Assembly (NCBI GenBank): GCA_964598125.1
Contig: CAZRAG010000001.1
Coordinates: forward strand, 8,810-72,809
Direction: 5' to 3'
Length of the DNA: 64,000 nucleotides
Source of the DNA: an uncultured Pseudomonadales bacterium
GTDB taxonomy: Bacteria; Patescibacteriota; Microgenomatia; UBA1400; UBA1396
The translations under genes were made by a program, and so were the position numbers. Numbering within the stretch: the stretch's first letter is position 1; every line of letters begins with the position of its first letter. The notes under the pieces are model-generated. The model was not told the DNA's origin, did not search any database, and saw nothing but the letters and a program-made list of their open reading frames with translations. Of this stretch, positions 1 to 64,000 are shown one piece after another.

Positions 1-255
1 GCTCGCACTAAGGATGGAGAAAGATATTCACCAGGTGAAGTTCACCAAGCCCAAGTATCCTTTGAGACAAACTGGAACAATGACCCCAAGCTTTTATCGG
101 GATCGATTGCCATGTTACGAGGATGGTTAGAATTACATCCCGAAGCGCCCGAGCAGGAGCGTGAGCAGACTGCCCGCACCATAGTGAAGTATGTGCATTT
201 GGCGGATGTTCTGGGAATTGATATCGAACCCATGGCTCAGGCCGTAACGCGCTGA
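1..255 (+). CDS. 3' end of an upstream hypothetical protein; start lies outside the window
   Basis: Frame 1 is open from the window edge for 84 codons and ends at TGA 253-255. A tRNA promoter follows it. The opposing 63-aa ORF 42..233 (-) is judged less likely. Confidence 0.35.
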   Translation, partial: ARTKDGERYSPGEVHQAQVSFETNWNNDPKLLSGSIAMLRGWLELHPEAPEQEREQTARTIVKYVHLADVLGIDIEPMAQAVTR

Positions 256-336
256 GTCATTGGTGGCGGTGGTGATCTGAGGTGAAGGCTGGTGATATCT
301 CGTTTGGAGAGCCTCCGACCTCTGGCAAACTCCTGT

Positions 337-364
337 TTGGAAACTTGAGGAAATTGAGTATAAT
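337..364 (+). promoter_or_regulatory. sigma70-like promoter candidate for the tRNA-Asn gene
   Basis: ttggaa (337-342), a 16-nt spacer, then tataat (359-364). The tRNA starts about 33 nt downstream. Confidence 0.4.
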
Positions 365-396
365 TACCCGTATCGCATGGCGCCTGCGCCAGACGA

Positions 397-468
397 TCCC
401 CTGTAGCTCAACGGTAGAGCAGGAAGCTGTTAACTTCAAGGTTCGTGGTTCGAATCCACGCGGGGGAG
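397..468 (+). tRNA. tRNA-Asn (anticodon GTT)
   Basis: Hand-folded cloverleaf. Acceptor stem 397-403 pairs with 461-467 (7 bp, one G-U). D arm is gctc/gagc. Anticodon stem ggaag/cttca carries loop cTGTTAa with U33 and A37, giving anticodon GTT. T arm is cgtgg-TTCGAAT-ccacg, with discriminator G468. The 3' CCA is not encoded. Confidence 0.85.
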
Positions 469-628
469 CATAGAAAAATCCGCATTTGCGGTTTTTTTAT
501 GCTCTCTTGCTAAGGAGGGAGCCATGTTCCGAAGGGGTCGAGCATTCCTTACTCTTGATGCATGCGAGACAACCCGAGTGCAGGCTAAGCGAGTGGAAGC
601 GAGCGAAGTCGCTAAGACACGCGGGGAT
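461..628. repeat. Direct repeat copy 1: tRNA 3' end plus ~160-bp downstream flank, attL-like
   Basis: Positions 462-580 are near-identical to 4155-4272. Similarity continues at about 75% identity to about 628/4322. The repeat begins inside the tRNA acceptor 3' strand (gggggagcat). Confidence 0.7.
474..498 (+). terminator. Hairpin plus T-run downstream of the tRNA; also present in repeat copy 2
   Basis: aaaaatccgcatttgcggttttttt has a short GC stem (ccgc/gcgg) extended by an A/T arm, then T7. It is a weak stem, and bidirectional in principle. Confidence 0.4.
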
Positions 629-715
629 CCAGATCGTTATGACAATTCTCAAAACAGTTATTGGGAAAAGGGTCTTCCTGTCAAATCGACTTCATTAACT
701 GAAAATGTTCTTTAA
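524..715 (+). CDS. Small hypothetical protein (63 aa) encoded within the repeat. Its N-terminal 19 aa are duplicated at 4218
   Basis: A strong SD (aaggaggg) lies 5-6 nt upstream of the ATG. The first 19 codons are identical to the copy at 4218..4355 apart from synonymous changes, after which the two diverge. It could instead be non-coding att-flank sequence. Confidence 0.25.
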   Translation: MFRRGRAFLTLDACETTRVQAKRVEASEVAKTRGDPDRYDNSQNSYWEKGLPVKSTSLTENVL

Positions 716-1646
716 TTGCAAAGTTCACGCTACTCCTGTCTCGGGATTTATCAAAACCAGTAACCCGATAATAGTCCTTTTTCCCACCATGGCTTAAGGC
801 AAGTGACCTGTTGGGCCAGAGCTTGTACAGATTTTTCAACCACTTTTTTTCATTACGTTTGGTAATGGAGCTCATTATTGTGTAACCGATGAAATCAGGC
901 AAAAATAGTTGGAGATGCTCCTGCTCACTACCGATAATAAAGTCTTCGAAAAATTTCTTAGCATTATGATGGTGAACATCACCATTCTCAGAGTGGTAGA
1001 CAAGATAGGGATGCTCAGCGTCCCATTCTTCAGGAGTATATATGCTGTATTTATGGTTAAGTTCGCTGGTTGTAAGAATCATCGTTGCCTGAACCAGGCG
1101 AATGAATTTATTTGGTTGATTCTGGGTATCAATAATATGGTGCATGCGCCATTCATCCCTGGATACATGTGTGTAAACATAGTCAAACTGGAAAAATCTT
1201 TGCCATTCAAGAAATATTTCTGTAAACATCACAAATTTTGCGTAATCTCCGACGCTATAATTTCTTAATTGATCAAAATAAAGGCGCAAGTCATCAACGT
1301 ATGATGGTTGTAGCTGATCGCCCATTTCTACAATTTTCTCCTCAGCCTTTTTAATAGTCTCTGTGCAGTGTCTTTCAACCCAGGTTTCGTCCTCTGAAGT
1401 CAAGTCATAAATGAATGATGTGTATTTTATTTCTTGATGCGCGTTAATATAATTAAGCACTTTTTTTCTTACTTCGTCATTAATGGTTTTTCCTTTAACA
1501 CCCATCAAACCTTGAGGAAATAGTCGGTCCATGAACTTTTGAAAAGAAGACCATTCTGCGTCAGTAATAGTTACCAAAGTAACAATTCCAAATCGTTTTT
1601 TTGTCGAATCACGAAAAGAGCCAGTTTCGTCCAAGACAACGTACAT
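681..1646 (-). CDS. DUF3800-like protein (N-terminal MYVVLDETG motif)
   Basis: 321-aa ORF. The N-terminal hydrophobic-x-DE(S/T)G motif is characteristic of DUF3800. It is the first gene of the islet next to the tRNA. Confidence 0.5.
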   Translation of the reverse strand: MYVVLDETGSFRDSTKKRFGIVTLVTITDAEWSSFQKFMDRLFPQGLMGVKGKTINDEVRKKVLNYINAHQEIKYTSFIYDLTSEDETWVERHCTETIKKAEEKIVEMGDQLQPSYVDDLRLYFDQLRNYSVGDYAKFVMFTEIFLEWQRFFQFDYVYTHVSRDEWRMHHIIDTQNQPNKFIRLVQATMILTTSELNHKYSIYTPEEWDAEHPYLVYHSENGDVHHHNAKKFFEDFIIGSEQEHLQLFLPDFIGYTIMSSITKRNEKKWLKNLYKLWPNRSLALSHGGKKDYYRVTGFDKSRDRSSVNFAIKEHFQLMKSI

Positions 1647-1722
1647 ATTCTAATCATATAAGATAATTTAGAACAAATCGATCAACTATCTTCGCTTATT
1701 ATAAAATTGATATGATGTATTC

Positions 1723-2004
1723 ATGAAATCTCTATTCGGATTAGTAATTATCTGCTTCATATCGTTTTGGTTATGGAATAACGTTATTTCCCCTCCAAAG
1801 TACATTGGCTTCTACTATCCTGATTCTAGTAACCTTTTTATCTACAAGCAAAGTCCAGAGTTAAGCTCACTAGAGCAATGCCATGAATGGGTTAATGAAG
1901 TTAGTAATGAAAGGACAGACACGAATTTTGACTATGAATGCGGTAAAGATTGTAAATTGAGTAAAAGTGGTGAAATGTATGTCTGTGATGAGACTCTCAA
2001 ATAA
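1723..2004 (+). CDS. Small secreted or membrane-anchored hypothetical protein
   Basis: 93-aa ORF with an N-terminal hydrophobic segment and several Cys in the C-terminal part. Confidence 0.4.
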   Translation: MKSLFGLVIICFISFWLWNNVISPPKYIGFYYPDSSNLFIYKQSPELSSLEQCHEWVNEVSNERTDTNFDYECGKDCKLSKSGEMYVCDETLK

Positions 2005-2042
2005 ATTGTAATTCTTGCATAAGTAGATATAGAATATCGTTA

Positions 2043-2585
2043 ATGGGAAAAAGATTCCTTATATATCTTACAGTTTTTGTTTTTTTGCTTTCATTTTCTC
2101 CATCCGTTTTAGCTCATCCCGGTAGAACAGCGGCTGATGGCTGTCACTACTGTCGAACAAATTGTGATAAGTGGGGAGTACCTTGGGACGAACGACATTG
2201 TCACAACGGTGGAAGTGCACCAGCTGTGACCCCTCCAAAACCAGTTGCCACACGAAAGCCATACGCTGCACCAACCTCCAAACCGACCCTCAGACCCACC
2301 TACAAACCTGTAGCTTCGCCAACACCCCTTCGAACATGTTCAGCTACCAGTGACGGTATTTGTCCAAACAACTGTACGGCTGGAAACGATAGTGATTGCT
2401 GTGCTAGAAAATCAGACTACAAATGGTATGACAACTGGGGATGTTATCCCAAAAAACTTTTTTGTTCTGCTCAATCCGATGGTGTGTGTCACTGGTACTG
2501 TTCAGCAGGAAATGACGCCGATTGCTGTGAACAAAAATTAGAGAGTTATCAGTGGTATGAAAACTGGGGATGTTATGAAAAATGA
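2043..2585 (+). CDS. Secreted cysteine-rich protein with two tandem ~43-aa Cys repeats and an N-terminal H-x-G-x4-DGCHYC motif
   Basis: Signal peptide MGKRFLIYLTVFVFLLSFSPSVLA. Repeats are CSATSDGICPNNCTAGNDSDCCARKSDYKWYDNWGCYPKK and CSAQSDGVCHWYCSAGNDADCCEQKLESYQWYENWGCYEK, separated by a Pro/Thr-rich linker. Confidence 0.6.
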   Translation: MGKRFLIYLTVFVFLLSFSPSVLAHPGRTAADGCHYCRTNCDKWGVPWDERHCHNGGSAPAVTPPKPVATRKPYAAPTSKPTLRPTYKPVASPTPLRTCSATSDGICPNNCTAGNDSDCCARKSDYKWYDNWGCYPKKLFCSAQSDGVCHWYCSAGNDADCCEQKLESYQWYENWGCYEK

Positions 2586-3054
2586 CAGTTATTCATTGGA
2601 CAAGTCAATAAAATTTTTACTCATGATTGCAGTATGTGTAATTTTTTTGCTGTTTGGTTTGGCCTATTGGTATCTACATCTGTCTGGTGATAACTGTCAA
2701 TCAGCAACGACTGAGAACCAAATTGATGGCGTATCTATCCATAATATAAACAATAAAATCTCTTATTTGGAAATCGTTGATCTCAATGACGATGGAATTG
2801 ATGAAGGAATTTTTCGTCTAACAAGTATGTCTTGGATTTCTGAGATTCGAATTCTTAATGATGAGCTATTGCCTCTCTGCGATAAATGCGACTTTTTAGT
2901 TCGCAATGGTGGTCTCGAATACGTTGATCTTGATAATGATAAAGTCTTTGAACTCATTATCACGAATGAAGTTGAATACACAAATGAAGTAGAAGAGATT
3001 TTTTCGGAAAGAAGCACATATTGGTGGGTTAATGATAATTACGAGAAAAGATAG
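2575..3054 (+). CDS. Membrane-anchored hypothetical protein
   Basis: ORF 2557..3054. The internal ATG at 2575 gives a short overlap with the upstream stop. An N-terminal TM helix is followed by an acidic soluble domain. Confidence 0.45.
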   Translation: MKNDSYSLDKSIKFLLMIAVCVIFLLFGLAYWYLHLSGDNCQSATTENQIDGVSIHNINNKISYLEIVDLNDDGIDEGIFRLTSMSWISEIRILNDELLPLCDKCDFLVRNGGLEYVDLDNDKVFELIITNEVEYTNEVEEIFSERSTYWWVNDNYEKR

Positions 3055-3198
3055 AAAAATGTGTTTGAATATGCTTTTTAATAACCTCAACAAGCTAATA
3101 CTCATCTACAACAAAAAATTGTCAAGAATTGGTAAGACCTCTAATAAGTTAGGCAAACGATTGAAAAAGCAGATAAAGTCTCATCATGTTATAGAACA

Positions 3199-4002
3199 TC
3201 ATTTCCTATATTTCCCACCACAGAAATTTGCTGTCATCGTAAGTAACATTTCGTGAGGGATGTAACCCAACATGTTTTCTTTACCAGTTGGTTTTTTTAC
3301 ATATGTCATTTTACAAGCATCCCTATATATAGTAATTTCTTCTTCTATGCTCTCAGTTGTAGATACGGCAAATATTTTTTCTTCATCCCATTTAGTAACA
3401 TTAAACAAAGATTTGTCCACTGTTAACCATCCATTATTCCATTTTTGAACTGTACCTGTAAGCCATTCGCATTGCATCTTATCCTGATCACAGTCCACAG
3501 AAATCCACCTTGCCTCATCTGCTAACTTGCTTACATCATCCCAGTCTCCTTCAATTTTAACTGATCTTCCGTAATCATAAATATTTGAAAATCCTTCTAT
3601 ACTACTCGTCTTATAATAATATGAACCATCAAAAAGAATATATAAAATCAGCCATGCTAAAAAGAAAATCAAAAAAATATTCCACTTTTTATAACTCGGA
3701 AATATTTTTTCATTCCTCTTGCGTAAGATATCCCATATTTTTTTAATTCCCAAAATAACTAGTGAAAAAATATTCGTGATAACTAATATTCCTGTAATGA
3801 TCAAAAAGAATGATATAACATTGAGTTTAAGATCATTAGTAGATTCATAGAGAAAATATAGAGCTATGAAGGGTGATGACAAGTTGAAGAGAACTAGAAT
3901 GAATCTAGCAATTTTCAAAATGAGATTTTTTTCTATTAACTTTCCTTCTAAAAAAATTGGAAGTGTATTAAATAATGGGTTTTTTTCCACTTTTTTTATC
4001 AT
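3199..4002 (-). CDS. Polytopic membrane protein with a C-terminal soluble domain
   Basis: 267-aa ORF with about 4 predicted TM helices in the N-terminal half, followed by a Trp- and Cys-containing C-terminal domain. Confidence 0.5.
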   Translation of the reverse strand: MIKKVEKNPLFNTLPIFLEGKLIEKNLILKIARFILVLFNLSSPFIALYFLYESTNDLKLNVISFFLIITGILVITNIFSLVILGIKKIWDILRKRNEKIFPSYKKWNIFLIFFLAWLILYILFDGSYYYKTSSIEGFSNIYDYGRSVKIEGDWDDVSKLADEARWISVDCDQDKMQCEWLTGTVQKWNNGWLTVDKSLFNVTKWDEEKIFAVSTTESIEEEITIYRDACKMTYVKKPTGKENMLGYIPHEMLLTMTANFCGGKYRK

Positions 4003-4124
4003 AAGTTGAATATATCAATAAATTTCTTAATATGTGAAGTAAATTTTCATCAGCTTGTTGTAGTCATGAAGTCAGAATAAACAATTCCTCAAAGAATCAT
4101 GTCCACTAAATATGAATACCTCAA

Positions 4125-4322
4125 CCCACTCCCTTGTTCGTATACCAACCATCTGGGGGAGCATAGAAAAATCCGCATTTTCGGTTTTTTTTATGCTCTC
4201 TTGCTAAGGAGGGAGCCATGTTCCGAAGGGGTCGAGCATTCCTTACTCTTGATGCATGTGAGACCACCCGAGTGCTGATGGAGCGAGTGACAACGAGCGG
4301 AGACGCAAAGACACGCGAGGGA
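4125..4322. repeat. Islet right-end arm (4125-4154) plus direct repeat copy 2 (4155-4322), attR-like
   Basis: 4155-4272 matches 462-580. The preceding 30 bp (cccactcccttgttcgtataccaaccatct) resemble 11708-11737 (cccaccccctggttcgagtaccaaccatcc). Confidence 0.7.
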
Positions 4323-4355
4323 GGTAAATTGGATTGGCAGGTGCCACATCAATGA
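4218..4355 (+). CDS. Second copy of the repeat-encoded small ORF (45 aa)
   Basis: Same SD and N-terminus (MFRRGRAFLTLDACETTRV) as 524..715. It diverges downstream and is shorter. Confidence 0.2.
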   Translation: MFRRGRAFLTLDACETTRVLMERVTTSGDAKTREGGKLDWQVPHQ

Positions 4356-4510
4356 AGTACAATGCAAAATTTTCAATTGGATCAGTCAGAAATGCACAAA
4401 AAGGCAAAGGAATACCCGCTGCTTTTGAGGGTGAGCTTCCAAAAGGAAAATATGATATTCATTCTGAACTCAAAGTTCCCTAGGTGGTGGGAAATTTATG
4501 AGAGAGCAGC

Positions 4511-5284
4511 TTAGCCTACGAGGTTATAGAGTTGTTGGTTGATACTCTTCCAAGAAGCTTCAAACTGGTTCTTCAGTTCATTTGAGGACTCAATTTCATC
4601 CAAAAGTCTGAGCCCGATTTTTATCAAACTTCCATGAGTAATCATTAGGGCCATTTCAATATCTCTTTCAGATGCCCCAGTAATAAGTTCCTGAGTTGTG
4701 TGATCCAAGATGTCACTTGGTGAAGTGTGATTCTTTCGGTTTCCAGCCACATAGACCTTCAATACTGTTTCTTTTTCAGATGAATTTAACAATCCTTTGT
4801 TTACAAGCCATTCAATTATTTGCTCAACACTTTGGCCTGACCAATTGTTTCGTTTTCTTAGCTTCTCAGGAACTTGATCGTAGCTCTTATTCACCAGCTC
4901 TTGCACTTGTTCTTCAACAGTTGATCCGAATGATAATAGGAATTCCATATCATTTTTTTGATCTACAGCTACATAGTCTAAAAATTGATCTGTGTATTTC
5001 TCTTTATCTTTTTCCGCTATATATTCCATATAAATCATGTCTTCAAAAACTCTTCTTGATAAATCAAGCATTGATCCACCAACTACTATTTGTAAGTCTG
5101 GCATTTTTTCAACCTCATCAGCGAGCATCACAAGAGTTTGTAATGTGAAATAACCTTTTCTGAAAACAAGCTCAAGTATTCTGCCAAATTTTGACTTATA
5201 CTTATTTGGTCCCGTAACTACAGGGTGAGCAATTGATAAAAACTTCTGAGATTTATCAAGAAATTCTGGTCGTTTTGTTGACAT
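4511..5284 (-). CDS. Hypothetical protein
   Basis: The listed ORF 4511..5362 begins at a TTG. The internal ATG at 5284 (MSTKRPEFL...) avoids overlap with the divergent gene. No recognisable domain. Confidence 0.45.
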   Translation of the reverse strand: MSTKRPEFLDKSQKFLSIAHPVVTGPNKYKSKFGRILELVFRKGYFTLQTLVMLADEVEKMPDLQIVVGGSMLDLSRRVFEDMIYMEYIAEKDKEKYTDQFLDYVAVDQKNDMEFLLSFGSTVEEQVQELVNKSYDQVPEKLRKRNNWSGQSVEQIIEWLVNKGLLNSSEKETVLKVYVAGNRKNHTSPSDILDHTTQELITGASERDIEMALMITHGSLIKIGLRLLDEIESSNELKNQFEASWKSINQQLYNLVG

Positions 5285-5339
5285 ATCAGTATGATAACAA
5301 AACAGAGACAAACAAAGAAATAATATAGGTAACCATGTT

Positions 5340-6125
5340 ATGAAAAATAATCTTTTTTCCAAAGATGAAGTGGCTTGCTCTGATAAATTTGATCAACTCT
5401 TTTCAAGCGAGATCAAACTATTTTCAAATCTCTTTGAACAATTGGAAAGCTTTGTCAGTCAAATTAGTGGGAAAATAAAAGACACTGAGAGACCAGATTA
5501 TACTGTTGAAATATTACTGGTCCATAACCTTTCACTTTTCGCCTGTGCTTTCAACCAATTACGAAGTGGATACTTGGGGGTTTCTCAAGCAACTCTTCGC
5601 TCTATAGCTGAAAATCTTACAATGTCTATGTATTATTGGGAATTTCCAGAGCACGAAAAGAAATACCGGGACAATACGAGATCGTTGTGGAATTCTATAA
5701 AGCAAAAAGGGTATGCAGGTGAATGGATGGATTTGGCATTAGCTCGGATTGATAAAGAAGGAAAAGTTTTCAAAATTCTTGATGAAAGCGGTGAAAGAAG
5801 TTGGCAGAAGTTTATTTCTCAAAACCTGATGGAAGAAGCAAGTAGTTTTTTACATCAAAATTTTCACTTCGTTGAAGCACTTGTTTATCAAACTACTAGT
5901 AATGATGGTAAAAACCACTTTGTATATGGACCGCATTGGAACAACGATGAGGTCATGAAGAACGGACTCTGGAAACTTATTGAAGCACTGATATTTGAAA
6001 CAATTGTTTTTGACACAGTGTTCAAAAAATTTATAAATGTGAATGATAGGAAGCTGGTTGGTGAAGCGGTGGATCAGCTAAACGAATGGAAAATTGAATA
6101 CAATAAATCTGAGGAAAAATTATAA
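5340..6125 (+). CDS. Hypothetical protein
   Basis: 261-aa ORF, divergent from 4511..5284 across a 55-bp intergenic region. No recognisable motifs. Confidence 0.5.
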   Translation: MKNNLFSKDEVACSDKFDQLFSSEIKLFSNLFEQLESFVSQISGKIKDTERPDYTVEILLVHNLSLFACAFNQLRSGYLGVSQATLRSIAENLTMSMYYWEFPEHEKKYRDNTRSLWNSIKQKGYAGEWMDLALARIDKEGKVFKILDESGERSWQKFISQNLMEEASSFLHQNFHFVEALVYQTTSNDGKNHFVYGPHWNNDEVMKNGLWKLIEALIFETIVFDTVFKKFINVNDRKLVGEAVDQLNEWKIEYNKSEEKL

Positions 6126-6252
6126 GAAACACATCCTGATTTCTTCCAATGCGGTAAGCAGTTTATCAGACCTCAAGTAATACATCCCACAACTTAATAC
6201 ACCGAAATAGAAGCTAGAACCTTGATGAGTTTTTGATATACTTTGAGGCATT

Positions 6253-6900
6253 ATGCCTCCAGAAATAACCAACATCGATTTAATCAATCTTGTCGCTGCC
6301 ATAGCCTCACTAGTTTTGGCTGTTATAGCTATTTGGCAAGCTATCCATTTTTATAACCAAGCAAAGTCTACCGAGTTAAATACCGCACTTACACTAGAAA
6401 GTATAAAGACCCAATCAACCATGCTCGAGCGCTTAACTGCTAAATGGATGGACAGATTTACTAAATACGTTACTAATCCCAGACCGATTGATGAAACAAC
6501 TACTAAACTTTTGGAGTTTATAGAAATAAGGCAGATGGCTTTAAATTTACCTTCTCCTGAAGACAGTAAACAAAAAAGCGAGTTAATTCAGGAACTTATC
6601 ACAAGCTACATAGCAGTACTTTATTATGTTGGGATATCCAATATTACAACTCAGCAACATCTCCCTGAAGCAATTGAAGACCTAGATCAAAATGAAGGAA
6701 TTAAACAAATTGTTGATCAAAGTAAAGCCGATTACGTTTATTTGAAAGGTGTATTAGCTAATATTGACCAAACTCAACTTGAATCTAGTAGACTAAAACA
6801 TTTATACGATCAAGCTCTCGGATGGAATCAATTTATAAAAGATACTGCATCAGTTTATAGTAGTAGGGCAAGCAATACAAATCAAGGAAGTGGTACCTAA
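6253..6900 (+). CDS. Membrane-anchored hypothetical protein
   Basis: 215 aa with an N-terminal TM helix (LINLVAAIASLVLAVIAIW) followed by a helical soluble domain. Confidence 0.45.
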   Translation: MPPEITNIDLINLVAAIASLVLAVIAIWQAIHFYNQAKSTELNTALTLESIKTQSTMLERLTAKWMDRFTKYVTNPRPIDETTTKLLEFIEIRQMALNLPSPEDSKQKSELIQELITSYIAVLYYVGISNITTQQHLPEAIEDLDQNEGIKQIVDQSKADYVYLKGVLANIDQTQLESSRLKHLYDQALGWNQFIKDTASVYSSRASNTNQGSGT

Positions 6901-6933
6901 TAATAAAAGCAATTCCTGATTTCCTCTACAACG

Positions 6934-6949
6934 GGGAGCATACGAAAAC
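6934..6949. repeat. att-core-like fragment (ggggagcatacgaaaa)
   Basis: Matches the tRNA 3'-end/core gggggagcatagaaaa at 463-478 and 4156-4171. It lies in the intergenic region between two convergent genes. Confidence 0.3.
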
Positions 6950-6991
6950 CACACCATCTCCTAAAAAATTCACGCACTTCCTAAGCCTCCC

Positions 6992-8860
6992 TTACCCCAC
7001 CAACCTCTCTCTAAAATACTCCCTCGTCTCTGCATCAGCAGAAAAAATTGAGCAGCTCTTCATACCTCGGCTCATCAATGTTCGATAGGTGTTTTTAATA
7101 AGCGTATCAGCACGTTTTTGTGCTGCCTCCGGGTCCTCCTCATACGCCTTCTTATAACCTTTCAACGACTTGTCGAACTGATCTCGAGCGCCAGGATTCG
7201 TAACAACCTCACCATCTCTGACTATCAAATCAGGGCCAATAATGACGCCTACATGTTGTAACTCCAAGCCTTGGGCCGTGTGAATACAGCCCACTTGATC
7301 GATCGATTCTGGATTAATAATCCAAGTACCACCATGTTTTGATAAGTTCCACTGCATTTGGAATCCATATTCAGGGAACTCAATATCATACTCATTCGGA
7401 TTGTTCTTTGACTTCCACCGCCAACAGTATCCGGCCAGCATTCGAGCCCGATTGTCTGGTTTATTTAAAGTCTCAATATGCTGCTTTAAAAGCATCGGAT
7501 CATCAAAAACACGAAAGTCATACTCGGATTTTTCAAGCCGAATATTGGCCGTTGGTGTTATGCCCAAAGTATTGTCCAACCATGCTAAGTAACCATCCGA
7601 ACCATTGCACCGAAACTGTGATTCCAGTTCAAAAGAGTGAACATCTGCTCCATACCACTTCGCCCACTTTTCAATCTCCGCGACCGAACCCATATCTTGC
7701 CAAGTGACTTGTTGTGATTCATCAATAAAGAACACGGACACCTTAGCGGCACTTATGATTTCCTTTACCTGATTCTTCCCAAAATTGCTAAAAAGACCAC
7801 TTTTCTCTACTAAGCGGTGGGCCTCATCCGTAATCAGGGCATCGTACTCATTATCTGCAGAAGAAATGAAAGAGCCTGAACCGGTAAAGAGAGTATTAAT
7901 CTCTGATTGTTTGTAGGAGTTAGTGAGCTTTGCTTCAAAAACTTTCCGGGGCGCACTATTTTTTGTTACGTAACGGACATTCTTGCGGTGATCAATAATG
8001 CCAGCAGCTAGCAGGTTAATGGCGACCACAGACTTTCCTGTTCCTGGGCCACCCCGAATAATTATGACTTGCTTGCGAGCATGCTTGTCTGCATCCCGAA
8101 TGGCGCGAGAAGCATACTCAAAAACAATTTTTTGAGAGTCTACGAGCATGAAGGCTTGGTTCCCTTGCAGCATATCAAGCAATTTATTCGCCAACTCTTC
8201 TGTTGGCTTGTAGTTTGATTCCGATAGTACACGCAAAATGTTACAAGAATCCGACACAATACCGGCAGATTCGAAATGCTTAATCAGCTTTTCTCGATCC
8301 TGTTTTACAAATAGGGGAGACTGGGACCAATAGTGTCGGTAAAAATCACACAAAAGTTCGTTATTGGATTCACAATTATGAAGGTAGGCACAGGTACGAA
8401 TATCAATATTATGTTGTGAAACACTTTCGTTGAAGTTGCGCAAAAGGTGCGCGTAGGACAAAGCTTTCTGGGAGGGATGATTTGTTTCAGTATACCCACC
8501 GCCAAGCCAAGTCCGCACGATTCCATCCATGTCCGTTCTCTCAACTCGCGCCCACTGCTTGAGCTCCACAATATACACCTTCTGTTCACCCATAGATGTT
8601 TCACCAGCAAGAATAAAATCGATGCGCTTCTTGGTAAAGGGAATACCAAATTCTATCGCAACCGTTGCATCATCATGAAGATCAGCACTATTAACTACAT
8701 GGTACATGGCATTACCAATTGAGTTCTGCCACGCTTTGTACTCAGAGGATTGAGGTTTAATATTTATGAGTAGTTTTTCGCGAACTTGCTGGCGGACAAT
8801 ATCTTGGATATCTGGGGCATCTTGAAGAAACTGCTTCTTCGTAGCCTGGTAAACAATCAT
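6992..8860 (-). CDS. DUF2075-family protein: N-terminal PD-(D/E)xK nuclease-like module plus SF1-like ATPase (Schlafen-like helicase domain)
   Basis: 622 aa. The N-terminus has ...RIDFIL...(13 aa)...IVELKQW, a D...ExK restriction-endonuclease-like signature. Walker A is IIRGGPGTGKSVV, Walker B is LITDEAHRL, and a UvrD_C-like motif is IHTAQGLELQHVGVIIG. The start overlaps the MazG-like stop as ATGA. Confidence 0.75.
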   Translation of the reverse strand: MIVYQATKKQFLQDAPDIQDIVRQQVREKLLINIKPQSSEYKAWQNSIGNAMYHVVNSADLHDDATVAIEFGIPFTKKRIDFILAGETSMGEQKVYIVELKQWARVERTDMDGIVRTWLGGGYTETNHPSQKALSYAHLLRNFNESVSQHNIDIRTCAYLHNCESNNELLCDFYRHYWSQSPLFVKQDREKLIKHFESAGIVSDSCNILRVLSESNYKPTEELANKLLDMLQGNQAFMLVDSQKIVFEYASRAIRDADKHARKQVIIIRGGPGTGKSVVAINLLAAGIIDHRKNVRYVTKNSAPRKVFEAKLTNSYKQSEINTLFTGSGSFISSADNEYDALITDEAHRLVEKSGLFSNFGKNQVKEIISAAKVSVFFIDESQQVTWQDMGSVAEIEKWAKWYGADVHSFELESQFRCNGSDGYLAWLDNTLGITPTANIRLEKSEYDFRVFDDPMLLKQHIETLNKPDNRARMLAGYCWRWKSKNNPNEYDIEFPEYGFQMQWNLSKHGGTWIINPESIDQVGCIHTAQGLELQHVGVIIGPDLIVRDGEVVTNPGARDQFDKSLKGYKKAYEEDPEAAQKRADTLIKNTYRTLMSRGMKSCSIFSADAETREYFRERLVG

Positions 8861-9189
8861 AATTCAGAATATTTCTTGGCACTGCCACGGGCTTTTTCAA
8901 CTGGGTATTTTTGGGCGTTGTGCTCAATTTTTTGGAGAGCTGCTGCCTCAATGTCTATGCCTGCATCATGGGCGAGGAGGAGCACCCAGTTGTACACATC
9001 AGCCAGCTCATTACTAAGCGCTTCTTTTTGAGATTGAGTGAGACTTTCCTCTGTTGAGTGCCACTGAAATATTTCGAGAACTTCAGCTGCTTCTAAAACA
9101 AGTGACTGAGCGAGATTTTGCGGGCGGTGGTATTGTTTCCAGTCACGTTCCTCGCGGAAAGCGAGAAGTTTTTTGAGTACAGCATTCAT
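8857..9189 (-). CDS. MazG-like nucleoside triphosphate pyrophosphohydrolase (single domain)
   Basis: 110 aa carrying the MazG EExxE...ExxD pattern (LEAAEVLEIFQW ... ELADVYNWVLLLAHDAGIDIE). It is translationally coupled upstream of the DUF2075 gene. Confidence 0.75.
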   Translation of the reverse strand: MNAVLKKLLAFREERDWKQYHRPQNLAQSLVLEAAEVLEIFQWHSTEESLTQSQKEALSNELADVYNWVLLLAHDAGIDIEAAALQKIEHNAQKYPVEKARGSAKKYSEL

Positions 9190-9489
9190 AGGGTTATGAT
9201 ACCTCTTTTATTTGAATAGTTAAGAAACTGAGAAATTCTTAGAACAAAATCTTTCTAGTCTACTTATTGTCGTCAGCTTTTTTTGAAAAATAACTTTTAT
9301 CACCCTGAATAGCATCATCCTATAACATTTACTTTCTCCTTCATCTCTAATATAATCCCTCCGCCTAATCGTTACACCATTCAATTTTTGGTGCAAACGA
9401 TAAAGCAGCTCATGAACAGGTGAAAGTTTTTTAGCACAGGTTCGCGGGTAAAAACCTATCAGACGCTTTAGTTCCCTTGGAGGATACAA

Positions 9490-11079
9490 ATGTTGCGTCA
9501 AATCTTGTTCGTGCTTGTTGTCCTTTCCATTGTGATGACAGCTTGCGGGGGTGACGCCCAGCAGCCAGTCATTGTTGAAGATACCGCCCAGCCCATTCAG
9601 CCTTCGGTTGAAAATGTGGCCATTCAACCCACTGCTCAGAGTCAGAGCGCGACCTCACCAACTTGTCAAAACGAACCCCGTATTGGCATGCGCTTCGTTT
9701 GGAACGAGCTCCAACTCGCTTCCAATATTGGAGTTCGCGCTTGGCCTACCGCTGAAACCGCCCTAATGAATCTTGATTCCGGCTATGTTGAAATTGCCGG
9801 AGAAATGATTCAGCAGAGCGGTTCAATTGATACACTTGCGTGGGATTTTCCATCAGCCATCATGGCGACCGATTTTACCCACCTCTATCAAGTCATTGAT
9901 GGGCCGGTGTGTAATGGCTCGCAGTGCGCTTGGCTTGTGACCTTGCTCAACGGAGAAATCGGTTGGACGCTGTGGAACAACGATTTTTGCGAGTGGGAAT
10001 ACAGCCAAGTTCCTAATTGGAAAGCTGGTGACTCACTGGTCGTTCAAGCGAATCCGTTCAACAATCTGCCGATTTTCTTTGGCGATCCAGTTCCTGGAAC
10101 ACCCGTCGATACTCTCCCAAACGGCACCATTGTTTCGGTTATTCAAGGGCCAGTTATTAATGGCCAGTGGTACAGTCAATGGTTTGACCTTCAGTCTGTG
10201 ATTGCTCCAGGCCCAAATGCCCACGGCTATCGCTGGTGGCTCGTACGCTTGGAAAATGGAAGTCAGGGATACGTTCCCGAAGGACTTCCCATGGACAATC
10301 CCTGGCTGGCAAACTCAGCCGTCCCACAGCAATTTGTTGGCGCGGATGAGCCGTGGAGTATTACCTACCTGCGTGTTCCCGCTCCCGTCGCTTTGGACAG
10401 CATAGCCGTTTATGAGCAGCCAATCGATGGAAGCTCAGTTCTCGGCTACCTAGAGCCACTTCGTTACTATGAGTACGTGGCAACCCAACAGTCTTCCAAC
10501 TGGCTGCAGGTTCGCAATCCCTACGGCCTCAATGGCTGGATTGACCTACGTCAGTCACGCAATCTGATCAGAGTAGGCAATCTCCAACAAAGCACTCTCG
10601 CAGAGCTGCCCGTTGATCAGATCATCGAGCAAGCAAGCGTCGCAACGATCACAACGGTTGCAGATCTGGAGCCAGAACAACTGCAAGCTCTGCAAACAAT
10701 CCTCAACCAAGAACAATTGCAACTAGTTGTTCCAATGACAGAAGCGGTGGGAGTAATTGTCCAATACTTCCGAACAGGAAAGGCAGGATCTCTTACAGAT
10801 GCCGTGTGTCTTCCGGTTTCAATTCTGACCGGAGAATCACTTAGCACCCAAACCGCTGATAGCATTTGCCTATTTATAGGTCTAGGCAGTGCAAATCCCT
10901 ATTTTGCTTGGGCTTCTATTACCGCTGACCCATCACGTTACATCGACTCCTGGTATATTCCTTTGCAAACCCAAATCTTGGATCGTACTTCCGGCTCCTG
11001 CCTATTTGCCAAGTACTTTGTACCAGGCGGAGGCGGGGAGCGCTGTGAAGGTATGAACCAATACGATATCTGGGATTAA
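9490..11079 (+). CDS. Secreted lipoprotein, hypothetical
   Basis: 529 aa. N-terminus MLRQILFVLVVLSIVMTACGG is a lipobox-type signal peptide. SD ggagg lies 7 nt upstream. GC is higher than in neighbouring genes, and the protein is Trp-rich. Confidence 0.6.
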   Translation: MLRQILFVLVVLSIVMTACGGDAQQPVIVEDTAQPIQPSVENVAIQPTAQSQSATSPTCQNEPRIGMRFVWNELQLASNIGVRAWPTAETALMNLDSGYVEIAGEMIQQSGSIDTLAWDFPSAIMATDFTHLYQVIDGPVCNGSQCAWLVTLLNGEIGWTLWNNDFCEWEYSQVPNWKAGDSLVVQANPFNNLPIFFGDPVPGTPVDTLPNGTIVSVIQGPVINGQWYSQWFDLQSVIAPGPNAHGYRWWLVRLENGSQGYVPEGLPMDNPWLANSAVPQQFVGADEPWSITYLRVPAPVALDSIAVYEQPIDGSSVLGYLEPLRYYEYVATQQSSNWLQVRNPYGLNGWIDLRQSRNLIRVGNLQQSTLAELPVDQIIEQASVATITTVADLEPEQLQALQTILNQEQLQLVVPMTEAVGVIVQYFRTGKAGSLTDAVCLPVSILTGESLSTQTADSICLFIGLGSANPYFAWASITADPSRYIDSWYIPLQTQILDRTSGSCLFAKYFVPGGGGERCEGMNQYDIWD

Positions 11080-11100
11080 CTTTCCACCTGTTCCAACTAA

Positions 11101-11122
11101 GTGGCCCTCTTCGGAGGGCCAC
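11101..11122 (+). terminator. Stem-loop after the lipoprotein gene, with no U-tract
   Basis: gtggccctc-ttcg-gagggccac is a perfect 9-bp stem with a tetraloop. No T-run follows, so it may not be a classical intrinsic terminator. Confidence 0.3.
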
Positions 11123-11138
11123 CAAACTTAAATGTAAT

Positions 11139-11477
11139 TCATTTTCCCAAATATGCTCTCAGAATAAGTACGAGTACAACAATTGGAACCGCTATGGAAC
11201 TCCAAAGTTGTTTCCCTGTTATGTTATATGAAGAAATTGGCGATATTTTTCCAGTAGAGAAAAAGCTTCCTACAAAACCTATGGGTGGTAGAAGGTAAAC
11301 AAGAGCAGTGTATGGTAGCAAATAGCTCATAATTCCAACTGATCCAAGATAGATCCATAGAGAAATTCCTTGCAGATTAAAGTAGTTTTTCTGCACTTGA
11401 AATTTAATGGTAAACAACAATAAGAAAACGAAAAGATAGAGTGACTGCAGAGGGGTCATGTATTGATTATAGTTCAA
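11139..11477 (-). CDS. Small polytopic membrane protein
   Basis: 112 aa with about 3 hydrophobic helices. Confidence 0.4.
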   Translation of the reverse strand: MNYNQYMTPLQSLYLFVFLLLFTIKFQVQKNYFNLQGISLWIYLGSVGIMSYLLPYTALVYLLPPIGFVGSFFSTGKISPISSYNITGKQLWSSIAVPIVVLVLILRAYLGK

Positions 11478-11707
11478 AGCAGTGACAACGAAAATGCGTT
11501 CAAAAATTTCCAGCCGTCATCTCAAACTTTCAACTCGTTCAATCTTCAGGCCGCTAAGAAATTATTGGAATAACAGCCCACAAAATGTACTCCTGTTGAA
11601 CCACTAAAGCTAGTCCTATGCCAGCAATTCCATAACCCCACAACGGCCACCCAGTTAATTGAATCCTTCGCATATCTGCATTTTAGCAGTAAACAAATAC
11701 TGTGATA

Positions 11708-11748
11708 CCCACCCCCTGGTTCGAGTACCAACCATCCGGGGAGCATCC
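11708..11748. repeat. Islet right-end arm plus att-core-like fragment (distal boundary of the island array)
   Basis: cccaccccctggttcgagtaccaaccatccggggagcat is about 80% identical to 4125-4164, which directly precedes direct repeat copy 2. Confidence 0.5.
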
Positions 11749-11811
11749 TTTTCCGATATGAAGTGATCTGCATAAAATGGCTGGAAGTTTTCTTATGTTA
11801 CACTCAGATCT

Positions 11812-12438
11812 ATGAATAAATTTCTTGCTACAAGAGATATTTATAACAAATTCGCTTCCCAATTTGCCGACAAACTCGACAAAATTCCCGAAACAACCCA
11901 ACTCGATGAATTTATAGCAATGCTACCTCCTCAAGCCACGGTCCTTGATCTAGGTTGTGGAGCGGGGCGAGACTCAGAATACCTGCACCAAAAGGGATTG
12001 CAGGTTATTGCCGTCGATCTTTCCGAAAACCTCATCGCCGAGGCAAAAAAGAGAAGACCACAAATAGATTTTCGCGTGATGGATATGGAAAATCTGGATT
12101 TTCCTCGTGAGACCTTTGATGGCATCTGGTCAAAACTCACTATTATCCACGTTGCGAGAGAGACGCTTCCAATGATTCTCGCAGACATTTATAAACTCTT
12201 AAAACCTGGTGGTGTCTTGATGATTGAAACGAAAGCTGGGGAGGGGGAGGGCTTTGAGCCAGTGAGTTTCAAAAATGATGAGCAACGGTACTTTGTTTAC
12301 TATGAGTTAGAGGAACTTATTCAACTCTTTCGGGACGCTGGATTTGAGAATGTCCAAGGCTACGAATACTCCGTCAAGAACGAACATGCCACCAAGAAAA
12401 AGGAACGAGTCGTTGTGAGTGGTCAAAAAGCAGCCTGA
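11812..12438 (+). CDS. Class I SAM-dependent methyltransferase
   Basis: Motif I VLDLGCGAGRDSEYL, followed by an acidic motif II (VAVDLSE). Confidence 0.75.
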   Translation: MNKFLATRDIYNKFASQFADKLDKIPETTQLDEFIAMLPPQATVLDLGCGAGRDSEYLHQKGLQVIAVDLSENLIAEAKKRRPQIDFRVMDMENLDFPRETFDGIWSKLTIIHVARETLPMILADIYKLLKPGGVLMIETKAGEGEGFEPVSFKNDEQRYFVYYELEELIQLFRDAGFENVQGYEYSVKNEHATKKKERVVVSGQKAA

Positions 12439-12508
12439 GTTCCACCTCAGAACAACAAAAGCCTTTGCTCTCCTTGCGCCCTTCTTACTAACTGCTAAAA
12501 TCGTTGTC

Positions 12509-13522
12509 ATGTCCACCCATCCGGACTCGCAACCCGTTGCCCTTAAATCGTTAAACATAGCTATTTTGTACTCCGACGCTAAACGTGAGTATTTTCAAAC
12601 CGAAGAACACTACTTAACTGAGGCTGAGGTTTTTCACCGGGCCCAAACCATTGCTAAGCAACTCGAAAAAGATGGCCACCATTGTTTCTTACTCCCAGGC
12701 AATCAAGATCTCGCTGAAAATCTCAAAGAGTGCAAGCCAGACATGGCCCTGAACTTAGTTGATTCTGTGTATGGTAAAGAGTTCTTGAGTGGTTCTATAC
12801 CTGGACTTTTGGAACTTCTTCAAATTCCGTACACGGGTTCCGGAATCCTTGGACAATCCATTAACAGTAACAAATACTTAACCAAGTCACTCATGAGGCA
12901 ATATGGAATAACCACACCAAAATTCCAGTTGGTTACTTCGGCCAATGATGAAATTGATCACCTCCTTGATTATCCCCTGATTGCTAAACTCAATGAGGTC
13001 CACGGTTCTTTAGAAATAAGCCGAGATTCTATTTGTTTTGATGAAAAGTCGCTCAAACAGGTTCTGAAACGCTTGTTTGCTACCTATGATCAACCCGTTC
13101 TCATTGAGGAGTTTATTGCAGGCAAAGAAATCACGGCAATTGTGGCCGAAGGAGGAGTAACCAAAATCTATGCCGGTGAAAGGCATTTTCTCAAACGCTC
13201 AGCATCGCCTTTTGAACAGATTGCCGCCTATGAAGATGTTTGGAGTGATGAACAAACAGTGGGCTATGATAAGTACGAACTGCCACTGACCGTAAAGGAA
13301 ATGATCAAGCTCACCTACAGCATTCTTCGCTTGGAAGATTATGCCCGCTTTGATATGCGGCTCGATCAGTCTGGTAGGCACTATATTATTGATGCCAACA
13401 GCAACCCCGCTTTAGGGTTAAGAAATGACACCGCTATTGGCACTCTGCTTGATTTATATGGCATTTCAATCTCAACGTTTATGGAAAGGTTACTACGCAA
13501 CACGCTGTATCCCAATCAATAA
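12509..13522 (+). CDS. ATP-grasp domain protein, D-Ala-D-Ala ligase-like
   Basis: The ATP-grasp fold pattern runs from IAILYSDAKRE through PLIAKLNEVHGSLEIS to IEEFIAGKEITAIV. The listed ORF starts at 12419 with a 20-nt overlap on the methyltransferase; the ATG at 12509 is used here. Confidence 0.6.
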   Translation: MSTHPDSQPVALKSLNIAILYSDAKREYFQTEEHYLTEAEVFHRAQTIAKQLEKDGHHCFLLPGNQDLAENLKECKPDMALNLVDSVYGKEFLSGSIPGLLELLQIPYTGSGILGQSINSNKYLTKSLMRQYGITTPKFQLVTSANDEIDHLLDYPLIAKLNEVHGSLEISRDSICFDEKSLKQVLKRLFATYDQPVLIEEFIAGKEITAIVAEGGVTKIYAGERHFLKRSASPFEQIAAYEDVWSDEQTVGYDKYELPLTVKEMIKLTYSILRLEDYARFDMRLDQSGRHYIIDANSNPALGLRNDTAIGTLLDLYGISISTFMERLLRNTLYPNQ

Positions 13523-13539
13523 AACCAGCTTTTAGCTTA

Positions 13540-14253
13540 GTGGAAATTGAGGATGTCTGTTTGCGAGATGCACGCTGGGTGGAACTTTCCCTTGCGAATG
13601 CATCACCTTCAGACATAAAACCTATGTATAAGGAAGCACGGGCATTTGCCCGAACACAGTCTGCCCAAAAAATAGAGTCAACAATGAGTGTGGCCAGCAT
13701 GGAGAAATGGGAGAAACCGCTCAAAGATTTGGGGTTCCGTAATGGTCTGGTTGAACTTCGCAAGCCCATACCACAAGGACTTAACCCAGGCACTTTACAA
13801 GGAGAAAGTACCATCATTCTTCAAAACACCGTTAAATCAGATCAATTGCGACCCATACTGGAACAGCAGGCGCTCGTTCATTATGAATTAGAACCCAATT
13901 ATTATTTAGCGCCTAGTGAAATTAATTGGTCCTCATTACTTGCCGAACTAGAGCAGGAAAGACTCAATCCAGACGGAATTCAGTTGGTCGCCCTCACTGA
14001 TCAACAAGTATCCGGTCTCTTGTGGGGCGAAATTATTCGCGACGTTTTACATCTTTGGGATGCAGTTGTGGATCAATCCCTACGATCACAAGGCATTGGA
14101 ACCGCTTTGATGAATCAATGTTTTATGATTGCTCAAAAAAGAAATGTCCCTCTCCAACTTGAAACTTGGAGAACTCAGCGTTCATTTCAGTGGTATCAAA
14201 AGCTTGGATTCTCTGTCACTCACCAGTCCTTTTATCAAAGGATATCGCCCTAA
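13540..14253 (+). CDS. GNAT-family N-acetyltransferase
   Basis: C-terminal acetyl-CoA-binding motif VVDQSLRSQGIGTALMNQCFMIAQK. Third gene in the same-strand operon. Confidence 0.6.
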   Translation: MEIEDVCLRDARWVELSLANASPSDIKPMYKEARAFARTQSAQKIESTMSVASMEKWEKPLKDLGFRNGLVELRKPIPQGLNPGTLQGESTIILQNTVKSDQLRPILEQQALVHYELEPNYYLAPSEINWSSLLAELEQERLNPDGIQLVALTDQQVSGLLWGEIIRDVLHLWDAVVDQSLRSQGIGTALMNQCFMIAQKRNVPLQLETWRTQRSFQWYQKLGFSVTHQSFYQRISP

Positions 14254-14463
14254 GAAAAAGTGACCAACTCAATCTTTCTATAACCACTTTCTCTTGGTTA
14301 GTAATCTAAACTTATAACACAACATAATATCCTATAACAATTGTTTTCTTCATATTTTCCTCTATAATATCCTTCTTGCCTCTTTGTCCTGACGACATTT
14401 GGGGCGATCCTGAACATCAGTACTACGTTTTTATTTTCCTTTGTGTCACTGGAGGCACACAAT

Positions 14464-15246
14464 ATGGCAAGAATCGAAAACCCGTACGTAGGAGACCTCC
14501 ATCGGGGTCTCGAATTGGCACATTTATTGTGCACCGCCGTTCAGCAACACGCATTTGTGACCATCCTAAAGGGAGGGCGCAGCTACTTCCTGTCTGTAGG
14601 CGGCTGGGCCGGTGATAACCCACCACTGGACTCGCGCGCACCTTATGCATCAGGGGCTAAGGCACTGGAACTCTTGTGGAAGGGAGCACCGCGTCCTGGA
14701 CAACTGCTCTGCACCCCAACCGATCTGAGCCTGAGCTTGGGCTGGAAGGGCGGAGTGCGAAATACGGACTATATCGTGGGCGTCTCCAAGTGGGCAGAGG
14801 AACACGATCTCCTGCTGGCCCTTATCGTCCTGTACGGACTCCAACAGGAGGTTCGCCTCCATCATGTTGGGTTCCGTTATGCGTCCATTGACGCCTACTT
14901 CGCGGCTTCCAAGCTCTTAGGTGCGGGCGTTGACGTGCCGGCCAAAGATCACCTCCGGAGATACCACCGTGTTGAATCAAGCTTGACGCCAAACGGGGAA
15001 TACTGGCAAGAAATCCAGTTCTTTCCCCAGGGGCCGCACACCAGGGCCGTCCATTGGGACATCGCTACCAGCGATCCCATTGGACTGCTGATGCACGTCG
15101 CCAACGCCTTTGGCACCCAACCGTCTTTCTTTGCCGATGCCGGGAAATACGATCCGGTCGGCGTGGTCTGGATTGAAGGCGGGGACGGAAAAATCATGGG
15201 TCTTATGACCCGAGACCGCTGGAGCGATCCGGCAACCTGGCAATAA
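14464..15246 (+). CDS. Hypothetical protein; high-GC orphan gene
   Basis: ATG at 14464 has SD ggagg 8 nt upstream; the listed ORF starts at an upstream GTG. GC is clearly above that of its surroundings. A candidate promoter (ttgttt-16-tataat) lies about 14340-14368. A terminator follows the gene. Confidence 0.5.
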   Translation: MARIENPYVGDLHRGLELAHLLCTAVQQHAFVTILKGGRSYFLSVGGWAGDNPPLDSRAPYASGAKALELLWKGAPRPGQLLCTPTDLSLSLGWKGGVRNTDYIVGVSKWAEEHDLLLALIVLYGLQQEVRLHHVGFRYASIDAYFAASKLLGAGVDVPAKDHLRRYHRVESSLTPNGEYWQEIQFFPQGPHTRAVHWDIATSDPIGLLMHVANAFGTQPSFFADAGKYDPVGVVWIEGGDGKIMGLMTRDRWSDPATWQ

Positions 15247-15269
15247 TCGCGCAGTACTGATTGTGTTAT

Positions 15270-15307
15270 GGGCGCTCCTCTCAAAGGGAGCGCCCGCGTT
15301 CGTTTCA
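15270..15307 (+). terminator. Intrinsic terminator-like hairpin; member of a conserved pair
   Basis: gggcgctcc-tctcaaa-ggagcgccc followed by gcgttcgttt. The same 3' flank (agcgcccgcgttcgttt) recurs at 17785-17805. Confidence 0.5.
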
Positions 15308-15410
15308 ATGTACCTTTTCCTCATTAACCAGGGAAATCTTATTCTTACCCACTTCTTGCAAAAACCTTAATGTTCATTGCCTTTGATTCTCTAAACTTCC
15401 TTTATCAATA

Positions 15411-15824
15411 ATGGATAACAAGGAGGTTTTCGTGCCCAAATATGTCGATGGATTTGTTTTAGTTGTCCCAAAAGACAAAACTGAAGAATATAAGAAAATG
15501 GCTGAGGATGGCCGTGATTCGTGGATGAAGCATGGCGCGCTGGCCTACTATGAATGCCGTGGAGATGACCTTATCCCTCAAGAAATGGGTGGTGAAAAAG
15601 CCCGAGCCTTCCCAGAAATGGCTGGTGCGACCAATGATGAAACCGTGTGGTTTTCATTCGTTGTTTTTGAGTCCAAAGAGCATCGGGACCAAGTAAATGC
15701 CAAAGTCATGGCAGAAATGGGAGAAAAAGCATCCGAGTACAAGGACTTCCAAATGCCTTTTGACATGAAAAAAATGGCCTACGGTGGCTTTCGAGTTGAA
15801 GTTGAAGGGGAGAATACAGAATAA
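15411..15824 (+). CDS. DUF1428-family protein
   Basis: 137 aa. N-terminus VPKYVDGFVLVVPKDKTEEYKKMAE matches the conserved start of DUF1428 (YbaA-like) proteins. Confidence 0.55.
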   Translation: MDNKEVFVPKYVDGFVLVVPKDKTEEYKKMAEDGRDSWMKHGALAYYECRGDDLIPQEMGGEKARAFPEMAGATNDETVWFSFVVFESKEHRDQVNAKVMAEMGEKASEYKDFQMPFDMKKMAYGGFRVEVEGENTE

Positions 15825-15854
15825 TTCTCTCTTCATGGTTTCCCCACTGTTACA

Positions 15855-16493
15855 ATGAGAAGTATGGATAAAGAGCGAGCAAAAGAACTGAATAAACTGA
15901 ATATTCGAAGAGCAATCGCTGAAGTAAGTGCTTCCACCCGACCTGTGAGTACCGTACAGCTTGAGATTCAAACGCAAAAACTCCATAAATCATCGGTCAG
16001 CCGAGTAGTAATTGATCATGCAACCGCTGCACGACTTGAAGACAATTCCTTAAGACTTCAAAATGCTGACTTAGGAGTGCGTTTTTCCTTACATGATAGA
16101 AATGAACAACCAGCAATTTCGGCGGAACCTCAACTTGGCAAACAAGAATTGGCTTTTCTCCAAATGTATCTGCGCTATGATGCTAAAAAACAGCAAGTGA
16201 TCGTTACTTCAAATGTAGAAGTTGCCGATAATTACCAAGGTGAAGATTGCCAAGGATACGGTCTTGGTTCTGCCTTTATGCCCAAGCCAGGGTACGATAT
16301 GAGAGAAGAAGCCATTCGAGCGGTTGTTGCGACCCATTATCCAGAAGCGACCAGCATCGTGCTTTCCTTAAAAGACTTTGCTCACGGAAAGGCCGGAAAA
16401 GATCGTCAGCAATGGACCAGTAACTTAGCGGAACAGGCTGGCTATGAGAGTGTGCAGGGACATCTCATCAAAACTATTCACCTCGCAGACTAA
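15855..16493 (+). CDS. Hypothetical protein
   Basis: 212-aa ORF with no recognisable motif. Confidence 0.45.
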   Translation: MRSMDKERAKELNKLNIRRAIAEVSASTRPVSTVQLEIQTQKLHKSSVSRVVIDHATAARLEDNSLRLQNADLGVRFSLHDRNEQPAISAEPQLGKQELAFLQMYLRYDAKKQQVIVTSNVEVADNYQGEDCQGYGLGSAFMPKPGYDMREEAIRAVVATHYPEATSIVLSLKDFAHGKAGKDRQQWTSNLAEQAGYESVQGHLIKTIHLAD

Positions 16494-16506
16494 ATTACTC
16501 CGTTAC

Positions 16507-16722
16507 TTATGGGAAAATATCCTGCTTATACTCCAAAATATCTCCTGGCTGGCACTCCAAGGCCTGGCAAATTGCCTCAAGCGTAGAGAACCGAATCGCT
16601 TTGGCTTTACCGGTTTTTAAAACAGAAAGATTGGCGAGAGTGATTCCAACTTTTTCCGACAGTTGCGTCAAACTCATCTTGCGCTTGGCGAGTAAAACGT
16701 CAATGTTAATAAGAATTGCCAT
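16507..16722 (-). CDS. XRE/Cro-type helix-turn-helix transcriptional regulator (YozG-like)
   Basis: 71 aa with HTH MSLTQLSEKVGITLANLSVLKTGKAKAIRFSTLEAICQALECQPGDIL. Shows the classic pairing with an upstream DUF2975 membrane protein. Confidence 0.75.
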   Translation of the reverse strand: MAILINIDVLLAKRKMSLTQLSEKVGITLANLSVLKTGKAKAIRFSTLEAICQALECQPGDILEYKQDIFP

Positions 16723-16731
16723 ACATGTTCC

Positions 16732-17214
16732 TTAGACCGTTAAGTCATTCTCCGATTTAAGATTAACTGCACTCTGTAAAAGTGTTTGAAAAATGCCAGC
16801 AGCCGTGGCAACAACACTTGCCGCCAAAATAATGAGCAGCCCCAGCAAAACCACTCCTGGCGCGTCATCTTGTTCGCCAAAAATCATGATTTTGGGTAAA
16901 GCCAAGAGCATAAATCCTACACTGGCTACAAAACAGAACTTAATAGTACGCAAGGTGTTGACCGCTGCTTGGGAAAAAACTTTATTATGCTCAATATAAC
17001 CAAGGAGTTTCACTGCTTGATACAAGGCGGTAAAAAAAGGCAGAGAAGCTACATACATGTAAAGAATGACCGGATCGGCATAAATGTGAAAGAGATCGAG
17101 ATTGGCGGCTCTGCCTTCTGTTTGGGGAAACCAGATGAGAGCGAGCAAGTAGACAATACCGATAAGTAAAATAATAAATTTCAAAAAGAGTGTTGAATGG
17201 TGTTTGATTCTCAT
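16732..17214 (-). CDS. DUF2975-family membrane protein
   Basis: Start ATG at 17214 with SD ggagg 4-5 nt upstream. Four TM helices. Genomic partner of the YozG-like HTH gene. Confidence 0.6.
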   Translation of the reverse strand: MRIKHHSTLFLKFIILLIGIVYLLALIWFPQTEGRAANLDLFHIYADPVILYMYVASLPFFTALYQAVKLLGYIEHNKVFSQAAVNTLRTIKFCFVASVGFMLLALPKIMIFGEQDDAPGVVLLGLLIILAASVVATAAGIFQTLLQSAVNLKSENDLTV

Positions 17215-17401
17215 ATTCCTCCATTTGGTAATTGTTGGTATGATAGTCAATTATTTATTGTTTGTCAATATATTGTTATCGCTATTCGATATATTTTTAA
17301 TATACTCATTACTCCTTTTAATCCTATAGCATTCCATTTATGACTCTTTCTGATATACTTCACCCCGTGAGGGCACTTCATCACGGAAAAGTGCTTTTGT
17401 C

Positions 17402-17743
17402 ATGAAGAACTCTCACGTGTTCTTGAATTTGTGGCCATTAACCGAGAGGAAAATCCCTATGTGGTCAAGCAATACAGGTCGCTTCGGCGACGAAGAAATG
17501 ATCTTGATGGAAACAACCGATGCGTCGGAATTGATAGGTCTCATCCTCAACTCCGACCCACTGGTGGCGCTCCGCGTTTTGGCTGAAATCATGCTCAACG
17601 AGGATTTCGAAAAACTCGATGAGCTGCTGCGTGATGCTGAAGTCAACGAGCACTGGCAAAAGTATCCAGGAGACTCCGAAATTGACATTCGGGATCTCAT
17701 CTACGCCACAAGGCTGCGTGAACGACTGGAATCTCTTTCGTGA
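17402..17743 (+). CDS. Hypothetical protein
   Basis: 113-aa ORF. The start could be the internal ATG at 17459 (gagg SD). A terminator follows. Confidence 0.4.
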   Translation: MKNSHVFLNLWPLTERKIPMWSSNTGRFGDEEMILMETTDASELIGLILNSDPLVALRVLAEIMLNEDFEKLDELLRDAEVNEHWQKYPGDSEIDIRDLIYATRLRERLESLS

Positions 17744-17768
17744 CACGTCCCGCAATTCAAGTTTGGAA

Positions 17769-17805
17769 GGGCGCTACTGTAACAGGTAGCGCCCGCGTTC
17801 GTTTT
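17769..17805 (+). terminator. Intrinsic terminator-like hairpin; second member of the conserved pair
   Basis: gggcgctac-tgtaacag-gtagcgccc followed by gcgttcgtttt. Stem changes relative to 15270 are compensatory (cc/gg to ac/gt). Confidence 0.5.
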
Positions 17806-17818
17806 GTCCTGTACTCAA

Positions 17819-18517
17819 CTAAGCAAGAAGAGGAATCTGCAAAACGGTATTGGGATCGGGAAACAAAAGACTATTTTTGGGCAAATCCTTTACCGTGGAA
17901 TACCCAATAGGGGGGGCGCCTTTTTTTGGGAGTGATGTCAGAAGTTGAATGTGTACATGCCGGGACCAACCACCGTTTTCGTCATTTTTGTAATCTCCAA
18001 GAGAAGCAAACTGTTGACCAGCTTTTAGCTCCAATCCTACTTTAGGAAGTAGAGAAGAGAGGTGCCCATAAAACGTAAAAAAATGTGCCTCACCGAGCGA
18101 ATGTTCCAAAATGCAGTAATTACCGTAGGAATGGGAACTGTTTTCTCTATCAGCGACAACGACCCTTGCCTGATAGGGAGCGTACACGGGTGCTGTGTCT
18201 TTGGTAAACAGATCGATGCCTAAATGTATGGTCCGGCCCTCTAGGGCAATTCGCGACCCGCGAAGCATCTCAATTCTGTTTTCTTGATAACGACCAATGA
18301 GAACAGTCTTGTGAGCAGTGTGCAAAAAAGTGTCATTAAAGATTTGTCTGTTTTCGGGAAGCTTAGGATCTGTTCCTTGAGCGATTGCGTCTTCAAAAAA
18401 AAGGTGAATATTTTTATATTTTGGCAAATCCTTTGGAATTTGATGAAAGTCAAGAAAAACAATCTCCGACTGATGTCTCATACCTTTTATTACTTCAAAA
18501 GATGGATTTGCGATCAT
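17819..18517 (-). CDS. M23-family metallopeptidase
   Basis: HxxxD (HLGIDL) and HxH (HVHIQL) zinc-ligand motifs with typical spacing. Confidence 0.7.
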   Translation of the reverse strand: MIANPSFEVIKGMRHQSEIVFLDFHQIPKDLPKYKNIHLFFEDAIAQGTDPKLPENRQIFNDTFLHTAHKTVLIGRYQENRIEMLRGSRIALEGRTIHLGIDLFTKDTAPVYAPYQARVVVADRENSSHSYGNYCILEHSLGEAHFFTFYGHLSSLLPKVGLELKAGQQFASLGDYKNDENGGWSRHVHIQLLTSLPKKGAPPIGYSTVKDLPKNSLLFPDPNTVLQIPLLA

Positions 18518-18552
18518 ATCAATATATTAACCCAATACCTTTCCGGAAGCTA

Positions 18553-19401
18553 TTATTTTTCCTTTTTGTGCATATAGTTCAAAAAGCGAAAGAGCAGAAA
18601 GCTTGCCACCACTACAAAAAGAATGTCTAGTCCCGGGAGTTTATTGACCCAAGCCGATATTGTTACCGCAACATTTTGAATGGTTTGAGTAATACTTTCT
18701 TCACTACGATCCATGCTTAGCTTCCCTGACTGTGAAAGAAAAATGGTTAAAAGACCAATCCCGGCAAACATCATAAATGAGACAAGATTGGACAGGGTAA
18801 TCATGTGTGTTTTCCCAAAGTACTGAACTTCTCGCACTGGTCGACGCAGTATTGGTTTTTCTAAGAAATTACGCGTATCAATAAATACGCTCGCCAAGTA
18901 AAGAGGGGTAACCATACCCAGAACATACGAGAATCCAACCAGTAATGATTGAGCCGTCGTCGGACTCAAGTTTGAAAGGGCAAGAACACCTATTAACACC
19001 GGTGCACAACAGGCACTGGTCACGCCAGAAAAGATTCCCAAAATATAGGTTGAAAGGGGATCATCAGCTTGCTTGGCAAACTGGAATCTTGGCATAGGTA
19101 ACTTAAAACCCAAAAGCGAACTAAAACCAACAAAGATGAGAAACAGTCCACCAATGGCATATGTTTGGTCATGTGAATTGAAGAAAAATTGACTGAGAGC
19201 TTTGGCACCTAAAACCACGGGCAACATCACGGTGAATATGCCAAGCGAGTAAATAAAGGTCATTAAAACTACTCGCTTTTTTTCCTTAAAGACATTGGCA
19301 AAATAAGCGGGCAAAAGAAAAGTGATACAGCACGGAGCAAATAAGGCGACCATTCCCGCAATGAATGAAGCGAGCACTGAAAGCTGAAACAAGGTATCCA
19401 T
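18553..19401 (-). CDS. Cytochrome c biogenesis CcdA / DsbD-family transmembrane thiol-disulfide transporter
   Basis: 282 aa and polytopic. Two membrane-embedded Cys pairs (FAPCC and SACCAP) in a DsbD_2-like arrangement. Confidence 0.65.
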   Translation of the reverse strand: MDTLFQLSVLASFIAGMVALFAPCCITFLLPAYFANVFKEKKRVVLMTFIYSLGIFTVMLPVVLGAKALSQFFFNSHDQTYAIGGLFLIFVGFSSLLGFKLPMPRFQFAKQADDPLSTYILGIFSGVTSACCAPVLIGVLALSNLSPTTAQSLLVGFSYVLGMVTPLYLASVFIDTRNFLEKPILRRPVREVQYFGKTHMITLSNLVSFMMFAGIGLLTIFLSQSGKLSMDRSEESITQTIQNVAVTISAWVNKLPGLDILFVVVASFLLFRFLNYMHKKEK

Positions 19402-19402
19402 A

Positions 19403-20170
19403 TTACTTCTTTTTAATTACATTGGCGGTGATTTGGGCTTCGATCTCAGAAAAATTGGGGCTATCGGTCTCAATATAAATCGTTCTACTGAGTTCCCCTA
19501 AGTCGGTATCGTCCTTGTGTACCGCTGGATCGAATGAAACCTTCACCGTTGTACTTTCATAGGCACCTAACTCCTCCTTTTCAATAGTGGCTTTGGTACA
19601 GCCACAAGAGGTTGATACCCGAGTAACTTTCATGGGGAGAGGAGAGTAATTGGTTAAGGTAAAGTCGGTTGTTGCTACATAACCATAGATGACGGTACCA
19701 AGATCCTGTTTTTGAGGCCATAACTCAACTGAGACATTCTGTTCTTTGAAGGCATTCGTCCCACCTTCTAGATCGTACACGTTGGTATAGCCCAACTGAG
19801 CAATTTCCTGACTGGCCTGAGAGCTCATACCTCCGGAGCGACAATACACCAGAATGGGTGTGGTCTTATCTTGTGGTAATTTTGAGAGATTGTTTTGTAT
19901 TTGGTCAAACGGGATAAAAGCGTCTGTACCTGGTATATGTGTTTGTTGCGGGGTATGAACATCAATAACAAATGCTTTTTCTTCTTCCAAAAGCTGTCCG
20001 AACTCTTGAGAATTTACACGCTTGACTGCAGGACTGGATGACTCCTCTTCACGGCGATCGCTGGTATTATTTCCCAAAGTTGGCATTTTTTCTGCGGTCA
20101 CCCACCATAATCCTATGCCAGCTAAGAACACAACAAGGAGGATACCAAGAGAGACAGTTATTTTATTCAT
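19403..20170 (-). CDS. Secreted rhodanese-domain protein fused to a C-terminal DUF1573 domain
   Basis: Signal/TM N-terminus. Rhodanese active-site loop YCRSGGMSS. The C-terminal beta-sandwich has a SCGCT motif typical of DUF1573. Confidence 0.65.
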   Translation of the reverse strand: MNKITVSLGILLVVFLAGIGLWWVTAEKMPTLGNNTSDRREEESSSPAVKRVNSQEFGQLLEEEKAFVIDVHTPQQTHIPGTDAFIPFDQIQNNLSKLPQDKTTPILVYCRSGGMSSQASQEIAQLGYTNVYDLEGGTNAFKEQNVSVELWPQKQDLGTVIYGYVATTDFTLTNYSPLPMKVTRVSTSCGCTKATIEKEELGAYESTTVKVSFDPAVHKDDTDLGELSRTIYIETDSPNFSEIEAQITANVIKKK

Positions 20171-20176
20171 ACTTAT

Positions 20177-20761
20177 CTATTGCTTCACTACCGTGGCTGT
20201 TACTTGGAAAGATAATGAAGGATTACTGGCGTCATTGGTGTTAATGGTGACGGTTCGGGAAATAGGTCCAACACCACTTGGTCCATGAAAGGCCGGATCA
20301 AACTCCACCAGTAATTCTGCCTTCTCTCCAGGATTCACTTCAAAAACACTGCCATTCTTTTCGTGCATGCTAAAGCGCTTTGAGGATCGACCCTGAGATT
20401 GAAGTTGAGCCGTAGTACACATACACGATGTTTGAACATCATAGAGTTTAAGGGGAGAGGATCCTTTATTTTCTATAGTAAATGTCTTGCTGACAACACC
20501 ACCATCAATGTCTATGGTTCCCCAATCATGTCTGGTATTTTCTATCTGAGTAGTAACCTGACTATCTGCCACCACTTGTGTTGTGGCACCCAATCTTGCC
20601 CCAAAGAAAATGGCACCACCTAGGAGTAAGACTGTAACAACAATAATTCCCAGTAAAAATGAATCAATACCTTTTTTTGTTTTTTGTTTTTTTACTTTGG
20701 TAGTACAGCAATTCTGTTGCATATGTATTTCTCCTGTTATGGTTGATATTTCGTTGGTCAT
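20177..20761 (-). CDS. DUF1573 domain protein, membrane-anchored
   Basis: TM anchor followed by FTIENKGSSPLKLYDVQTSCMCT, a DUF1573 signature. Confidence 0.6.
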   Translation of the reverse strand: MTNEISTITGEIHMQQNCCTTKVKKQKTKKGIDSFLLGIIVVTVLLLGGAIFFGARLGATTQVVADSQVTTQIENTRHDWGTIDIDGGVVSKTFTIENKGSSPLKLYDVQTSCMCTTAQLQSQGRSSKRFSMHEKNGSVFEVNPGEKAELLVEFDPAFHGPSGVGPISRTVTINTNDASNPSLSFQVTATVVKQ

Positions 20762-20767
20762 GATTCC

Positions 20768-21796
20768 CTAGGCCCCACAGCCCCCACCGCCCTGTGGTAT
20801 TTCGGGCAGGCTTTGAATTTGTTGACGAGCTTGCTGATAACCTTGGGCACTGGAATATTCTTTCCCTAACACAATCTTGGGGTCGACTTGATTCCAATCT
20901 TGTCCTTGTTCTTTAAAGTAGGTAGCCAGATCCATATACGTTTGAGGGAACCAATAAGCGTTAACTTGCAAAGCAACTCGGTACATTTCCTCTTTGGAAA
21001 CTCCATTTTTAGCCATGAGTTCAAGCAATCCGAGCATAGCCATACCATGATTACAATCAGGGAAATGGGTTGAGTTTCCACAACATGGCCGGTAAATACC
21101 TCTGGAGACTTCGTCAACAAGCGCTTGTTGTTCACTTGATAGCATTACATAGGCGTGTTTACTATAGTGATCAAAGCCTGGCCCTTTAGCTAAAGACCAA
21201 CCTCCGGTGGAAGCAAACTGACTCGCGTCACCACCATATTCGGGATCAGTCATTTCTCCCATCTCCAGGATTTCATTCTTGTTTCCTAAACCGAATGCCC
21301 AAAGGATATCAAGGATAAAGCGACTATTTTCCTGGTTGATGACGATTGGTTCAGTCACGTTACCAGTGAGAATCTGTTCATCTTGATTGGTGAGTCCACC
21401 TTCGAAAAGAGCTCGAAATTTTGCTTCATCGATCACACCGTCGTCGATCATTTTCTTTCCGAGATCTCCCCAGGTTATGGGGAGGGCAAGACCTTCTGAC
21501 GGGAGTACTTGTTGACTAAGACTATTGGTATCAATAGAGGCAGATGAATTATCTGGGTTCAACGTAACCGATTGAGTTTGATTCGTATTCAAAAGAGATT
21601 GTAAAATCTGTAATTTCGGCGTGATACGAACGTCAAATAACTGTGTCAAAACAATTATGGCAAACAGTAATAAGGCCATCGCTTTCCAGAAATTGCCCTG
21701 CTCCATGAGTTGTGGAACTTGGGAAACCATTTTTTTGTTACTTGTTTCGTTGTTGTCGGTCATGAATCTCCTTTGACTGATAGATGCCAGGAGCAT
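20768..21796 (-). CDS. Membrane-anchored hypothetical protein with a Cys-rich C-terminal domain
   Basis: 342 aa with an N-terminal TM helix. Cys cluster RPCCGNSTHFPDCNHG and a C-terminal GGGGCGA. Its stop abuts the next gene's start. Confidence 0.5.
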   Translation of the reverse strand: MLLASISQRRFMTDNNETSNKKMVSQVPQLMEQGNFWKAMALLLFAIIVLTQLFDVRITPKLQILQSLLNTNQTQSVTLNPDNSSASIDTNSLSQQVLPSEGLALPITWGDLGKKMIDDGVIDEAKFRALFEGGLTNQDEQILTGNVTEPIVINQENSRFILDILWAFGLGNKNEILEMGEMTDPEYGGDASQFASTGGWSLAKGPGFDHYSKHAYVMLSSEQQALVDEVSRGIYRPCCGNSTHFPDCNHGMAMLGLLELMAKNGVSKEEMYRVALQVNAYWFPQTYMDLATYFKEQGQDWNQVDPKIVLGKEYSSAQGYQQARQQIQSLPEIPQGGGGCGA

Positions 21797-21831
21797 AACA
21801 AGTAGAAGATGAAAAGAAGATGAAATATGAG

Positions 21832-23190
21832 TTAAGGGAGGGTAATGGTCACGGTTGAGCCCTTACCGACCCGAGACTCGAAATGAATGGTGCCTCCCAT
21901 ACTTTCAATCACCGCTTGAGAAATAGACAAACCTAATCCAGAACCAGCAGCCTTTGCCTGTGTTCCTCGGAAAAATCTAGAAAATATCTTATCTTTGTCT
22001 TGTGCAGTCACCCCAATTCCCGTATCAGCTAGAGTGAGGAGAATTCCATTAGGGGATTGACTCATCTCGATAGTGATCGACCCCGCTTGCCGGTTATAGA
22101 TTACGGCGTTGTGAGCAATGTTACTTATAGCCCGTAAAAAGAGTGGCCTGTTTCCCCGGATTGATATGTTCTTTTCAATCTTTGCGTGGACAGTAATATT
22201 TTTTTGCTCAGCCAAAGTCGAAGTAATCTCTACAAGCTCTGAAACAAGTTCGGAAAGAGAGAAGGTTGTCAATTCTTGATTATGGCTGTCTACCTTTGAG
22301 AGAAAAAGCAAATCCTGAATAGTTTCGTTAGTACTCTCAATGACATTTTGGAGTTCTGTTTTCTGGCGTAAGCTGATTGGCAAATTCTCTATTTGTGCAT
22401 GTAAAACCGCGAGTGGTGTTTTGAGGGTGTGAGCCGCATCTGAAAAGAAAATTCTTTCTCGAATAAAAACATCTTCCAGTTGGGCAAGCATGTGGTTGAG
22501 AGTTTTCTGAATCGTGGCTAACTCCTCCGTAGGTTGAGCGAGCTCTATCCGACGTGACAAGGATGTGCTGGTATTAATCTTCTGAGCCTGCTGAGCAATA
22601 CTCTGTAGTGGAGCCAACTGCTTTCGTAATAATCTATAACCCAAATACGTTAAGGGAACTATGCAAAACACGATGATGAGACCAACAATAAAGAGAATAT
22701 TTGTAAAGGTTGAGGTGAGAATCTGAGTAGAATAGCCAACTGCCAAAATACCTTTCCCGGCATTGATTTGCACCGGAACAGCGGCAAAGCGAATGCCACT
22801 CTCAGTAAAGTGGCTGGGAACAGAGTCGTTTACGTTACTTGAAGAAAGAATGCCTTGTAATTGATGCTCAGTCACAACCGCAACATCAGGACTATTGGTT
22901 TCTAAAATAGGTGAACCATCAGGTGAGAGCAGAACTATGGTCATACCTTTAGCACTTACCAGATTCTTCAATAACTCTTGGCGTTGCTCATTCTGAAACT
23001 GCTGCACAATCTGGGCTGCCTCGGTAACCACAATATGGACATGGTGATCAATCTGACTTTGCAACGTAAACCAAAAAAGAATACTCGTAGAAAGCAAGAG
23101 AAGAGAAACAATTGTTATGATCGAGCCTACATACCAGAGAGCAAGTTTACCCTGTAGACTCGTCCTGAAAGCGCTAAGAGTCTTTTTCAT
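21832..23190 (-). CDS. Sensor histidine kinase (HAMP-HisKA-HATPase)
   Basis: Two TM helices, an H-box (AAHTLKTPL), and C-terminal N/G-box motifs (GSGLGLSI). Confidence 0.8.
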   Translation of the reverse strand: MKKTLSAFRTSLQGKLALWYVGSIITIVSLLLLSTSILFWFTLQSQIDHHVHIVVTEAAQIVQQFQNEQRQELLKNLVSAKGMTIVLLSPDGSPILETNSPDVAVVTEHQLQGILSSSNVNDSVPSHFTESGIRFAAVPVQINAGKGILAVGYSTQILTSTFTNILFIVGLIIVFCIVPLTYLGYRLLRKQLAPLQSIAQQAQKINTSTSLSRRIELAQPTEELATIQKTLNHMLAQLEDVFIRERIFFSDAAHTLKTPLAVLHAQIENLPISLRQKTELQNVIESTNETIQDLLFLSKVDSHNQELTTFSLSELVSELVEITSTLAEQKNITVHAKIEKNISIRGNRPLFLRAISNIAHNAVIYNRQAGSITIEMSQSPNGILLTLADTGIGVTAQDKDKIFSRFFRGTQAKAAGSGLGLSISQAVIESMGGTIHFESRVGKGSTVTITLP

Positions 23191-23195
23191 CTTTT

Positions 23196-23864
23196 TTACG
23201 TCCTAATAATGTATCCTTTTCCACGGATAGTCGTTATGAATCCCTTGTCAGTGTGTTCACCAATCTTTCTTCTCAGATTTCTAATATAAACGTCAATAAC
23301 ATTGGAAAAAGAGTCAAAATCATTTCCCCAAATATGTTCCATGAGCATAGTCCTTGTTACCACTTGGTTGCTATGAAAGGCAAGATATTCAAGGAGGGCA
23401 AATTCTTTAGCGGTTAAATCAAGTTCGTGATTATTAATGGAGGCCTTATGCTCAGACGGTTGAATAATCAGTTCCCCTAGGGTAATTATGGGGAGGGTAT
23501 GCTGACTGTTTCGACGAATAACGGCCCGTACCCGAGCCACTAATTCATTGCTATCAATAGGTTTCGGAACGTAATCATCTGCACCTAAATTGAGTCCCTT
23601 GATTCGATCCTCCACTTCTCCTCGAGCGGTGATAATAATTATGGGAGTCTGAAATGATTTCGCTCTCAATCGCTCCAAAAAGGAGAGTCCACTCCCATCA
23701 GGAAGGTTAATATCCAGGATAAGGCAGTCATATTCATTGACATCTATTTCAATTTCTGCCTTTTCCAAGGAGTGAGCAAGATTAACGGCAAATCCCTCTT
23801 TATAAAGTGTTTTTCTCACATTTTCTGCGAGAGCAAGATCATCTTCTACCAGGAGTAATTTCAT
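23196..23864 (-). CDS. OmpR-family response regulator
   Basis: Receiver domain (LVEDD...DINLPDGSG) plus a winged-helix C-terminus ending GKGYIIRT. Confidence 0.85.
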   Translation of the reverse strand: MKLLLVEDDLALAENVRKTLYKEGFAVNLAHSLEKAEIEIDVNEYDCLILDINLPDGSGLSFLERLRAKSFQTPIIIITARGEVEDRIKGLNLGADDYVPKPIDSNELVARVRAVIRRNSQHTLPIITLGELIIQPSEHKASINNHELDLTAKEFALLEYLAFHSNQVVTRTMLMEHIWGNDFDSFSNVIDVYIRNLRRKIGEHTDKGFITTIRGKGYIIRT

Positions 23865-23949
23865 ATTTTGGCAATAATTAAAACATATTCGCTAATTTGA
23901 ATATGTATACTATACCATGCAATGAGAACTCTCTTTACCTAATGTAAAT

Positions 23950-24390
23950 TTATTCTAACCGCCCTAAAATTCTCTCCATTTGATCAATCTCTTCTTGTTG
24001 GGAAGAAATGATCTGAGAGCAGAGTTGTCTCAACTCAGAATCATTGATTTGTGACCGTTCACACATCAAGATAGCTCCTGAGTGGTGAGGAATCATGGAA
24101 CGAATAAACTCTTTATCCTCAATAAAGGACTGCTGACGGATAAAGAGAAAGGCCAAGAAAAGTACGAACACACCTATTGCTCCCACGGCTCGAAGCGCAT
24201 TTTTCTGCTCATACATGGAGCCCATGAGAAACACTTCGATAATAAGCATAGGAGCCGTCATTACGGCTGCCATATAAAAGTTATTGAGACTGGGATATAT
24301 ATTGTCCCAGGTGTTCACCATGGCGTACATAAGAATATACATCGCAATAAAGTGCAAAAGAGACATTACGGCCAAACGATTGATATGCAT
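23950..24390 (-). CDS. DUF305-family membrane protein
   Basis: C-terminal MIPHHSGAILM motif characteristic of DUF305; N-terminal TM helices. Confidence 0.55.
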   Translation of the reverse strand: MHINRLAVMSLLHFIAMYILMYAMVNTWDNIYPSLNNFYMAAVMTAPMLIIEVFLMGSMYEQKNALRAVGAIGVFVLFLAFLFIRQQSFIEDKEFIRSMIPHHSGAILMCERSQINDSELRQLCSQIISSQQEEIDQMERILGRLE

Positions 24391-24416
24391 AGCTATGCAC
24401 TGTAACTTTTTTTAAA

Positions 24417-24980
24417 GTGAATTTTGTGAAAAGCGAGAAATACCCATGTAAGAGTATTTTGAATTTTCCTCTCTCTTTTCGATATACTGATTCTATGAAC
24501 AAACTAAACACTGATGTCTGTTGCCAACAATTTGAACCAGCCAAATTCCATGAAAAAACTCATGTCTGGAAAAACAAACTCTTTCTTCAAGATGACGTAC
24601 TTCAATTCATGCATATTCCCCTCAACATGGGTTCCGTGATTAAAAGAATGTTTGCCACAATCGAAAATGCTAAAGCCATGCCCAAAACTGAAGACTTCTT
24701 AATGCTCTGTTATGATCCGTCACCATGGAAATCACAGATACACATGATCGTTACCAAAGAAATACCAGATGGAAAAATGGTCAGCTTATCGGGCACCTAC
24801 TTAAGCAAAGTGTACGATGGGCCCTATAACGCCGTCCCGGAGTGGATCAAAGATATGGATACCTACGTTGCCCAAAAAGGGAAGAGCATTAAAAAATACT
24901 ATTTCCATTATGCTTATTGCCCCAAATGTGCCAAAAAATACGGGCATAACTATTGTGTGGCTTTTGCTCAGATTGATTGA
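24417..24980 (+). CDS. Hypothetical Cys-containing protein
   Basis: 187-aa ORF with a C-terminal CPKC...C motif. It directly abuts a deacetylase gene remnant. Confidence 0.4.
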   Translation: MNFVKSEKYPCKSILNFPLSFRYTDSMNKLNTDVCCQQFEPAKFHEKTHVWKNKLFLQDDVLQFMHIPLNMGSVIKRMFATIENAKAMPKTEDFLMLCYDPSPWKSQIHMIVTKEIPDGKMVSLSGTYLSKVYDGPYNAVPEWIKDMDTYVAQKGKSIKKYYFHYAYCPKCAKKYGHNYCVAFAQID

Positions 24981-24981
24981 G

Positions 24982-25116
24982 TTTTCATTGCTGCATCCCT
25001 TTTGCGAATCTTGTTCCAGTGACCGGCAAGCCTTACCCGCCATAATAGAAAACTTACAATCAAAGGGCTATACTTTTGTTACCGTATCCGATCTTTTGAA
25101 CTATGATACTGACTAA
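24982..25116 (+). pseudogene. C-terminal remnant of a polysaccharide deacetylase (NodB-family) gene
   Basis: Translation SLLHPFCESCSSDRQALPAIIENLQSKGYTFVTVSDLLNY resembles the conserved C-terminus of NodB deacetylases (LLHD...ALP.II..L...GY.FVT.SEL). No upstream catalytic region is present in that frame. Confidence 0.4.
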
Positions 25117-25456
25117 AAAAAGAGTTCGTTGGATACCAAGCATCCTGAGCTTGGGATTCGTGGCGTTTCTTTCACTTTTCTCGCTTGATGTTTTTTCGCA
25201 GTATTCCGGATTGAATGTTGTCTTACCTTTACTTATTCATCTCATCCCATCTTTGTTACTCATAGGAATAACGGCTATTGCCTGGAAACTAGAATGGGTT
25301 GGCACACTGGTGTATTGGGGATTTGCGGTTTGGTATATCTCAAATGTTGGATTTTCCCGGCCTGTAAGCTGGTATCTCGGCATTGCCTTGCCAGCCTTTA
25401 TTGTTGGAACGCTGTACTTGATGAGCTGGCTACTTAGAAGACGAGTGAGAAAATAA
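25103..25456 (+). CDS. Small polytopic membrane protein
   Basis: 117 aa with 3-4 TM helices. Confidence 0.45.
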   Translation: MILTKKRVRWIPSILSLGFVAFLSLFSLDVFSQYSGLNVVLPLLIHLIPSLLLIGITAIAWKLEWVGTLVYWGFAVWYISNVGFSRPVSWYLGIALPAFIVGTLYLMSWLLRRRVRK

Positions 25457-25491
25457 ATAATCTTGTCCGCATTCGTTTTTCATCCATAAGT

Positions 25492-26370
25492 ATGGCTCCA
25501 AACGAGCCCCTTTTTTTGTGTTACACTCATGGCCTAGCCACCAAAAAACGTGAGGGGATGTGCATGTACGTAACCATTATTAATGATTGCAAAGATAATA
25601 ATGCCATGAATCGTCAAGCGACCCGAGCGGCCGCTTTTTTTGGGGCCCCTGTTTCCAAACTCGGTGTTACCGACTTTGGCGAGCAGGGGAGTGGGGAAAT
25701 CGAGGCCGCAGGCAACATTATTGAAACCATCGACGCTGCCCAAGATAACCCTGGAATCATTCTGGCGAATGTTGCTATCCGCCATGGCAAAGGCAAGCGC
25801 TTCCCGAACGGCACACCATTTGGCTACTTTACCTACAAAGACACCTTTGTTTTTGCCTCGATTGATGGCTTCACGCTGTCACTCGTCAAAAAATTTGGTC
25901 TCACCAAAACAATCAATGTTTTTGATATACCGACAGTTATGGATGCCATGATTGCACAAGGTGTTTTTCCCAAGCAGCAACGCGAACTCGTGGTGGATAG
26001 TCAATTCCGAAGCTTTGAATTTTTGCCCCGTGTTGCCCAGTGGATTACCAAGGGTCTCGAAGTACCAAGTACCCCGCAAAGCATTGACGAGGTAGTGGAT
26101 ATGCCCAACTGTATTTGGTGGGTTGATAATTTTGGCAACTGTATTACCTCATTGTTGCCAGCAGATGTAGATTTTGCTCCAGGCAAGAAAGTTTCAACCA
26201 AACTTGGTGAGTTCACCTGTTACCAAAAACTTAAAGACGTCCCTAACGGTGAAGAGGGCTTGATTATTGGAAGTTCTGGTTTAGGGTTGCAACGCTTTTT
26301 GTGGCTCGTCATCCAGGGTGGTAATTTTGCCAAAAAACACAGTGTCGTTACCGGTACGGAAATTCTCTAA
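25492..26370 (+). CDS. SAM hydroxide adenosyltransferase-like (DUF62 / fluorinase-fold) protein, tentative
   Basis: C-terminal motif WVDNFGNCITSL resembles the D.FGN..TNI motif of the DUF62 C-terminal domain. The N-terminal match is weak. The start may be the internal Met (MCMYVTI). Confidence 0.4.
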   Translation: MAPNEPLFLCYTHGLATKKREGMCMYVTIINDCKDNNAMNRQATRAAAFFGAPVSKLGVTDFGEQGSGEIEAAGNIIETIDAAQDNPGIILANVAIRHGKGKRFPNGTPFGYFTYKDTFVFASIDGFTLSLVKKFGLTKTINVFDIPTVMDAMIAQGVFPKQQRELVVDSQFRSFEFLPRVAQWITKGLEVPSTPQSIDEVVDMPNCIWWVDNFGNCITSLLPADVDFAPGKKVSTKLGEFTCYQKLKDVPNGEEGLIIGSSGLGLQRFLWLVIQGGNFAKKHSVVTGTEIL

Positions 26371-26373
26371 TTC

Positions 26374-26664
26374 CTACTGGCCATCCTGGTCGTTACGAAC
26401 ATTGACGTCAACTTCATCTGGTATCGGTACGTTTATATTGGTATCGCCCCCTTCTGGTTGTGCTTGATCTGGGACGCTCGGTGCCTGAACGTTATTCTCA
26501 ACATTTGTGGTGGGAGCTCCACCCGTATTGCCGCCTCTTAAGTAGGGCATACCAAAAAACCAAAAGAGGAAAACCAGTGCCAAGACCAGCAATATGACGG
26601 CCAATATTCCGCTCGAGTTCGATGACTCAGTTGGTGTGCCTGGTGTATTTACAATCGTTGCCAT
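26374..26664 (-). CDS. Small membrane protein
   Basis: 96 aa with one TM helix and a Pro/Thr/Asn-rich tail. Confidence 0.35.
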   Translation of the reverse strand: MATIVNTPGTPTESSNSSGILAVILLVLALVFLFWFFGMPYLRGGNTGGAPTTNVENNVQAPSVPDQAQPEGGDTNINVPIPDEVDVNVRNDQDGQ

Positions 26665-26895
26665 ATGACTCCATTCCTCTTTGTATTTTTACAAGCATGG
26701 GCAAGGTGCATGAAAATTGCATATGCACACCATAAGAAGTTGGTATGAATTCTCCAAATAAAATAGAGCTTTCCCTGGATGATCTTATTGAGTTGAAGAG
26801 AGTATGACTGTCCTATTACTCCCTCTTTACGAGGATCTCACTTGCTAACGGTAATGTTCATTTGTGAGTCCAAAGAATAAAGAGAAAGGAAATAT

Positions 26896-27396
26896 ATGTC
26901 TGAAACAGTCATAGGATTATTCACTGATAGTAAGCGAGCCGGAGAAGCAGTCAGTGATTTTATTGACCTTGGGATAAGCCAGGATATTACGGTTATCGCC
27001 AAAGATGAGATGAATGGGGAAGTTACTACCCATAAAGTGCAAAGTGACGTCAGTGATGGAGCAGCTGCTGGCGCAGCAACCGGGGCGGTCATTGGAGGAC
27101 TTACCGCTCTCCTTGTTGGGGCCGCTTCGTTTACCCTCCCCGGTGTCGGTCTGGTTGTTTTGGGTCCATTGGCTTCAGTTTTAACGGGAATTGGAGCAGG
27201 CGCCCTTACTGGAGGGGTCGTGGGGGCGCTCATTGACTGGGGTGTCCCAGAGGAATCAGCTAAGATGTATGAAGAACGCCTGCAGGCGGGCGATGTGCTC
27301 GTCGGCGTTTCCACCGACCGAGTTTCCGTGGATGACGCGCGAGCCATTTTTGACCGATACGGGGCAACTTCTACCCAAACGTTTTATAACGAATAA
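26896..27396 (+). CDS. General stress protein 17M / YflT-like glycine-zipper protein
   Basis: N-terminus MSETVIGLFTDSKRAGEAVSDFIDLGI and C-terminus DVLVGVSTD...ARAIFDRYGA both match the YflT domain pattern. A central Gly/Ala zipper is present. Confidence 0.6.
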   Translation: MSETVIGLFTDSKRAGEAVSDFIDLGISQDITVIAKDEMNGEVTTHKVQSDVSDGAAAGAATGAVIGGLTALLVGAASFTLPGVGLVVLGPLASVLTGIGAGALTGGVVGALIDWGVPEESAKMYEERLQAGDVLVGVSTDRVSVDDARAIFDRYGATSTQTFYNE

Positions 27397-27547
27397 ACTC
27401 TTCGCTCGCCTTTGAAGCCCGGTGTATCTAGACAATCATGGGCAGAATTATCCTATAACATTGAACTTTTTGTTTCTTTAGCCTATAATAGAATTTCTGT
27501 ATTCGCCAGATTTGCTCTGGCTGTTCATGAAAAAGGAGTCTGTTGTA

Positions 27548-27976
27548 ATGGATACCAAACCCATGGGGATTGATGATAGCTTGATCAGCGGCCCTGAGTC
27601 GCAGATTCAAGAAGTTACTGATCCCGTCCAACGCGCACTGTTTGAAAAGTGGCTCCAGAACGACGTCCGTGACCTGATCGAGCGGGCACGCCATGATCAT
27701 GGGGGCAACACTGAAGCGCTGCGCTCACGGCACTACGCGCTTCACCTGCTGCGCCGTTCTCTTGAGCTGGGCGAAGTAGACCAGCAGTTGTTCACCTACT
27801 CGTTCGCTGCTCTAGAAGTTCGCCTGGGACTCGCCCTCGGCGGAGCGCTGAAATGCCAGCGCATCGGCCTGGCTGTGTGTCAGGAAGAAGGCATAACTCT
27901 CCAGGAGGTTATCGAAATACAGGCTAACCTCCCCGAACCCCCTCCGCCGCCTGCAAGGAGGGAACTGGGCGAATAA
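27548..27976 (+). CDS. Hypothetical protein, higher GC
   Basis: ATG at 27548 with SD aaggag 10 nt upstream; a hairpin terminator follows. Confidence 0.5.
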   Translation: MDTKPMGIDDSLISGPESQIQEVTDPVQRALFEKWLQNDVRDLIERARHDHGGNTEALRSRHYALHLLRRSLELGEVDQQLFTYSFAALEVRLGLALGGALKCQRIGLAVCQEEGITLQEVIEIQANLPEPPPPPARRELGE

Positions 27977-27995
27977 ATGCTCGGTTGGCAACTTA

Positions 27996-28031
27996 TGGGC
28001 GCGGCTGTAATAGGCGGCGCCCATTTCTTTT
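27996..28031 (+). terminator. Intrinsic terminator-like hairpin
   Basis: atgggcgc...gcgcccat is an 8-bp stem followed by ttctttt. Confidence 0.45.
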
Positions 28032-28139
28032 CTCCGTTGTTTTGACCAAATTATTATGTCCTATAGTATTTTCCTGTTAAGATTGTGGTGTATAATCCTT
28101 GATGCACACGTGTTTCTTTAGTGAAAGGGGTACTTTCGT

Positions 28140-28646
28140 ATGTCTCATCACATGATTGACGTGCACGACATCCGTTTGGCAATCGTCGCTAAGGGAGTAG
28201 ACCTCTGGACGCTGGAACCAAAGGGAAATGACGATTCGCGTTATCCGCTGGTCGTCAATGGGGTGGAGATGGCTCGCTTTTTCTTCGACAAAGAAGGCGT
28301 GTTCGTCGTCCACTACCGCTCGGTGAATAATGGCGCCATCTTTGTTGATGGTCAAGTGATTCACCAGCTCGGATTCGCGCAGCCTGTCCCCAGTGGCAGT
28401 TTGGTCGAGATCCGCAACGGGGCAGTCTACATTACCACGTCTGGCCCGTTGGCACGATTTCTGTGCGGCAATACAAACGATGTTGATGATCTGTTTGCAG
28501 TGCGCGATCAAGATCACAACATCAACAACGCCCTGGCGGTCTGGGAAGACACTGCTGTCAGCCCTGACTACCTGGGTACAACTGGGCGCGCTGTCTATGA
28601 TCGCATTGTCAAAGTGACGGGCCGCCGTTACCAAGACCGCGCGTAA
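28140..28646 (+). CDS. Hypothetical protein, higher GC
   Basis: 168 aa with SD aaagggg 6 nt upstream. Preferred over the overlapping antisense ORF 28077..28634. A hairpin at about 28663-28695 follows. Confidence 0.5.
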
Positions 28647-28722
28647 TAGCTGCCCAACAGTTTCGGGGGGCGAGAGAAATCTCGTCCCTTTTCATACCCA
28701 ACTCTCACACTTATTTGCCAGC

Positions 28723-29643
28723 ATGGCGGGTATGCAAAAAATTATTCCCCATTTATGGTTTGATACCCAAGCCAAAGAAGCCGCCGAATTCTACACTTCC
28801 ATTTTCCCTAATTCGCGTATTACTCACATCACCACTCTTCATGACACTCCTTCTGGCGATACCGATATCGTCTCTTTTAATCTATCGGGCTTTTCCTTTA
28901 TGGCCATAAGCGCTGGCCCACTTTTTACCTTTAATCCCTCCATTTCTTTTATGGTGAATTTTGATCCTTCCCAAGATGCGAACGCCAAAGAAAACCTTGA
29001 CGCTCTTTGGCAAAAATTAGCCGATGGAGGCGAGGTGCTTATGCCTCTGCAAGAATACCCCTTCAGTAAACATTATGGCTGGATACAGGATAAGTATGGA
29101 CTTTCCTGGCAGCTCATTCTCACCGATCCTGATGGTGAACCGCGCCCTTTTATTATTCCTTCGCTTTTATTTACCCAAGACGCGGCTGGTAAAGCTGAAG
29201 AAGCCATCAACTTTTATCTTTCTGTCTTTAAAAACTCGCAATTAGGCATGATTGCCCGTTACGGCGAAGGGCACGAACCAAATACACCTGATATGGTGAT
29301 GTTTGCCGACTTTCAACTCGAAGATATCTGGTTCGCTGCCATGGACAGCGCCAATGATCATAAGTTCCGGTTTACTGAAGCCATTTCCTTGCTCGTTAAT
29401 TGCGATACACAAGAGGAGATTGATTACTATTGGGAAAAAATGTCAGCGGTTCCAGAATCTGAACAGTGTGGTTGGCTGAAGGACAGTTTTGGCGTTTCTT
29501 GGCAAATTTCTCCCTCTTCACTCAGGCAAATGATGGAAAAAGGAACACCAGAACAAATAGATCGAGTGACACAGGCCTTCCTACCCATGAAAAAATTTAA
29601 TCTCGCCAAGCTGCAGGCTGCATATGAGGGCAGTGAAGTGTAA
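28723..29643 (+). CDS. VOC-superfamily protein with two tandem PhnB-like / 3-demethylubiquinone-9 3-methyltransferase-like domains
   Basis: Internal duplication: [24 protein letters not shown] versus [29 protein letters not shown]. Confidence 0.7.
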
Positions 29644-29724
29644 TCATTCGTTTTACTAGCGAGTGACCCAGATTTTCTAATCTTTCACTTTTGCATTTGA
29701 GAGTGTTTCTCTATAATCAAGAGT

Positions 29725-30531
29725 ATGAAAAATAAAAAAAACATACTCCTTGCCTTGATCTTTCTGTTCATCAGTTTAATTATTTTGGGAATAAGTTACG
29801 TTACCTTACGTCCACAGAGATCTGTTTCTTCCCAAGAAAATAATGCAACGAGCAGTGCTACAGGTAAGGAAAGTGGAAAAATTAACTACATGTTAGATGG
29901 ATATCCCATTGATGAAGTTCCCCTTTACAAGTCAATATCGGTCAGCTCTATGAAGTATTTTGTTAATGATGATCCTCAGGGATATCCAGGATACTTTGGC
30001 AAACCAGTTAACTACTACAACGTTGTTTTTGAAACGGAAGCGAGTCCTAAAGAACTCCTTCAGTATTACCGGTCCATGATGAGCGAAATCAATGAAGAAT
30101 ACGTCTCGGATGAGCAGATCCAGGGAAAAATTGGTAAGTATGGTATTTCGGCATCACACTATGGCAATAATCCTCAAAACTACGCCTATCTTCAGGTGTA
30201 TTTGCCTGCCGAGGAATACCAAGAAACAAATCGCTTCTCCCACGAATATCCCAATGCTGTGGAAATTCAGCCAGATTGGACCGAGTATGAAAGCAGTTAT
30301 GGACTCCTGAATCAAAAGGGTGGAGAAAAAGAATACACGCAATACTTCACCATGCCTGAGAAAATTGATGAGCAGATACAAGATTACCAAGCGAAGTATC
30401 AGAACAGCCCCGAATATAGTTTTAATAGTGAAAATGGGGCAATGGCTTGGAAAAGCGGAGAGTGGAAAATTGTCCTGACATTTTCAAAAAGTCATGGTCG
30501 AATTTACCTCATGATGAGAAAACCAATGTAA
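29725..30531 (+). CDS. Membrane-anchored or secreted hypothetical protein
   Basis: 268 aa with an N-terminal TM/signal segment, then a Tyr-rich soluble domain. Confidence 0.5.
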   Translation: MKNKKNILLALIFLFISLIILGISYVTLRPQRSVSSQENNATSSATGKESGKINYMLDGYPIDEVPLYKSISVSSMKYFVNDDPQGYPGYFGKPVNYYNVVFETEASPKELLQYYRSMMSEINEEYVSDEQIQGKIGKYGISASHYGNNPQNYAYLQVYLPAEEYQETNRFSHEYPNAVEIQPDWTEYESSYGLLNQKGGEKEYTQYFTMPEKIDEQIQDYQAKYQNSPEYSFNSENGAMAWKSGEWKIVLTFSKSHGRIYLMMRKPM

Positions 30532-30601
30532 CTTCATAAAGAAGTATGCGGTGAATCAGCAAAATATTGAAAAGAATACGCAACCAGACTATACTTAGTC
30601 T

Positions 30602-30901
30602 ATGAACAAGAATCCTCTGTTGAATGCCTTGGCCGCCCTGGCCTATATTTCTCTCGTGGCAACAGTCATGAACTTTGGGAGCCGTCTCGCTAACCAGCCA
30701 GACACCTTTATTGCCCCCATTGCCTTCATTTCCCTCTTTACACTCTCAGCGGCCGTCATGGGCTACATTTTTTGCTATCAACCTCTCGTTTTGCTCATTG
30801 ATGGCAAAAAGAAACAAGCGGTAAAACTCTTTCTGCAGACAGTCGCTATTTTTGGCGTTATCACCGCTACCATACTCGGCTTGCTCTTTCTCGGCTTATG
30901 A
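30602..30901 (+). CDS. Small membrane protein
   Basis: 99 aa with three hydrophobic helices. Confidence 0.4.
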   Translation: MNKNPLLNALAALAYISLVATVMNFGSRLANQPDTFIAPIAFISLFTLSAAVMGYIFCYQPLVLLIDGKKKQAVKLFLQTVAIFGVITATILGLLFLGL

Positions 30902-31008
30902 GCCAGAGACCACTACCGCTGATCTGGCATTTTCTGACCACATTCTTACATTTATTGTTATACTGAGCTTCTCCTGATTTTTTAGAAAACATTCAGAGTG
31001 CTTAAAAA

Positions 31009-32316
31009 ATGAAAAATTTTTACCACCTTCTGGCGAATTCACTTATTGCTTCTATAACCAACTTTACGGTTTGGTTTGCTCTGGTTTTTTATGCCTACTT
31101 ACAAACACAGTCAGTCTTGGTCACCGGTGTTATTTCTGGTCTTTACTTAGTTGCTATTGCTTTATCTGGGTTTTGGTTTGGCAGTTTAGTTGATCACTAC
31201 AACAAAAAAAAACTCTTGATCGCTTCGAGTTTTCTCTCCCTGATTGCCTATGCTTCTGGCTTGGCCATCTACCTGACCAATTCGGGAGAAACCTTTGCCA
31301 ATCAAACCAGTCCGGTGTTATGGCTGCTGATTGTTATCTTGATGTTTGGTGTCGTATTAGGTGGGATTCGTAATATTACGGTTCCTACCATTGTCACCAT
31401 TATCGCTCCTGTTGACCAGAGGGACCGAGCGAATGGCCTGGTGGGGACGACATCAGGTATTTCTTTTCTAATTACATCAGTGATCAGCGGACTCCTGGTT
31501 GGTTCTTCTGGCTTGTACTGGGTTTTGATTCTTTCATTGATCGCTACGAGCATTTCCATTTTTGATTTATCGTTTATCTCCATTCACGAAATACCACAAG
31601 TAAAGAGCTCTGATCAATCCGCCCCGAAAAATATGGATGTCCGAGGAACAATCAAGCTCATTATGTCTATACCAGGTTTTATGGCCCTCATTGCTTTCAC
31701 CACCTTCAACAATTTTCTAGGGGGCGTGTTCATGGCTTTGATGGATGCGTATGGTCTTTCTCTTGTGTCGGTAGAAATCTGGGGCCTTATTTGGGGAGGC
31801 CTGAGCACCGGTTTTATCATTGGTGGTCTTTTGATCTCAAAGTTTGGTTTGGGAAAGAACCCTCTATACACACTCTTTGCGGCCAACCTGGTGATTTGGA
31901 CCGTGAGTAGTCTTTTCACGCTTCAATCTTCCATTGTGTTACTGGTAATAGGTATGTTTATTTACCTAACCATTGTTCCGTTTATAGAAGCAGCCGAACA
32001 AACTATCATTCAAAAGGTCGTTCCACAGGAACGGCAGGGGAGAGTATTTGGTTTTGCGCACAGTGTTGAGCAAGCTGCTTCTCCGCTGACCGCTTTCTTT
32101 ATTGGCCCCTTGACCCAAATGGTCTTTATTCCCTTTATGACCACCGGTGCTGGCATTGACCTCATTGGCAGCTGGTTTGGCACCGGTGCAGATCGCGGTA
32201 TTGCCCTGGTGTTTACCTTAACGGGAGTTTTGGGATTACTGATTACAATTCTTGCTCGGCGTTCTCAAGCTACTCACCAGCTGGCCAAAGCCTATATTGA
32301 CCACCCGGGGAATTGA
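31009..32316 (+). CDS. MFS-family transporter
   Basis: 435 aa with about 12 TM helices and major-facilitator-like topology. Confidence 0.8.
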   Translation: MKNFYHLLANSLIASITNFTVWFALVFYAYLQTQSVLVTGVISGLYLVAIALSGFWFGSLVDHYNKKKLLIASSFLSLIAYASGLAIYLTNSGETFANQTSPVLWLLIVILMFGVVLGGIRNITVPTIVTIIAPVDQRDRANGLVGTTSGISFLITSVISGLLVGSSGLYWVLILSLIATSISIFDLSFISIHEIPQVKSSDQSAPKNMDVRGTIKLIMSIPGFMALIAFTTFNNFLGGVFMALMDAYGLSLVSVEIWGLIWGGLSTGFIIGGLLISKFGLGKNPLYTLFAANLVIWTVSSLFTLQSSIVLLVIGMFIYLTIVPFIEAAEQTIIQKVVPQERQGRVFGFAHSVEQAASPLTAFFIGPLTQMVFIPFMTTGAGIDLIGSWFGTGADRGIALVFTLTGVLGLLITILARRSQATHQLAKAYIDHPGN

Positions 32317-32381
32317 TTCTTTGCACGAATCTTACAAAGCCTCGCTTTACTAAGGGTGTTTCAAAAGAGTAAGGAGTCCTC

Positions 32382-32804
32382 ATGGTATCCAGACTAAACC
32401 CTCATTTGGGATTTAAAGATAACGCTCGTGAAGCTATGCAGTTTTACCAATCCGTTTTTGGTGGGAAATTGAGTATCAATACGTTTAGCGAGTTCGAGGC
32501 ATCACAGGATAGTAACGAGGACAATAAGATCATGCACGCCATGCTCGAAGCAGAAAACGGCCTCATTCTTATGGCTGCAGATACACCAAATCACATGGAG
32601 TATAAGCCAGGCTCAGCAATTACCTTATCACTCAGTGGCGATAACGAAGCGGAGCTCAGGGGATATTGGGAAAAACTCCTAGAGGGTGGTTCTATCACCA
32701 TGCCTTTAGAGGCAGCTCCCTGGGGTGACACCTTTGGGATGCTGACTGATAAGTTTGGTACGGAGTGGATGGTCAATATCAGTTCTCCACAAGACAATAA
32801 ATAA
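32382..32804 (+). CDS. VOC-family (PhnB/YjdN-like glyoxalase-fold) protein
   Basis: 140 aa. LNPHLGFKDNAREAMQFYQSVFGG ... HAMLEAENGLILMAAD matches the PhnB-like pattern. Confidence 0.7.
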   Translation: MVSRLNPHLGFKDNAREAMQFYQSVFGGKLSINTFSEFEASQDSNEDNKIMHAMLEAENGLILMAADTPNHMEYKPGSAITLSLSGDNEAELRGYWEKLLEGGSITMPLEAAPWGDTFGMLTDKFGTEWMVNISSPQDNK

Positions 32805-32852
32805 CCTATAATATTTACTTCTGGACATTATTTTGGTATAATACACGGATTA

Positions 32853-33125
32853 TTGGCCGAGTTCTTGAAAAAGGATAACAGCATCATGGCATTCAAAGAT
32901 GATTGTCCGTATGGCGATGAATGGCGCAATGGTCGGCTCCTCAACCCGCGCAAGGCGGGTATGGGATACATTTGCGATATCGAAATCGCCGTCACTTCAG
33001 AATCGCTCGTTCCGAGCGACGCTGAAATTATTAATCATATTCGTAGGTATCATACCTATCTTTGTTACAAGGAAGTTGTTATAACGCAAGAACGGTACAA
33101 TGAGCTAACGAGTGGAGGCAACTAA
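32853..33125 (+). CDS. Hypothetical protein
   Basis: 90-aa ORF followed by a strong terminator. Confidence 0.4.
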   Translation: MAEFLKKDNSIMAFKDDCPYGDEWRNGRLLNPRKAGMGYICDIEIAVTSESLVPSDAEIINHIRRYHTYLCYKEVVITQERYNELTSGGN

Positions 33126-33164
33126 AAAAAACTTTTTACATTGCTCTCACCTGTTAAGAACCTA

Positions 33165-33200
33165 ATGGGCGCTGTTACATAACAGCGCCCATTTTCGTTT
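33165..33200 (+). terminator. Strong intrinsic terminator
   Basis: atgggcgctgtta-cat-aacagcgcccat is a perfect 13-bp stem, followed by tttcgtttt. Confidence 0.6.
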
Positions 33201-33254
33201 TCTCCGCTTTTACCATCAATCAATGATAAGATTTGAGAAGTTTAGCAGCCCATC

Positions 33255-34520
33255 ATGCTCAGCCATCATGCCCTCAATGGGGAATCAGCGCGGCCTCCTC
33301 GAGAACAAATGTTCGATTTGCGTTCTCATTACCGGGCAGTTCCTCCAGAACGACTGGAACTTATCTCTCAACGATTACAGCGAACCTGGAACTCTTTACG
33401 GCTCTTTTGGCAACCAGGAGCAACTCATTTCCCCGCCGACCGTCTTTGTATCACCGACTCAGAAATCATTACCTATCCCCGAACGAAACCGACTAACATC
33501 GGTCTGGCAATTTTGTCACAGTTAGCCGCAGAAAAAGTTGATCTCCTTACCATCCCAGAAGCCGAAAAACACATTCGGCAACTCCTTGACTCACTGGCTC
33601 ACATAGAACGGTGTAACGGTTTTTTTTACGACTGGTATGACACACAGACTGGTGAAAAACTCACCAAGTGGCCAGAAGGTGGCAACGAACTACAACCCTT
33701 CCTTTCCTCGGTCGATAATGCTTGGTTAGCTTTAGCTTTGCTGATCACTCAAAAAATAAAACCCTCTATGGCTGAATTCATCCAGGAGGAATTTCTCAGT
33801 CAAATGAATTTTGAGTCCTTTTTTGATCCTGATTCCCAAGAGCTTTGGGGAGGCTATGAAGTTGCCAAACAAGCCCACTCGCAGTTTCATTATTCCCGTG
33901 AACGCGTCTCGGAGCCGCGGATTATTCACTGGGTTAACGCCGCTCTTTGTCAGGATGAAGGTCAGAGACAAATCATTCTCAAAAGACTACTCGATAAACA
34001 GGGCAAAGTCCCCAAACAGCTCGCCGGTGGCGCCATGTTTGAGCTCCTTATGCCGCAACTGTTTATCCAGGAGGATTATTTGGAAGAAGCGGTCCAGGTT
34101 ATTTTTCAGCAGCACCGAGAATATGGTGAACAACATCTGGATGGCTGCATTGGTTTGTCAGTGGCCGACGATCCTACCCAAGATAATCACTACCGGGAAA
34201 TGGGAGTAGGAGGAACCTATCCGCCTGCTTCTGTTCTTTCTTCCCATGGAGTGGCTTTGGCCTTATTGGTTCAGCCTGATTTGGCTCTCCTCACTCTGCA
34301 AAAAATAGAAAAGTTGCCAGGATTCTATACCGAAGTAGGATACTTTGATGCTGTCGATTTAAAAACGGGGGCGGTTACCGATACCCAAGTATTTGTGAAT
34401 CAAGCCATGGTCTTTTTGAGTTTTTTTACCTACCTCGACGATTCTTTACGAGAAGCTTTTGCTGAATATTTCTCACCAAAACAAATCATATTCCCATTAC
34501 TCAAGAAGGAATTGCGCTAG
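33255..34520 (+). CDS. Glucoamylase-like (DUF3131/GH144-type, beta-1,2-glucan-active fold) protein, tentative
   Basis: NGFFYDWYDTQTGE resembles the conserved FYNWYDT motif of the glucoamylase-like domain found in cyclic beta-1,2-glucan synthases and GH144 endo-beta-1,2-glucanases. No signal peptide. Confidence 0.4.
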   Translation: MLSHHALNGESARPPREQMFDLRSHYRAVPPERLELISQRLQRTWNSLRLFWQPGATHFPADRLCITDSEIITYPRTKPTNIGLAILSQLAAEKVDLLTIPEAEKHIRQLLDSLAHIERCNGFFYDWYDTQTGEKLTKWPEGGNELQPFLSSVDNAWLALALLITQKIKPSMAEFIQEEFLSQMNFESFFDPDSQELWGGYEVAKQAHSQFHYSRERVSEPRIIHWVNAALCQDEGQRQIILKRLLDKQGKVPKQLAGGAMFELLMPQLFIQEDYLEEAVQVIFQQHREYGEQHLDGCIGLSVADDPTQDNHYREMGVGGTYPPASVLSSHGVALALLVQPDLALLTLQKIEKLPGFYTEVGYFDAVDLKTGAVTDTQVFVNQAMVFLSFFTYLDDSLREAFAEYFSPKQIIFPLLKKELR

Positions 34521-34617
34521 TAGAACAACCCTGCAGAATGTGTTCTTTTGTTACGAGAATTAACCTTGGAAATCTATCATTCTGTATATAACCTTAACCA
34601 AAGTGTATACTTTGAAA

Positions 34618-35412
34618 ATGCCGTCCAAAGTAATGGATAGACTGATAGTCCCTGGCGAGCATTTATATCAACCCTTTTCGGAAGCTCTCCCATTGGAAGC
34701 TCGCTCAATTCCAGGCTACGCCTGACGGCATCAACTGGACAGAAAGAGTTTGTCAACAAAGCTATGCACCTCAAGTTGAAAAACATATTTTTGAAAGAGC
34801 TTCCTTTGATTTTTATGGTTCTCTACGTGCTGAACTCGACTCTATAGACCCACAGACCACCCGAGAACTCCGCCGATCGCTTCGAGATCGAGGCGTTGGA
34901 GATCCATTCATCCATCCCATTCTTCCAGACTTAAGTGACACCGATATTGTGATTGCAATGGTCATCAATCAGGTCATTGGAAAGGGCCATTTTATGCCGC
35001 ACTTCACAAATTAAATGCCGCTGTTACAAAAATACTTGAAAATGAGGTTCGTTCTGAATATCCAGAATTGATTATTCAGCAGTTTCCCAAATTACTCAGC
35101 AATCAAGGTGGACAAAATAGCAATCCAACAATATCGCTCCTCAGCGCCAAGGCCTCAAGCCTGGCTGCTCTGACAAGTTGCGGTACTTTTTTTGACAACC
35201 CACATACTGCAGGACACATCAATATTGCATTTTGTCTGCAAGCTATCATTCATCTCCAAGATGCCGGTCTCATACAAGAGGCAAACATGATTTTGCAACA
35301 GTTTGAGAGAGACTTGTCACTGGTAGAAGATCCAAATCACCCGGGAGAAAACCTCACTTCCTTATTAAATGCGCTCCTTAACGATTCCACTCCAGTAGCG
35401 GTAACTCGTTGA
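34618..35412 (+). pseudogene. Gene disrupted by two frameshifts (unknown family)
   Basis: ATG at 34618 opens a 36-codon frame ending at 34725. A protein-like reading continues in a second frame (34649-35011), then switches by -1 near 34987 into the frame of ORF 35068..35412. Confidence 0.4.
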
Positions 35413-35605
35413 TAACCATACTCCTATAGGTACTTTTAAGAGATTGTTTCTCTTACTTTGTTCGTACTTGGAACATCCGGAAACTTCACGAAATTCACAT
35501 ACTCTCCTCAATAGGAAGGAGTTGTGACAGAGTGCCACACTTCATCGCGAAGCCCATGGCGAACAATCTGTCTCGGTCGTTCTTTCAAGAACTGGAGGAA
35601 CAACG

Positions 35606-35917
35606 ATGCCACAAAAAGGTCGTATCCCGAAGCAAGCACAGCAGCTTCGTACCACAGCCGGGCAGTATGCCCACGCGCTGATCAAGGGCGATGAGGCTAT
35701 GCTCAACCAAATGACCGTCTACTCAAGCCAGGGCGGCGTGGGGTCAACCCCGGCGTCTTTGCCTGGGAGTGTGACGGGGATTCACGAGATCGTGACACGC
35801 GGTAACCGAGCCATCGTCTTCTTCGAGGACGCCAGCAACGGCACCCCGTGCATCGGTCAGTTTACCGTTTTGGGCAACAAAGTCCTCAGCGACTGGAAGC
35901 TGTTCAAGCAGATCTAG
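35606..35917 (+). CDS. Hypothetical protein, high GC
   Basis: 103-aa ORF, GC-rich relative to its flanks. Confidence 0.4.
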   Translation: MPQKGRIPKQAQQLRTTAGQYAHALIKGDEAMLNQMTVYSSQGGVGSTPASLPGSVTGIHEIVTRGNRAIVFFEDASNGTPCIGQFTVLGNKVLSDWKLFKQI

Positions 35918-36025
35918 CGCTGAGAGCGACTCAACCATCGCAGCCTGAACCGACCTGATAAACAACTCGCTTCCTGGAGGGGTGCGGCTCACTCGAGACC
36001 GCATCCCTCCCATCCCTGTTAAACA

Positions 36026-36706
36026 TTAACGGAGGTTTCGGAGACTTTCAAACTCAAAAACAGCAATTACTCTATGAGGAGGTTTTGTTTCACTATAGCT
36101 TTGCCTTGCTTCGGCGGCTTCGAGACTATTATCTTCCGTCACAAAATGACTATTACCTCTTCCTGCTTGATGCAGAAGAATGGAGTAGGGCGGAACGATA
36201 GATTCCGTAGAAATCAGTTCTTCATTCGACACAACTGAAAGCGGAGGTCCAAATATTTTTTCCATTTGCGGACCAATCAGTGCCTGGCCATTTTCATTGA
36301 GTCGATAACGAGAAATTCGAATACCCCAAGCTCCATGGACTTGGAGAAAGGCTTGAGGAAGGTGTTCGTGTGAAATTAGCAATTTGTTGGGAACCAGGAG
36401 ATGCGCATATTCTCTCCAGGCGGTTTCCCAGATTTCATCGGCAGATGGTAATTGGCAATCTGGCTGTAGCGCATGACTTAAAGCGCTTAATCCAGCAAAA
36501 AAGCATCCCTCACCTGTTTCAAGTTGCCGACGAAGAAGGGCATTGATAACACTTCGGTTATAGCTCATATCAGAGTCAGAAATGGGAACATCTGCTTCTT
36601 GAAGAGAAGAGAAATCAATCTTGCGATCCAATACCGGAATTTTGGCAGACCAAGGATCTACTTCTACTGAGACTCGATTTAAAAAATTTCCCATACGCGC
36701 CAACAA
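36026..36706 (-). CDS. Hypothetical protein
   Basis: 226-aa ORF. Confidence 0.45.
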   Translation of the reverse strand: MLARMGNFLNRVSVEVDPWSAKIPVLDRKIDFSSLQEADVPISDSDMSYNRSVINALLRRQLETGEGCFFAGLSALSHALQPDCQLPSADEIWETAWREYAHLLVPNKLLISHEHLPQAFLQVHGAWGIRISRYRLNENGQALIGPQMEKIFGPPLSVVSNEELISTESIVPPYSILLHQAGRGNSHFVTEDNSLEAAEARQSYSETKPPHRVIAVFEFESLRNLR

Positions 36707-36815
36707 TCTTTCCGCTGGGTTTTCGGCTCTCGCCAGTGTAATGTGAATTTGAGTAATCTTCAGTAATAGAAATTATCTTTACTCAATTATTACGTAAATC
36801 ACACACAAAAATGAC

Positions 36816-37907
36816 TTATTCGTTGGATAAATTTTTTTTATAAAATTCGATTGTTCTCTGCATCGCTAAAGAAAAAGTACTACCTGTAAGGTTGTGTCCA
36901 CCTTGAGGATACTCATGAAGTTCATGGGAAATTTGGGTTTTATCAAGAAGTTGATTGAGATTCTGACCATACTGAATACTGACCACGGCATCATCGGCTG
37001 CATAATGCATCTGCACTGCGCCCTGCAAATCATTTAAGTAATTTGTAGGCACAACCTGCTGCCAAAAAAGACTCTCGGGATCAAACTGCCCGTGCATATC
37101 AAACAGAGCTTGTCGACGTTGTTGACTTGGTGATTCCTGCCTTGGCCGCTGGTACGATTGATCTTGAATGCCAAATTCTTGGAGGTCGGAATAGGTAAAA
37201 ACAGCTCCCGCCCAAATCACAATTGCCGGAATCTCGGGTTGAGCAACCGCGCTACGCAACACGACATTGCCAGCCATGCTGTGCCCCCACAAGCCAACTT
37301 TTTCCGGATTCACAAAGGATGCTGACTGGAGGGCTGCTCGCGCGTTGAGAGTATCGATAACATAATCACTGGAAAAATACGCTCCGCCAGCAATTCCTTC
37401 TGAATCTCCATGCCCACGCAGGTCAATTTTGAGTACTACAAGACCGCTCTTGGCTAAAGCATCGACGTAAGCCTGATAACGCTCCTCAGTATCATACTGA
37501 TCTGGAGGAATATATCCATGCACAAAAACTATAGCTGGCCATCCACCCTCCGGTTCTGGAGTGATAGGAATGGTGAGCAGGGCTTGGATTCGTAAGCCAT
37601 CGGATTGATATGAGGTGAGAAATGTTTCATAAGAATCATTGCGAGCAAGGCGCTCTCTTTCACCCAGCTCGCTTTGATACTTCCGTTGTCGCAAATAGGG
37701 AATGGTGAGTTCGGCGTAGGGAAAAGGGGTGGGGGACGGTGGGCCAGAGAATGCTGTTTGATTAATCGGAAAAAAGGAGTGTTTCAAAACCAGAGAAACA
37801 AAAATACTGAATGCAAGCAGTATCACTGCAGCTAGTCCGAAACGACCATGAAAAAAATGCCGGTTTTTTTGTTGGGCGGATGATTCAGAAGAACTCAGTG
37901 TCTGCAT
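36816..37907 (-). CDS. Alpha/beta-hydrolase (S9 / dienelactone-hydrolase-like) with an N-terminal TM anchor
   Basis: Nucleophile elbow GHSMAG; His and Asp lie downstream in alpha/beta-hydrolase order. Confidence 0.7.
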   Translation of the reverse strand: MQTLSSSESSAQQKNRHFFHGRFGLAAVILLAFSIFVSLVLKHSFFPINQTAFSGPPSPTPFPYAELTIPYLRQRKYQSELGERERLARNDSYETFLTSYQSDGLRIQALLTIPITPEPEGGWPAIVFVHGYIPPDQYDTEERYQAYVDALAKSGLVVLKIDLRGHGDSEGIAGGAYFSSDYVIDTLNARAALQSASFVNPEKVGLWGHSMAGNVVLRSAVAQPEIPAIVIWAGAVFTYSDLQEFGIQDQSYQRPRQESPSQQRRQALFDMHGQFDPESLFWQQVVPTNYLNDLQGAVQMHYAADDAVVSIQYGQNLNQLLDKTQISHELHEYPQGGHNLTGSTFSLAMQRTIEFYKKNLSNE

Positions 37908-38028
37908 GCTTGAAAAGCTACCCTAACACACTTGTCTGGTGATTTGTGTAAAAAATGAGTGAGAACGTTCAAGAGATCCGCTGGTTCTCCCCATAACAAT
38001 AGATTAGAATAGAGCCTATCTGGAAAAT

Positions 38029-39168
38029 ATGACTGAGAGCACACACACCCGAGGACCCGTCAGAGAGAACCGACTTTCTGAACAGTTTAACATTCCTCCT
38101 TTGTCTTCCTTGATAGTTTCTGCGCTCATAGTTCTCCTCATCTTTGCCTTCTTCAAAGGTTATATCTACAATTTTTATGCGAGCTTTCTTTTTCTTTTTT
38201 ATGGCTTCACCCAACACATGTGGGTCTCGGTTATCCTTCTTGGTGTTTTTCAAACGCTTATCCTTATTCCTTTTCGTGTTATTCGCATCTGGAAATCCGA
38301 TAATATTTCTGAATTCCAAAAATCCATCGAGGAAATGGATCATGAATCCTTTCAACGCAAAGAATTTAAGCAACGATTTGATGTTGGGAGCCTGACTTTT
38401 CTTTTCTATTTGTTTGATTTTATGGTGCAACTCACAACCTTCCTTACTATTGGAAGACTTTTCCTGACAAATTTTTACCAATACCCTTTGGCAGAAAAAA
38501 TTCTCTATTCCTTTGTTCCGTATCCGGAATATCCTATTCAACACACGTTTTTCAAGCTCCCATATGTAGCGGTAACCAATACCATCGATTTGGGGTGGCG
38601 AGTACTGATACCAGTTTGGGCGGTCATTCTCCTTTTAGCCGGATACTATCTGTATCAACGCCGACGAAAGGAAGCGGAAAATACTGGCTCAACAGGATCA
38701 AGATACGCCTGGGCGTACATTTTCATCATCATGGCAGTAACCTGGTTTGTGGTCAGACACTTCCCCGTTGGTTGGCAACTCCAGATTTTTTCTGGAGACG
38801 TGAGCCAGCCAAATAGGACTCTGAATTTTGTTACGGCCATTGTTACCTTTCTTACATTGCTCTGGTTTGGAGCACAAAAAATTATTCGAAAAGGCAAACT
38901 TGCCCGGGAACAAGGCATTCCCTCTACAATAATAAATAGAACTCAGAAGAATATGTTTGGGCAATCTATTTTTGACTCGTTACTCGTTGGATTAGGTGCT
39001 TTCTTTATTACGAATCAAATTCCCTCTGCCTTTGAACTTTCCATTTTTACTTTAGAAGTTATCTCATTATTTTCACCATTTACACTCGATAAGTTGATTC
39101 ATCGAATAAAAGATAGAGTGGTCAACCCAACTCCAGTGGCAGCCAGCTCTGAGACAAGTTCAGAGTGA
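38029..39168 (+). CDS. Polytopic membrane protein (faint YidC/Oxa1-like pattern, unconfirmed)
   Basis: 379 aa with at least 6 hydrophobic helices. The overlapping antisense lysine-rich ORF 37969..38544 is judged spurious. Confidence 0.5.
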   Translation: MTESTHTRGPVRENRLSEQFNIPPLSSLIVSALIVLLIFAFFKGYIYNFYASFLFLFYGFTQHMWVSVILLGVFQTLILIPFRVIRIWKSDNISEFQKSIEEMDHESFQRKEFKQRFDVGSLTFLFYLFDFMVQLTTFLTIGRLFLTNFYQYPLAEKILYSFVPYPEYPIQHTFFKLPYVAVTNTIDLGWRVLIPVWAVILLLAGYYLYQRRRKEAENTGSTGSRYAWAYIFIIMAVTWFVVRHFPVGWQLQIFSGDVSQPNRTLNFVTAIVTFLTLLWFGAQKIIRKGKLAREQGIPSTIINRTQKNMFGQSIFDSLLVGLGAFFITNQIPSAFELSIFTLEVISLFSPFTLDKLIHRIKDRVVNPTPVAASSETSSE

Positions 39169-39169
39169 G

Positions 39170-40141
39170 ATGAGTTCTGGCCAAGCAAGTACTATCATGA
39201 AAAATGGGCAGTCATTAAAGGGTACCTCTTCAAACCCAAACTCTTTAGCAAACATCGGCTACACTCAAAATTTTTTACGAGATACCAAACTTGTTGAAAC
39301 CTTGATCAACAAGTCAAATATCACTTCAGGGATTACAGTTCTCGAAATTGGCCCAGGAAAAGGAATTATTACTGAAGCATTGGCAAGACGGGTTGGTCCG
39401 ACTGGTCGGGTAGTGGCAGTTGAGTTTGATCCTCATCTCGCAATGCAACTCCGCGCACGCTTTACTGATTTATCCCAAGTAAACATCATTCAACAAGATA
39501 TTCTTTCTTTTTCATTGGACTCTCTTCCTCATAATTACCGAGTTTTTGCCAATGTTCCCTTCAACATCACCGCCAAAATTTTTCATTATATCTTCCAGCC
39601 TCTTTCTGGACCCCAGGATGCTTACCTCATTGTCCAAAAGGAGTCTATTCAGGAAGTAGGACAAAAAAAAGAACCAAGAGCCACCCTGAAGTCTCTTTTC
39701 CTGGAACCCATCTACCAAATTCGGCTCATTCACACGTTCTCTCCCCATGATTTTTCTCCTCCTCCAGGTGTGAAAACTGCACTCTTTCATTTCCAAAAAA
39801 AAACGCCACCAGCCCTCACTGCGCAGCAATACACACAGTTTTGCGACTTTCTGGCTTTTATCAGCCGAGATCGGATAGGTGAGGGATCCTGGCTGCGACT
39901 ATTTTCCAAAAAGGATTTGAGAAGCATGGTAGAGAAAAATCGTCTTCTCTGGGGCAGGGGCCTAAAGTCGCAAGCTGGGCACAGTCTCATGACAGCATTT
40001 CTCAATACCGTGGCCCAAGATGAAATGTTACAAAAAAAAGTTGTGGGTGCGCTTAAGGTTCTACAAAAAGAACAAGAAAAAAGAGAGTTAATCAATTTTT
40101 TTGGTGGACACCACCGCTCGAAAATGGAAAAAAAACGTTGA
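39170..40141 (+). CDS. Erm-family 23S rRNA adenine N6-methyltransferase-like protein with a ~75-aa C-terminal extension
   Basis: QNFL (Erm-type; KsgA has QHFL). SAM motif LEIGPGKGIITEAL. The sequence RVFANVPFNITAKIFHYIF parallels ErmC [20 protein letters not shown]. Confidence 0.7.
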   Translation: MSSGQASTIMKNGQSLKGTSSNPNSLANIGYTQNFLRDTKLVETLINKSNITSGITVLEIGPGKGIITEALARRVGPTGRVVAVEFDPHLAMQLRARFTDLSQVNIIQQDILSFSLDSLPHNYRVFANVPFNITAKIFHYIFQPLSGPQDAYLIVQKESIQEVGQKKEPRATLKSLFLEPIYQIRLIHTFSPHDFSPPPGVKTALFHFQKKTPPALTAQQYTQFCDFLAFISRDRIGEGSWLRLFSKKDLRSMVEKNRLLWGRGLKSQAGHSLMTAFLNTVAQDEMLQKKVVGALKVLQKEQEKRELINFFGGHHRSKMEKKR

Positions 40142-40218
40142 TCTAAAAATAATTTTACTAGCTTCGCTTACAGCAACTTTTCCTAACTATTACCAATTTC
40201 ACATGTTGTCCTTGAATA

Positions 40219-41403
40219 ATGAAAATCACGGAAAGGACAACGGACTCGATGAATATTGCCATGGTATCAAGTCCACATGTTCCTGTTCCTCCAAAAAAAT
40301 ATGGTGGCACGGAACGAGTGGTCTACGCCCTTATTAAGGGTTTAAGTGAGCTCGGTCATAAAGTATTTTTGCTTGCTCCAGGTGACTCCGATGTTTCAGG
40401 TCTCAATTGTGAACTTATTCCCATCACTCCTGAACACATTTTTTTTGGGAAAGATAAGTTGAGCCAGGAAAAAGTTGAGGCAGAAACACAAAAAATTCGC
40501 CAACACACAAAACAATTACTGAAGGAAGTTCTTCCTGAGGTAGACATCATTCATTCACACGGCTTTGATCTCATCGATTTTCAAGATTTTCCCAACCTCA
40601 CCACCTTACATGGCATGTTTCTCCTGGAAAAAATGGACTATTTTGAACAGCGCCGAGGATTAAACTTTGTAAGTATCTCAAAAAACCAGCAAAATTCTTT
40701 TCCAGATCTGCAGTATGTTGGTGTTATTTATAACGGACTCATTCCTGAGCGCTTTCCCTTTAATCCTGATCCGCAAGAGTATGTGTGTTTTTTAGGAAGA
40801 TTCGATCGAGAAAAGAACCCTCATGAAGCCATCAGCTTGGCCGTTCATCTGGGCATACCAATCAAACTCGCTGGAAAAATTGATTTTTTAGGAAAAGATT
40901 ACTTTGAGGAAGAGGTACAACCACATTTTGATAATCCACTTGTAAGTTATTTGGGTGAGCTTGAATTACCAGAAAAAATTGAATTGCTCAAAAATGCTGT
41001 CTGCAATTTACATCCGGCAAATTTCCGCGAGCCTTTTGGGTTGACTGTCATGGAAGCTGCCTACTGTGGAACTCCCACCTTGGCAATTCGCCGCGGTTCA
41101 ATGTCAGAGCTTATCGAAAATGGTCGAACTGGCATCCTCGTTGAGGACTTTGCCGAAGGGTATCATCGCCTTGAAGAGATACGTGAGTTTGACCGAAGGT
41201 ATATTTCTCAGCGTGCCAGAATGCTGTTTAACTACAAAACTATGAGTCGACAGTACGAATATGCTTACCAAGAAGTTATTGCTTCTCAGAAAAAGTCTTC
41301 CTCTCTGACCAACGGCAAAGCTGAACACATGAACAAGCTCCGTCAGGAAATAACGGCCATTTGGAATGAAAGACACGGTACACAGAATAGTTCTGAAATC
41401 TAA
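40219..41403 (+). CDS. GT4-family glycosyltransferase
   Basis: N-terminus MNIAMVSSPHVPVPPKKYGGTERVV, with a C-terminal E-x7-E region (FREPFGLTVMEAAYCGTP). Confidence 0.75.
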   Translation: MKITERTTDSMNIAMVSSPHVPVPPKKYGGTERVVYALIKGLSELGHKVFLLAPGDSDVSGLNCELIPITPEHIFFGKDKLSQEKVEAETQKIRQHTKQLLKEVLPEVDIIHSHGFDLIDFQDFPNLTTLHGMFLLEKMDYFEQRRGLNFVSISKNQQNSFPDLQYVGVIYNGLIPERFPFNPDPQEYVCFLGRFDREKNPHEAISLAVHLGIPIKLAGKIDFLGKDYFEEEVQPHFDNPLVSYLGELELPEKIELLKNAVCNLHPANFREPFGLTVMEAAYCGTPTLAIRRGSMSELIENGRTGILVEDFAEGYHRLEEIREFDRRYISQRARMLFNYKTMSRQYEYAYQEVIASQKKSSSLTNGKAEHMNKLRQEITAIWNERHGTQNSSEI

Positions 41404-41409
41404 CATCAA

Positions 41410-43239
41410 CTAGACCTGTAGCTTTTTAATCGCTGCATACTCTCGGACGATTCTAAGAAAGCCCACTGCCGACCAGAGCTGTAGCAAACTCATCTGTCCT
41501 TCGGCAGCTTCTTGATCCACATAAAACCTGGCTTTATCAAGATCTCGATCATAGTAATAGAGCTCGGGAATTGCTTCTAACTGCTCAAATCCCCGCAGGC
41601 TTGCCTCACAGTTAAGGGTAATACTCTGGTAGAGCGTATCCATTACTACTTCGGGCCACGAATATTTCATCCCTTTGCGATACTGCTTGGCCATACCTGC
41701 AATCGCAAAGGCAGCTTGTTTTGGCCAAATGACTTTTCCATGATAATGGCGTTCATCGAGATAAGGATTCTTTTGAGAAACAAGAATTGGTCCCACAGGA
41801 GTATAAAAATATTTTGGGGACATCATTCTTTTGGCAAAACTCACGACGTCTTCCAGTGATGGCTGCCCATAAAAAAGGGCGTAGCCTTCATCAATATGGG
41901 CAATTTTGAGTGTCCGTAGAGGATTGCCATGAAGTGCTAAAGCATATCCCTGAATGTGGAGGGGCTCAGTCAGGAGGTATTGATAGTGAACACTTGCCCA
42001 ACGTCGCATAATTTTTCGTAATTGTCGCGTTTGCGAGATATGCAACATTTCCCGGAAACGCCAGATCGTTCGTAAAGCTTCAGGATAAAAAACACAGTTC
42101 ACGTCATAGGGGGCTAAAGGTTGTTCATGTTGGTAAAAAGCGTCCTCACTGTCCCGCCAATTGCCGACTTTGTAGTAGGCCCCTGGCTCATTCTGAATCT
42201 CCTTGAAAGTAATATGCTCATTTTTTTCGGCTTTATTTATAAGGAATTCCGCCACAGCCTGGAATTTTTCCTGATTCGATTCGCGAAGAAGGAATTGTTT
42301 AGAAACGGTATTCAAGCTGAGAATATACAGTGGCTCAATATCCACCATCTTTCGATCCACCCATTCATCTTTTCCCACAAAATTTCGATACTCACCAATG
42401 ACTTCTTCATGCCATCCCTCACCTCCTTTGAGGTGTTTCATAGATTGCTCAACCATAAAATCTCGAGCAGCATGGGTAAGATCTTTTTCGCCAAGAAGGG
42501 CAGACTCAATCCAGTCACGAGGGAAGATAGTCCCAAACTCAAAACTACTCGTCCGGCTCGTGGAAACCAAGAAGTGAACTTGGCGACGCACTTCCTGCAC
42601 CATTCTCAGGATAGTTTCCGAAAATAAACCTGGGTCAAGCGCCAGTGGTTTATAGAGAATTTGTTCAATCTTTTCAGCAGACGGCACGGTTTTGGTATTA
42701 CTTTCGATCACGAACTCGACGGGTTGGGCATCATTATTGGTAATGGTAAGGGTATCGGCGGTCTGGGTGACCGTACAGTTTTGGGGAAAAATAACGTTTG
42801 CTCCATAGGTATTTTCTTCACCCTGAAAATCCCGATACGTTCGACTGAGGCGCAGCACTTTTCCTGACTGATATGGCAAAGTTAATGAATCCGAGTTTAT
42901 TTGCTCATACGAAACAAACTCTCGTACCTGCGGCAAGAGTTCAGCAATTTTTTGCGAGGCAAGTTCAAGATAACTGGGTTTATTGGCCGAACCCTCGGTG
43001 TATTTACGCAACGTCCGAATATTGCAGACAAGGGGCTGAGAAATGGTTACTTCGGGGGCTTCAAATTCCAGCGTGAGCTGAATGACATGTTCATCAAAAA
43101 TAACCGCTTCGCCAAAATTAACTTCTGACTGATGAAAAATAGAAAAGCCCAACAAAAGATGATTGTTTGGACCGGTTAAACGAAACTGATTCCGAGAATC
43201 AATGTCAAAATAGTAATCACTGAGAATCCCATACTTCAT
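41410..43239 (-). CDS. Hypothetical protein; possible (alpha/alpha)6-barrel glycoside hydrolase (GDE_C / GH63-like)
   Basis: ATG at 43239 (MKYGILSD...). C-terminal HGKVIWPKQAAFAIAGM and GQMSLLQLWSAVGFL resemble amylo-alpha-1,6-glucosidase-type barrels. Weak call. Confidence 0.45.
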   Translation of the reverse strand: MKYGILSDYYFDIDSRNQFRLTGPNNHLLLGFSIFHQSEVNFGEAVIFDEHVIQLTLEFEAPEVTISQPLVCNIRTLRKYTEGSANKPSYLELASQKIAELLPQVREFVSYEQINSDSLTLPYQSGKVLRLSRTYRDFQGEENTYGANVIFPQNCTVTQTADTLTITNNDAQPVEFVIESNTKTVPSAEKIEQILYKPLALDPGLFSETILRMVQEVRRQVHFLVSTSRTSSFEFGTIFPRDWIESALLGEKDLTHAARDFMVEQSMKHLKGGEGWHEEVIGEYRNFVGKDEWVDRKMVDIEPLYILSLNTVSKQFLLRESNQEKFQAVAEFLINKAEKNEHITFKEIQNEPGAYYKVGNWRDSEDAFYQHEQPLAPYDVNCVFYPEALRTIWRFREMLHISQTRQLRKIMRRWASVHYQYLLTEPLHIQGYALALHGNPLRTLKIAHIDEGYALFYGQPSLEDVVSFAKRMMSPKYFYTPVGPILVSQKNPYLDERHYHGKVIWPKQAAFAIAGMAKQYRKGMKYSWPEVVMDTLYQSITLNCEASLRGFEQLEAIPELYYYDRDLDKARFYVDQEAAEGQMSLLQLWSAVGFLRIVREYAAIKKLQV

Positions 43240-43452
43240 TTTTTTGTTTCTATTACGGGTAGGTAGTAAGTAAAACAGTTTGAAGTGTAGCCCTACTTTC
43301 CAATAATTAGAGGGAAAATTCGTAAAATTCTGGTAAGAATATGCCAGAAACTTGAATTTTGAGCATTTAAAGTGGCACATTCCTGTTCTTACACCGTTCT
43401 TAAAAACAACCAGTAGGGTAGTGTCTATTCAAAAAGAAAGGATGATTCTGCT

Positions 43453-44319
43453 ATGAAGCAATTCCTCTTTACGCCACTGGTGGTGGCTCTGGTAGGAGCG
43501 GCCGTCTTTGCCGTCAGCCAACCAGTGCTCGCCTCGGTGGCCCCCGTTTGGGATCAAGGATTCGAAGAGTCGACAGATGGTTGGCTTGACTCCAGTGATG
43601 CCTGGTATGGCGAGATTACTCGAGTTCCTTCTGGTACTGATGGTATCGTCGCCTCTAGAGGTGACTGGTTTGCCTTGGTGGAAGGTGATAGTGATTCCGG
43701 ACCATTTTCTCGTTTTGATGGCTATCGCGATGAGTGGCCAGGAGAATGGGTGTCGGAAATCGATGTGTATCTGGACCCAAGTTGGGCTGCTGGCACAGGG
43801 TTTGATTACTCGGTATCAGCTAACGGAACCGACAATAATCACCAACGAGACTTCATTTTCCATGTAACCAAGGATACCTCGACAAACGAACTTTTGGTGG
43901 GTGGTTCGAATAACTCCAACTTTGCGGTTCGTGAAGACCTCGAAAACATCAATCACTACGTCGTCACTTCTGCTGGGTGGTACACCTTACAACACGTTTT
44001 TCGAGATGATGGGGGAACTTTAGCCGTCGATCTCCGACTGCTCGATGATGAAGGTAATGTTCTGTTCACGGAGACAAGAAATGATCCCACTGATCTTATC
44101 CCTTCTGAAGTTGGTGGTAATCGCTATTCATGGTTCACCTTCATTACCGTGGATGGTCTCCCGATAGATGAGCACCAACTCCTCATGGATGTTCCGGATA
44201 AGAATGACATGCTTCTCGAGAGTGGCGTTCCAGGAAGAGGTATTGAGAATGCTCCTGGATTGCAAAAACCATTTAACCCCAAATCGCAAGCGGCTGAGCA
44301 TGCTGGCAAGAAAAAGTAA
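43453..44319 (+). CDS. Secreted hypothetical protein
   Basis: Signal peptide MKQFLFTPLVVALVGAAVFAVSQPVLA. 288 aa. Confidence 0.5.
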   Translation: MKQFLFTPLVVALVGAAVFAVSQPVLASVAPVWDQGFEESTDGWLDSSDAWYGEITRVPSGTDGIVASRGDWFALVEGDSDSGPFSRFDGYRDEWPGEWVSEIDVYLDPSWAAGTGFDYSVSANGTDNNHQRDFIFHVTKDTSTNELLVGGSNNSNFAVREDLENINHYVVTSAGWYTLQHVFRDDGGTLAVDLRLLDDEGNVLFTETRNDPTDLIPSEVGGNRYSWFTFITVDGLPIDEHQLLMDVPDKNDMLLESGVPGRGIENAPGLQKPFNPKSQAAEHAGKKK

Positions 44320-44345
44320 GTTATTTTACTAAAGCTCTTTAAAAG

Positions 44346-44372
44346 GTGCCTCCAAACGGGGGCACTTTTTTT
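44346..44372 (+). terminator. Intrinsic terminator
   Basis: ggtgcc-tccaaacgg-gggcac followed by ttttttt. Confidence 0.6.
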
Positions 44373-44454
44373 GATTTTTCATCTTGTCACAACAAAGACT
44401 ATTGTATAATCCGGTCAACCTTTATTGGCTTATGCTGAAGGAGAATCTGCAAAG

Positions 44455-44586
44455 ATGTGTGATTCACCCCGTTGCAAAGGCCCCGACACGGAAAAATTGC
44501 AACCGCGTTGTGGAGGACGAGTCAAGTGGTTTTGCGAGAAATGCGCAAAAATAATGAAGGCCAGAGGTTGGGTGAAGTGCCGATAG
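44455..44586 (+). CDS. Small zinc-ribbon-like protein (43 aa, four CxxC-type Cys pairs); absent from the ORF track
   Basis: SD aaggag lies 11 nt upstream. Translation is MCDSPRCKGPDTEKLQPRCGGRVKWFCEKCAKIMKARGWVKCR. Terminators flank it on both sides. Confidence 0.45.
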   Translation: MCDSPRCKGPDTEKLQPRCGGRVKWFCEKCAKIMKARGWVKCR

Positions 44587-44635
44587 CGATACCTCATCCG
44601 ATCTCACATCGTAGCTGAACCCTGTTCAGCCATCA

Positions 44636-44672
44636 CCCCAGTCGGGTAACCGGCTGGGGATTTCTTTTTTTT
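44636..44672 (+). terminator. Intrinsic terminator
   Basis: ccccagtcgg-gtaa-ccggctgggg followed by atttctttttttt. It is preceded by a second hairpin (gctgaac-cct-gttcagc). Confidence 0.6.
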
Positions 44673-44916
44673 AAACACACCCCGCATCAATTTAGATGTA
44701 TCAGTTAGAAAACTTCGAGAGACCTCTCTCGCCATTTCTTCTGTTTCCAACTGTACTTGCTTAAATAGCAGGAAAATATCGCTTTCTCTTTTCTCTATCA
44801 TATCCTATAATACTAGACTTGTTCTCAAAAACATTGATATCTACGTCTTTTGCTTTTTGAGAGCAGCTCGTGAACATGTTAACGATTTTATTTTTCGAAT
44901 GCACAGGAGGTGTATT

Positions 44917-45327
44917 TTGCTTATACGCGCGATTCAGTTCGCGGCGGCTCATCAGCGATTTTTGCTGTTTGCCGTTATCGGAGGATACGTCACCCTGCAA
45001 GGGGCGGCTATCCTGTGGTTATTAGTCGAGGCCGAATTACGGCCTGAAATCGCCAACATAGGTCAAATGATTGTAAGCATCGAAACAAATTTCTTTGCCA
45101 ACAACTGGCTGACCTGGCGTGACCGGCGTGAGCGCTCGCTGTGGGACCGCTACAAACGATTCCACTTTGCCAAGATAGGAACAGTGGTGCTCAACAGCCT
45201 GCTGTTCGCCGCCCTGATCTGGCTAAAGATTCCCTACATGTTGGTGTACATCATCAACGTGGGAGTCTTTACCGCGATCAACTTCCTGGTAAATGAAAAG
45301 TTTGTGTTCAAAAAGGAAGGTGCGTGA
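44917..45327 (+). CDS. GtrA-family small membrane protein (polyprenyl-P-sugar flippase-like)
   Basis: Four TM helices, GtrA-like. The listed ORF starts at 44857; TTG at 44917 has an aggagg SD 6 nt upstream. High GC. The stop overlaps the next start as ATGA. Confidence 0.6.
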   Translation: MLIRAIQFAAAHQRFLLFAVIGGYVTLQGAAILWLLVEAELRPEIANIGQMIVSIETNFFANNWLTWRDRRERSLWDRYKRFHFAKIGTVVLNSLLFAALIWLKIPYMLVYIINVGVFTAINFLVNEKFVFKKEGA

Positions 45328-46418
45328 TGATTATGCCGACGAAAGTGTCGGTGATCGTCCCTCTCAGAAACTCTGGCGCCCATATTACTGGGTTGCTGGA
45401 TTCTCTCCTTTCCCAAGATTACCCCAGCTTCGAAATACTGTTGGTAGGTAATCAGGGCGATACAACCTGGTCGGCTCTGCCAAGTGACTTGGACCCACGG
45501 GTTCACATCATAGAGGTTGAGCTACCCGAAGGTTGGATGGGCCGCGACTCCAATTTCAAACGGAATCGCGGTGCCGAAGCCGCAACGGGCATCGTCCTGT
45601 TTTACACGGACGTCAAAATCCGCCACCAACCAGACTGGATCAGTACCGGTCTGCGCTTGATGCGCGAAAACCAGGTTGAGGCAGTTGCCGGCATCATGCT
45701 CGGCACAGCGGAATCGACTCAGAGTTTTTTGGGTCGCTTCACTGATAGCGCCCTCATCCGGCGCAATCCAGATTTTGGACAAGGTTACATCCTGAATGCC
45801 CAGAATTTTGGTAATCGGGAAAGTCTCCCCATCACCGCCTGCTGGGCGATGACGCGAGCCGCCTATGAAAACATGGGTGGCTTCGACGAAGACGCTCGTG
45901 ACTCATATGAAGACTACATGAGTGCGTGGAGAGCTGTCCGGGCTGGAGTCGAGTTCTTCGTCAGTAATCTCTGGACGGTTTTCCATAAGCACCGATCGAA
46001 ATTCAAACCAATGCAGCTGGAGTACGCCCGGTCTGCCCGTGGCGCAGCCCAGATGTTCGCCACCTATCCAGATTGCCCGTTCGGCCGCCGGCGTGCCGCT
46101 CAAGTCACCATTGTTCTCGCCATGGTGTTTGTTGGCGTGGTGACACTACTCATATCTCTCGTAGCCTTGGCGTTGGGAAACTGGCAGATCCTCGCTGGAT
46201 TATCAGCAATCGTCACAGCACTGTACGTGCTCGCTGGCACTGCCAATACGGTCAAGGCCCATCACTGGCAGGGATTTTTCTTCCCAGCCTTGACTGGCTG
46301 GTTTATTCTCTGGTTCGCCCTGCATTTTGCGCAGAAATTGCGCGAAGGTGGAGGAGTATCCAAAAACAATAGGTGGTTGCAAACAATGTTCTCTTTAGTC
46401 CTTCCGGGGGTGAAGTAA
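45324..46418 (+). CDS. GT2-family glycosyltransferase with C-terminal TM helices (GtrB-like polyprenyl-phosphate sugar synthase)
   Basis: N-terminus VSVIVPLRNSGAHITGLLDSLLSQDYPSFEILLVG in a GT-A fold, with 2-3 C-terminal TM helices. Confidence 0.75.
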   Translation: MMIMPTKVSVIVPLRNSGAHITGLLDSLLSQDYPSFEILLVGNQGDTTWSALPSDLDPRVHIIEVELPEGWMGRDSNFKRNRGAEAATGIVLFYTDVKIRHQPDWISTGLRLMRENQVEAVAGIMLGTAESTQSFLGRFTDSALIRRNPDFGQGYILNAQNFGNRESLPITACWAMTRAAYENMGGFDEDARDSYEDYMSAWRAVRAGVEFFVSNLWTVFHKHRSKFKPMQLEYARSARGAAQMFATYPDCPFGRRRAAQVTIVLAMVFVGVVTLLISLVALALGNWQILAGLSAIVTALYVLAGTANTVKAHHWQGFFFPALTGWFILWFALHFAQKLREGGGVSKNNRWLQTMFSLVLPGVK

Positions 46419-46420
46419 CC

Positions 46421-47839
46421 ATGAAAACAAAAACGGCCATGACCATCCTGGTCATTGTTTTGCTGGCTGCAGGCCTGCGGCTAGCATTTATGGGCGTAAC
46501 TCCGTGGGACTGGGATGAACCGGTATATACGCGGATCGCCAACAATGTTCAGTCCATGGGTCATCCCAGTCTGGATATTGGCGGGGAAGAGGAATGGTAT
46601 ACCTACCATCCCCCCTTCCATTTCTGGCTTTTGTCCGGGTGGTACGCCCTCATCGGCGATGATACCATCTGGGCGGGGCGCTTGTTCAGCAGCCTAGCTG
46701 CCACAATTTGTGTAGTTTTGTTGATGGTTCTGGTCTGGGAAATCAGTCAGGACAAGCAACTCACCCTTTTTGCCGGATTTCTTTTTGCAACGGATGGCTG
46801 GTTTGGCTACACGAGCTTGCTCGTGAAACTGGACACCACCGCGGTTGCGATTGGGATCGCCGGCCTTATCCTGTTCGTGCAGGCGCTCAAAACCCCAAAA
46901 ACCGGCCTATTTATAGCGACCGGTTTAGTTATTGGGATAGCAACAATCTACAAGCACGTTGCGGCTGTTTTTCTCCTGACGATCGCCATTCATTGGCTGA
47001 TCACAAAGGGAAATCGCAGACAACATCTCATCGTCCTCGCTGCCGCGGGCTTCGTTATCGTCCTGTACATCCTAGGTATGGCGATTTTTGTGGGTGAACC
47101 TTTTACCCACGCTACCGTTGTTCAGGTCCGCAGAACGCTCGGACAGCAAGAGGCTCGTGGTCTGCAGTATGGCCTGGTCGAAACGCTCCAAGCGATGTTC
47201 AATACCTACTGGGCATTCAGTGGCACCGTACTTGTTCTATTCATCGGAGGCATCATATCCATATGGATGGGCAGACTCCACTGGCAGGGAGAGGAACACT
47301 GGCTAGCAGTCATCACCGCTTGGGCGCTCGCCGCCCTCTTGATGCTCGGCGGGATCAAGCTACGAAATCCGCATTACCTCGTGTATGCAATTCCACCCGC
47401 AACCGTGCTCGTAGCTGAGTTTTTGCTTGGCCTGATTGAACAGCGTCGCAACAAACTGGCTGGCCGCTTGCTGGCTGTGCTGCTTGTGATGAGCTTTAGT
47501 ACCTTCAGCATCCGTGCAACACGTTTTTCACCCACCAATGCACTGGGAGAGCTCCAATACCAAATGGATCAACTCCCTGCGGACGTGACTGTACTCTCTG
47601 AGGAAAGCATCTGCGCTCTGATCGATCAGCCCTGTTATCCCTTCGGGCACTACCAGACTGCCGGACAGATCGCCTCTATCCCTGGAGGAAAACCGCAATA
47701 TGTGGTCGTGTACACCACGACCACGCAAAAGCCACCCCAAACTGAGGCGGTGTTGGAGCTTATCTCAGAAGGTCAGGTTATCTACTCCATCTCTGGGTGG
47801 AAAGAAACCTTGACCATCATCCAGGTCGAGAGTCCATGA
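46421..47839 (+). CDS. GT83/GT39-like (ArnT/PMT-type) polyprenyl-phosphate-sugar-dependent glycosyltransferase
   Basis: N-terminus MKTKTAMTILVIVLLAAGLRLAFMG...WDEPVY. 10 or more TM helices, ArnT/PMT_2-like. Confidence 0.7.
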   Translation: MKTKTAMTILVIVLLAAGLRLAFMGVTPWDWDEPVYTRIANNVQSMGHPSLDIGGEEEWYTYHPPFHFWLLSGWYALIGDDTIWAGRLFSSLAATICVVLLMVLVWEISQDKQLTLFAGFLFATDGWFGYTSLLVKLDTTAVAIGIAGLILFVQALKTPKTGLFIATGLVIGIATIYKHVAAVFLLTIAIHWLITKGNRRQHLIVLAAAGFVIVLYILGMAIFVGEPFTHATVVQVRRTLGQQEARGLQYGLVETLQAMFNTYWAFSGTVLVLFIGGIISIWMGRLHWQGEEHWLAVITAWALAALLMLGGIKLRNPHYLVYAIPPATVLVAEFLLGLIEQRRNKLAGRLLAVLLVMSFSTFSIRATRFSPTNALGELQYQMDQLPADVTVLSEESICALIDQPCYPFGHYQTAGQIASIPGGKPQYVVVYTTTTQKPPQTEAVLELISEGQVIYSISGWKETLTIIQVESP

Positions 47840-48026
47840 CCTGGTCGTTAACATGTTTGACAATTCGGGGGGTGTGGTTAGCAATAACTGCATCTCCCGT
47901 TTTCTTTTTTTGTAAGAAATTTGTAAATAAAGTGTGACTTTTTTTCGGGAAAAGGTGAAGTCCCTGGGAGGGACTTTCGGTATGAGCCAAGGGCTTTCGC
48001 CCAAGGCATGTTTTCCGACCACACGA

Positions 48027-48299
48027 TTAGCTTGCGCTGGACGCGGCGTCCAACTTCCAATCGGCGGTCAGCCATTTGCTCAAGCCACGCAAGGCGAGCA
48101 CAATCAAGGCCAAACCGAAAACGGCGGGTACAACAGCAAGCGGCCCATGCGACGCGCACAGCGCCGACAGACCGAGTATGATCACACCAGCCGCCGAAAA
48201 AAGGGTATCGCTTGCGACTTCGCCGACCCACTTGAGCCGACGAACCAATACTGCTGCGACCAACAAGATCACAACCAGTGCGACAAGAAAAAGCTCCAT
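48027..48299 (-). CDS. Small membrane protein
   Basis: ATG at 48299 with SD ggagg about 10 nt upstream. Two to three TM helices. High GC. Confidence 0.4.
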   Translation of the reverse strand: MELFLVALVVILLVAAVLVRRLKWVGEVASDTLFSAAGVIILGLSALCASHGPLAVVPAVFGLALIVLALRGLSKWLTADWKLDAASSAS

Positions 48300-48408
48300 G
48301 GTATTTCTACCTCCGCTTTCCATCTAACCCTCCCAGGCTTCCCCTATATTATACGCTATAGGATCAAAAAATAGCTTGATTTACACAAGAAAAGAGTAAG
48401 AGGAGGGC

Positions 48409-51400
48409 CTATAAGCTGGCTGAGTCCGTGGCAACAGGAGTCTCAATACTTGCCTCAGACGTGGCTACGCTCTCCTGCGCCAACACAATTGACGTTGGCT
48501 CAGGTTGGATTATGGGACTGGGAGTAGGGGAGTTATTGAGGATAATCACCGGGTCTGGACTGTCTGATTGAATCGCAGCTGGGACAATGACCGGTGTGTC
48601 TCCAACAGACGTGTTCGGAGTATCAACCTGTAAAGCGATCCAAGAAAAGCGGGTTCTTTGGGTAGCTGGACCGTTCAAAACAATGCGGAAACTGTTGGGG
48701 GTGACGTCAGTTATTACAAAGCGTTGGCCACTAGAAAAGACAGCGTCTATAGAATCTTCACTCGTTAACATTTGGCTGACATTTACAATAGGCGCAACAG
48801 AGTAAGGACGATCAAAGGTCACCACTACTTCTTGGGCGGCTGGTTGAATGATAGCTAAGCCAGCAGTTTCGGTGGAAAATTCAGGAGCACGTCGAAAACG
48901 AGCAACACCGGCAAACACCACCTCCTTAGAAAAGGTAACGAGCTGCTCAAACTGAGCCTGTCCAACCGCAAGAAATTTCCCCAGTGATTGCAGTGTTTGC
49001 TTCACGGCAAAATTATCAGTTTCATCCGGAAAAACAACCGCCTGGCTTTCTGGTTCAACCGCGGCTGCTTGCTCCAAAGCAGCCACATCCGCAGTGAGAA
49101 GGTTCATCTTAAGGTAAAGACCCTGCACACCAGCCAAGGCAATCCCCGAGGGATCAATGGTTGAAATTGAGGTGTTATTATTCCCCAAACCAAAAATGGT
49201 ATAAAAATCTTGAGCCATTGGTCCAAAGTGGCGAACATTTTGGTCAACTTCCGTCTTAAAACTCCACTCTACTAAAGGAAGCGCGGCAATTTTATCTAAA
49301 ATAAGGTCGTTATCTAAATCGATAAAATTCGTTTTCAAGTTACGGTCAGAGGCGTTTGTCCAATCACCTCCAGCGGTAACATAGGCACCGCTGGCCATGT
49401 GAAGAGGACCCAAAGTTGGTGCTATACCGATCCCCATTTTCCCTGTTGAATCAATGGTTACGGCTGTACCTTGGCCAAAAGAGGAGTTATTTACATTGAA
49501 TTTAATACTTTTACTATTGCCGCCTTGAATGACAGCAGCTGATCCATCATACCCAACCATCATTCGAGTGCTCTGAAAATCAATATATCCAGTAGAGTTA
49601 GCGCCTGAACCAAATTTTCCTGAGAGACCATCAAAAGCAACATGGAACCGCGCCAAAGGATCTGTCGTTCCAATACCTACTTCGCCGGTAGTTGCTTTGG
49701 GCATAACAATAACATTACCGGTTGCCCCGCCCCCCAAAGTCAGATCACCATCACCACTAGTTTGTACACTGGAAGCAGCACTAAATGTTAAGGCCCCACT
49801 TGAAGTAATATTCCCAACAGACACAATATGTCCGCTACTATCTACTTGGAACTGAGAGGTTTCGCCAACACTAAAAAGAGAAGTGGGCGTAACGGTGCCG
49901 ATTCCAACGAGTCCTGTCGGCATGATAGTGACAGCCGTTCCTTGACCATAAGAAGAATTACCAACATTGAGCTTCACCCCTTTACTTGGACCTCCCTGTA
50001 AAACAGCGTAAGAACCATCATACCCAACCATGGCGCGATTACTCTGAAAATTCAGAAAAGAGCGAACGTTTGTTCCTCCCCCAAAAAAAGCCGTTTCATC
50101 ATCACCATAGACCCGCAAAGTACCTGTCCCGGCATTCACGGCAAATGATTCTGTTGTCGTGCCATCTCCTTTATGGATAACAAAACGACGCTGACCACTA
50201 GTATCCGTTTCTCGCAGCCAACGAACGGTCACATCCTTGGTTGCGTCGATGGTTTTGGCATCCAGAGACATCACCGTCATGTCGTTTGTACCTAGCTCAG
50301 TAACCCATTGGCCAATGTTGTAGCTTGCCGTTTTGGCAGCATTCGTCATGTTATGCACCATCTGAATTCGGTCGCCATAATTGTTGTGAACACCATACGT
50401 ATCTACGTTGCTGTAAAGAACATGAGCCAAGTCACGGTTATAGTCGATGGCATACCGAGTAAGCATGACACCTGGTTGGCTGCCGTTAGGATCGGCAGCT
50501 GTTTTCAATTCCCACCGATTGTGAGTATCACCATCGGTGTAGTTCACTCCATGAATGCCAAAGGCCGCCACATGTCGTCCTGTAGAATCAAGGCTGCTGA
50601 TCCAGGGACGATCATACTGACTCGTGGCTTGAAGGATAATAAGCCGAGAGATACTTCCCGTAGTCGGCGTATTCGCTTTGAGTTTGATACCATAGTTTGT
50701 GCTCACTCGAAGATCTCCATTCACTTCCAGGGTTGAAGTTGGATTACTCGTGTTGATACCCACTTTGCCATTACTCACTACGAGCTGATTGGAACCTACC
50801 TGCAAACCATTGGATGGTAGCGATAGTGAACCGGTAGCGGAAAACCAGGCTAAAGCATTACCTGAATTACTCTGTAATTGCAAAAGAGAACTGGAAGATT
50901 GATTGCTTGCTCCCCGAATTACCAGTTGTTTCTCATCAGTGTCACCCAAAATAGTGACTTTCCCCAGTGTTGATCCATTACCAATAACAACATCTGAGGT
51001 TGGAGTGCTAAGGCTCACTGAGTTTGTCAAAGAATTCCAACCATTCAGTGTGGCAGAAGTAATGGTATTTTCAATGGTGATGACATCCTCATCTGCGTTG
51101 AGAGAAAGGTTAATACCATTGCCAGCCTTGAAAGTAAGTGTATCGTTGTTTTGATCTGCACCCAGCGTTTCTGAGTCATTGACTTTTATAGTTTTAAAAA
51201 TTGACTGGCTGGAACCAAGGTCAGAATTTTTGATAATCCCATCTTGCAAAAAAAGACCATCACTTGCCGTCAAACTTAATACTCCCGTATTGCTGATAAA
51301 GTTTCCCGAAATCGCAATGCCTTTACCAGCTTGCCAGATTTCACTTGGTGGATCTGATGGGGGAATGAGTTCTGCAAAAATCGACTGAAGATCACTTGCT

Positions 51401-51660
51401 GTGAATGAGCTCAGCATGATCTCTTTGAACTCCTCATTGCTGAGTCGTAGAGGACTTATAGAACGAGTTGCATTGTCAAAAGCAGGACCATTGCCCAAAA
51501 TTTTTGAAACCGAAGAAAGCGGTTTATCAAACCAACTTGCCACAACAATTTGATCAGGAGAAATCAGTCCATACTTGGCCAAAACGAGCGAGGAGCTAGT
51601 CATGGAAACAACTGCAGAAGTAAACACCAACCACCACCAACGACGCAACGACTTCCACAT
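48409..51660 (-). CDS. Large secreted tail-fibre-like / adhesin protein with a peptidase S74 (intramolecular chaperone auto-processing) domain
   Basis: 1083 aa with a signal peptide. Internal ~70-aa repeats are present. ASDRNLKTNFIDLDNDLILDKIAALPLVEWSFK...GPMAQDF at aa ~770-865 (nt ~49066-49368) matches the endosialidase/tail-spike chaperone domain, with the predicted autocleavage Ser in the SDRNLK motif. Confidence 0.7.
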   Translation of the reverse strand: MWKSLRRWWWLVFTSAVVSMTSSSLVLAKYGLISPDQIVVASWFDKPLSSVSKILGNGPAFDNATRSISPLRLSNEEFKEIMLSSFTASDLQSIFAELIPPSDPPSEIWQAGKGIAISGNFISNTGVLSLTASDGLFLQDGIIKNSDLGSSQSIFKTIKVNDSETLGADQNNDTLTFKAGNGINLSLNADEDVITIENTITSATLNGWNSLTNSVSLSTPTSDVVIGNGSTLGKVTILGDTDEKQLVIRGASNQSSSSLLQLQSNSGNALAWFSATGSLSLPSNGLQVGSNQLVVSNGKVGINTSNPTSTLEVNGDLRVSTNYGIKLKANTPTTGSISRLIILQATSQYDRPWISSLDSTGRHVAAFGIHGVNYTDGDTHNRWELKTAADPNGSQPGVMLTRYAIDYNRDLAHVLYSNVDTYGVHNNYGDRIQMVHNMTNAAKTASYNIGQWVTELGTNDMTVMSLDAKTIDATKDVTVRWLRETDTSGQRRFVIHKGDGTTTESFAVNAGTGTLRVYGDDETAFFGGGTNVRSFLNFQSNRAMVGYDGSYAVLQGGPSKGVKLNVGNSSYGQGTAVTIMPTGLVGIGTVTPTSLFSVGETSQFQVDSSGHIVSVGNITSSGALTFSAASSVQTSGDGDLTLGGGATGNVIVMPKATTGEVGIGTTDPLARFHVAFDGLSGKFGSGANSTGYIDFQSTRMMVGYDGSAAVIQGGNSKSIKFNVNNSSFGQGTAVTIDSTGKMGIGIAPTLGPLHMASGAYVTAGGDWTNASDRNLKTNFIDLDNDLILDKIAALPLVEWSFKTEVDQNVRHFGPMAQDFYTIFGLGNNNTSISTIDPSGIALAGVQGLYLKMNLLTADVAALEQAAAVEPESQAVVFPDETDNFAVKQTLQSLGKFLAVGQAQFEQLVTFSKEVVFAGVARFRRAPEFSTETAGLAIIQPAAQEVVVTFDRPYSVAPIVNVSQMLTSEDSIDAVFSSGQRFVITDVTPNSFRIVLNGPATQRTRFSWIALQVDTPNTSVGDTPVIVPAAIQSDSPDPVIILNNSPTPSPIIQPEPTSIVLAQESVATSEASIETPVATDSASL

Positions 51661-51705
51661 ACTTTCATAGTAGCGGAATACCTGAGAAATCTGAAGTGTA
51701 AATCC

Positions 51706-51951
51706 ATGGATATCATATTTAACTCATCTAAGACACCAATGATGTTATACTTTAAACACATGGCGAGACGACTGGTCATTGACGAAAATTTAAACAGTCA
51801 TTGGGTGGATGAAAACAATAGGCTCATCCCAGAAGAACCGGAACAAAAAGTTGATCAGATACCTCTAACTCATGAAAGTTCGGTTCAACAAATCATCGAC
51901 TTTATTGAAACACTCCAACCTGGAGAACACCTTGTTTTTTTTTGGCGCTAA
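51706..51951 (+). CDS. Small hypothetical protein
   Basis: The listed ORF 51550..51951 overlaps the start of the large gene; the internal ATG at 51706 (MDIIFN...) is used instead. Confidence 0.3.
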   Translation: MDIIFNSSKTPMMLYFKHMARRLVIDENLNSHWVDENNRLIPEEPEQKVDQIPLTHESSVQQIIDFIETLQPGEHLVFFWR

Positions 51952-52811
51952 ACATACCTCTTGAATATCTTGTGTCGGAAATAGGTGATCGTCCTCGATC
52001 TTACGAATTTGGCGGTTTTTTCAATCCAAGTACACGAGAAATAAGTATCGTTCGTGGTTTCGAAAATGACACGTATGGACCATTTACCGGTGTTGGCGTA
52101 AATTTCAAGCCAGAATTAATCTCCAGAGACGAACAAGGCAGGGTTAGTGGTCTTTTCTGGCATACGCACCCATGGAACCAGGTTGCATCGACACTTGGTG
52201 GCAAGCGGGAAGTTGATAAAAATCGCTGCCTTCCAGGAGACAGAGATAATACGATTCTCATGGCTATGTCTCGAATTGAACAAGAGGAGGGTCATGGTGG
52301 TACCCCTCTCGTATCAATTATTGGTTCTAAAGGATATATCAGCATTACCACCGCCAGTGGACTTGCTTGGAATCGAGAACAATTTCTATCGGCTCAAATA
52401 CCGACAGAGACCGTTGAGGCTCTAGAGAAATCACTCGGCATTGTTCCTCCCATCTGGATTCGCAACCTGGCATCCCCAGGAAAAGAAGATGAATTGTTTG
52501 GTGAAGTTAAAGGCTACTATCAAAAAAAGTTAGCTTTTGATGGCAGTTTTTCGAGTGAAATTGACGTTTTTTTAGACGGATTAGAGCAGAACAGTCTCTT
52601 GAATGCGGCCTGGGCAAGCCGCAGGTACAGCTCTGCTCGATTGTCACTTCGAGCAGAAATGCTCCATTCGCTCCCTGATTTTTCTTTCCGCTGGTTAGAA
52701 AGTCGAGGTCTCACCACAGAACAAGTTCAGCTTGTGAAAACACAAATTGGCATTCAAACACAGGTCTATACTGTGAACGAAGCTGGCCAAAAAACAGTAG
52801 CTCTTTCGTAA
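51942..52811 (+). CDS. Hypothetical protein (contains an FWHTHPW motif)
   Basis: 289-aa ORF. The HTHP motif is faintly reminiscent of JAB/MPN metal sites, but the rest of the signature is not satisfied. Confidence 0.45.
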   Translation: MALNIPLEYLVSEIGDRPRSYEFGGFFNPSTREISIVRGFENDTYGPFTGVGVNFKPELISRDEQGRVSGLFWHTHPWNQVASTLGGKREVDKNRCLPGDRDNTILMAMSRIEQEEGHGGTPLVSIIGSKGYISITTASGLAWNREQFLSAQIPTETVEALEKSLGIVPPIWIRNLASPGKEDELFGEVKGYYQKKLAFDGSFSSEIDVFLDGLEQNSLLNAAWASRRYSSARLSLRAEMLHSLPDFSFRWLESRGLTTEQVQLVKTQIGIQTQVYTVNEAGQKTVALS

Positions 52812-52874
52812 AAATTAAAAATCTGTCGATGAAAAAAGCCCTCTTCACAGAGGGCTTTCTTGAAAACTACAGAA

Positions 52875-54086
52875 TTATCCAATAAAAGTTAAAGCTTTAC
52901 CGATTTTCCCGGCCCGGCCAGTACGACCAATACGGTGAATGTAATCATCATAAGAACCAGGCTCATCATAGTTAATAACATGGCTAACGCCATCGATATC
53001 AATTCCACGAGCAGCAACATCGGTAGCAAGCAGGGCCTGGACTCTTCCTTTTTTGAATTCATCCAGTGAGCGTTGGCGGGCAGCTTGTGTTTTATTTCCG
53101 TGGATAGAGGTCACACGCAAGCCACGCTGTGAAAGGATTTTTTCAAGTTTATTAATTCCGTGTTTGGTGCGACCAAAAACGATAACTTTTTCGAAATCAT
53201 CCCCTTGCATCAGCATATCAGAAAGAACATCAACCTTATTTAAGCCGGGTCGAATCTTAACAATATCCTGATCAACTTGGGTACTGGTGTCTCGAGATTG
53301 AATCTTTACCACTTCCGGATTTGGGGAAAAGGAATGCATTACCCCTTCGGCTTCGCGTGTCATGGTTGCACTAAAAAAGAGTGATTGACGCTCTTTTGGC
53401 ATTTGATCGATTAAGTATCGAATATCTCGAATAAAGCCGATGTCGAGCATACGGTCCACTTCGTCTAAAACAATGTTGGTAAAAAGTGAAAGATCAATAA
53501 AGCCACGATCAACTAAGTCCTTTAAACGACCTGGAGTACCAATAATAAAATGAGGGTTGTTTCGTAAGGACCGAATTTGATTGTTCATGCTCATTCCACC
53601 GACACAAAGCACTTTGCTCATGGGCAAGCCGTAGGCAAACTTATGAAATTCATCACTAATTTGACTGGCAAGTTCGCGAGTAGGAACAATAATGAGTACA
53701 CCTTGTTGATTATCAAGTAAAACCTTGTTAATGAGCGGCAAAAGAAAAGCAGCCGTTTTACCCGTACCGGTTTGGGCTAAACCAACCACATCCTTGTTTT
53801 GCAAGATAAGGGGAATTGCCTGATCCTGAATAGGAGTAGGAGAGGTATAGCCTTGATGCTTGATGTTTGCTTGCAGTTCTGGTTGCAGATCAAAATCAGC
53901 AAAAGCATGCTGAATATGAAATTGCTCCTCCTGTGGAGTAACAACTACCTTGTTGATGTATTTCGAAGGATGAATCGATGCGCCTTTAGCGGCAAATCGA
54001 TTTCTGTTTCCTCGAAAGGGTGGTCGTCCGTGAGAACGGCCAAATTGAGAGCGAGATCGCCCACGATTCTGATATGACATGGTCAT
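52875..54086 (-). CDS. DEAD-box ATP-dependent RNA helicase with an N-terminal RG-rich basic tail
   Basis: Q-motif (FADFDL...TPIQ), motif I AQTGTGKT, DEVD, SAT, and motif VI HRIGRTGRAG. The first ~45 aa are R/G/S-rich. Confidence 0.85.
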   Translation of the reverse strand: MTMSYQNRGRSRSQFGRSHGRPPFRGNRNRFAAKGASIHPSKYINKVVVTPQEEQFHIQHAFADFDLQPELQANIKHQGYTSPTPIQDQAIPLILQNKDVVGLAQTGTGKTAAFLLPLINKVLLDNQQGVLIIVPTRELASQISDEFHKFAYGLPMSKVLCVGGMSMNNQIRSLRNNPHFIIGTPGRLKDLVDRGFIDLSLFTNIVLDEVDRMLDIGFIRDIRYLIDQMPKERQSLFFSATMTREAEGVMHSFSPNPEVVKIQSRDTSTQVDQDIVKIRPGLNKVDVLSDMLMQGDDFEKVIVFGRTKHGINKLEKILSQRGLRVTSIHGNKTQAARQRSLDEFKKGRVQALLATDVAARGIDIDGVSHVINYDEPGSYDDYIHRIGRTGRAGKIGKALTFIG

Positions 54087-54328
54087 TTCCTTTTTTCGCC
54101 AAGCAGAATTTGACGCTCAAAAAGCGGCAAATACACTGTTTTTTACGTTTTTCGGAAAGAATCATGCCTGTTCTAGGTGGCGATGAATGAGAAGCGGGAG
54201 CACGCTTGGTGGTGCTTGAGTGAAGGCTTTGCGCCTTGGCTCCACATCAGGTTATTGAAAACTACCTTTCAAACCGAGGAGAGTAGTATAACAGAAATTG
54301 TCCTATAAGATAGAGAGAGTTTCCTCAA

Positions 54329-54706
54329 TCAGGAAAACTCAACTTTTGCCTGACGATCTGGCTCAGTCGTAGTAGCGAAGACAGCTGCTTCGAGAAGGCC
54401 CTCTCGTTGACGCTTTTTTTCCTGTTCACTGATGATCATATTTCTTCCCTCAACATCGAGAATATCGAGGATGGCACTCCTTAAAAGGTTATAGCATCCA
54501 GAATTGACAACAATATATCGAAGTTGATTATCGGTGAGTTTATCAAGAACTCGCTCGGGATCAGGACAAAAACCTTTTATTTCCACAACCTCTTGAATGG
54601 AACCAGCGACATATTCCGCCTCAACAACTTCTTGTGGGGTAAGCTCACCTTTAATTTGAAAGAGAGCTGCCTGTAATTCTTCTTCTTTCACTTCTTCGTA
54701 CGGCAT
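54329..54706 (-). CDS. Hypothetical protein
   Basis: 125-aa acidic ORF. Confidence 0.4.
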   Translation of the reverse strand: MPYEEVKEEELQAALFQIKGELTPQEVVEAEYVAGSIQEVVEIKGFCPDPERVLDKLTDNQLRYIVVNSGCYNLLRSAILDILDVEGRNMIISEQEKKRQREGLLEAAVFATTTEPDRQAKVEFS

Positions 54707-54735
54707 ATGTAGGTAGTATAGAGTAAAATTTTTGT

Positions 54736-55209
54736 ATGAACATTCTTGTCAGCTACGACTCACAATTTGGAAATACGCAACAAGTTGCTGATGCTATTGG
54801 CAAAGCCCTCAATAAAAACCACTCTGTTCAGGTGAAACCTGTCAGCCAAACAAGTGTTGCTGATCTACAAAGAATTGATTTGCTTTTCTTAGGATCACCT
54901 ACCCAAGGAGGCCAGGCAAAGCCAACCACAAAGAGTCTCATCTCTCAGATTGTTGCCGAAAGCATTCCTCTCAAATATGCCTGTTTTGATACTCGCTTCT
55001 CTCCTGACAACGTTGGACTTGGTCTCAAGCTCTTAATGTCTATCATTGGCTATGCTAGCCCAAAAATGGCGAAAGCCTTAAGCAAAAACCCTGCTGGACG
55101 GGTAATTGGTGAGGAAGGATTTATAGTCCTGGGCAAAGAAGGGCCATTAGCAGAGGGAGAACTCAGTCGATGCCAAACCTGGGCAAAAAAACTGGTGAGC
55201 GTCATATGA
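54736..55209 (+). CDS. Flavodoxin-like fold protein
   Basis: N-terminus MNILVSYDSQFGNTQQVADAI is an FMN-binding T/S-x-T-G-x-T-like loop. Also LFLGSPTQGG. Confidence 0.6.
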   Translation: MNILVSYDSQFGNTQQVADAIGKALNKNHSVQVKPVSQTSVADLQRIDLLFLGSPTQGGQAKPTTKSLISQIVAESIPLKYACFDTRFSPDNVGLGLKLLMSIIGYASPKMAKALSKNPAGRVIGEEGFIVLGKEGPLAEGELSRCQTWAKKLVSVI

Positions 55210-55619
55210 ATAAGCAACTGTTTCTAAAAACACTCCAGTTATGGATACTGTTTACACCTCTCGCTATCATTAACGGGAGCATAAGAAATTATGTCTATCA
55301 GCCTGTACTTGGTGATTTAGCCGCTCACCAGTTGAGTACTGTCTTGGCAGTAATTTTGTTTATATGCGTTGCTTACATATTCCTTGGCTCAACAACAAAA
55401 CACGCCACCAATACCTCACTGTTTCTTGCTGGGTTTGGCCTACTTCTCATAACCATCCTTTTTGAGTTCGTCTTTGGTCATTACGTGGTCGGGCACCCAT
55501 GGTCAAGATTATTGGCAGATTACAACGTACAACAGGGAAGGGTATGGTCTCTTTTTCTCATCACCTTATTCTTTACACCCTTCATTGTTAAACAGCTCAA
55601 AATTCATCGTTCACAGTAA
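55206..55619 (+). CDS. Polytopic membrane protein
   Basis: ATG at 55206 overlaps the flavodoxin stop as ATGA. Four TM helices. Confidence 0.45.
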   Translation: MNKQLFLKTLQLWILFTPLAIINGSIRNYVYQPVLGDLAAHQLSTVLAVILFICVAYIFLGSTTKHATNTSLFLAGFGLLLITILFEFVFGHYVVGHPWSRLLADYNVQQGRVWSLFLITLFFTPFIVKQLKIHRSQ

Positions 55620-55665
55620 TCGTTCTTTCCCCGGATAATTTGCATCTGCCCTGTATGATAGAGGC

Positions 55666-56844
55666 ATGGATATTCCTACTCAACTTCGATGTGTCATCCT
55701 GCAAGTTGTGAATCCTCACCAAACTCATGAGGATCCTGAACTTGCGGCAAAAAACCTGACTGAGCTTGAACTCTTAGTAGAAACCCTCGGTGGCGAAGTG
55801 GTGGCTACGACCACCCAACACCGAGTTAATCCCCATCCGGCTACGTTTGTTGGTGGGGGAAAGGTTGAGTGGCTTAAGCAGATTGTCAAAGACGAGGCCA
55901 TTGATGTGGTTATTCTCAATCGAATTGCCAAAACAAGTCAGATATTCCGTTTAGAACAGATCCTTTGGGAAGTAAATACCAGGATTCAAGTTTGGGATCG
56001 AGTTGATCTTATTCTGAACATCTTTGATTTGCATGCCAATACCAAACAAGCCAAACTCCAAATTGAACTTGCTCGAATCGAACACCTTGGACCAAGAATT
56101 TATGGTTTGGGTGGAACGGTGCTTTCTCGACAAGGCGGCGGCATTGGTGGCCGAGGTCTGGGTGAGACAAACATTGAGCTCGAAAAACGAAAAATGAAAC
56201 GAATCAAGCAACAGCTGCGAAAAGAGCTTGATGTTCTCGATCAGGGAACTCTCGAACGAATTCAGAAGAGAACGGAAAAGGGCACAAAAACTGTTGCCCT
56301 CGTTGGCTATACGAGTGCGGGAAAGACCACTCTGTTTAATACTTTGACTGGTAAAAATCAACAAACTGACCAATCACTATTTACCACATTAGACAGTGTT
56401 ACCGGTCGAGTAAAGCTGGTTGATTACACCAAAAACATTATCGTTTCCGATACCATTGGATTCATTGATGACCTTCCCCCCAACCTTATAAATGCCTTTC
56501 GCTCGACACTCCAGGAATCACTGGAAGCTGATATTTTGCTCCATGTTATTGATGGTGCTGATCCATTCTGGGAAGCAAAGTTTTTAGTGGTGGAAGAAAT
56601 TCTTCATGACTTGTCAGTGGAGAGAACCCCCATTCTTGTGTTTAATAAGGTCGATCTTATGGACGCCTCTCGACAACAAACAATTCGTGATCAATTCAAG
56701 GACAGGGAAATTGTCTTCATTTCTGCAGCCCAAAAAATGGGAATCAATACCTTAAAAGACATGTTAGTAAATGTGTCCTATCCAAATACCCAGCCTACAG
56801 CCAATCTTGCTGAGCAAACACCACAATCAGACTCAAAACAATAA
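55666..56844 (+). CDS. hflX: GTPase HflX
   Basis: HflX N-terminal domain followed by a G-domain with G1 motif GYTSAGKTTLFNTLTG, DTIGF and NKVD. Confidence 0.8.
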   Translation: MDIPTQLRCVILQVVNPHQTHEDPELAAKNLTELELLVETLGGEVVATTTQHRVNPHPATFVGGGKVEWLKQIVKDEAIDVVILNRIAKTSQIFRLEQILWEVNTRIQVWDRVDLILNIFDLHANTKQAKLQIELARIEHLGPRIYGLGGTVLSRQGGGIGGRGLGETNIELEKRKMKRIKQQLRKELDVLDQGTLERIQKRTEKGTKTVALVGYTSAGKTTLFNTLTGKNQQTDQSLFTTLDSVTGRVKLVDYTKNIIVSDTIGFIDDLPPNLINAFRSTLQESLEADILLHVIDGADPFWEAKFLVVEEILHDLSVERTPILVFNKVDLMDASRQQTIRDQFKDREIVFISAAQKMGINTLKDMLVNVSYPNTQPTANLAEQTPQSDSKQ

Positions 56845-57754
56845 CTCCCGTTATCGAGCCAATAAAGAAATAGGCTAGGGAACTGCTATCAAAGGGCAGT
56901 GGAACATTCATTCCGTAAAAACTAAAAACGATGGTCGGAAGAGTGAGTAAAACGGTAAGTGAGGTAAAAAGCTTCATGACTCGGTTGAGGTTATTGGTCA
57001 TGATGGTGGTGTAGGCCTCGCGGGTATTACGAATGTGCAGTAAACGATTATTGGCTAAAAGAATAATTTGTCCAGAGGCTAAGAAAAGGTCTTCCACTAA
57101 ATCACGATCCTCATCAAAAAGTGGAAATATCTTCCCGTTTAGCAAAGATTCCAAACTCGCATTCATGGGAACTATCGCGCCTAACAATTCATTAAATAAT
57201 TGCTCATAGGAGATCAGGCTTAGAATATCCTTATTGTTGATTTTTTCTGACCGATTGCGAACTGCGGTAAAATCACGACCAATGGTGTTACACGCATTTT
57301 GAAACGCTTTTAAAATATCCATGTAAATAAGAATCAAACACTTCACTTTTTGCGTGGTATAGAAGTCAGTTCGCTTCCCTAAACGGTCTAAAAAAGCAAA
57401 GTCATTTTCAGAAATCGTGGCAAAAAACTTAGGTGCCAAAATAAACAATAATGGTTGGGTTGTCAGCTTTTCATTTTTTACAAACGGAACACGTAAAAAG
57501 AGATATAACACCTCATCTTCTCGCTCCACCCGAGGAACTTCATTTGGGTCAAGTGCATCTCGCAAGTGACCACCATCAAGTTGGAATCTTTGCTCCAACT
57601 GTTGGAGTTCTTCTTCATTGGGACTATGCACGTCAAGCCAACAGCCGGTTTTAAAATCGGGAATCTGATTGAGTTTCTTTTCTCGCAGTGTCCTGGACCA
57701 AAATTGGATCATAGGTATCTTTCCTAATTCACATGCATTCTCGTAAGAAACCAT
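56795..57754 (-). CDS. CorA-family magnesium/cobalt transporter
   Basis: C-terminal FYGMN motif plus two TM helices. Convergent 50-nt overlap with the hflX 3' end. Confidence 0.7.
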   Translation of the reverse strand: MVSYENACELGKIPMIQFWSRTLREKKLNQIPDFKTGCWLDVHSPNEEELQQLEQRFQLDGGHLRDALDPNEVPRVEREDEVLYLFLRVPFVKNEKLTTQPLLFILAPKFFATISENDFAFLDRLGKRTDFYTTQKVKCLILIYMDILKAFQNACNTIGRDFTAVRNRSEKINNKDILSLISYEQLFNELLGAIVPMNASLESLLNGKIFPLFDEDRDLVEDLFLASGQIILLANNRLLHIRNTREAYTTIMTNNLNRVMKLFTSLTVLLTLPTIVFSFYGMNVPLPFDSSSLAYFFIGSITGVIVLSLIVVFAQQDWL

Positions 57755-57809
57755 GATTACACAATGTTAAAAGATTATTACTGATGAATCAGGTTTTCTT
57801 GCAAATCTC

Positions 57810-58313
57810 TTGCAAATATCCGTTACGGTGAGAACGTTGAAGGAAGAACTAATGGTAAATCGAATCCACGATGGAAGTCAATTGCATCCTGATAGCAGTG
57901 CAGACATACCCACACGTCCTGTATATTCATCAATACCAGACCAACCAGCGGTTACAACAGGTGATGCGCCAGATCTGCACCCTGAAAAAGTAGACAAAAA
58001 AACAGAGCAACGCACTGAAATTGAAAGGATGAAGGACATCATGCAAAACGTGGAATTTGTTCTCGCCATCCATACGAAACTCGTCCGGCTTATGGACCTC
58101 AACCAAGTTGATTTAGTCGTGAGTGTGCTCACTCAAATGCGAAGGGTGTTATCCCAGGAACAAATGTCGGATGAGGATTATGAATCTCTCGTGGAAAACT
58201 TAATGACCTATCATCAAGAAAAATTTAACGACAATAAGCTAGGATATTCAGTTGCCCGCCGAAAAATGACCATGCTCTTTAAAAAAAGAGAGGAATTCTT
58301 TCACAATCGCTAG
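57810..58313 (+). CDS. Hypothetical protein
   Basis: 167-aa ORF. Confidence 0.45.
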   Translation: MQISVTVRTLKEELMVNRIHDGSQLHPDSSADIPTRPVYSSIPDQPAVTTGDAPDLHPEKVDKKTEQRTEIERMKDIMQNVEFVLAIHTKLVRLMDLNQVDLVVSVLTQMRRVLSQEQMSDEDYESLVENLMTYHQEKFNDNKLGYSVARRKMTMLFKKREEFFHNR

Positions 58314-58349
58314 TACTTTCACCACTGTTTCTTACATTTATTCGACACA

Positions 58350-58694
58350 ATGCCAAAAAAGGACAGTCACTTTAAAGGGGCAGATATGGAAAATCGAAAC
58401 ATGAATATTGCTCTCTTTGTGGGAATACTCATATTATTAGGAACCTTGGGAGTATGGGCAGTAATGCAACAAAATCAAGTACCAATGCAGGAAGCTGGCA
58501 GGGAGTTGCCAGCGACAAGTAGCCCTGAAATAACCCCTAATGATTCTTTTGAAGATAACTCTCGTGACGAAATAAATATTATCATTCCAGAAGAAGATGA
58601 TGAGAATCTTGAAACACCCCTCATTGATTCCGAAACTTCACCAACACCAACTTCCACCAATGGTGCCCAACTAGACGCTCCTCTTATCCAGTAA
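58350..58694 (+). CDS. Small membrane-anchored acidic protein
   Basis: 114 aa with a TM helix, then a Pro/Glu-rich tail. Confidence 0.4.
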   Translation: MPKKDSHFKGADMENRNMNIALFVGILILLGTLGVWAVMQQNQVPMQEAGRELPATSSPEITPNDSFEDNSRDEINIIIPEEDDENLETPLIDSETSPTPTSTNGAQLDAPLIQ

Positions 58695-58747
58695 CCAGAA
58701 ATTACAGTAGTAAAAAGCTGATTGAAATTCTGCTGTATGCTGACAGC

Positions 58748-59338
58748 ATGAAAATGAAACGGCATATCATTCGAAATCAAATTTTTTCTTCCTCCGATTT
58801 GCAAGGAAAGGATTTTTCGGAAATAGAGTTCGTGGGTTGTCGTTTTGCCGGACAATCTTTCCGCTTTGTTCATTTCTCAAAATGTCAGTTTCGTGCCTGT
58901 GACTTGGCGAACACTTCTCTAGAAATTACCAGTTTCACTGATTGTGATTTCCCTGATAGTAAAATGAGCTACATTGATTTTAGTGATGTGAACCTGGAAA
59001 AATGTGACTTTTCCCAAACAGTCATGGAAAATTGTCTTTTTGCAAAAAATCCTCATCTCAACACTCCTCAAAAAGTTGATTTACAAAGCTGCCGTTTCCA
59101 GGCAGCTCAGCTCAAGCAATCCATTTTCCGTCAGTGCAATCTCAAAAGTGTTGATTTTAGCCAGGCAAACTTAGAACGTGTCTCATTTGAAAAATGCTTT
59201 CTCCAAAAGGCAAACCTCTCCCAAGCTGAACTCAAAGGAGTAAGTTTTCTCGATTGCCGTTTGGAGGCGACTATTCTTGACCTTGATGGCTTTTTACAGC
59301 TTGGCTATAACCAAGGATTCGAGTTAACCCAAGAGTAA
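58748..59338 (+). CDS. Pentapeptide-repeat protein
   Basis: Consecutive A(D/N)LxX-type pentapeptides (e.g. CDLANTSLEIT, ANLSQAELKGVSF). Confidence 0.7.
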   Translation: MKMKRHIIRNQIFSSSDLQGKDFSEIEFVGCRFAGQSFRFVHFSKCQFRACDLANTSLEITSFTDCDFPDSKMSYIDFSDVNLEKCDFSQTVMENCLFAKNPHLNTPQKVDLQSCRFQAAQLKQSIFRQCNLKSVDFSQANLERVSFEKCFLQKANLSQAELKGVSFLDCRLEATILDLDGFLQLGYNQGFELTQE

Positions 59339-59377
59339 TATCTGGAAAATCCAGCTGCATTTTGTTATTATAGGCCC

Positions 59378-59686
59378 ATGGCATTTTCCCCTAAAGACTC
59401 TGAACGCGCCGGGGTTCCAGAGGAAGAGCAGAACTATACCTTTCAACCTGGTACGGTAATTTATCCCTATGGTGGAAATTTTGGCTGGACTATTTCTGAA
59501 AGATCGGTTGAAGCACTTGAAGCGGTGCTAACCACAGGAAAGCAGGGGAAATTGAGCGTATTTACTGCAAAAAAACGCGCAATTCTCTATCGAGATGGGA
59601 AATATATTACGTTAGTTGAGGGAAAAACATTTTGTGCCTACAAACCCCGAAAAACGAAAACAAAGAATCAGGCTGAAGTTCGCTAA
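59378..59686 (+). CDS. Hypothetical protein
   Basis: 102-aa ORF. Confidence 0.4.
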   Translation: MAFSPKDSERAGVPEEEQNYTFQPGTVIYPYGGNFGWTISERSVEALEAVLTTGKQGKLSVFTAKKRAILYRDGKYITLVEGKTFCAYKPRKTKTKNQAEVR

Positions 59687-59736
59687 TCACTTTGTTTCTC
59701 ACTGACCTGGGACTTGGTATACTCAGTTCCTAACCT

Positions 59737-60927
59737 ATGCGCTTTCCCAATTCTCATCGCTGGCAACAGTTATCTCTTCCTACACTGAGCAACTTACCGT
59801 ATCGCACCCTTCTTATGGCGACACTTGGTTTGATTACCGGATTATTTCTATTGCTTGGAATGTTTCTCTGGAAAACCATGCACACTATTCTCGTGAGTAA
59901 TTCTCCTCTTACCTTAAGTGCAACCCAGAGTGCTTCTCTGGAAGAGAACGAGCCATCTGACTTCAGCATTCTCCTCCTTGGCTATGGAGGCAATGGTCAC
60001 GCTGGAGGACTGCTCACCGATACAATGATTGTTGCTCACATTCAACCGGAAAAAGAAAGTATCACCCTCATCACTTTACCCCGAGATTTATGGGTTCATT
60101 TCCCAAGCAGCCAGAATGGTGAAACGGGCTGGAAAATCAACGCGGCGTACCAGATTGGTTCCGACGACGCTTCTTATCCTCATAAGCCAACCCAGTTTAC
60201 TGGCGAAAGTGGGGGAGGGGCCCTTGCCAAGTATGCTGTCCAAAAGGTGGTCGGGTTTCCCATTGATTCTTTTGTCGCAGTGAGTTTTCTTGGTTTTACG
60301 GAAACGGTTGACGTGCTTGGCGGCTTGGATGTCCAAGTGGAGAAAACCTTTGACGACTTCTGGTATCCCATTGAAGGTGAAGAGGAGAATACATGTGGCC
60401 GTAGTACTGAAGATATTGCTACTCTTTCGGCAACTCTCTCAGGTTACCTCTTGGAACAACAATTCCCTTGTCGTTATGAGACCCTTCACTTTGACCGTGG
60501 CCTCGTCTCGATGGATGGTGAGACTGCATTAAAATATGCTCGTTCCCGACATTCCTCGCAGGACGGCAGCGATTTTGCCCGCTCTCAAAGGCAAAAACAA
60601 GTTCTCTTAGCAGCGAGAAAAAAGGCCCTTTCATTAAATCTTATTTCCAAGTTTTTCCCTCTGGTAAATTCCTTAGGCCAAAATATTCGCACAGACCTTT
60701 CGCTCGAAGATCTCCAGAATTTCGTCGCAAAAAAGGATACCTACAGCCAATACACCATTAAGAGTATTTCTCTCACTGATAAAAATGTCCTTGTACATGG
60801 TCGTAGCTCTAATGGTCAATACATCCTTAATCCTCGAGGGGGAGAAGAAAATTGGAGCGAAATTCATGCCTGGATCCAGGAGCAACTCGATAATCCCCAG
60901 GCTACCACAGCCGCTGAGCTGGAGTAA
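59737..60927 (+). CDS. LCP-family (LytR-CpsA-Psr) cell-envelope phosphotransferase
   Basis: TM anchor followed by LLLGYGGNGHAGGLLTDTMIVAHIQPEKESITLITLPRDLWV, an LCP signature. Confidence 0.75.
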   Translation: MRFPNSHRWQQLSLPTLSNLPYRTLLMATLGLITGLFLLLGMFLWKTMHTILVSNSPLTLSATQSASLEENEPSDFSILLLGYGGNGHAGGLLTDTMIVAHIQPEKESITLITLPRDLWVHFPSSQNGETGWKINAAYQIGSDDASYPHKPTQFTGESGGGALAKYAVQKVVGFPIDSFVAVSFLGFTETVDVLGGLDVQVEKTFDDFWYPIEGEEENTCGRSTEDIATLSATLSGYLLEQQFPCRYETLHFDRGLVSMDGETALKYARSRHSSQDGSDFARSQRQKQVLLAARKKALSLNLISKFFPLVNSLGQNIRTDLSLEDLQNFVAKKDTYSQYTIKSISLTDKNVLVHGRSSNGQYILNPRGGEENWSEIHAWIQEQLDNPQATTAAELE

Positions 60928-61030
60928 ATGTTTCAAATATCTTTTTATATAGTCACCATAATCAAACAAAAGCTACCCAACCGAGTAAATTCTTACTTCT
61001 TTCTCACAAACTCTATTGATAATACCCACC

Positions 61031-61510
61031 ATGCAACAGCGAAATATCCTCAATGTCTTTATCATTCTCATTTTTTTGGTCGCCGGTGGAGCCATCCTCT
61101 GGCAAAGTTTCCAGCCAAGTGATCAACCTGTAGATGTGTTTACCACTCCTATGGATACCGTCACCAAGGCAGAAAGTGCGCAAAGTAGTCCAACTTTGGT
61201 TGAAGACGCTATTCCGGTAGAAAAAATGGAAACAGCCCAAGAAATGACCATTATTGCCAAGAATTTTTCTTATTCCCAAAAAGAAATTCGCGTTAAAGCC
61301 GGTGAAAAAGTTACTTTGACGTTACAAAATGACGAAGGCTTTCATGACTTGAGAATCGATGAACTCAACGCTGCTACAGAAGTTATCAAAGCAGGCGAAT
61401 CTGAAACCATAGAGTTCACCCCAGTGGAAGCCGGTGAATACGAATACTACTGTAGTGTTGGTGAACATCGTGCCATGGGAATGGCAGGCAAACTCATAGT
61501 TGAGGAGTAA
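61031..61510 (+). CDS. Cupredoxin (plastocyanin/azurin-like) type-1 copper protein, membrane-anchored
   Basis: C-terminal copper ligands YYCSVGEHRAMGM (Cys-x4-His-x2-Met-x-Met) with an upstream His. N-terminal TM helix. Confidence 0.6.
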   Translation: MQQRNILNVFIILIFLVAGGAILWQSFQPSDQPVDVFTTPMDTVTKAESAQSSPTLVEDAIPVEKMETAQEMTIIAKNFSYSQKEIRVKAGEKVTLTLQNDEGFHDLRIDELNAATEVIKAGESETIEFTPVEAGEYEYYCSVGEHRAMGMAGKLIVEE

Positions 61511-61639
61511 GATCACCAGACGAACTTAGTCTCTTACTTTTTTATTACGAGATCAACACACAATCATCACTTGAATAGTCGATAGTATTTACAGTCGCGC
61601 TGAGACGCACTTTATTGTCGATACCTAGATGGGCTGGTA

Positions 61640-61671
61640 CCGGCAGCAGAACCACCCGCTTTTGGCGGGTG
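61640..61671 (+). terminator. Hairpin with a weak U-tract
   Basis: aaccacccgc-ttttg-gcgggtggtt followed by ttgtaat. Confidence 0.35.
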
Positions 61672-62047
61672 GTTTTGTAATAGAATCCGTAAATCTTCGT
61701 AGTTATCAGCTATGATGAAATTGATACTATACCTAACTGGAATCGCTATGCGAGCAGTACTATTCCTCCTTTTTCTCACGACACCTTCTATCAACAGTTG
61801 CAGGGATATGAATCGAAATATGAAAGACTCTTTGTCGTACTGTCGTATGATCAGGGGTATGAAAGTGATATTCGTGGAGTACTTGATAGGGCCTATTTTT
61901 CACAAGATATCAAAGAATTCTCGAGCGGTTTAGAAGTGCGTGAGTATTCTTTGCACAATGATCCCCAAACCCAAAGTAGTGAGGAAGATGTTTCCCTTAG
62001 CTCACCATAACGCATCCCAAAAAAACGCTAGAAAATAGTGACGGTTT

Positions 62048-62365
62048 TTGCTACTGTTATCTCTTATGCCAAGAGCAAAGTACCAACAGTATCTGACACA
62101 AATGTATGAGGAAAACCAGGAATTATTCCAATCTTTTCGAGAAATTCATGATCTCTATGCAACGGATAAACGGAAATGGCAGGAAAAGTATAACGAGCAG
62201 GGAAAACCTGTTCTAAGAATCATTGAGGACTTTGAGAGTCGTCTGTGCTCACAAATGGAGAGTGGTTTTAACGCTGCCTATTCTGATCGCCTGGCAGAAA
62301 AATTTCGTCAAGCCATCAAGAAAGATTATCCCTACATTGATTTTATTGGCATGATTCGCAAGTAA
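62048..62365 (+). CDS. Hypothetical protein
   Basis: 105-aa ORF. Confidence 0.45.
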   Translation: MLLLSLMPRAKYQQYLTQMYEENQELFQSFREIHDLYATDKRKWQEKYNEQGKPVLRIIEDFESRLCSQMESGFNAAYSDRLAEKFRQAIKKDYPYIDFIGMIRK

Positions 62366-62379
62366 TGAGTTAAAGACGA

Positions 62380-62823
62380 CTATTCAGCAGCTTCAACAAC
62401 GCTCTCTTGTTTTCGGCGCAATAAGATAAGCGACAAAACGAAAACGGTGAGCATGTCTAGCTGACACAGAATACATACCGGACAAATAACCTTTAACACA
62501 AAGACTTCCAAGAAAGTGAGGCGCAAGCAAAACAGCATGCCAAAAGTGGTCATGGCCAAGGCAAGTTTCTTTTTCTTGTAGTACGCAGCAATCAAAATAA
62601 TTATGTAACCGAGTAAGCCAACAAAGGGGACCGGAATACCGAGCCACTGACGAAGTTCGCCTTTAGTTACGGCATCACAATTAATGGTTGAGTTTATCGT
62701 ACAAAATTGTAATGGGTTGGGAGAGAGATAGTTATAGGAAAGATAAATGGCTAAGCCAATGCCAATCGTGGCTAAAATTGAAATCAAGGTCCAGATCTTG
62801 TGTTCTCTGAGCATAGTGTTCAT
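62380..62823 (-). CDS. Vitamin K epoxide reductase (VKOR) family protein
   Basis: Four TM helices. Loop Cys pair C-x6-C (CTINSTINC) and active-site CPVC in TM4. The start is taken at the internal ATG (MNTMLREHK). Confidence 0.6.
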   Translation of the reverse strand: MNTMLREHKIWTLISILATIGIGLAIYLSYNYLSPNPLQFCTINSTINCDAVTKGELRQWLGIPVPFVGLLGYIIILIAAYYKKKKLALAMTTFGMLFCLRLTFLEVFVLKVICPVCILCQLDMLTVFVLSLILLRRKQESVVEAAE

Positions 62824-62843
62824 TATAAAGAAATCTCCAAGAT

Positions 62844-63248
62844 ATGAAAGACGAAAATCTCCAGCAGCAAAAAAGAGAGAGACAAAAAGGCAGGCGTATT
62901 GCCGTTGTAGGAGTCTCACAAGACCCTCAAAAAAAAGGTCATCAAATTTTTGTAGATTTACTCCATTCAGGATATGAAGTTGTCGGCGTTCATCCTCAGG
63001 GTGGCGAAGTAGAGGGCCAGGCTCTTTTTTCTTCTTTGAAGGAGATCCATCCTCTCCCAGAAATGGTGATTACCGTGGTGCCCCCTCCCGTCACCGAATC
63101 TATCGTGAGGCAATGTATTGAACTCGGTATTTCTCATATTTGGATGCAGCCAGGATCAGAATCGCCTAACGCGCTTCAAGTAGCTCAACAGGCTGGTCTT
63201 GAGGTCGTTTCCTCCGCTTGTTTCATGAAAGATCAGCATCTTTGGTAA
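62844..63248 (+). CDS. CoA-binding domain protein (YccU-like)
   Basis: RRIAVVGVSQDPQKKGHQIF Rossmann start, and ...ISHIWMQPGSES. Confidence 0.6.
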   Translation: MKDENLQQQKRERQKGRRIAVVGVSQDPQKKGHQIFVDLLHSGYEVVGVHPQGGEVEGQALFSSLKEIHPLPEMVITVVPPPVTESIVRQCIELGISHIWMQPGSESPNALQVAQQAGLEVVSSACFMKDQHLW

Positions 63249-63339
63249 TTCACCCATTTCCTCTGAAAAATGGTATTATCCAGATGTATGCAGCCCATCA
63301 AGTTGCAGTTCAATACTCTCTCAGAAAGGGGGCAGCTAT

Positions 63340-64000
63340 GACCAAAAAAGCTGCGTCTCAAGTTTCGCCATTCCGCCAAAACCTTTGGCAAGATGAAATC
63401 AATGTTCGTGATTTTGTCTACACCAACATCACACCGTATGAAGGTGACGCATCGTTTCTGAGTGGTCCAACCGCCCGCACCAATAAAGTCTGGAAAAAAG
63501 TGAGCACACTTCTCAAGGAAGAAATTGCTCAAGGAGGTGTCCTCGACATTGATACGCAAACCATTTCCACTATTACCAGTCACAAACCAGGCTATATTGA
63601 TCAAAAACTCGAAAAAATCGTTGGCTTCCAGACCGATGCTCCGCTCAAGAGAGCGATCAAACCTTTTGGTGGCTATCGAGTGGTAGAGGCAGCTTGTGAC
63701 CAAAATGGCTACAAGCTCGATGGTGACGTTATCCGTATTTGCCGAGACTATCGTAAAACCCACAATGATGGCGTATTTGATGTGTACACCGAAGAAATGC
63801 GCAAACTTCGCAAGACAGGTGTGTTAACAGGACTCCCAGATAATTATGCTCGAGGCCGAATTATTGGCGATTATCGTCGTGTGGCCCTTTATGGCATTGA
63901 TGCCCTTATTGAGGCCAAACAAAAAGACAAAGATTCTCTCGATGGACCAATGACCGATGAACTCATGCGACTACGAGAAGAAGTGAGTGAGCAAATTCGC
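63340..64000 (+). CDS. pflB: Pyruvate formate-lyase (formate C-acetyltransferase), 5' part; continues beyond the window
   Basis: SD aaaggggg. Translation shows near-collinear identity to the PflB N-terminus, e.g. EINVRDFVYTNITPYEGDASFL and VLTGLPDNYARGRIIGDYRRVALYGID. The frame is open to the window end. The antisense ORF 63233..63763 is spurious. Confidence 0.85.

Follow-up and report, generated by a model that had tools for sequence, protein, structure and literature searches.

An intact tRNA-Asn gene in a Microgenomates-like CPR bacterium is followed by what is likely to be an array of integrated elements. In the 64-kb stretch of DNA that we analysed (the window), we favour the reading that positions 472-11737 hold elements integrated at the 3' tip of tRNA-Asn, with (G)GGGGAGCAT as the core and without an integrase in cis. 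This segment is best read as a tandem pair of elements from a single family, at 472-4154 and at 4165-11737; the latter is probably itself a composite of two, split at 6933. CPR/Patescibacteria are tiny-genome symbionts that are often presumed to swap few genes, and their mobile DNA is poorly charted. The genome sequence examined consisted of the window plus 6 kb.

Repeats at the tRNA-Asn end

The last nine bases of tRNA-Asn, GGGGAGCAT, occur in four exact copies in the window, at 463, 4156, 6933 and 11738 (Table 1). All four are co-oriented on the + strand inside 11.3 kb and none lies elsewhere in the 64 kb, against an expectation of 0.34 copies; a count of four was reached in 1 of 100 shuffles. 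The shorter core-like copies that the original prediction had placed at 6934-6949 and 11708-11748 are real. As in Islander-type islands, the target tRNA gene is uninterrupted at one end of the island and its displaced 3' fragment forms a direct repeat at 4156, 6933 and 11738, which at 9-10 nt is shorter than usual. As in the ssrA-GIs of Dehalococcoides, the four sites (S1-S4) would bound several tandem islands by a repeat of a stable-RNA 3' end.

The first two sites belong to a much longer repeat. Self-BLAST of the window aligned 462-626 with 4155-4320 at 90.4% identity over 166 nt (E 8e-59), which bears out the claim that the tRNA-Asn 3' end and its flank (461-628) are duplicated at 4155-4322. 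The first ~118 bp had been described as near-identical, which holds: 116 columns out of the first 120 agree, with one mismatch and one indel in columns 1-104; beyond these ~120 columns, identity is ~60-85% per 20 columns until about 628/4322. Only 9-10 nt of the repeat (462-470) are tRNA, and the remainder is downstream flank. The left edge is sharp: at 461/462, within the acceptor stem, identity jumps from ~50% to ~99%. Right after GGGGAGCAT all four sites diverge again, except S1 and S2, which have the L1 arm in common. Such boundaries have the look of a recombination breakpoint. The original prediction had spoken of a classic attL/attR signature; the core, the sharp edge and the right-end arm fit integration of this type, but the form is not the classic one, with 9-10 nt of tRNA followed by 157 nt of downstream sequence.

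Table 1. Features of the tRNA-Asn end and the adjoining islets, in window coordinates
Feature	Position	Strand	Basis or remark
Promoter-like site TTGGAA-16-TATAAT, 5' of tRNA-Asn	337-364	+	Consensus scan, 10/12 matches; consensus match only
tRNA-Asn (GTT), intact, left anchor (attL side) of array	397-469	+	ARAGORN; Rfam RF00005, 63.6 bits
Core S1 (GGGGGAGCAT): acceptor stem 3' strand, discriminator base and 3 nt beyond	462-471	+	Repeat edge; exact 9-mer count
L1a, left-end arm	472-628	+	Alignment to L1b; RNA fold
Islet A cargo, 35.1% G+C	629-4123		ORF list
Islet A ORFs	681-1646, 1723-2004, 2043-2585, 2557-3054, 3032-3256, 3199-4002	-, +, +, +, +, -	
321-aa protein, adjoins attL, reads toward tRNA	681-1646	-	RNase H-like fold; nearest fold is type 2 RNase H
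R1 arm, islet A right end (ACCCACTCCCTTGTTCGTATACCAACCATCT)	4124-4154	+	Matches 11707-11737 and metagenome contig L039
Core S2 (GGGGGAGCAT)	4155-4164	+	Exact 9-mer count
L1b, left-end arm of second unit, 51% G+C	4165-4322	+	Self-BLAST, alignment
Islet B cargo, 35.6% G+C	4323-6932		
DUF5677 protein, islet B	4511-5362 (4511-5284 as called in Logan)	-	Pfam DUF5677, E 6.6e-7
Islet B ORF	5340-6125	+	ORF list
Islet B ORF	6253-6900	+	phrog_36054
Core S3 and 6 nt of L1 (GGGGAGCATACGAAAA)	6933-6948	+	No R1 arm on left side
Islet C cargo, 44.9% G+C	6949-11706		
Schlafen-group-3/DUF2075 helicase, islet C	6992-8860	-	Pfam SLFN-g3_helicase, E 2e-97
MazG-like, islet C	8857-9189	-	Pfam MazG-like, E 2e-17
Secreted SH3-like protein, islet C	9490-11079	+	SH3_3, weak match
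Membrane protein, islet C	11139-11477	-	
R1 arm, array right end (ACCCACCCCCTGGTTCGAGTACCAACCATCC)	11707-11737	+	Matches 4124-4154; also in Logan contig L001
Core S4 (GGGGAGCAT), then presumed original chromosomal flank	11738-11746	+	Exact 9-mer count
Methyltransferase gene, beyond S4	11812-12438		Pfam methyltransferase

L1a opens with a long hairpin/terminator at about 466-506, closed by GAGCAT...ATGCTC in the RNA fold; it is followed by a stretch of 52% G+C with a Shine-Dalgarno sequence and an ATG, without a conserved coding signal. L1 and R1 are both G+C-rich, at about 52%. The folding z-scores of L1 are -1.8 and -0.1, and the substitutions between L1a and L1b are mostly non-synonymous in both frames. 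We ruled out a known RNA or protein, given that L1 has no match in Rfam and that its two reading frames have no Pfam match and no homologue among 5.8 billion proteins. A stub of a serine-recombinase gene was also rejected, as tblastn with the enzyme of a relative (L016, see below) matched only the tRNA-encoded tail in the window. Searches for L1 elsewhere gave no match in the viral collection, and the protein search was likewise null, a result that was counted against the array reading. So were two properties of the repeat: L1 (157 nt) is far longer than the attP half-site of a serine integrase, and the tRNA-derived part amounts to only 9-10 nt.

Given the strong hairpin terminator at the start of L1 and a second family of hairpin repeats, with copies at 15270 and 17769 of the window, one could take L1 and R1 for a dispersed intergenic repeat, either terminator-bearing or a MITE, that lies near the tRNA gene by chance. 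This explanation is scarcely plausible, because the remaining 52 kb hold no more L1, R1 or core on either strand, all copies are co-oriented, the repeat starts within the tRNA acceptor stem, and the MITE hallmarks, terminal inverted repeats and target-site duplications, are absent.

The right ends of the two units share the R1 arm, the 31 nt preceding the core, of which 26 are kept between the two copies; the similarity claimed between 4125-4154 and 11708-11737 is thus a real one. Self-BLAST matched 4124-4164 with 11707-11746 at 85% over 41 nt (E 1.6e-4), and the pattern GTTCGNNTACCAACCATCNGGGG, allowing up to three mismatches, has only these two sites in the window (4124 and 11707), compared with 0.00 expected (100 shuffles). 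R1 and the core recur together in an unrelated JGI metagenome contig (L039) with different flanks on both sides, which indicates that R1 is an end carried by the elements and did not arise here by local accident. A conserved element-side motif that does not match the RNA gene hence stands upstream of the repeat at 4124, at 11707 and in L039, and is missing at S3. Viral contigs gave no match to R1, L1 or the junction, and no element combining R1/L1 ends with an integrase was found in viral contigs or in a single metagenome scan. We set aside the spacing of GGTTCGA in R1 as a sign of serine-integrase geometry: it lies 5-6 bp farther from GAGCA than the T-loop motif of the tRNA does, and a second GGTTCG in tRNA-Asn is displaced 2-3 bp in the opposite direction, so that the argument is ambiguous.

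The GGTTCGA of R1, which resembles the tRNA T-loop region, and the ending of R1 in the acceptor 3' strand would also suit an origin without any mobile element, in which the tRNA-Asn end underwent local segmental duplication, decay and ordinary gene gain, and R1 is a rotted T-arm; the chromosome-like G+C of L1a and L1b is in keeping with this. Such a history would be expected to leave uniform decay instead of an abrupt step at 461/462. It would further have to produce the same "decayed" R1 twice in the window and again in L039, an unrelated contig whose flanks are different; none of the R1 copies has a remnant of the 5' half of the tRNA on its upstream side, and relatives carry real integrase-bearing insertions at this point. 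We consider it improbable.

S3 is the weakest of the four sites. It aligns GGGGAGCATACGAAAA with GGGGAGCATA-GAAAA through an exact 10-mer, a 1-nt insertion and five more matching bases, and a 10-mer match would arise by chance on a single 11-kb strand with an estimated probability of ~0.01. The site falls at a G+C step and between convergent genes. The original prediction had divided the array into three segments; two units with an L1 left end and an R1 right end are borne out, and the third is not established, 6933 having no R1. The missing arm at S3 and the genome-like G+C of islet C were also counted against the array reading. A degenerate candidate for a fifth site, at 6151-6160 (71% over 34 nt; repeat family D7), was too weak to be counted.

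Assembly support and strain variation

Logan contigs from other runs are 100% identical to the window over 4229-10086 (L034) and 11696-13188 (L001), and therefore confirm S3 (6933) and S4 (11738) independently. The join around 4073-4228 is given only by the deposited assembly, a MAG, and in another Logan contig (L003, SRR6488407) position 4072 is followed instead by the sequence from 4637 in reverse complement; both points were counted against the array reading. A partial assembly artefact, in which the 66-100-nt identical stretch of L1 mis-joined into the chromosome an islet A that is a free circle or located elsewhere, or in which strain variants were collapsed, would be consistent with this different join, with the MAG source, with Logan contigs that end exactly at the L1 repeat and with the strain mosaic of the population. 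We give this explanation little credence. The two copies of L1 can be told apart at 488/4181, at 565/4258 and by the length of a T-run, differences that fall within one read length and so can be phased by large-k assemblers; contig L002 connects the tRNA to the copy-a variants; and S3 and S4 stand at 100% identity in independent contigs. Moreover, a free circle of islet A would still hold R1-core-L1, that is, attP, and would make the mobile-element reading stronger, not weaker.

Between samples, islet A is 99.94% identical, compared with 10 mismatches in the 306 nt upstream. Within one sample, identity is 100% over 12249-20934 and 98.83% over 45664-62073. As strain identity is a mosaic across the genome, the near-identity of islet A cannot mean recent transfer, and we dropped that idea.

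Cargo of the islets

The G+C content of islets A and B is 35-36% and that of the rest of the window ~44%, a contrast that supports the array reading. The cargo consists of lineage-specific orphans and of nuclease- or defence-like genes (RNase H-like, DUF5677, and a Schlafen-like helicase with MazG). No islet A ORF matched Pfam, PADLOC or PHROG, and the PADLOC matches in islet C (PDC-S41, Nhi and AbiO) are all weak. The 321-aa protein beside attL belongs to a family that turned up in this analysis only in CPR genomes of the Microgenomates group. It is not a serine or tyrosine recombinase: we rejected a hidden integrase on account of its RNase H-like fold and of its closest homologue (61% identity), which is encoded elsewhere in its genome and not beside tRNA-Asn. 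The islet content is therefore not a conserved neighbour of tRNA-Asn. Upstream of tRNA-Asn, an 84-aa protein found no relatives in the homologue search.

Among the ORFs of 70 aa or more in the window, none has a recombinase or transposase Pfam domain, in line with the original prediction, and no large serine recombinase was found in the window on the reverse strand adjacent to attL. Like CIMEs, the elements have att-type flanks without recombination or transfer genes. Since no unit has an integrase in cis, they would be either decayed relics or cis-mobilisable cassettes that need an integrase encoded elsewhere; with no empty site, excision junction or mobilising integrase found in the sequence examined, we give equal weight to decay and immobilisation on the one hand and to mobilisation in trans on the other.

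The tRNA-Asn end in relatives

Relatives were found by a DnaG scan, and the nearest genomes, from which no true empty site was recovered, are 34-47% identical in DnaG. The synteny dnaG-rpoD-...-tRNA-Asn is preserved in Microgenomates-group relatives, and the sequence after tRNA-Asn is different in every relative examined. In L016, the gene for a large serine recombinase of 508 aa (Resolvase, Recombinase and Zn_ribbon_recom) follows tRNA-Asn immediately, runs on the other strand and has its stop codon within the tRNA gene; L031 shows the same arrangement with another serine recombinase. In L017, a scar is seen 127 nt downstream: an 11-nt repeat of the tRNA tip, with a remnant resembling a T-arm before it. 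The tRNA-Asn genes of L016, L017 and L020 are identical, and the sequences diverge immediately past GGGGGAGCAC. Serine-recombinase elements thus use this tRNA-Asn end in distant relatives. The site appears to be a hotspot common to Microgenomates-group lineages, occupied by serine-recombinase elements in some and by stacked integrase-less cassettes here.

These findings bear on the possibility that the same integration history was that of classical tyrosine-integrase islands, with a long attP (~200 bp) that mimics the tRNA end and flank, and with integrases that were later deleted. Tyrosine integrases usually target tRNA and tmRNA genes (Islander, PMC4383910), R1, core and L1 together span ~200 bp, a typical size for a tyrosine attP, and a 9-10-nt common core is compatible with an overlap region of 6-8 bp. 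We nevertheless regard this version as possible but rather unlikely, as no tyrosine recombinase was seen in the window or after tRNA-Asn in six relatives, every recombinase encountered at this end of tRNA-Asn is a serine recombinase, and the identity block stops short of the tRNA body, unlike in the usual tyrosine-integrase islands. By analogy with L016 and L031, a large serine recombinase is more likely than a tyrosine integrase to be the mobilising enzyme.

Proposed integration history

From this layout we infer the following order of events for the array. An incoming circle would carry attP in the form R1 arm-core-L1 arm. Recombination with the tRNA tip would place L1 right behind the intact tRNA gene, where it would act as a new hairpin terminator, and the far end would receive R1 and a second copy of the core. 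A second element of the same family would then enter the regenerated tRNA tip by accretion, giving tRNA-core-L1a-[A]-R1-core-L1b-[B ... C]-R1-core-chromosome, and the junction at 6933 inside the inner unit would have decayed to the core and 6 nt of L1.

A more specific version, which we judge unlikely, is that R1-core-L1 is the ~200-bp attP of recombinase-less cargo cassettes moved in trans by a large serine recombinase whose gene lies elsewhere in the cell or on a phage. If so, the tRNA-Asn tip of Microgenomates-group CPR would be a modular, exchangeable defence/accessory array, and a satellite system akin to CIMEs or tycheposon satellites. To our knowledge, almost nothing is known about the mobile DNA of Microgenomates-group CPR. 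The tRNA-Asn hotspot would offer a concrete site for studying gene flow, defence-gene turnover and satellite-helper relationships, and its short, well-defined att sites might serve as integration tools.

Comparison with known systems

Islander islands require an integrase gene by definition, normally that of a tyrosine integrase; their displaced tRNA fragment is usually tens of nucleotides long, and tandem arrays occur too (PMC4383910). The array resembles them in its intact tRNA gene at one end, its displaced 3' fragment at the other and its atypical composition, and differs in having no integrase and only 9-10 nt of repeated tRNA. CIMEs are streptococcal elements formed by accretion beside ICEs/IMEs (PMC5704250; ICEberg 2.0, PMC6323972), and those described so far rely on tyrosine integrases, with protein-gene or tRNA targets, in Firmicutes (PMC5704250, PMC6323972). 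Tandem att-flanked segments at an integration site, without recombination or transfer genes, are common to both systems. The array differs in that it has no conjugation genes and that no partner ICE/IME with the same att sites was found.

Small elements stacked at tRNA genes, with partial tRNA repeats, have reportedly been described in Prochlorococcus by Hackl et al. in 2023 as tycheposons and cargo-only satellites; some are said to be without a recombinase of their own, and tycheposons are reportedly defined by particular modules for tyrosine recombination and replication. No modules of that kind were found here, and the likeness lies in the small cargo elements in tandem at a tRNA gene and in the partial tRNA repeats.

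By its arrangement, the closest analogue is the set of tandem ssrA islands of Dehalococcoides, which lie directly downstream of ssrA (McMurdie et al. 2011, PMC3146451). At the borders of each of these ssrA-GIs, the 3' end of the RNA gene recurs as a short direct repeat (20 nt), with a conserved motif just upstream; as this motif does not align with the RNA gene, the crossover was placed at the motif/repeat boundary (PMC3146451). Their cargo is low in G+C and strain-specific, many have no integration module, for which cis-mobilisation or fixation was proposed, and the recombinase, where present, belongs to the large serine type and is encoded beside attL on the reverse strand (PMC3146451). The array differs in its target (tRNA-Asn, not tmRNA), its core (9-10 nt against 20 nt), a left arm conserved over 157 nt, the lack of a recombinase or other integration-module gene in any unit in the window, and its host, a CPR bacterium and not a member of the Chloroflexota. 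What it shares with the ssrA-GIs are tandem blocks behind a stable-RNA gene, 3'-end repeats, an upstream motif of the R1 type, the low G+C of islets A and B and, in the relatives L016 and L031, the placement of the serine recombinase, a likeness of arrangement, whether or not the enzymes are homologues of DsiB/CcrB. With the phenomenon already known from Dehalococcoides, streptococci and Prochlorococcus, the array introduces no new principle and extends a known kind of genomic island to a new lineage.

Short end sequences are shared by the segments downstream of tRNA-Asn

Comparison of the window with itself returned a single strong repeat, 462-626 versus 4155-4320 (90% identity over 166 nt, E 8e-59), whose abrupt left edge falls between C461 and G462, within the 3' strand of the tRNA-Asn acceptor stem. 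Therefore, only 9-10 nt of this long repeat, the core, belong to the tRNA, and the remaining ~157 nt, the left-end arm L1, are downstream flank. The first 104 aligned columns hold one substitution and one extra T; past column 104 identity drops to 60-85% per 20 columns, and the similarity is gone near 628/4322. L1 includes the stretch GGAGGGAGCCATGTTCCGAAGGGG, and its copies can be told apart by G488 and C565 (copy a) or T4181 and T4258 (copy b). A second repeat, 4124-4164 versus 11707-11746 (85% over 41 nt, E 1.6e-4), begins with 31 nt, the right-end arm R1, that adjoin a core copy on its left side at both places. With up to three mismatches allowed, an R1-derived pattern matched these two sites only in the window and nothing in 100 shuffles. 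The 64 kb hold exactly four copies of the 9-mer GGGGAGCAT (463, 4156, 6933 and 11738; 0.34 expected), always on the plus strand. Together, these searches bear out the coordinates and repeat description of the original prediction. Its reading of the repeats as integration into a tRNA 3' end has good support in its broad lines, but the details are not those of the classic signature, given how little of the repeat is tRNA.

The site at 6933 reads GGGGAGCATACGAAAA, as compared with GGGGAGCATA-GAAAA at the tRNA. It consists of the core and the first bases of L1, and the R1 arm is absent on its left. The original count of three segments is not proven, because the 6933 site lacks R1. Separately, the 34 nt following the stop codon of gene 5340-6125 (6127-6160) are 71% identical to the left flank and core of the 6933 site (6907-6940), ending in GCGGTAAGCA and ACGGGGAGCA, respectively; 6127-6160 may be another decayed boundary or a chance match.

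Features of the tRNA-Asn array
Feature	Position	Strand	G+C	Remark
Promoter-like site	337-364			upstream of tRNA-Asn
tRNA-Asn(GTT), intact	397-469	+		ARAGORN and Rfam
L1a	472-628		about 52%	left-end arm, copy a
Islet A	629-4123		35.1%	
L1b	4165-4322		51%	left-end arm, copy b
Islet B	4323-6932		35.6%	
Islet C	6942-11706		44.9%	
Rest of window			about 44%	

When JGI metagenomes were scanned once with the R1 pattern, the only match was a 1-kb contig that reads ATCCACTCCCTCGTTCGCATACCAACCATCCGGGGGAGC and is unrelated to the window on both flanks. This marks R1 with its core as an end sequence that is conserved and portable, rather than a chance similarity or a locally decayed tRNA copy. Viral contigs scanned for R1, L1 and the junction gave no match.

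L1 was considered as a known RNA or a coding sequence, and both were rejected: it has no match in Rfam, neither of its reading frames has a homologue among 5.8 billion proteins, and in both frames most differences between L1a and L1b alter the encoded amino acid. L1 does not stand out in fold energy (z-scores -1.8 and -0.1 for the two copies), and RNA folding places a long hairpin terminator in it. We regard L1 as a non-coding, terminator-bearing end region.

Independent contigs support parts of the array and suggest strain variation

Logan contigs from other sequencing runs match the window with 100% identity over 4229-10086, 11696-13188 and 12249-20934, so neither the 6933 nor the 11738 site is an artefact of a single assembly. 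Logan contigs stop exactly where the two L1 copies turn identical, as expected for a repeat exceeding the assembler's word size. The join at ~4073-4228, including the first R1, is carried by the deposited assembly alone. In one contig (L003, logan SRR6488407_29), 4072 is instead followed by the reverse-complemented sequence from 4637, with the microhomology ACTTC(C)ATGA at the junction (window 4064-4072 and 4628-4637). Such a join would invert the segment with R1-core-L1b and interrupt the DUF5677 gene; either a second strain carries a true inversion, or the contig is chimeric.

Two contigs from the same sample (SRR6488385) differ in their identity to the window, at 100% over 12249-20934 and 98.83% over 45664-62073. 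This means either that the deposited sequence merges co-existing strains into a consensus or that recombination occurs in the population. Islet A is near-identical across samples and its upstream flank differs; we rejected this as evidence of transfer, as identity is mosaic across the genome.

The islets encode no recognizable recombinase

When the translations of all window ORFs of at least 70 aa were concatenated and searched against Pfam, no resolvase, phage-integrase, rve, DDE or other transposase domain was found, and the predicted lack of a recombinase or transposase thus holds for every ORF of this size. None of the six ORFs of islet A matches Pfam, PADLOC or PHROG. Islet B encodes a DUF5677 protein and two orphans. 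In islet C, a MazG-like gene overlaps that of a Schlafen-group-3/DUF2075 helicase (E 2e-97), and there are genes for one secreted protein and one small membrane protein.

The 321-aa gene at 681-1646 occupies the position expected of an integrase, adjoining the left attachment site (attL) and reading towards the tRNA. Its family comprises about 25 proteins, whose named members all come from CPR bacteria of the Microgenomates group. In the AlphaFold2 model built with the family alignment (pLDDT 88), the protein has a nuclease fold and is neither a serine nor a tyrosine recombinase. The closest homologue (61% identity) lies in another genome between tRNA-Lys and tRNA-Arg, away from tRNA-Asn. In that genome (contig L041), a 600-aa ORF without a Pfam match (6270-8072, minus strand) crosses tRNA-Lys (6302-6374) on the opposite strand; no repeat of the tRNA-Lys end was found near it.

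tRNA-Asn is a serine-recombinase target in relatives

A contig extending upstream of the window (L002) carries dnaG, rpoD, two small ORFs and then tRNA-Asn. Searching with DnaG returned only CPR/Patescibacteria genomes (Woesebacteria, Levyibacteriota and Roizmanbacteria; 33-47% identity), and in at least 10 of these tRNA-Asn lies a few kb from dnaG. The tRNA gene is the exact contig end in two relatives and on the opposite strand in two others. In every relative examined, a different sequence follows it. In three (L016, L017 and L020), the tRNA-Asn genes are identical and diverge straight after GGGGGAGCAC; in L017, 11 nt of the tRNA tip recur 127 nt further downstream, with a T-arm-like remnant in front of them.

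In L016, the gene directly following tRNA-Asn lies on the opposite strand and encodes a large serine recombinase of 508 aa with Resolvase, Recombinase and zinc-ribbon domains; its final 12 codons and stop codon lie within the tRNA gene. A different large serine recombinase occupies the same position in L031, its stop codon likewise in the tRNA. ARAGORN missed the L031 tRNA-Asn because a group I intron interrupts its anticodon loop (9147-9384 of CAZKMY010000036.1; Rfam RF00028, 89.8 bits). By analogy with these two relatives, the evidence points to a large serine recombinase as the enzyme of the array. A tyrosine integrase is the less likely candidate; the length over which L1 is conserved and the rule that generally holds for tRNA islands (PMC4383910) speak for it, and none was seen after tRNA-Asn in six relatives. 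The offset of GGTTCGA in R1 relative to the tRNA was discarded as evidence of a serine-integrase half-site, being ambiguous, as the tRNA has two such motifs.

Small accessory genes of window 11800-36000 (DUF1428, glyoxalase/3-dmu-9_3-mt, DUF2975 and a bacterial hydrolase) recur near dnaG-rpoD-tRNA-Asn in several relatives (L008, L016, L017, L020, L022, L025 and L029), in varying order and orientation; the DUF1428 protein of L008 is 75% identical to that of 15411-15824. The entire neighbourhood appears to be a plasticity zone.

Other repeats lie elsewhere in the window. A 36-nt G+C-rich hairpin followed by GCGTTCGTTT occurs at 15270-15305 and 17769-17804 (86% alike) with compensatory stem changes (CTCC/GGAG versus CTAC/GTAG), and looks like a terminator-like intergenic repeat. 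A 1083-aa gene, whose product has a Peptidase_S74 (endosialidase chaperone) domain, contains a 127-nt internal repeat (49454-49580 versus 49925-50051, 70% identity), and an intergenic 30-nt near-perfect palindrome (93%) lies at 33164-33193.

A model of tandem integration

The simplest history that accounts for the shared ends is the tandem integration of two elements of one family, each bounded by L1 (left) and R1 (right). Unit 1 would span 472-4154 and unit 2 4165-11737, and the circular form of each would carry an attachment site (attP) of the form R1-core-L1. Recombination inside the core would spare the tRNA body, and integration would place L1 and its terminator behind the tRNA, and R1-core at the far end. 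After loss of islet A, the chromosome would read tRNA-core-L1 with the copy-b variants, and the attP of the excised circle would read R1(4154)-core-L1 with the copy-a variants. Joint loss of A and B would leave tRNA-core followed by TACGAAAACC, and a fully empty site tRNA-core followed by TCCTTTTCCGATATG. Three observations at 6933, namely the site itself, a G+C step and a location between convergent genes, suggest that unit 2 probably arose when two elements fused and that their internal junction has decayed; the missing R1 keeps this at probable.

Comparison with known tandem islands

The array belongs to a kind already known, tandem islands without an integrase at a tRNA 3' end. Its main interest lies in the CPR host and in a tRNA that serves as a serine-recombinase target in relatives. 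It falls outside the Islander-type definition, which requires an integrase, and fits that of cis-mobilisable elements formed by accretion, save that neither a partner element nor excision was seen. Of the documented systems, the tandem ssrA islands of Dehalococcoides come closest (PMC3146451). There, several islands stand in tandem behind a stable-RNA gene, every boundary carries a short repeat of the 3' end of that gene, and a conserved motif with no match to the RNA gene lies upstream of every repeat; a gene for a large serine recombinase adjoins attL on the reverse strand. Fifteen Dehalococcoides islands lack an integration module, and were proposed to be cis-mobilisable elements or fixed relics (PMC3146451). 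The tRNA-Asn array resembles these islands in its tandem arrangement, boundary repeats, upstream motif and lack of an integration module, and differs from the ssrA islands in having no recombinase next to attL.

Follow-up and report, generated by a model that had tools for sequence, protein, structure and literature searches.

Nhi (SERP2475) of Staphylococcus epidermidis is a nuclease-helicase that counters phages as a single protein and acts on their replication intermediates (Bari et al., 10.1101/776245). In Nhi, as in AbiO, an N-terminal PD-(D/E)xK nuclease is fused to a DUF2075 SF1B helicase. Nhi-like systems are single-gene phage defenses in which an N-terminal nuclease is fused to DUF2075 (Millman et al., 10.1101/2022.05.11.491447). 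This architecture, an N-terminal nuclease and a DUF2075 helicase in one polypeptide, is common to a 622-amino-acid (aa) protein encoded in the 64,000-nucleotide stretch of DNA analyzed here (the window). While Nhi acts alone, the window type of DUF2075 gene has an almost constant MazG-like partner. A first-pass annotation of the window did not recognize this gene pair as a named system. That view stands for the MazG-like partner, and no description of a MazG-like/DUF2075 pair was found in full-text literature or among the PADLOC models. It does not hold for the large gene, whose architecture has already been published as Nhi and Nhi-like. The MazG-like partner is thus the only element that looks undescribed, and the pair is probably an undescribed two-gene form of an already known Nhi-like phage defense.

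A MazG-like gene overlaps a nuclease-helicase gene

Both genes lie on the minus strand. The MazG-like gene (8857-9189) encodes a 110-aa homolog of mammalian dCTP pyrophosphatase 1 (DCTPP1/RS21-C6), an all-alpha NTP pyrophosphohydrolase, and the nuclease-helicase gene (6992-8860) encodes the 622-aa protein, in which a PD-(D/E)xK domain precedes a DUF2075/SLFN-g3 SF1B helicase. At their junction the minus strand reads ...GAATTATGATTGTT..., and the stop codon of the MazG-like gene and the ATG of the DUF2075 gene share an ATGA at 8857-8860. The open reading frames and the sequence therefore agree with the translational coupling first proposed for the pair. A promoter and terminator scan found 5 promoters around the operon against 5.6 expected from shuffled controls, that is, no excess, and the sole Rfam match was a tRNA.

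The small protein is a DCTPP1-type pyrophosphatase by sequence

The MazG-like protein matched PF12643 (MazG-like) with an E value of 2.2e-17 and 63.5 bits, above the gathering cutoff of 27, and PF03819 (MazG) with an E value of 1.1e-4. Its PDB sequence match was mouse RS21-C6/DCTPP1 (E value of 1.2e-20, residues 10 to 110); the catalytic core of DCTPP1/RS21-C6 (PDB 2a3q, 2oig, 6sqw, and 7mu5) aligns with the whole 110-aa protein. The two have in common the ERDW-QFH-P-NL motif, the ExxE...ExxD metal site, and a C-terminal YP...GS..KY tail. The N- and C-terminal extensions of eukaryotic DCTPP1 are absent from the minimal bacterial protein, which, in further contrast, is operonic with a nuclease-helicase.

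The metal-binding motif, read from the translation as E33-x2-E36...E61-x2-D64 (codons at 8998-9093, minus strand), is intact, and its residues align with those of RS21-C6. The first-pass annotation had the ExxE...ExxD pattern right but misspelled its first part as EExxE. Among 74 MazG-like partners from related loci, E33, E36, and E61 are invariant (100%) and D64 reaches 99%; R15, W17, H21, F41, W43, K87, and N91 are also conserved at ≥96%. These sequence features predict that the small protein is a dNTP pyrophosphatase of the all-alpha, DCTPP1 type whose catalytic motif is intact. Cytidylate kinase genes adjoin some MazG-like relatives, in housekeeping contexts.

Tal et al. reportedly described dCTP deaminase and dGTPase in 2022 as nucleotide-depletion defenses. 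The MazG-like partner would resemble such systems, which deploy a dNTP-destroying enzyme in an antiviral context, but it differs from dCTP deaminase and dGTPase in its all-alpha MazG fold and in being coupled to a nuclease gene.

The large protein joins a PD-(D/E)xK nuclease domain to a Schlafen/RecD-type helicase

PF09848 (SLFN-g3_helicase, formerly DUF2075) covers residues 263 to 609 of the 622-aa protein over profile positions 1 to 354, with an E value of 2.1e-97 and 327 bits against a cutoff of 24; together with the profile matches of the small protein, this upholds both domain assignments of the first-pass annotation. The same residues form the SF1B helicase/ATPase domain (7034-8074, minus strand), assigned from Pfam, invariant motifs, and Foldseek. 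Walker A (GGPGTGKS, residues 270 to 277, 8030-8053, minus strand) and the DEAH Walker B (residues 345 to 348, 7817-7828, minus strand) were read in the translation as they had been reported, and GGPGTGKS and DEAHR are invariant in the family. A motif V/VI-like IHTAQGLE is also present in the translation.

Since the 622-aa protein had no PDB match by sequence, fold comparison was required. The full-length model had a pLDDT of 79.7. Foldseek placed human SLFN11 first for the ATPase domain (E value of 2e-11), followed by RecD, RecD2, Dna2, Dda, and Upf1. The N-terminal domain (residues 1 to approximately 230, 8171-8860, minus strand) has a restriction-endonuclease-like alpha/beta fold with D...(D/E)xK on its core strands. 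Its putative nuclease residues, D81 (8618-8620), E99 (8564-8566), and K101 (8558-8560, all minus strand), lie in RIDFIL...IVELKQW and are invariant in homologs, which bears out the PD-(D/E)xK-like module originally noted there. The large protein thus joins a PD-(D/E)xK nuclease domain to a Schlafen/RecD-type SF1B helicase.

The parallel with Schlafens that had been drawn earlier holds for the helicase, whose fold and PF09848 domain are shared with SLFN11 and the group-3 Schlafens. It fails for the RNase domain. Published bacterial Schlafen defenses are defined by the Schlafen RNase core, an antiviral tRNase; this core, with its Ex4ExK active site, is absent from the 622-aa protein, which has a restriction-endonuclease fold in its place and so falls outside the pSlfn class.

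The 622-aa protein has more than 8,000 homologs. Full-length identity is 50 to 55% across many Patescibacteria and mean column identity is 62%, unusually high for a defense gene and a point against a role in defense. About one-third of close homologs (relatives of approximately 770 aa) carry a C-terminal LexA/UmuD-type S24 domain in which the Ser/Lys dyad is kept and a Cys-Gly aligns with the LexA Ala-Gly cleavage site. This domain is absent from the window protein.

Similarity to described defense proteins is partial

PADLOC profiles for Nhi and AbiO matched the 622-aa protein at residues 235 to 419 only, the P-loop region, with E values of approximately 1e-10. The Nhi profile (PDLC02372) was matched over positions 198 to 331 of 470 (E value of 2.8e-10), short of a full-length match, so that the window protein has the Nhi architecture but does not belong to the Nhi family, and the N-terminal domains of Nhi and AbiO have no detectable sequence homology to that of the window protein. 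Because the Nhi/AbiO match covers only the P-loop region, homology to a tested defense protein is remote. The best PADLOC match was the candidate system PDC-S41 (E value of 1.9e-15, residues 3 to 321), yet it amounted to 54 bits in two partial stretches, compared with an E value of 7.7e-287 for true members, and the window protein is therefore not a PDC-S41 protein. The true PDC-S41 proteins are a second DUF2075 paralog found beside relatives of the window gene; a second paralog of 658 aa at locus L017, of the kind behind the PDC-S41 matches but itself confirmed by PF09848 only, aligned with the 622-aa protein with a pairwise E value of just 2e-5. Both PDC-S41 and Nhi-like (the latter compared by description only) are described as single genes without a pyrophosphatase partner.

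The MazG-like gene recurs beside DUF2075 relatives in distant lineages

A metagenome search with an alignment as the query returned more than 553 relatives of the DUF2075 protein. We analyzed the 80 most similar metagenomic loci, near-duplicates included (L015 to L017; L081, L082, L084, and L087). An adjacent MazG-like gene was present in 64 of the 80, a recurrence that puts the pairing far beyond chance and confirms the earlier expectation that the pair would be conserved across genomes. It lay upstream on the same strand in 49 loci, downstream on the same strand in 9, and downstream and convergent in 6. Of the 49 loci with an upstream MazG-like gene, 11 have the 4-nucleotide overlap, which is also seen in L003; other gaps are mostly 0 to 20 nucleotides. 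In all four distinct contigs looked up, the MazG-like gene was directly upstream of the DUF2075 gene. Pairwise distances of the MazG-like and DUF2075 proteins correlate (Pearson r of 0.56), and none of 999 Mantel permutations reached this r. Besides the MazG-like gene, no neighbor family was found in more than 15 of 94 loci.

The pair has its closest relatives in metagenome-assembled genomes of Patescibacteria. Distant phyla and archaea carry relatives at 42 to 49% identity, which implies horizontal transfer, and the pair is plasmid-borne in the archaeon Halalkalicoccus as well as in Priestia and Marivirga. A distant relative on Bacillus thuringiensis plasmid pKK1 aligns end to end at 24% identity, and the gene order there is NTP-pyrophosphohydrolase, HNH endonuclease, DUF2075.

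Since the small upstream gene is coupled in translation to that of a large nuclease, and both are carried on plasmids and islets, the two could also form a regulatory or toxin-antitoxin-like pair. In that case the nuclease-helicase would be toxic to its own cell and the MazG-like protein would restrain or gate it, for instance through removal of an activating nucleotide, and the main role would be addiction to or stabilization of a mobile element rather than defense. In line with such a role, a MazG-like gene can have either of two nucleases, DUF2075 or HNH, as its partner, and MazE-like and other toxin-antitoxin genes lie near the pair in some loci. We nevertheless regard it as improbable. 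Strict conservation of its catalytic residues marks the small protein as an enzyme and not as a mere binding antitoxin. Moreover, 16 of the 80 relatives lack a MazG-like neighbor, which indicates that the nuclease-helicase is tolerated alone, and the convergent arrangement in six loci is atypical of toxin-antitoxin operons.

The pair lies in a tRNA-flanked islet and is not phage-borne

In the window, a tRNA-Asn(GTT) gene at 397-469 (plus strand; ARAGORN; Rfam RF00005, 63.6 bits) is the likely integration site of tandem islets. Repeat search and alignment identified a degenerate copy of the tRNA-Asn 3′ end at 4124-4158 (plus strand), the proposed left border of an islet. Just after it, 4155-4320 copies the tRNA-downstream sequence 462-626 with 88 to 97% identity. 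A second degenerate copy of the tRNA 3′ end at 11707-11741 (plus strand), 86% identical to the first by alignment, is the proposed right border. The two copies bracket the pair, which lies in a low-GC islet; G+C climbs from 30 to 40% to 45 to 52% across the region. The link between islet and tRNA made in the first-pass annotation is thus partly borne out; no integrase was detected in the islet, nor were structural or other phage genes.

PADLOC, Pfam, and PHROG searches of the neighboring open reading frames of the window returned a DUF5677 protein and a methyltransferase and nothing else; PHROG gave no phage-related match of known function. None of the 10 neighboring open reading frames tested matched a PADLOC model, an observation that speaks against defense. 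A shared islet type with the MazG-HNH pair of locus L097 was considered and rejected, as the DUF5677 genes of the two have no detectable similarity.

MazG-like enzymes and Dda-type helicases are often phage-encoded, and tRNA-derived repeats flank the islet. The pair might therefore be a replication or counter-defense pair of a phage or satellite (a phage MazG and a Dda-like helicase) in a cryptic prophage. Weak PHROG matches to phrog_3301 'pyrophosphatase' (E value of 4.5e-15 for the MazG-like protein) and phrog_325 'Dda-like helicase' point the same way, as does the Microcystis phage Mwe-JY31 record, in which an unannotated open reading frame of approximately 110 aa directly upstream of the DUF2075 gene matches the MazG-like profile. 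That record, however, holds 18 genes, and all 11 in the examined stretch are annotated as hypothetical. The family is encoded in only 4 of 50,697 phage records, at 30 to 33% identity. Among 2.9 million viral contigs there were 3 full- or near-full-length relatives, also at 30 to 33% identity, compared with the more than 553 in metagenome contigs; the viral and metagenome searches used overlapping pattern sets, with YVTKN[AS]AP in both. The pair is not phage-borne, and a phage function for it is highly improbable.

Type IV restriction enzymes are the commonest identifiable neighbors of the pair

Type IV restriction enzymes dependent on modified cytosine (5mC/5hmC) are recurrent neighbors of the pair and the commonest identifiable ones. 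They include EVE-HNH proteins like VcaM4I, MrcB_N-HNH proteins, and SauUSI-like PLD-helicase-DUF3427 proteins. A VcaM4I (EVE-HNH) homolog adjoins the DUF2075 gene in seven loci (PDB 6yex, E value of 2.7e-90). A SauUSI-like PLD-helicase-DUF3427 protein adjoins the pair in L028 and L034, and in L020 a protein of approximately 1,030 aa falls into the same BLAST cluster as the SauUSI-like proteins (by cluster, not by domain scan). In L082 the pair is followed by a methyltransferase-PLD-helicase-S24-DUF3427 protein, of which L066, L081, L084, and L087 have cluster members of the same length. A cluster of '1032-aa' neighbors that seemed to include a gene of the window was a single-linkage artifact arising through a methyltransferase domain. 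In Priestia the order is MrcB_N-HNH (PADLOC mREase_IV), MazG, DUF2075, flanked by type I restriction-modification and ABC-three-component genes. Of the MazG relatives looked up on long contigs, the closest (61% identity) has a TagI/McrA-like HNH protein as its coupled partner in place of DUF2075, with HEPN_AbiU2 adjacent, and on Hymenobacter plasmids a DUF2075 relative lies beside restriction-modification genes, DUF3883, and Druantia DruA. The top PADLOC families among 150 random neighbors were HNH (9), mREase_IV (5 and 4), REase_I (4), and MTase_II. DUF2075 genes have also been noted beside McaZI-type modification-dependent enzymes (PMC6765204).

The association with known defense genes anticipated in the first-pass annotation therefore exists for relatives, whose loci alone hold this company of restriction-modification systems, type IV enzymes, DruA, ABC-three-component genes, and HEPN_AbiU2, and not for the islet of the window. 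Likewise, the reader domains of the type IV enzymes (SauUSI, VcaM4I, TagI/McrA, and McrB-N fusions) have no counterpart in the proteins of the window. No modified-base reader (EVE, SRA, DUF3427, or MrcB_N) was found in either protein or in the islet of the window, so the pair is not itself a type IV system; such readers occur near the pair in the neighboring genes of relatives only.

The same material bears on a role in DNA damage and repair, in which the DCTPP1-like enzyme would clean non-canonical dCTP and the nuclease-helicase would process the cell's own damaged or stalled forks under SOS-like control. DCTPP1 is a house-cleaning enzyme, and the S24 fusions, with their catalytic dyad and Cys-Gly site kept, would together with a nucleotide-sanitizing partner fit a damage response equally well. 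The high sequence conservation across Patescibacteria, the conserved housekeeping context of those MazG-like relatives that adjoin cytidylate kinase, and a UvrA-like neighbor in one locus and a MutT-like neighbor in another are in keeping with such a role. The neighborhood, however, is not conserved, the recurrent partners are restriction enzymes and not repair genes, and the pair is found both on plasmids and in a low-GC islet with tRNA-derived flanks, with the horizontal transfer already described. Activation triggered by RecA would be equally compatible with the sensing of phage infection. Overall, we consider a repair module unlikely.

Discussion

We favor, with a probability of roughly 55%, the reading that the two genes constitute an anti-phage or anti-MGE module in the Nhi-like class, one that is mobile and has spread horizontally. 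In such a module, the nuclease-helicase would load on invading or replicating foreign DNA and degrade it, in the way that Nhi acts on the replication intermediates of phages. The likeness to DCTPP1 and the modified-cytosine-dependent neighbors suggest that the MazG-like partner hydrolyzes dCTP or 5-modified dCTP rather than depleting NTP pools generally; of the pool-depletion idea in the first-pass annotation, the pyrophosphohydrolase family is thus retained and the general depletion is not. DCTPP1 prefers 5-substituted dCTP, and on this basis we propose that the partner may preferentially hydrolyze 5-methyl- and 5-hydroxymethyl-dCTP. Hydrolysis could serve the module by either of two routes or by both together. 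Phages that build modified-cytosine DNA might be starved, and their forks would stall and become substrates for the nuclease-helicase. Alternatively, modified dCMP from degraded phage DNA might be kept out of host DNA, which would otherwise be cut by co-resident modification-dependent nucleases. In the relatives of approximately 770 aa, the S24 domain suggests that RecA-single-stranded DNA filaments may be the activating signal.

A more specific version of this defense mechanism is possible but doubtful: a hitherto unrecognized principle that joins editing of the nucleotide pool to attack by a nuclease. Here the DCTPP1-like enzyme would act selectively on 5-modified dCTP made by the phage and destroy it, leaving phage DNA unprotected or forks stalled, or keeping host DNA free of recycled modified cytosine, and would thereby enable Nhi-like and type IV enzymes. 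Self-cleavage of the S24 domain, stimulated by RecA, would activate the system in many lineages, and in bacteria and archaea the system would be an ancient counterpart of what DCTPP1 and the SLFN11 helicase do in animals.

If the pair does act in defense, a DCTPP1-type nucleotide-sanitizing enzyme would join the known anti-phage mechanisms, the frequent travel of DUF2075 nuclease-helicases with modification-dependent restriction enzymes would be explained, and the contest between cells and phages that shield themselves with modified cytosines would become directly accessible. Patescibacteria (CPR), a group whose defenses are poorly known, have the module in abundance, and because it also extends to archaea and to plasmids of Bacillus and Priestia strains that can be cultivated, it is open to experimental testing. 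The human relatives of both proteins, DCTPP1 and the helicase domain of SLFN11, act in genome protection.

RESULTS

Two translationally coupled genes

The MazG-like gene (8857..9189, minus strand, 110 aa) and the DUF2075 gene (6992..8860, minus strand, 622 aa) were read as open reading frames and translated. The minus strand at their junction reads GAATTATGATTG, and the TGA stop of the MazG-like gene and the ATG of the DUF2075 gene share ATGA at 8857-8860. Coordinates and overlap are exactly those of the first-pass annotation, and every motif that it had named was found (RIDFIL...IVELKQW, GGPGTGKS, DEAH and IHTAQGLE). Its family assignments were confirmed by Pfam profiles: the large protein matched PF09848 (SLFN-g3_helicase, formerly DUF2075; E 2.1e-97, residues 263-609), and the small protein matched PF12643 (MazG-like; E 2.2e-17) and PF03819 (MazG; E 1.1e-4).

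The large protein combines a PD-(D/E)xK nuclease with an SF1B helicase of Schlafen type. D81, E99, K101, the Walker A motif and DEAHR were invariant in an alignment of 40 sequences. The nucleases listed beside it were the nuclease domains of Can2, Card1 and VC1899, together with Kpn2I, PfoI, Upx, NucC, McrC, Shedu and HamA; a sequence search of the PDB with the large protein gave no match. Nhi (10.1101/776245) and Nhi-like (10.1101/2022.05.11.491447), experimentally validated single-gene defenses, have the same architecture. However, the PADLOC Nhi and AbiO profiles reached only the P-loop region (E ~1e-10), which places the large protein outside the Nhi sequence family. Its best PADLOC match was the candidate model PDC-S41, yet this match was weak and partial. 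Published bacterial Schlafen defenses concern an RNase domain and not the helicase of the large protein. A database search returned more than 8000 homologues, the best of them 50-55% identical and mostly from Patescibacteria metagenome-assembled genomes.

Alignments with mouse RS21-C6/DCTPP1 (E 1.2e-20) and human DCTPP1 (E 7.8e-15) spanned the whole small protein. Common to all three are the ERDW-Q(F/Y)H-P-NL motif, the glutamates and aspartate that bind metal, and the tail at the C-terminus. Because of this whole-length alignment and these common features, the sequence of the small protein identifies it as a minimal DCTPP1-type all-alpha dNTP pyrophosphatase and not a generic MazG. It matched no PADLOC model. 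Within the metal motif (E33xxE36...E61xxD64), the three glutamates were conserved in 100% and D64 in 99% of 74 homologues from related loci, and R15, W17, H21, F41, W43, K87 and N91 were each conserved in at least 96%. Such conservation of catalytic residues suggests that the partner has been kept as an active enzyme.

The pairing is conserved and mobile

The first-pass annotation had proposed the two genes as a candidate novel anti-phage operon, and their adjacency was borne out across genomes. In four of four distinct contigs examined, a MazG-like gene lay directly upstream of the DUF2075 gene and the remaining neighbors were unrelated. A pattern scan of metagenome contigs yielded more than 553 relatives of the DUF2075 protein, from which the 80 loci most similar to the query, including some near-duplicates, were retained. 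A profile of 120 MazG-like sequences found an adjacent MazG-like gene at 64 of these 80 loci. At 49 of the 64 this gene was upstream on the same strand, separated by -4 to about +20 nt, and 11 of these loci showed the ATGA overlap; at 9 it lay downstream in the same orientation, and at 6 downstream and convergent. Persistence of the pairing through three gene orders is strong evidence of a functional linkage. The two proteins had correlated pairwise distances (Pearson r 0.56, 71 loci), a value reached by none of 999 Mantel permutations. When all flanking ORFs were clustered, no other family occurred in more than 15 of 94 loci, and therefore the two genes move as a unit.

The pair was found on plasmids of the archaeon Halalkalicoccus jeotgali, Priestia aryabhattai and Marivirga, and related DUF2075 genes lie on Halomonas, Hymenobacter and Methanosphaera plasmids. 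A distant relative on Bacillus thuringiensis plasmid pKK1 (24% identity, aligned end to end) retains the nuclease motif; the gene order there is NTP pyrophosphohydrolase (PRA-PH/MazG superfamily), HNH endonuclease, DUF2075.

The remaining 16 of the 80 loci, in divergent subclades, carried other partners instead of a MazG-like gene. It is possible that the MazG-like protein gates the nuclease-helicase in a TA-like manner, but these 16 loci and the strictly conserved MazG-like catalytic site argue against such gating. The alternative partners were a close homologue of VcaM4I (a 5mC/5hmC-dependent EVE-HNH enzyme; PDB 6yex, E 2.7e-90), other HNH_2 proteins and a second DUF2075 paralogue. VcaM4I-like genes occurred at 7 loci, together with MazG at 4 of them, and a second HNH_2 family occurred at 5. 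The second DUF2075 paralogue, which is very divergent, often adjoins the first, so that some loci hold two nuclease-helicases side by side (L017 3029-5002, L031 3014-4996, L018 2931-4835, L083 1601-3532 and L089 10098-11987, in each locus's own coordinates). Such paralogues are the probable source of the true PDC-S41 matches among sampled neighbors, the strongest of which reached E 7.7e-287.

Type IV restriction enzymes keep company with the pair

SauUSI-like proteins, with PLD, helicase and modified-cytosine reader (DUF3427) domains, directly adjoin the pair at two related loci (L028 and L034); at a third, L020, a protein of ~1030 aa was assigned to this group by BLAST cluster alone. Directly after a MazG/DUF2075-S24 pair, L082 encodes a 1282-aa SauUSI-like type IV enzyme (3592-7437) that carries two unusual additional domains. 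SAM methyltransferase, PLD nuclease, SF2 helicase and Peptidase_S24 domains are joined in it to DUF3427, the reader of modified cytosine. At L066, L081, L084 and L087, the pair is likewise followed by a protein of this length and cluster. In the Priestia operon, MrcB_N-HNH (PADLOC mREase_IV) precedes MazG and DUF2075, with a type I R-M system and ABC-three-component genes on its flanks, and the Hymenobacter DUF2075 gene adjoins an R-M system, a DUF3883 protein and Druantia DruA. Among 150 random neighbor ORFs, the top PADLOC families were HNH (9), mREase_IV (5 and 4), PbeA (5), REase_I (4) and MTase_II. McaZI-type modification-dependent enzymes adjoining DUF2075 genes have been remarked upon earlier (PMC6765204).

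The near absence of the DUF2075 family from viral collections makes a phage-borne replication or counter-defense pair unlikely: it was found in 4 of 50,697 phage records, and 2.9 million viral contigs held just 3 full- or near-full-length relatives. One 22-kb record, "Microcystis phage Mwe-JY31" (GenBank PP438423.1), carries a DUF2075 gene (49% identity), an upstream unannotated ORF of ~110 aa that matches the MazG-like profile, and an adjacent TPR protein. The examined stretch has 11 genes, every one of them hypothetical, and structural genes were not evident there; the record may be a defense islet or satellite and not a phage.

Housekeeping relatives and S24 fusions

The MazG-like family was also viewed from its own side, in five look-ups on long contigs. 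The closest of the five relatives (61% identity; L097 4001-5295) is translationally coupled, by a 4-nt overlap like that in the window, to a TagI/McrA-like HNH_2 nuclease gene and not to DUF2075, and this pair adjoins DUF5677 and HEPN_AbiU2. Another relative is coupled to a DUF2075-S24 fusion, and a third is surrounded by DNA methyltransferases and a DEAD helicase. The last two (L100 2656-4384 and L101 2658-4381) share the order cytidylate kinase, acyltransferase, MazG-like and are probable housekeeping dCTP-metabolism versions of the same enzyme. The family therefore has both housekeeping and nuclease-linked members, and the dCTPase-like gene seems to be an exchangeable partner of different nucleases.

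About one-third of the close DUF2075 homologues, at roughly 770-800 aa, end in a Peptidase_S24 domain of the LexA/UmuD type; these include P0007, P0020, P0026, P0043, P0059, P0060, P0099 and others, and loci L005 (6001-8310) and L099 (4355-6787). The Ser/Lys dyad is kept, and a Cys-Gly aligns with the Ala-Gly cleavage site of LexA. In these relatives, the domain suggests that self-cleavage triggered by RecA-ssDNA may switch the nuclease-helicase; the window's large protein lacks it. The main rival to a defense role is a DNA-damage-response or repair module. Three observations favor it: the S24 fusions, the strong conservation of the sequence, and the MazG relatives of housekeeping type. In contrast, mobility with plasmid and archaeal spread, unconserved neighborhoods and the company of restriction enzymes argue against a repair module.

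The islet in the window

The setting had been described as a tRNA-linked islet, one that would fit a defense system. The tRNA link is partly confirmed. The 165 nt following tRNA-Asn (397-469), at 462-626, are duplicated at 4155-4320 with 88-97% identity, and degenerate copies of the 3' part of the tRNA lie at 4124-4158 and 11707-11741. These tRNA-derived repeats place the pair inside a roughly 7.5-kb islet that they bound. A second islet (about 470-4124) separates it from tRNA-Asn, a layout resembling two tandem islets inserted at this tRNA. G+C content is 30-40% across 1000-7000 and 43-52% further on. No integrase was detected in the window's islets; a mobile-islet reading is plausible.

The placing of the pair in a defense island draws on the relatives' neighbors and not on the window's own. 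Besides the pair, the islet encodes a DUF5677 protein (4511-5362, minus strand; Pfam E 6.6e-7), which has no pairwise similarity to the DUF5677 protein of L097, and orphan ORFs; none of these gave a PADLOC match or a PHROG match of known function.

Elsewhere in the window (12419-13522, 21832-23190 and 31009-32316), housekeeping-type proteins, namely a D-Ala-D-Ala ligase-like protein, a histidine kinase and an MFS transporter, scored far below NCBIfam cutoffs. Such divergent housekeeping proteins are consistent with the Patescibacteria affinity of the pair's closest homologues; the host lineage is uncultured and very divergent, and judging by these homologues it probably falls within Patescibacteria.

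DISCUSSION

A mechanism can be proposed from the domain identities, intact catalytic motifs, conserved coupling, mobility and association with type IV restriction enzymes. Nhi attacks phage replication intermediates (10.1101/776245), and by analogy the nuclease-helicase would act on foreign DNA. Its DCTPP1-like partner would hydrolyze dCTP or 5-substituted dCTP. Mammalian DCTPP1 has a preference for 5-modified dCTP and probably serves to exclude 5-methyl-dCTP from DNA. The partner could destroy hm-dCTP or m-dCTP made by a phage; a phage that had eliminated dCTP beforehand would stall as a result, leaving its forks and ssDNA exposed to the nuclease-helicase. The partner could also bar modified dCMP from degraded phage DNA from re-entering host DNA, where it would open the host to attack by its own modification-dependent nucleases. 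These roles are not exclusive, and both fit the company that the pair keeps.

The pair seems not to be a named system: full-text literature searches found no paper in which a MazG or DCTPP1-like partner was linked to DUF2075 or Nhi-like proteins, and PADLOC 2.0 has no model for the MazG-like partner. Newer catalogues may list the pair under another name. Rather than a demonstrated system, it is a solid and experimentally testable defense candidate, best classed as an Nhi-like nuclease-helicase for which a dCTPase-like partner is almost obligatory and which is often embedded in type IV restriction loci.

Follow-up and report, generated by a model that had tools for sequence, protein, structure and literature searches.

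What does the two-component system at this locus sense, and what do the genes beside it do for the cell? In the 64,000-nucleotide stretch of DNA analysed here (the window), an earlier note described seven minus-strand open reading frames as an envelope thiol or sulfur-handling pathway under sensor control. All seven are present where it placed them and in the order it gave, and two starts have since been moved (Table 1). The start of P3 was moved to 21763 on account of an AAGGAG ribosome-binding site, homologues and a public gene call of 331 aa. That of the DUF1573 protein was moved to 20722 (AGGAG site; homologues of 180-181 aa). The intergenic gaps from RR through M23 are therefore 5, 68, 45, 6, 1, and 35 bp. 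Nine terminator-like sites were found against 7.8 expected by chance, and eight lie inside coding sequence. The only one at an intergenic position is the hairpin beyond M23, which likely ends the transcription unit.

Table 1. Features of the locus and its flanks, in window positions.
Feature	Coordinates	Strand	Basis
RR, OmpR/PhoB-type response regulator	23196..23864	minus	Pfam Response_reg 100 bits and Trans_reg_C 94 bits
HK, sensor histidine kinase	21832..23190	minus	Pfam HAMP, HisKA, HATPase_c
Putative regulator box and promoter	21804..21825	minus	tandem 11-nt direct repeat, TTTCATCTTCT x2
P3	20768..21763 (ORF 21796..20768)	minus	no Pfam/NCBIfam match; invariant Cys motifs
DUF1573 protein	20177..20722 (ORF 20761..20177)	minus	PF07610, 54 bits
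Rhodanese-DUF1573 fusion	19403..20170	minus	PF00581 51.5 bits and PF07610 53.8 bits
CcdA-like, CcdA/DsbD-superfamily membrane protein	18553..19401	minus	phmmer to T. thermophilus CcdA 5vkv
M23 metallopeptidase	17819..18517	minus	PF01551, 52.6 bits
DUF305/CopM-like membrane protein	23950..24390	minus	PF03713, 48 bits, and NCBIfam CopM-domain match
GC-rich hairpin, 10-bp stem	17769..17794	unstranded	25 nt past M23 stop, convergent genes either side

Do these genes form a unit? Neighbours were counted within 5 kb of P3 in 80 related P3 loci, and the window's own sequence was carried as L081. The collinear order RR-HK-P3-DUF1573 (one to three copies)-[rhodanese-DUF1573]-CcdA recurs in most of the closest loci (L001-L010 and L013), where RR orthologues of 58-72% identity lie upstream of HK-P3 (54% in L014). 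Parcubacteria-type loci show the order DUF1573-CcdA-P3 without the two-component system. Among the 80 loci, 27 of them incomplete, DUF1573 is found in 55, the CcdA-like gene in 51 and rhodanese in only 12; all 74 DUF1573 copies are co-oriented with P3. The proposed association of DUF1573 with CcdA and rhodanese thereby recurs in other genomes, and collinear synteny bears out a conserved, co-oriented module under two-component control. The row without M23 is a real operon, conserved widely among ultra-small Patescibacteria (CPR) bacteria, and its arrangement is far beyond chance. Its conserved core is RR, HK, P3, DUF1573, rhodanese-DUF1573 and the CcdA-like protein, with the rhodanese accessory. 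Accidental juxtaposition of independently transcribed neighbours has a negligible probability. A promoter-like element between HK and P3 and the lack of conservation of M23 and DUF305 as neighbours would fit it, but the genes keep their collinear order and shared orientation from class to class of Patescibacteria, gaps measure 1-6 bp, and domain fusions link P3, rhodanese and the membrane Cys domains, all of which argues against it. For the core genes, synteny and fusions effectively rule it out.

The two flanking genes lie outside this core. M23, previously counted in the envelope cluster, has the HxxxD and HxH motifs, and among NCBIfam models it is closest to the M23 region that lies inside multidomain proteins of the PRK06148 type. 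No homologue was found in the 80 related loci, and no signal peptide or TM segment was seen in its sequence. It looks cytoplasmic and is adjacent and possibly co-transcribed, not a conserved module member. On the other flank, the DUF305 ORF lies 85 bp upstream of the RR gene and has one half-domain with a MIPHH motif. DUF305 homologues (cluster c31) adjoin a P1B ATPase in four loci (L023, L060, L066, and L079) and match the window ORF at E = 5e-7. Searched with tblastn at E <= 1e-5, none of the 80 loci matched the window protein itself, and the gene is therefore absent beside RR in the closest relatives. It is likely an associated metal-homeostasis gene.

Which signal would the two-component system serve? 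HK has two TM helices, an extracytoplasmic sensor of ~120 aa and then HAMP, HisKA, and HATPase_c. Among NCBIfam models, only the heavy-metal sensor kinase family TIGR01386 matches it over the full length (residues 11-443), and this is also the best match, with a score under the cutoff (194 vs 292.55 bits); the next family reaches 147 bits over the catalytic half only. A DHHxH motif directly after TM1 is present in 12 of the 13 sequences aligned, with NHHLQ in its place in L014, and other His of the sensor are widely conserved. RR scores 189 bits on the heavy-metal regulator family TIGR01387 (cutoff 279.2), no better than on PmrA, RppA or PhoB.

Between HK and P3, the tandem repeat in the window is followed 8 nt on by a -10-like TATGCT. 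Between the HK stop and P3 start of 12 related loci, the same TTCATCTT-N3-TTCATCTT box occurs with a -10-like hexamer 8 nt downstream, in flanking sequence that differs among them. L003-L007 and L009 have one exact copy apiece, in every case at this position, and the window has a single one. The element is a putative response-regulator box with an inducible promoter for P3 through CcdA. Internal promoters had been named beforehand as a sign of unlinked genes. A promoter-like box does sit inside the row, but its conservation between HK and P3 speaks for control by the adjacent regulator rather than against a functional linkage. The reverse complement of the box has the GAAGAT core and 11-bp phase in common with the C. 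glutamicum CopR box TGAAGATTTnnTGAAGATTT, which was proven by EMSA, and the CopRS regulon of that species includes TlpA (PMC3140484). Like CopRS/CusRS regulons (as in C. glutamicum CopRS, cg3281-cg3289, with thioredoxin-like TlpA), the locus has a kinase whose best family is heavy-metal sensor kinases, a putative operator of 11-bp-phased direct repeats with a GAAGAT core and envelope thiol proteins. It differs from them in its scores under the curated family cutoffs, in a box that sits right where the effector operon would have its -35 element and in a window operon without multicopper oxidase or ATPase.

The neighbourhoods of P3 also point to metals. P1B ATPases lie within 5 kb of P3 in 55 of the 80 loci, against a chance rate that we estimate at ~1-3% for a 1-Mb genome. 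Their TM6 motifs are CPH (18), CPC (18), and CPD (10), with HMBD or HMA N-termini. Other neighbours are DUF411, DUF305 and a repressor of the CsoR family that best matches RicR; the CsoR-family proteins mostly have an x-C-H-H fingerprint, in contrast to the Cu(I)-type x-C-H-C. Across 80 genomes, 62 loci have heavy-metal markers within 5 kb of P3, among them P1B ATPases, the CsoR-family repressor and DUF411. In the window, tblastn with representatives of the P1B ATPase cluster found no such ATPase. Given the CopS/CusS-like kinase, the ATPases, the CsoR-family repressor, DUF411, DUF305 and the fusions that join P3 with HMA and with a CopI-like cupredoxin, the setting is predominantly one of heavy metal, probably copper, and not of sulfur. 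Since CPC and CPD ATPase types are present, Zn, Cd, Hg or Ag could take the place of copper.

P3, handled as a bystander in the earlier note, is the constant hub of the module. It is extracytoplasmic, has an N-terminal anchor and belongs to an uncharacterised family; even at E = 10, neither Pfam nor NCBIfam gave a match. Its homologues form 664 clusters at 50% identity, and the named relatives are all Patescibacteria. P3 had been called Cys-rich, but its 331 aa include just four Cys, each of them invariant, and it is therefore better described as motif-bearing. The PCC-x8-C-x-H motif is invariant, and the family C-terminus is always Gly-rich-C-[GS]-X-COOH with an antepenultimate Cys (a flexible GGGGCGA tail in the window). 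The protein is helical with a CcmH-like fold; sequence homology to CcmH was not found and the LRCxxC motif is absent. In other genomes P3 is fused to rhodanese (P0380, P0381, and P0428), to HMA (P0368, HMA-TM-P3), to a CopI-like cupredoxin with type-1 copper ligands (P0503) and to membrane domains bearing CxxC or CC in TM helices. Three neighbour families, c10 (TM CxxC and C-terminal CC), c5 (TM CCxHH), and c9 (C-terminal CC), are P3-fused.

What would P3 work with? The DUF1573 protein is membrane-anchored and Ig-like, with an outward CxC (SCMCT) that is indeed invariant, conserved Met-His and His and a CC in its cytoplasmic N-terminal tail. Strand order suggests that CxC, MH, and H cluster at one end of the sandwich. 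The rhodanese-DUF1573 protein, likewise anchored, has a CRSGGMS loop and a second DUF1573 domain with SCGCT; 13 of 15 sequences retain its catalytic C110 and CxC. From an N-terminal anchor with a positively charged tail in each protein, an outward orientation is predicted for all three soluble domains.

The rhodanese raises the possibility of an extracytoplasmic sulfane-sulfur carrier with Sox-like logic, in which rhodanese would load sulfur on the Cys of the P3 GGCG arm and the CcdA-like protein would reactivate the carrier as SoxV does, for sulfur acquisition or for persulfide or sulfide production. The antepenultimate Cys in a Gly-rich arm resembles the C-terminal SoxY motif (GGCGG-COOH), and sox clusters likewise join a CcdA homologue (SoxV), thioredoxins, Ig-fold carriers, and rhodanese. 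Rhodanese-P3 fusions exist, and both the rhodanese and the CcdA-like protein weakly match the rhodanese/DsbD fusion selenoprotein TsoB. CsoR-family regulators, moreover, can act as persulfide or sox regulators (PMC8643695; PMC10318464). This reading is nevertheless quite improbable: P3 is helical and N-terminally anchored, unlike the SoxY-type beta sandwich, rhodanese is optional, SoxAX, SoxB, and other sulfur-oxidation genes were not found among the neighbour families scanned, and the context is overwhelmingly metal (ATPases, HMA, cupredoxin, and DUF411).

Membership of the CcdA-like protein in the CcdA/DsbD family has been upheld by its homology to T. thermophilus CcdA 5vkv (phmmer E = 5e-7, residues 6-215), although Pfam DsbD_TM gives 17.9 bits, under the cutoff of 27.1. 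Its Cys pairs are APCC in TM1 and CCAP in TM4; in each, the leading Cys lines up with one of the catalytic Cys of CcdA. Conservation is 90-100% for the CC pairs and 94% for H77, and there is a C-terminal extension of ~70 aa. Homologues across CPR are 73-83% identical and publicly annotated as cytochrome c biogenesis CcdA. The doubled Cys in both half-sites is atypical of electron-transporting CcdA and resembles Mer-type metal carriers.

The public annotation, the CcdA homology and the P3 fold would also suit a remnant or variant cytochrome c maturation thiol branch (CcdA to thiol relay to CcmH-like protein) serving a haem protein. With DsbD-CcmG-CcmH (System I) and CcdA-ResA (System II) the locus shares the CcdA catalytic Cys, an anchored relay partner and a CcmH-like helical terminal protein with a Cys motif. 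However, P3 has PCC-x8-C-x-H and a C-terminal Cys arm in place of LRCxxC, the regulator is a metal-type two-component system in a metal-resistance context, and no haem-handling genes, including CcsBA/ResBC, CcmF, and other maturation genes, were found among the neighbour families scanned. To our knowledge, CPR bacteria also generally lack respiratory cytochromes. Such a branch is very unlikely.

Does the membrane protein pass electrons or the metal itself? In a Mer-like thiophilic-metal relay, Cu(I), Hg(II) or Ag(I) would move from the DUF1573 CxC and P3 to the CC pairs of the CcdA-like protein and on to cytoplasmic CC tails, with import followed by P1B ATPase export, or sequestration. The vicinal CC pairs in TM1 and TM4, H77, a faint MerE match (E = 0.12), the cytoplasmic CC tail of the DUF1573 protein and the HMA-TM-P3 fusion are consistent with it, as are families c10, c5, and c9, whose design we take to be MerF/MerC/MerT-like. 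The LysE/DsbD superfamily contains metal transporters, and a second CcdA-like type among the neighbour families weakly best-matches ArsG. Mer transport (MerT, MerC, MerF, and MerP) similarly uses vicinal or CxxC Cys in TM helices, cytoplasmic Cys pairs and an outward Cys-pair partner that would pass on a thiophilic metal. Beyond the faint MerE match, however, homology was not detectable, neither MerA (or another such cytoplasmic reductase) nor MerR was found in the neighbourhoods, and the transporter is a homologue of CcdA, a genuine electron transporter, with which it aligns at both catalytic Cys. Five related loci have, beside the CcdA-like gene, a TlpA/peroxiredoxin-like thioredoxin-fold protein where DUF1573 would otherwise stand, in keeping with an electron relay, and copper import for detoxification has no obvious logic. 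Transfer of the metal itself is thus rather unlikely.

With moderate confidence, the locus is read instead as an operon for cell-surface defence that responds to metal, most probably copper, and forms a transmembrane-to-extracytoplasmic cysteine relay. The relay is suggested by the CcdA homology with catalytic Cys, the CcmH-like P3 fold, the P3 fusions and the invariant Cys motifs. The CopS/CusS-like kinase would sense outside metal through its His-rich sensor and phosphorylate the OmpR-type regulator. The regulator would bind the tandem TTCATCTT repeats, whose conservation suggests an operator replacing the -35 element upstream of P3, and switch on P3, DUF1573, rhodanese-DUF1573, and CcdA. 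The CcdA-like protein, by homology, would move reducing equivalents out of the cytoplasm via its TM1 and TM4 cysteines. The anchored DUF1573 CxC domains and the rhodanese Cys would be outward relay partners, in the role of TlpA, ResA or CcmG thioredoxins. P3, with its CcmH-like helical domain and SoxY-like flexible C-terminal Cys arm, would be the terminal effector that binds or reduces copper, or repairs copper-oxidised surface thiols; M23 would be a passenger. The thiol-redox interpretation first given to the row is partly borne out by the invariant CxC and both CcdA Cys, and the metal link is what it overlooked.

Is there a known system of this kind? Scs systems (ScsB-ScsC/ScsD in Salmonella, Proteus, and Caulobacter) are copper-induced, stress-inducible envelope thiol systems in which the DsbD-like ScsB feeds extracytoplasmic Cys partners, some of which also bind Cu(I) (PMC10907172; PMC3322552). 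The partners here differ in being DUF1573 Ig-like CxC domains, rhodanese, and P3 rather than thioredoxin-fold proteins. The transporter, a minimal CcdA type, has doubled Cys and lacks the ScsB N-terminal domain, a dedicated CopRS-like two-component system is in control, and the host is a CPR bacterium. By analogy, the best reading is that the module's logic would be comparable to that of Scs or DsbD-CcmG-CcmH. Its vicinal CC pairs and Cys/His/Met constellations may in addition permit direct Cu(I) handling, so that redox and metal-binding roles may be combined in a single surface defence of these ultra-small bacteria.

The seven minus-strand ORFs that the earlier note had placed in a row were all recovered, and the OmpR-type response regulator (RR), the HAMP/HisKA/HATPase_c histidine kinase (HK), the DUF1573 protein, the rhodanese-DUF1573 fusion and the M23 peptidase were confirmed by Pfam and NCBIfam. 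The start of the third gene, whose uncharacterised product is here called P3, was corrected to one with an AAGGAG ribosome-binding site ahead, as in homologues and the public gene call (331 aa). The start of the DUF1573 gene was likewise corrected, to one with an AGGAG site ahead (homologues of 180-181 aa). With these corrections the intergenic gaps are 5 (between the RR and HK genes), 68, 45, 6, 1 and 35 bp. Apart from one hairpin (see the table), all terminator-like and promoter-like matches fall within genes at the frequency of chance. Internal terminators were rejected, their count being equal to chance and all of them lying within coding sequence. An Rfam scan of the 64-kb window gave no match near the operon, whether to a riboswitch or to a leader. 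Shortly past the convergent terminator lie two genes unrelated to the operon, for a DUF2975 membrane protein and then for a 71-aa protein whose sequence looks like that of a helix-turn-helix regulator. Elsewhere in the window, a gene for a 622-aa protein with a Schlafen group 3 DNA/RNA helicase domain (PF09848, E = 2e-97) may be defence-related. Two further ORFs, each of more than 160 aa, cover nearly the same stretch on opposite strands; the minus-strand one is probably spurious because the plus-strand one matches DUF1269 and YflT.

Coordinates of features in the window, and representative proteins of P3 fusions
Feature	Window position or protein	Strand	Remarks
RR-to-M23 gene row	23864..17819	-	seven ORFs
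P3 gene, corrected start	21763	-	
DUF1573 gene, corrected start	20722	-	
Terminator-like GC hairpin	17769-17794		10-bp stem; 25 nt past M23 stop; sole intergenic terminator-like element
tRNA gene	397-468	+	single Rfam match in the 64-kb window
DUF305/CopM-like gene			85 bp upstream of RR gene
Perfect 8-nt inverted repeat	23883-23906		ACATATTC-N8-GAATATGT
PF20603 gene	24417-24980	+	
DUF2975 and 71-aa protein genes	16507-17250	-	
Schlafen-domain gene	6992-8860	-	
Overlapping ORFs	26838-27396	both	
P3 fusion: cytoplasmic HMA domain via TM helix	P0368		
P3 fusion: rhodanese	P0380, P0381, P0428		
P3 fusion: CopI-like cupredoxin	P0503		H...C...H...M type-1 ligands
P3 fusion: c10	P0373		TM CxxC and cytoplasmic CC
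P3 fusion: c5	P0378		TM CCxHH
P3 fusion: polytopic GCxVCG membrane domain	P0382, P0388, P0393, P0410, P0413, P0433		at least 6 representatives

The association of the core genes was found to be conserved elsewhere. The refuting condition named in the earlier note, a lack of such conservation in other genomes, thus fails for them and applies to M23. A genome scan gave at least 555 species-level loci, the best 80 of which were fetched (L001-L080); across the loci, identity to the window proteins is 46-73% for P3 and about 33-80% for the CcdA-like protein. By tblastn and ORF clustering, the order RR-HK-P3-DUF1573(x1-3)-[rhodanese-DUF1573]-CcdA is collinear in most of L001-L010 and L013, which are Microgenomates/WWE3-type genomes. 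Parcubacteria-type genomes have the order DUF1573-CcdA-like-P3 and no two-component system. Within 5 kb of P3, DUF1573 is present at 55 of the 80 loci (all 74 copies co-oriented) and a CcdA-like gene at 51; both counts are lower bounds because 27 loci are incomplete. Rhodanese is present at 12. Chance adjacency, by which these genes would be neighbours without a shared role, is hardly credible beside such synteny. The M23 peptidase had been counted in the same cluster by the earlier note, and that part is not supported: tblastn found no homologue at any of the 80 loci, and no signal peptide or TM segment is visible within the protein's N-terminal 60 residues. Its domain scores 52.6 bits, with both the HxxxD and HxH motifs. 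As descriptors of the module, "M23" and "Cys-rich" were both rejected. Several public MAGs among the loci (L001, L002, L012, L017, L024, L029 and L031) are titled 'uncultured Pseudomonadales' or 'Gammaproteobacteria' despite a CPR-type locus; judging by what the locus contains and by its nearest relatives with a name (Levybacteria, Woesebacteria, Roizmanbacteria, WWE3), these automatic labels seem to be wrong.

P3 itself has no Pfam match at E = 10, no NCBIfam match and no PDB match by phmmer or profile. More than 7000 homologues were found in the protein collection, and all those with a named source are from Patescibacteria/CPR. When 1.84 billion cluster representatives were searched by profile, the family came to 664 clusters at 50% identity. 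Five residues (C238, C239, C248, H250 and C340, in ORF numbering) are invariant among 82 sequences, with the motif PCC-x8-C-x-H, and in every case the protein ends in a Gly-rich run and then C-[GS]-X-COOH, mostly C-G-[AVIT]. In the AF2 model (pLDDT 84, pTM 0.74) the ectodomain is helical and the tail disordered; Foldseek gave no match to it in PDB. By sequence, P3 is not a member of CcmH/CycL/NrfF (PF03918), having RPCC-x8-C-x-H instead of LRCxxC, and its profile aligned to E. coli CcmH with an hhalign probability of only 0.5%. The likeness to CcmH would be a resemblance of fold rather than established homology; that the module is a remnant of cytochrome c maturation, with P3 in the place of CcmH, is very improbable. 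A sulfane-sulfur carrier resembling Sox, built from the GGCG arm and the rhodanese, is decidedly unlikely. P3 does share with SoxY an arm-like conserved C-terminus, GGGGCGA in the window protein, but its fold is helical rather than an Ig-like beta-sandwich, and no SoxZ was identified.

P3, the DUF1573 protein and the rhodanese-DUF1573 fusion each start with an N-terminal tail of positive charge and have a single TM helix after it; by the positive-inside rule, their soluble domains should therefore face outward. The DUF1573 protein belongs to PF07610 and was modelled as a PapD/ASH-type sandwich (pLDDT 88). Its CxC is conserved in 98% of sequences, a Met-His in 84% and a further His in 97%; strand order places these residues in alternate loops and therefore probably at the same end of the sandwich. 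Marine DUF1573 homologues have been described as selenoproteins with UGC at the CxC motif (PMC9312934, PMC13188914), which argues for the CxC being a reactive site, redox or metal-binding. The papers found to mention DUF1573 assign it no function. In the rhodanese domain (PF00581, 51.5 bits against a cutoff of 22.2), the loop reads C110-RSGGMS and C110 is kept in 13 of 15 sequences. TsoB, a rhodanese/DsbD fusion selenoprotein, was rejected as a homologous system: its matches are weak (E = 4e-4 and 5e-3) and no function is known for Tso.

The CcdA-like protein matches T. thermophilus CcdA (5vkv) over residues 6-215 (phmmer, E = 5e-7). C24 and C131, the first Cys of APCC and CCAP, align with the two catalytic Cys of CcdA and are 90-100% conserved. 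The protein falls under the Pfam DsbD_TM cutoff (17.9 against 27.1 bits), and some close homologues carry a precomputed PF02683 assignment. The predicted six-TM core, with catalytic Cys in TM1 and TM4, is that of the superfamily. A role as electron transporter is predicted, which would entail thioredoxin-dependent transfer across the membrane. Both half-sites have a vicinal CC; H77 is conserved and a C-terminal extension is present. The close DUF1573 family has a conserved CC as well, in a cytoplasmic N-terminal tail. A Mer-like relay, in which metal ions would be passed through such CC pairs, is an unlikely alternative to the transfer of electrons.

The RR (PF00072, 100 bits; PF00486, 94 bits) and the HK (PF02518, 87 bits) form an OmpR/PhoB-type two-component system, with marginal HisKA (24.7 bits, cutoff 26.9) and HAMP (24.5 bits, cutoff 25) domains in the HK. 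In NCBIfam, the HK falls below the cutoff of the heavy-metal sensor family TIGR01386 (194.1 against 292.55 bits), which is nonetheless its best and sole full-length match, and the RR falls below that of the heavy-metal family TIGR01387 (189.2 against 279.2 bits). A DHHxH motif just outside TM1 of the sensor domain is kept in 12 of 13 aligned sequences, in which other His residues of the sensor are also widely conserved; this pattern is suggestive of metal sensing. A perfect inverted repeat in the 85 bp that precede the RR gene may serve the RR-HK promoter as an operator. Beyond it, divergent from the DUF305 gene with about 27 bp between start codons, is a gene for a protein of the PF20603 'Bacterial hydrolase' family (184 bits) with a C-terminal CPKC...C.

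A second candidate regulatory element lies between the HK stop and the P3 start, where TTTCATCTTCT is repeated exactly in tandem (x2), with TATGCT 8 nt downstream. The TTCATCTT-N3-TTCATCTT box and a -10-like hexamer recur at equal spacing and position in 12 related loci, while the surrounding intergenic sequence has diverged. Among the fetched loci, the exact 16-base pattern was found once each in L003-L007 and L009, only at the HK-P3 position; the match in the window's own sequence (L081) was left out. OmpR/PhoB regulators classically bind direct repeats with a phase of 11 bp. On the opposite strand, the box reads as a GAAGAT core at 11-bp spacing, and both core and spacing are shared by the CopR box of C. 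glutamicum, TGAAGATTTnnTGAAGATTT, which was validated by EMSA (PMC3140484). From the conserved box we infer regulator binding, and we read it as a putative inducible, regulator-dependent promoter for P3 through CcdA.

ORF clustering around P3 shows a heavy-metal island, with at least one recognised metal marker in 62 of the 80 loci. P1B-type ATPases, expected by our own estimate in about 1-3% of random 11-kb CPR segments, are present in 55 (TM6 motifs CPH 18, CPC 18, CPD 10), and their N-termini are either His-rich or have an HMBD or HMA domain. A CsoR/RcnR-family repressor, with the copper sensor RicR as best NCBIfam match, was found in 19 loci. As clean copper evidence it was downgraded to a generic metal-sensor family because most copies near P3 have the x-C-H-H fingerprint rather than x-C-H-C. 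DUF411, which we take to be the CopG family, is present in 9 loci. The neighbourhood also holds DUF305/CopM-like genes and unannotated small membrane proteins with CxxC or CC (ORF clusters c3, c5, c9, c10 and c12). The window's DUF305 protein had no tblastn match in the 80 loci; DUF305 nonetheless adjoins a P1B ATPase in four of them.

Among representatives of its family, the P3 ectodomain is also joined to other domains by fusion (see the table). One of these, an N-terminal domain of about 200 aa with conserved G-C-x-V-C-G...P-x-x-G-L-E-I-K, has no Pfam or NCBIfam match and is another uncharacterised family. A further candidate, P0434 (AAA_14 and P3, with no TM segment), was dropped as probably a gene-call artefact. 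Beside the CcdA-like gene, DUF1573 is replaced in five loci by a CxxC protein of thioredoxin fold, similar to TlpA/peroxiredoxin; it lies between the CcdA-like gene and P3 in L032, L033, L055 and L059 and before the CcdA-like gene in L050. Given these fusions and partner replacements, P3 is best described as a predicted hub with interchangeable membrane cysteine conduits and copper-binding or sulfur-transfer domains. Separately, where DUF1573 and CcdA are missing, P3 is preceded by an alternative set in the order DUF411, c12 (membrane, N-terminal HCPLC) and c10 (TM CxxC, C-terminal CC) in L045, L046, L052, L053, L057, L064, L074 and L017, only partially in L017 and L057. This suggests that the cysteine conduits beside P3 are interchangeable. 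A pair of genes, c4 (secreted, beta-rich, 'GGHH(R/F)' motif, weak DUF5643 match) and c5 (small, polytopic, TM 'SCCAH(Y/H)' motif), adjoins the P3 module in about 20 loci (e.g. L010 8893-9866, L042 6203-, L056 4759-).

With moderate confidence, we favour reading the module as an extracytoplasmic cysteine relay that is induced by metal, probably copper. The metal would be sensed by a CopRS-like system, which would then activate the promoter; the CcdA-like protein would deliver reducing power, and the DUF1573 CxC and the rhodanese would serve as relays. P3 could then be the terminal effector, binding or reducing copper or repairing copper-oxidised thiols. What was observed is gene content, synteny, motif and operator conservation, apparent fold similarity and fusions; beyond this, we infer the signal, the terminal substrate and which way electrons or metal would flow. 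The metal may be copper, to judge from the CPH ATPases, cupredoxin, DUF411 and the CopR-like box; by the CPC and CPD ATPases and the x-C-H-H repressors, it could be Zn, Cd, Ag or Hg. The interpretation in the earlier note is partly supported: its thiol-redox reading was reasonable, its emphasis on sulfur is unsupported, and copper, named among its proposed assays, was the right lead. The relay logic matches that of the DsbD-CcmG-CcmH cascade. It is also like that of Scs systems, which are copper-induced and fed by ScsB (PMC10907172, PMC3322552), and matches the presence of TlpA within the C. glutamicum CopRS regulon (PMC3140484). The likeness to Scs is one of analogy, not membership, as the window operon has no thioredoxin-fold protein and its transporter is of the minimal CcdA type. 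A bolder and rather unlikely proposal is that P3 represents a novel class of cysteine-based enzymes or carriers acting outside the cytoplasm, to date seen in Patescibacteria only. Its SoxY-like C-terminal Cys arm would shuttle a species bound covalently or by coordination, be it Cu(I), a Cu-S adduct or sulfane sulfur, from or to a buried PCC-x8-C-x-H centre, and exchange it with interchangeable partners: rhodanese, cupredoxin, HMA, DUF1573 CxC and Cys-pair membrane conduits. If true, copper and sulfur would react at the cell surface in a way for which no counterpart has been characterised.

Defence of the envelope by thiol or metal systems under two-component control is already known; new are the uncharacterised hub family found so far only in CPR, the non-thioredoxin relay domains and the doubled-Cys CcdA. 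No paper joining Patescibacteria, copper and CcdA was found in the literature. CPR/Patescibacteria genomes are tiny and, to our knowledge, almost none of their envelope biology has been characterised experimentally. The spread over at least 555 species-level genomes, together with the identity levels of P3 and the CcdA-like protein, implies strong selection or frequent transfer of the module. Neither Pfam nor NCBIfam has a model of the large P3 family, which is now assigned a testable role and a testable operator, and DUF1573 CxC domains gain a functional context as relay partner or metal site beside CcdA. If the copper-thiol reading is true, Scs/DsbD-type metal-redox defence would be extended to CPR with a wholly different protein set, and these genes would serve as markers by which metal stress could be followed among the CPR bacteria of groundwater and wastewater.
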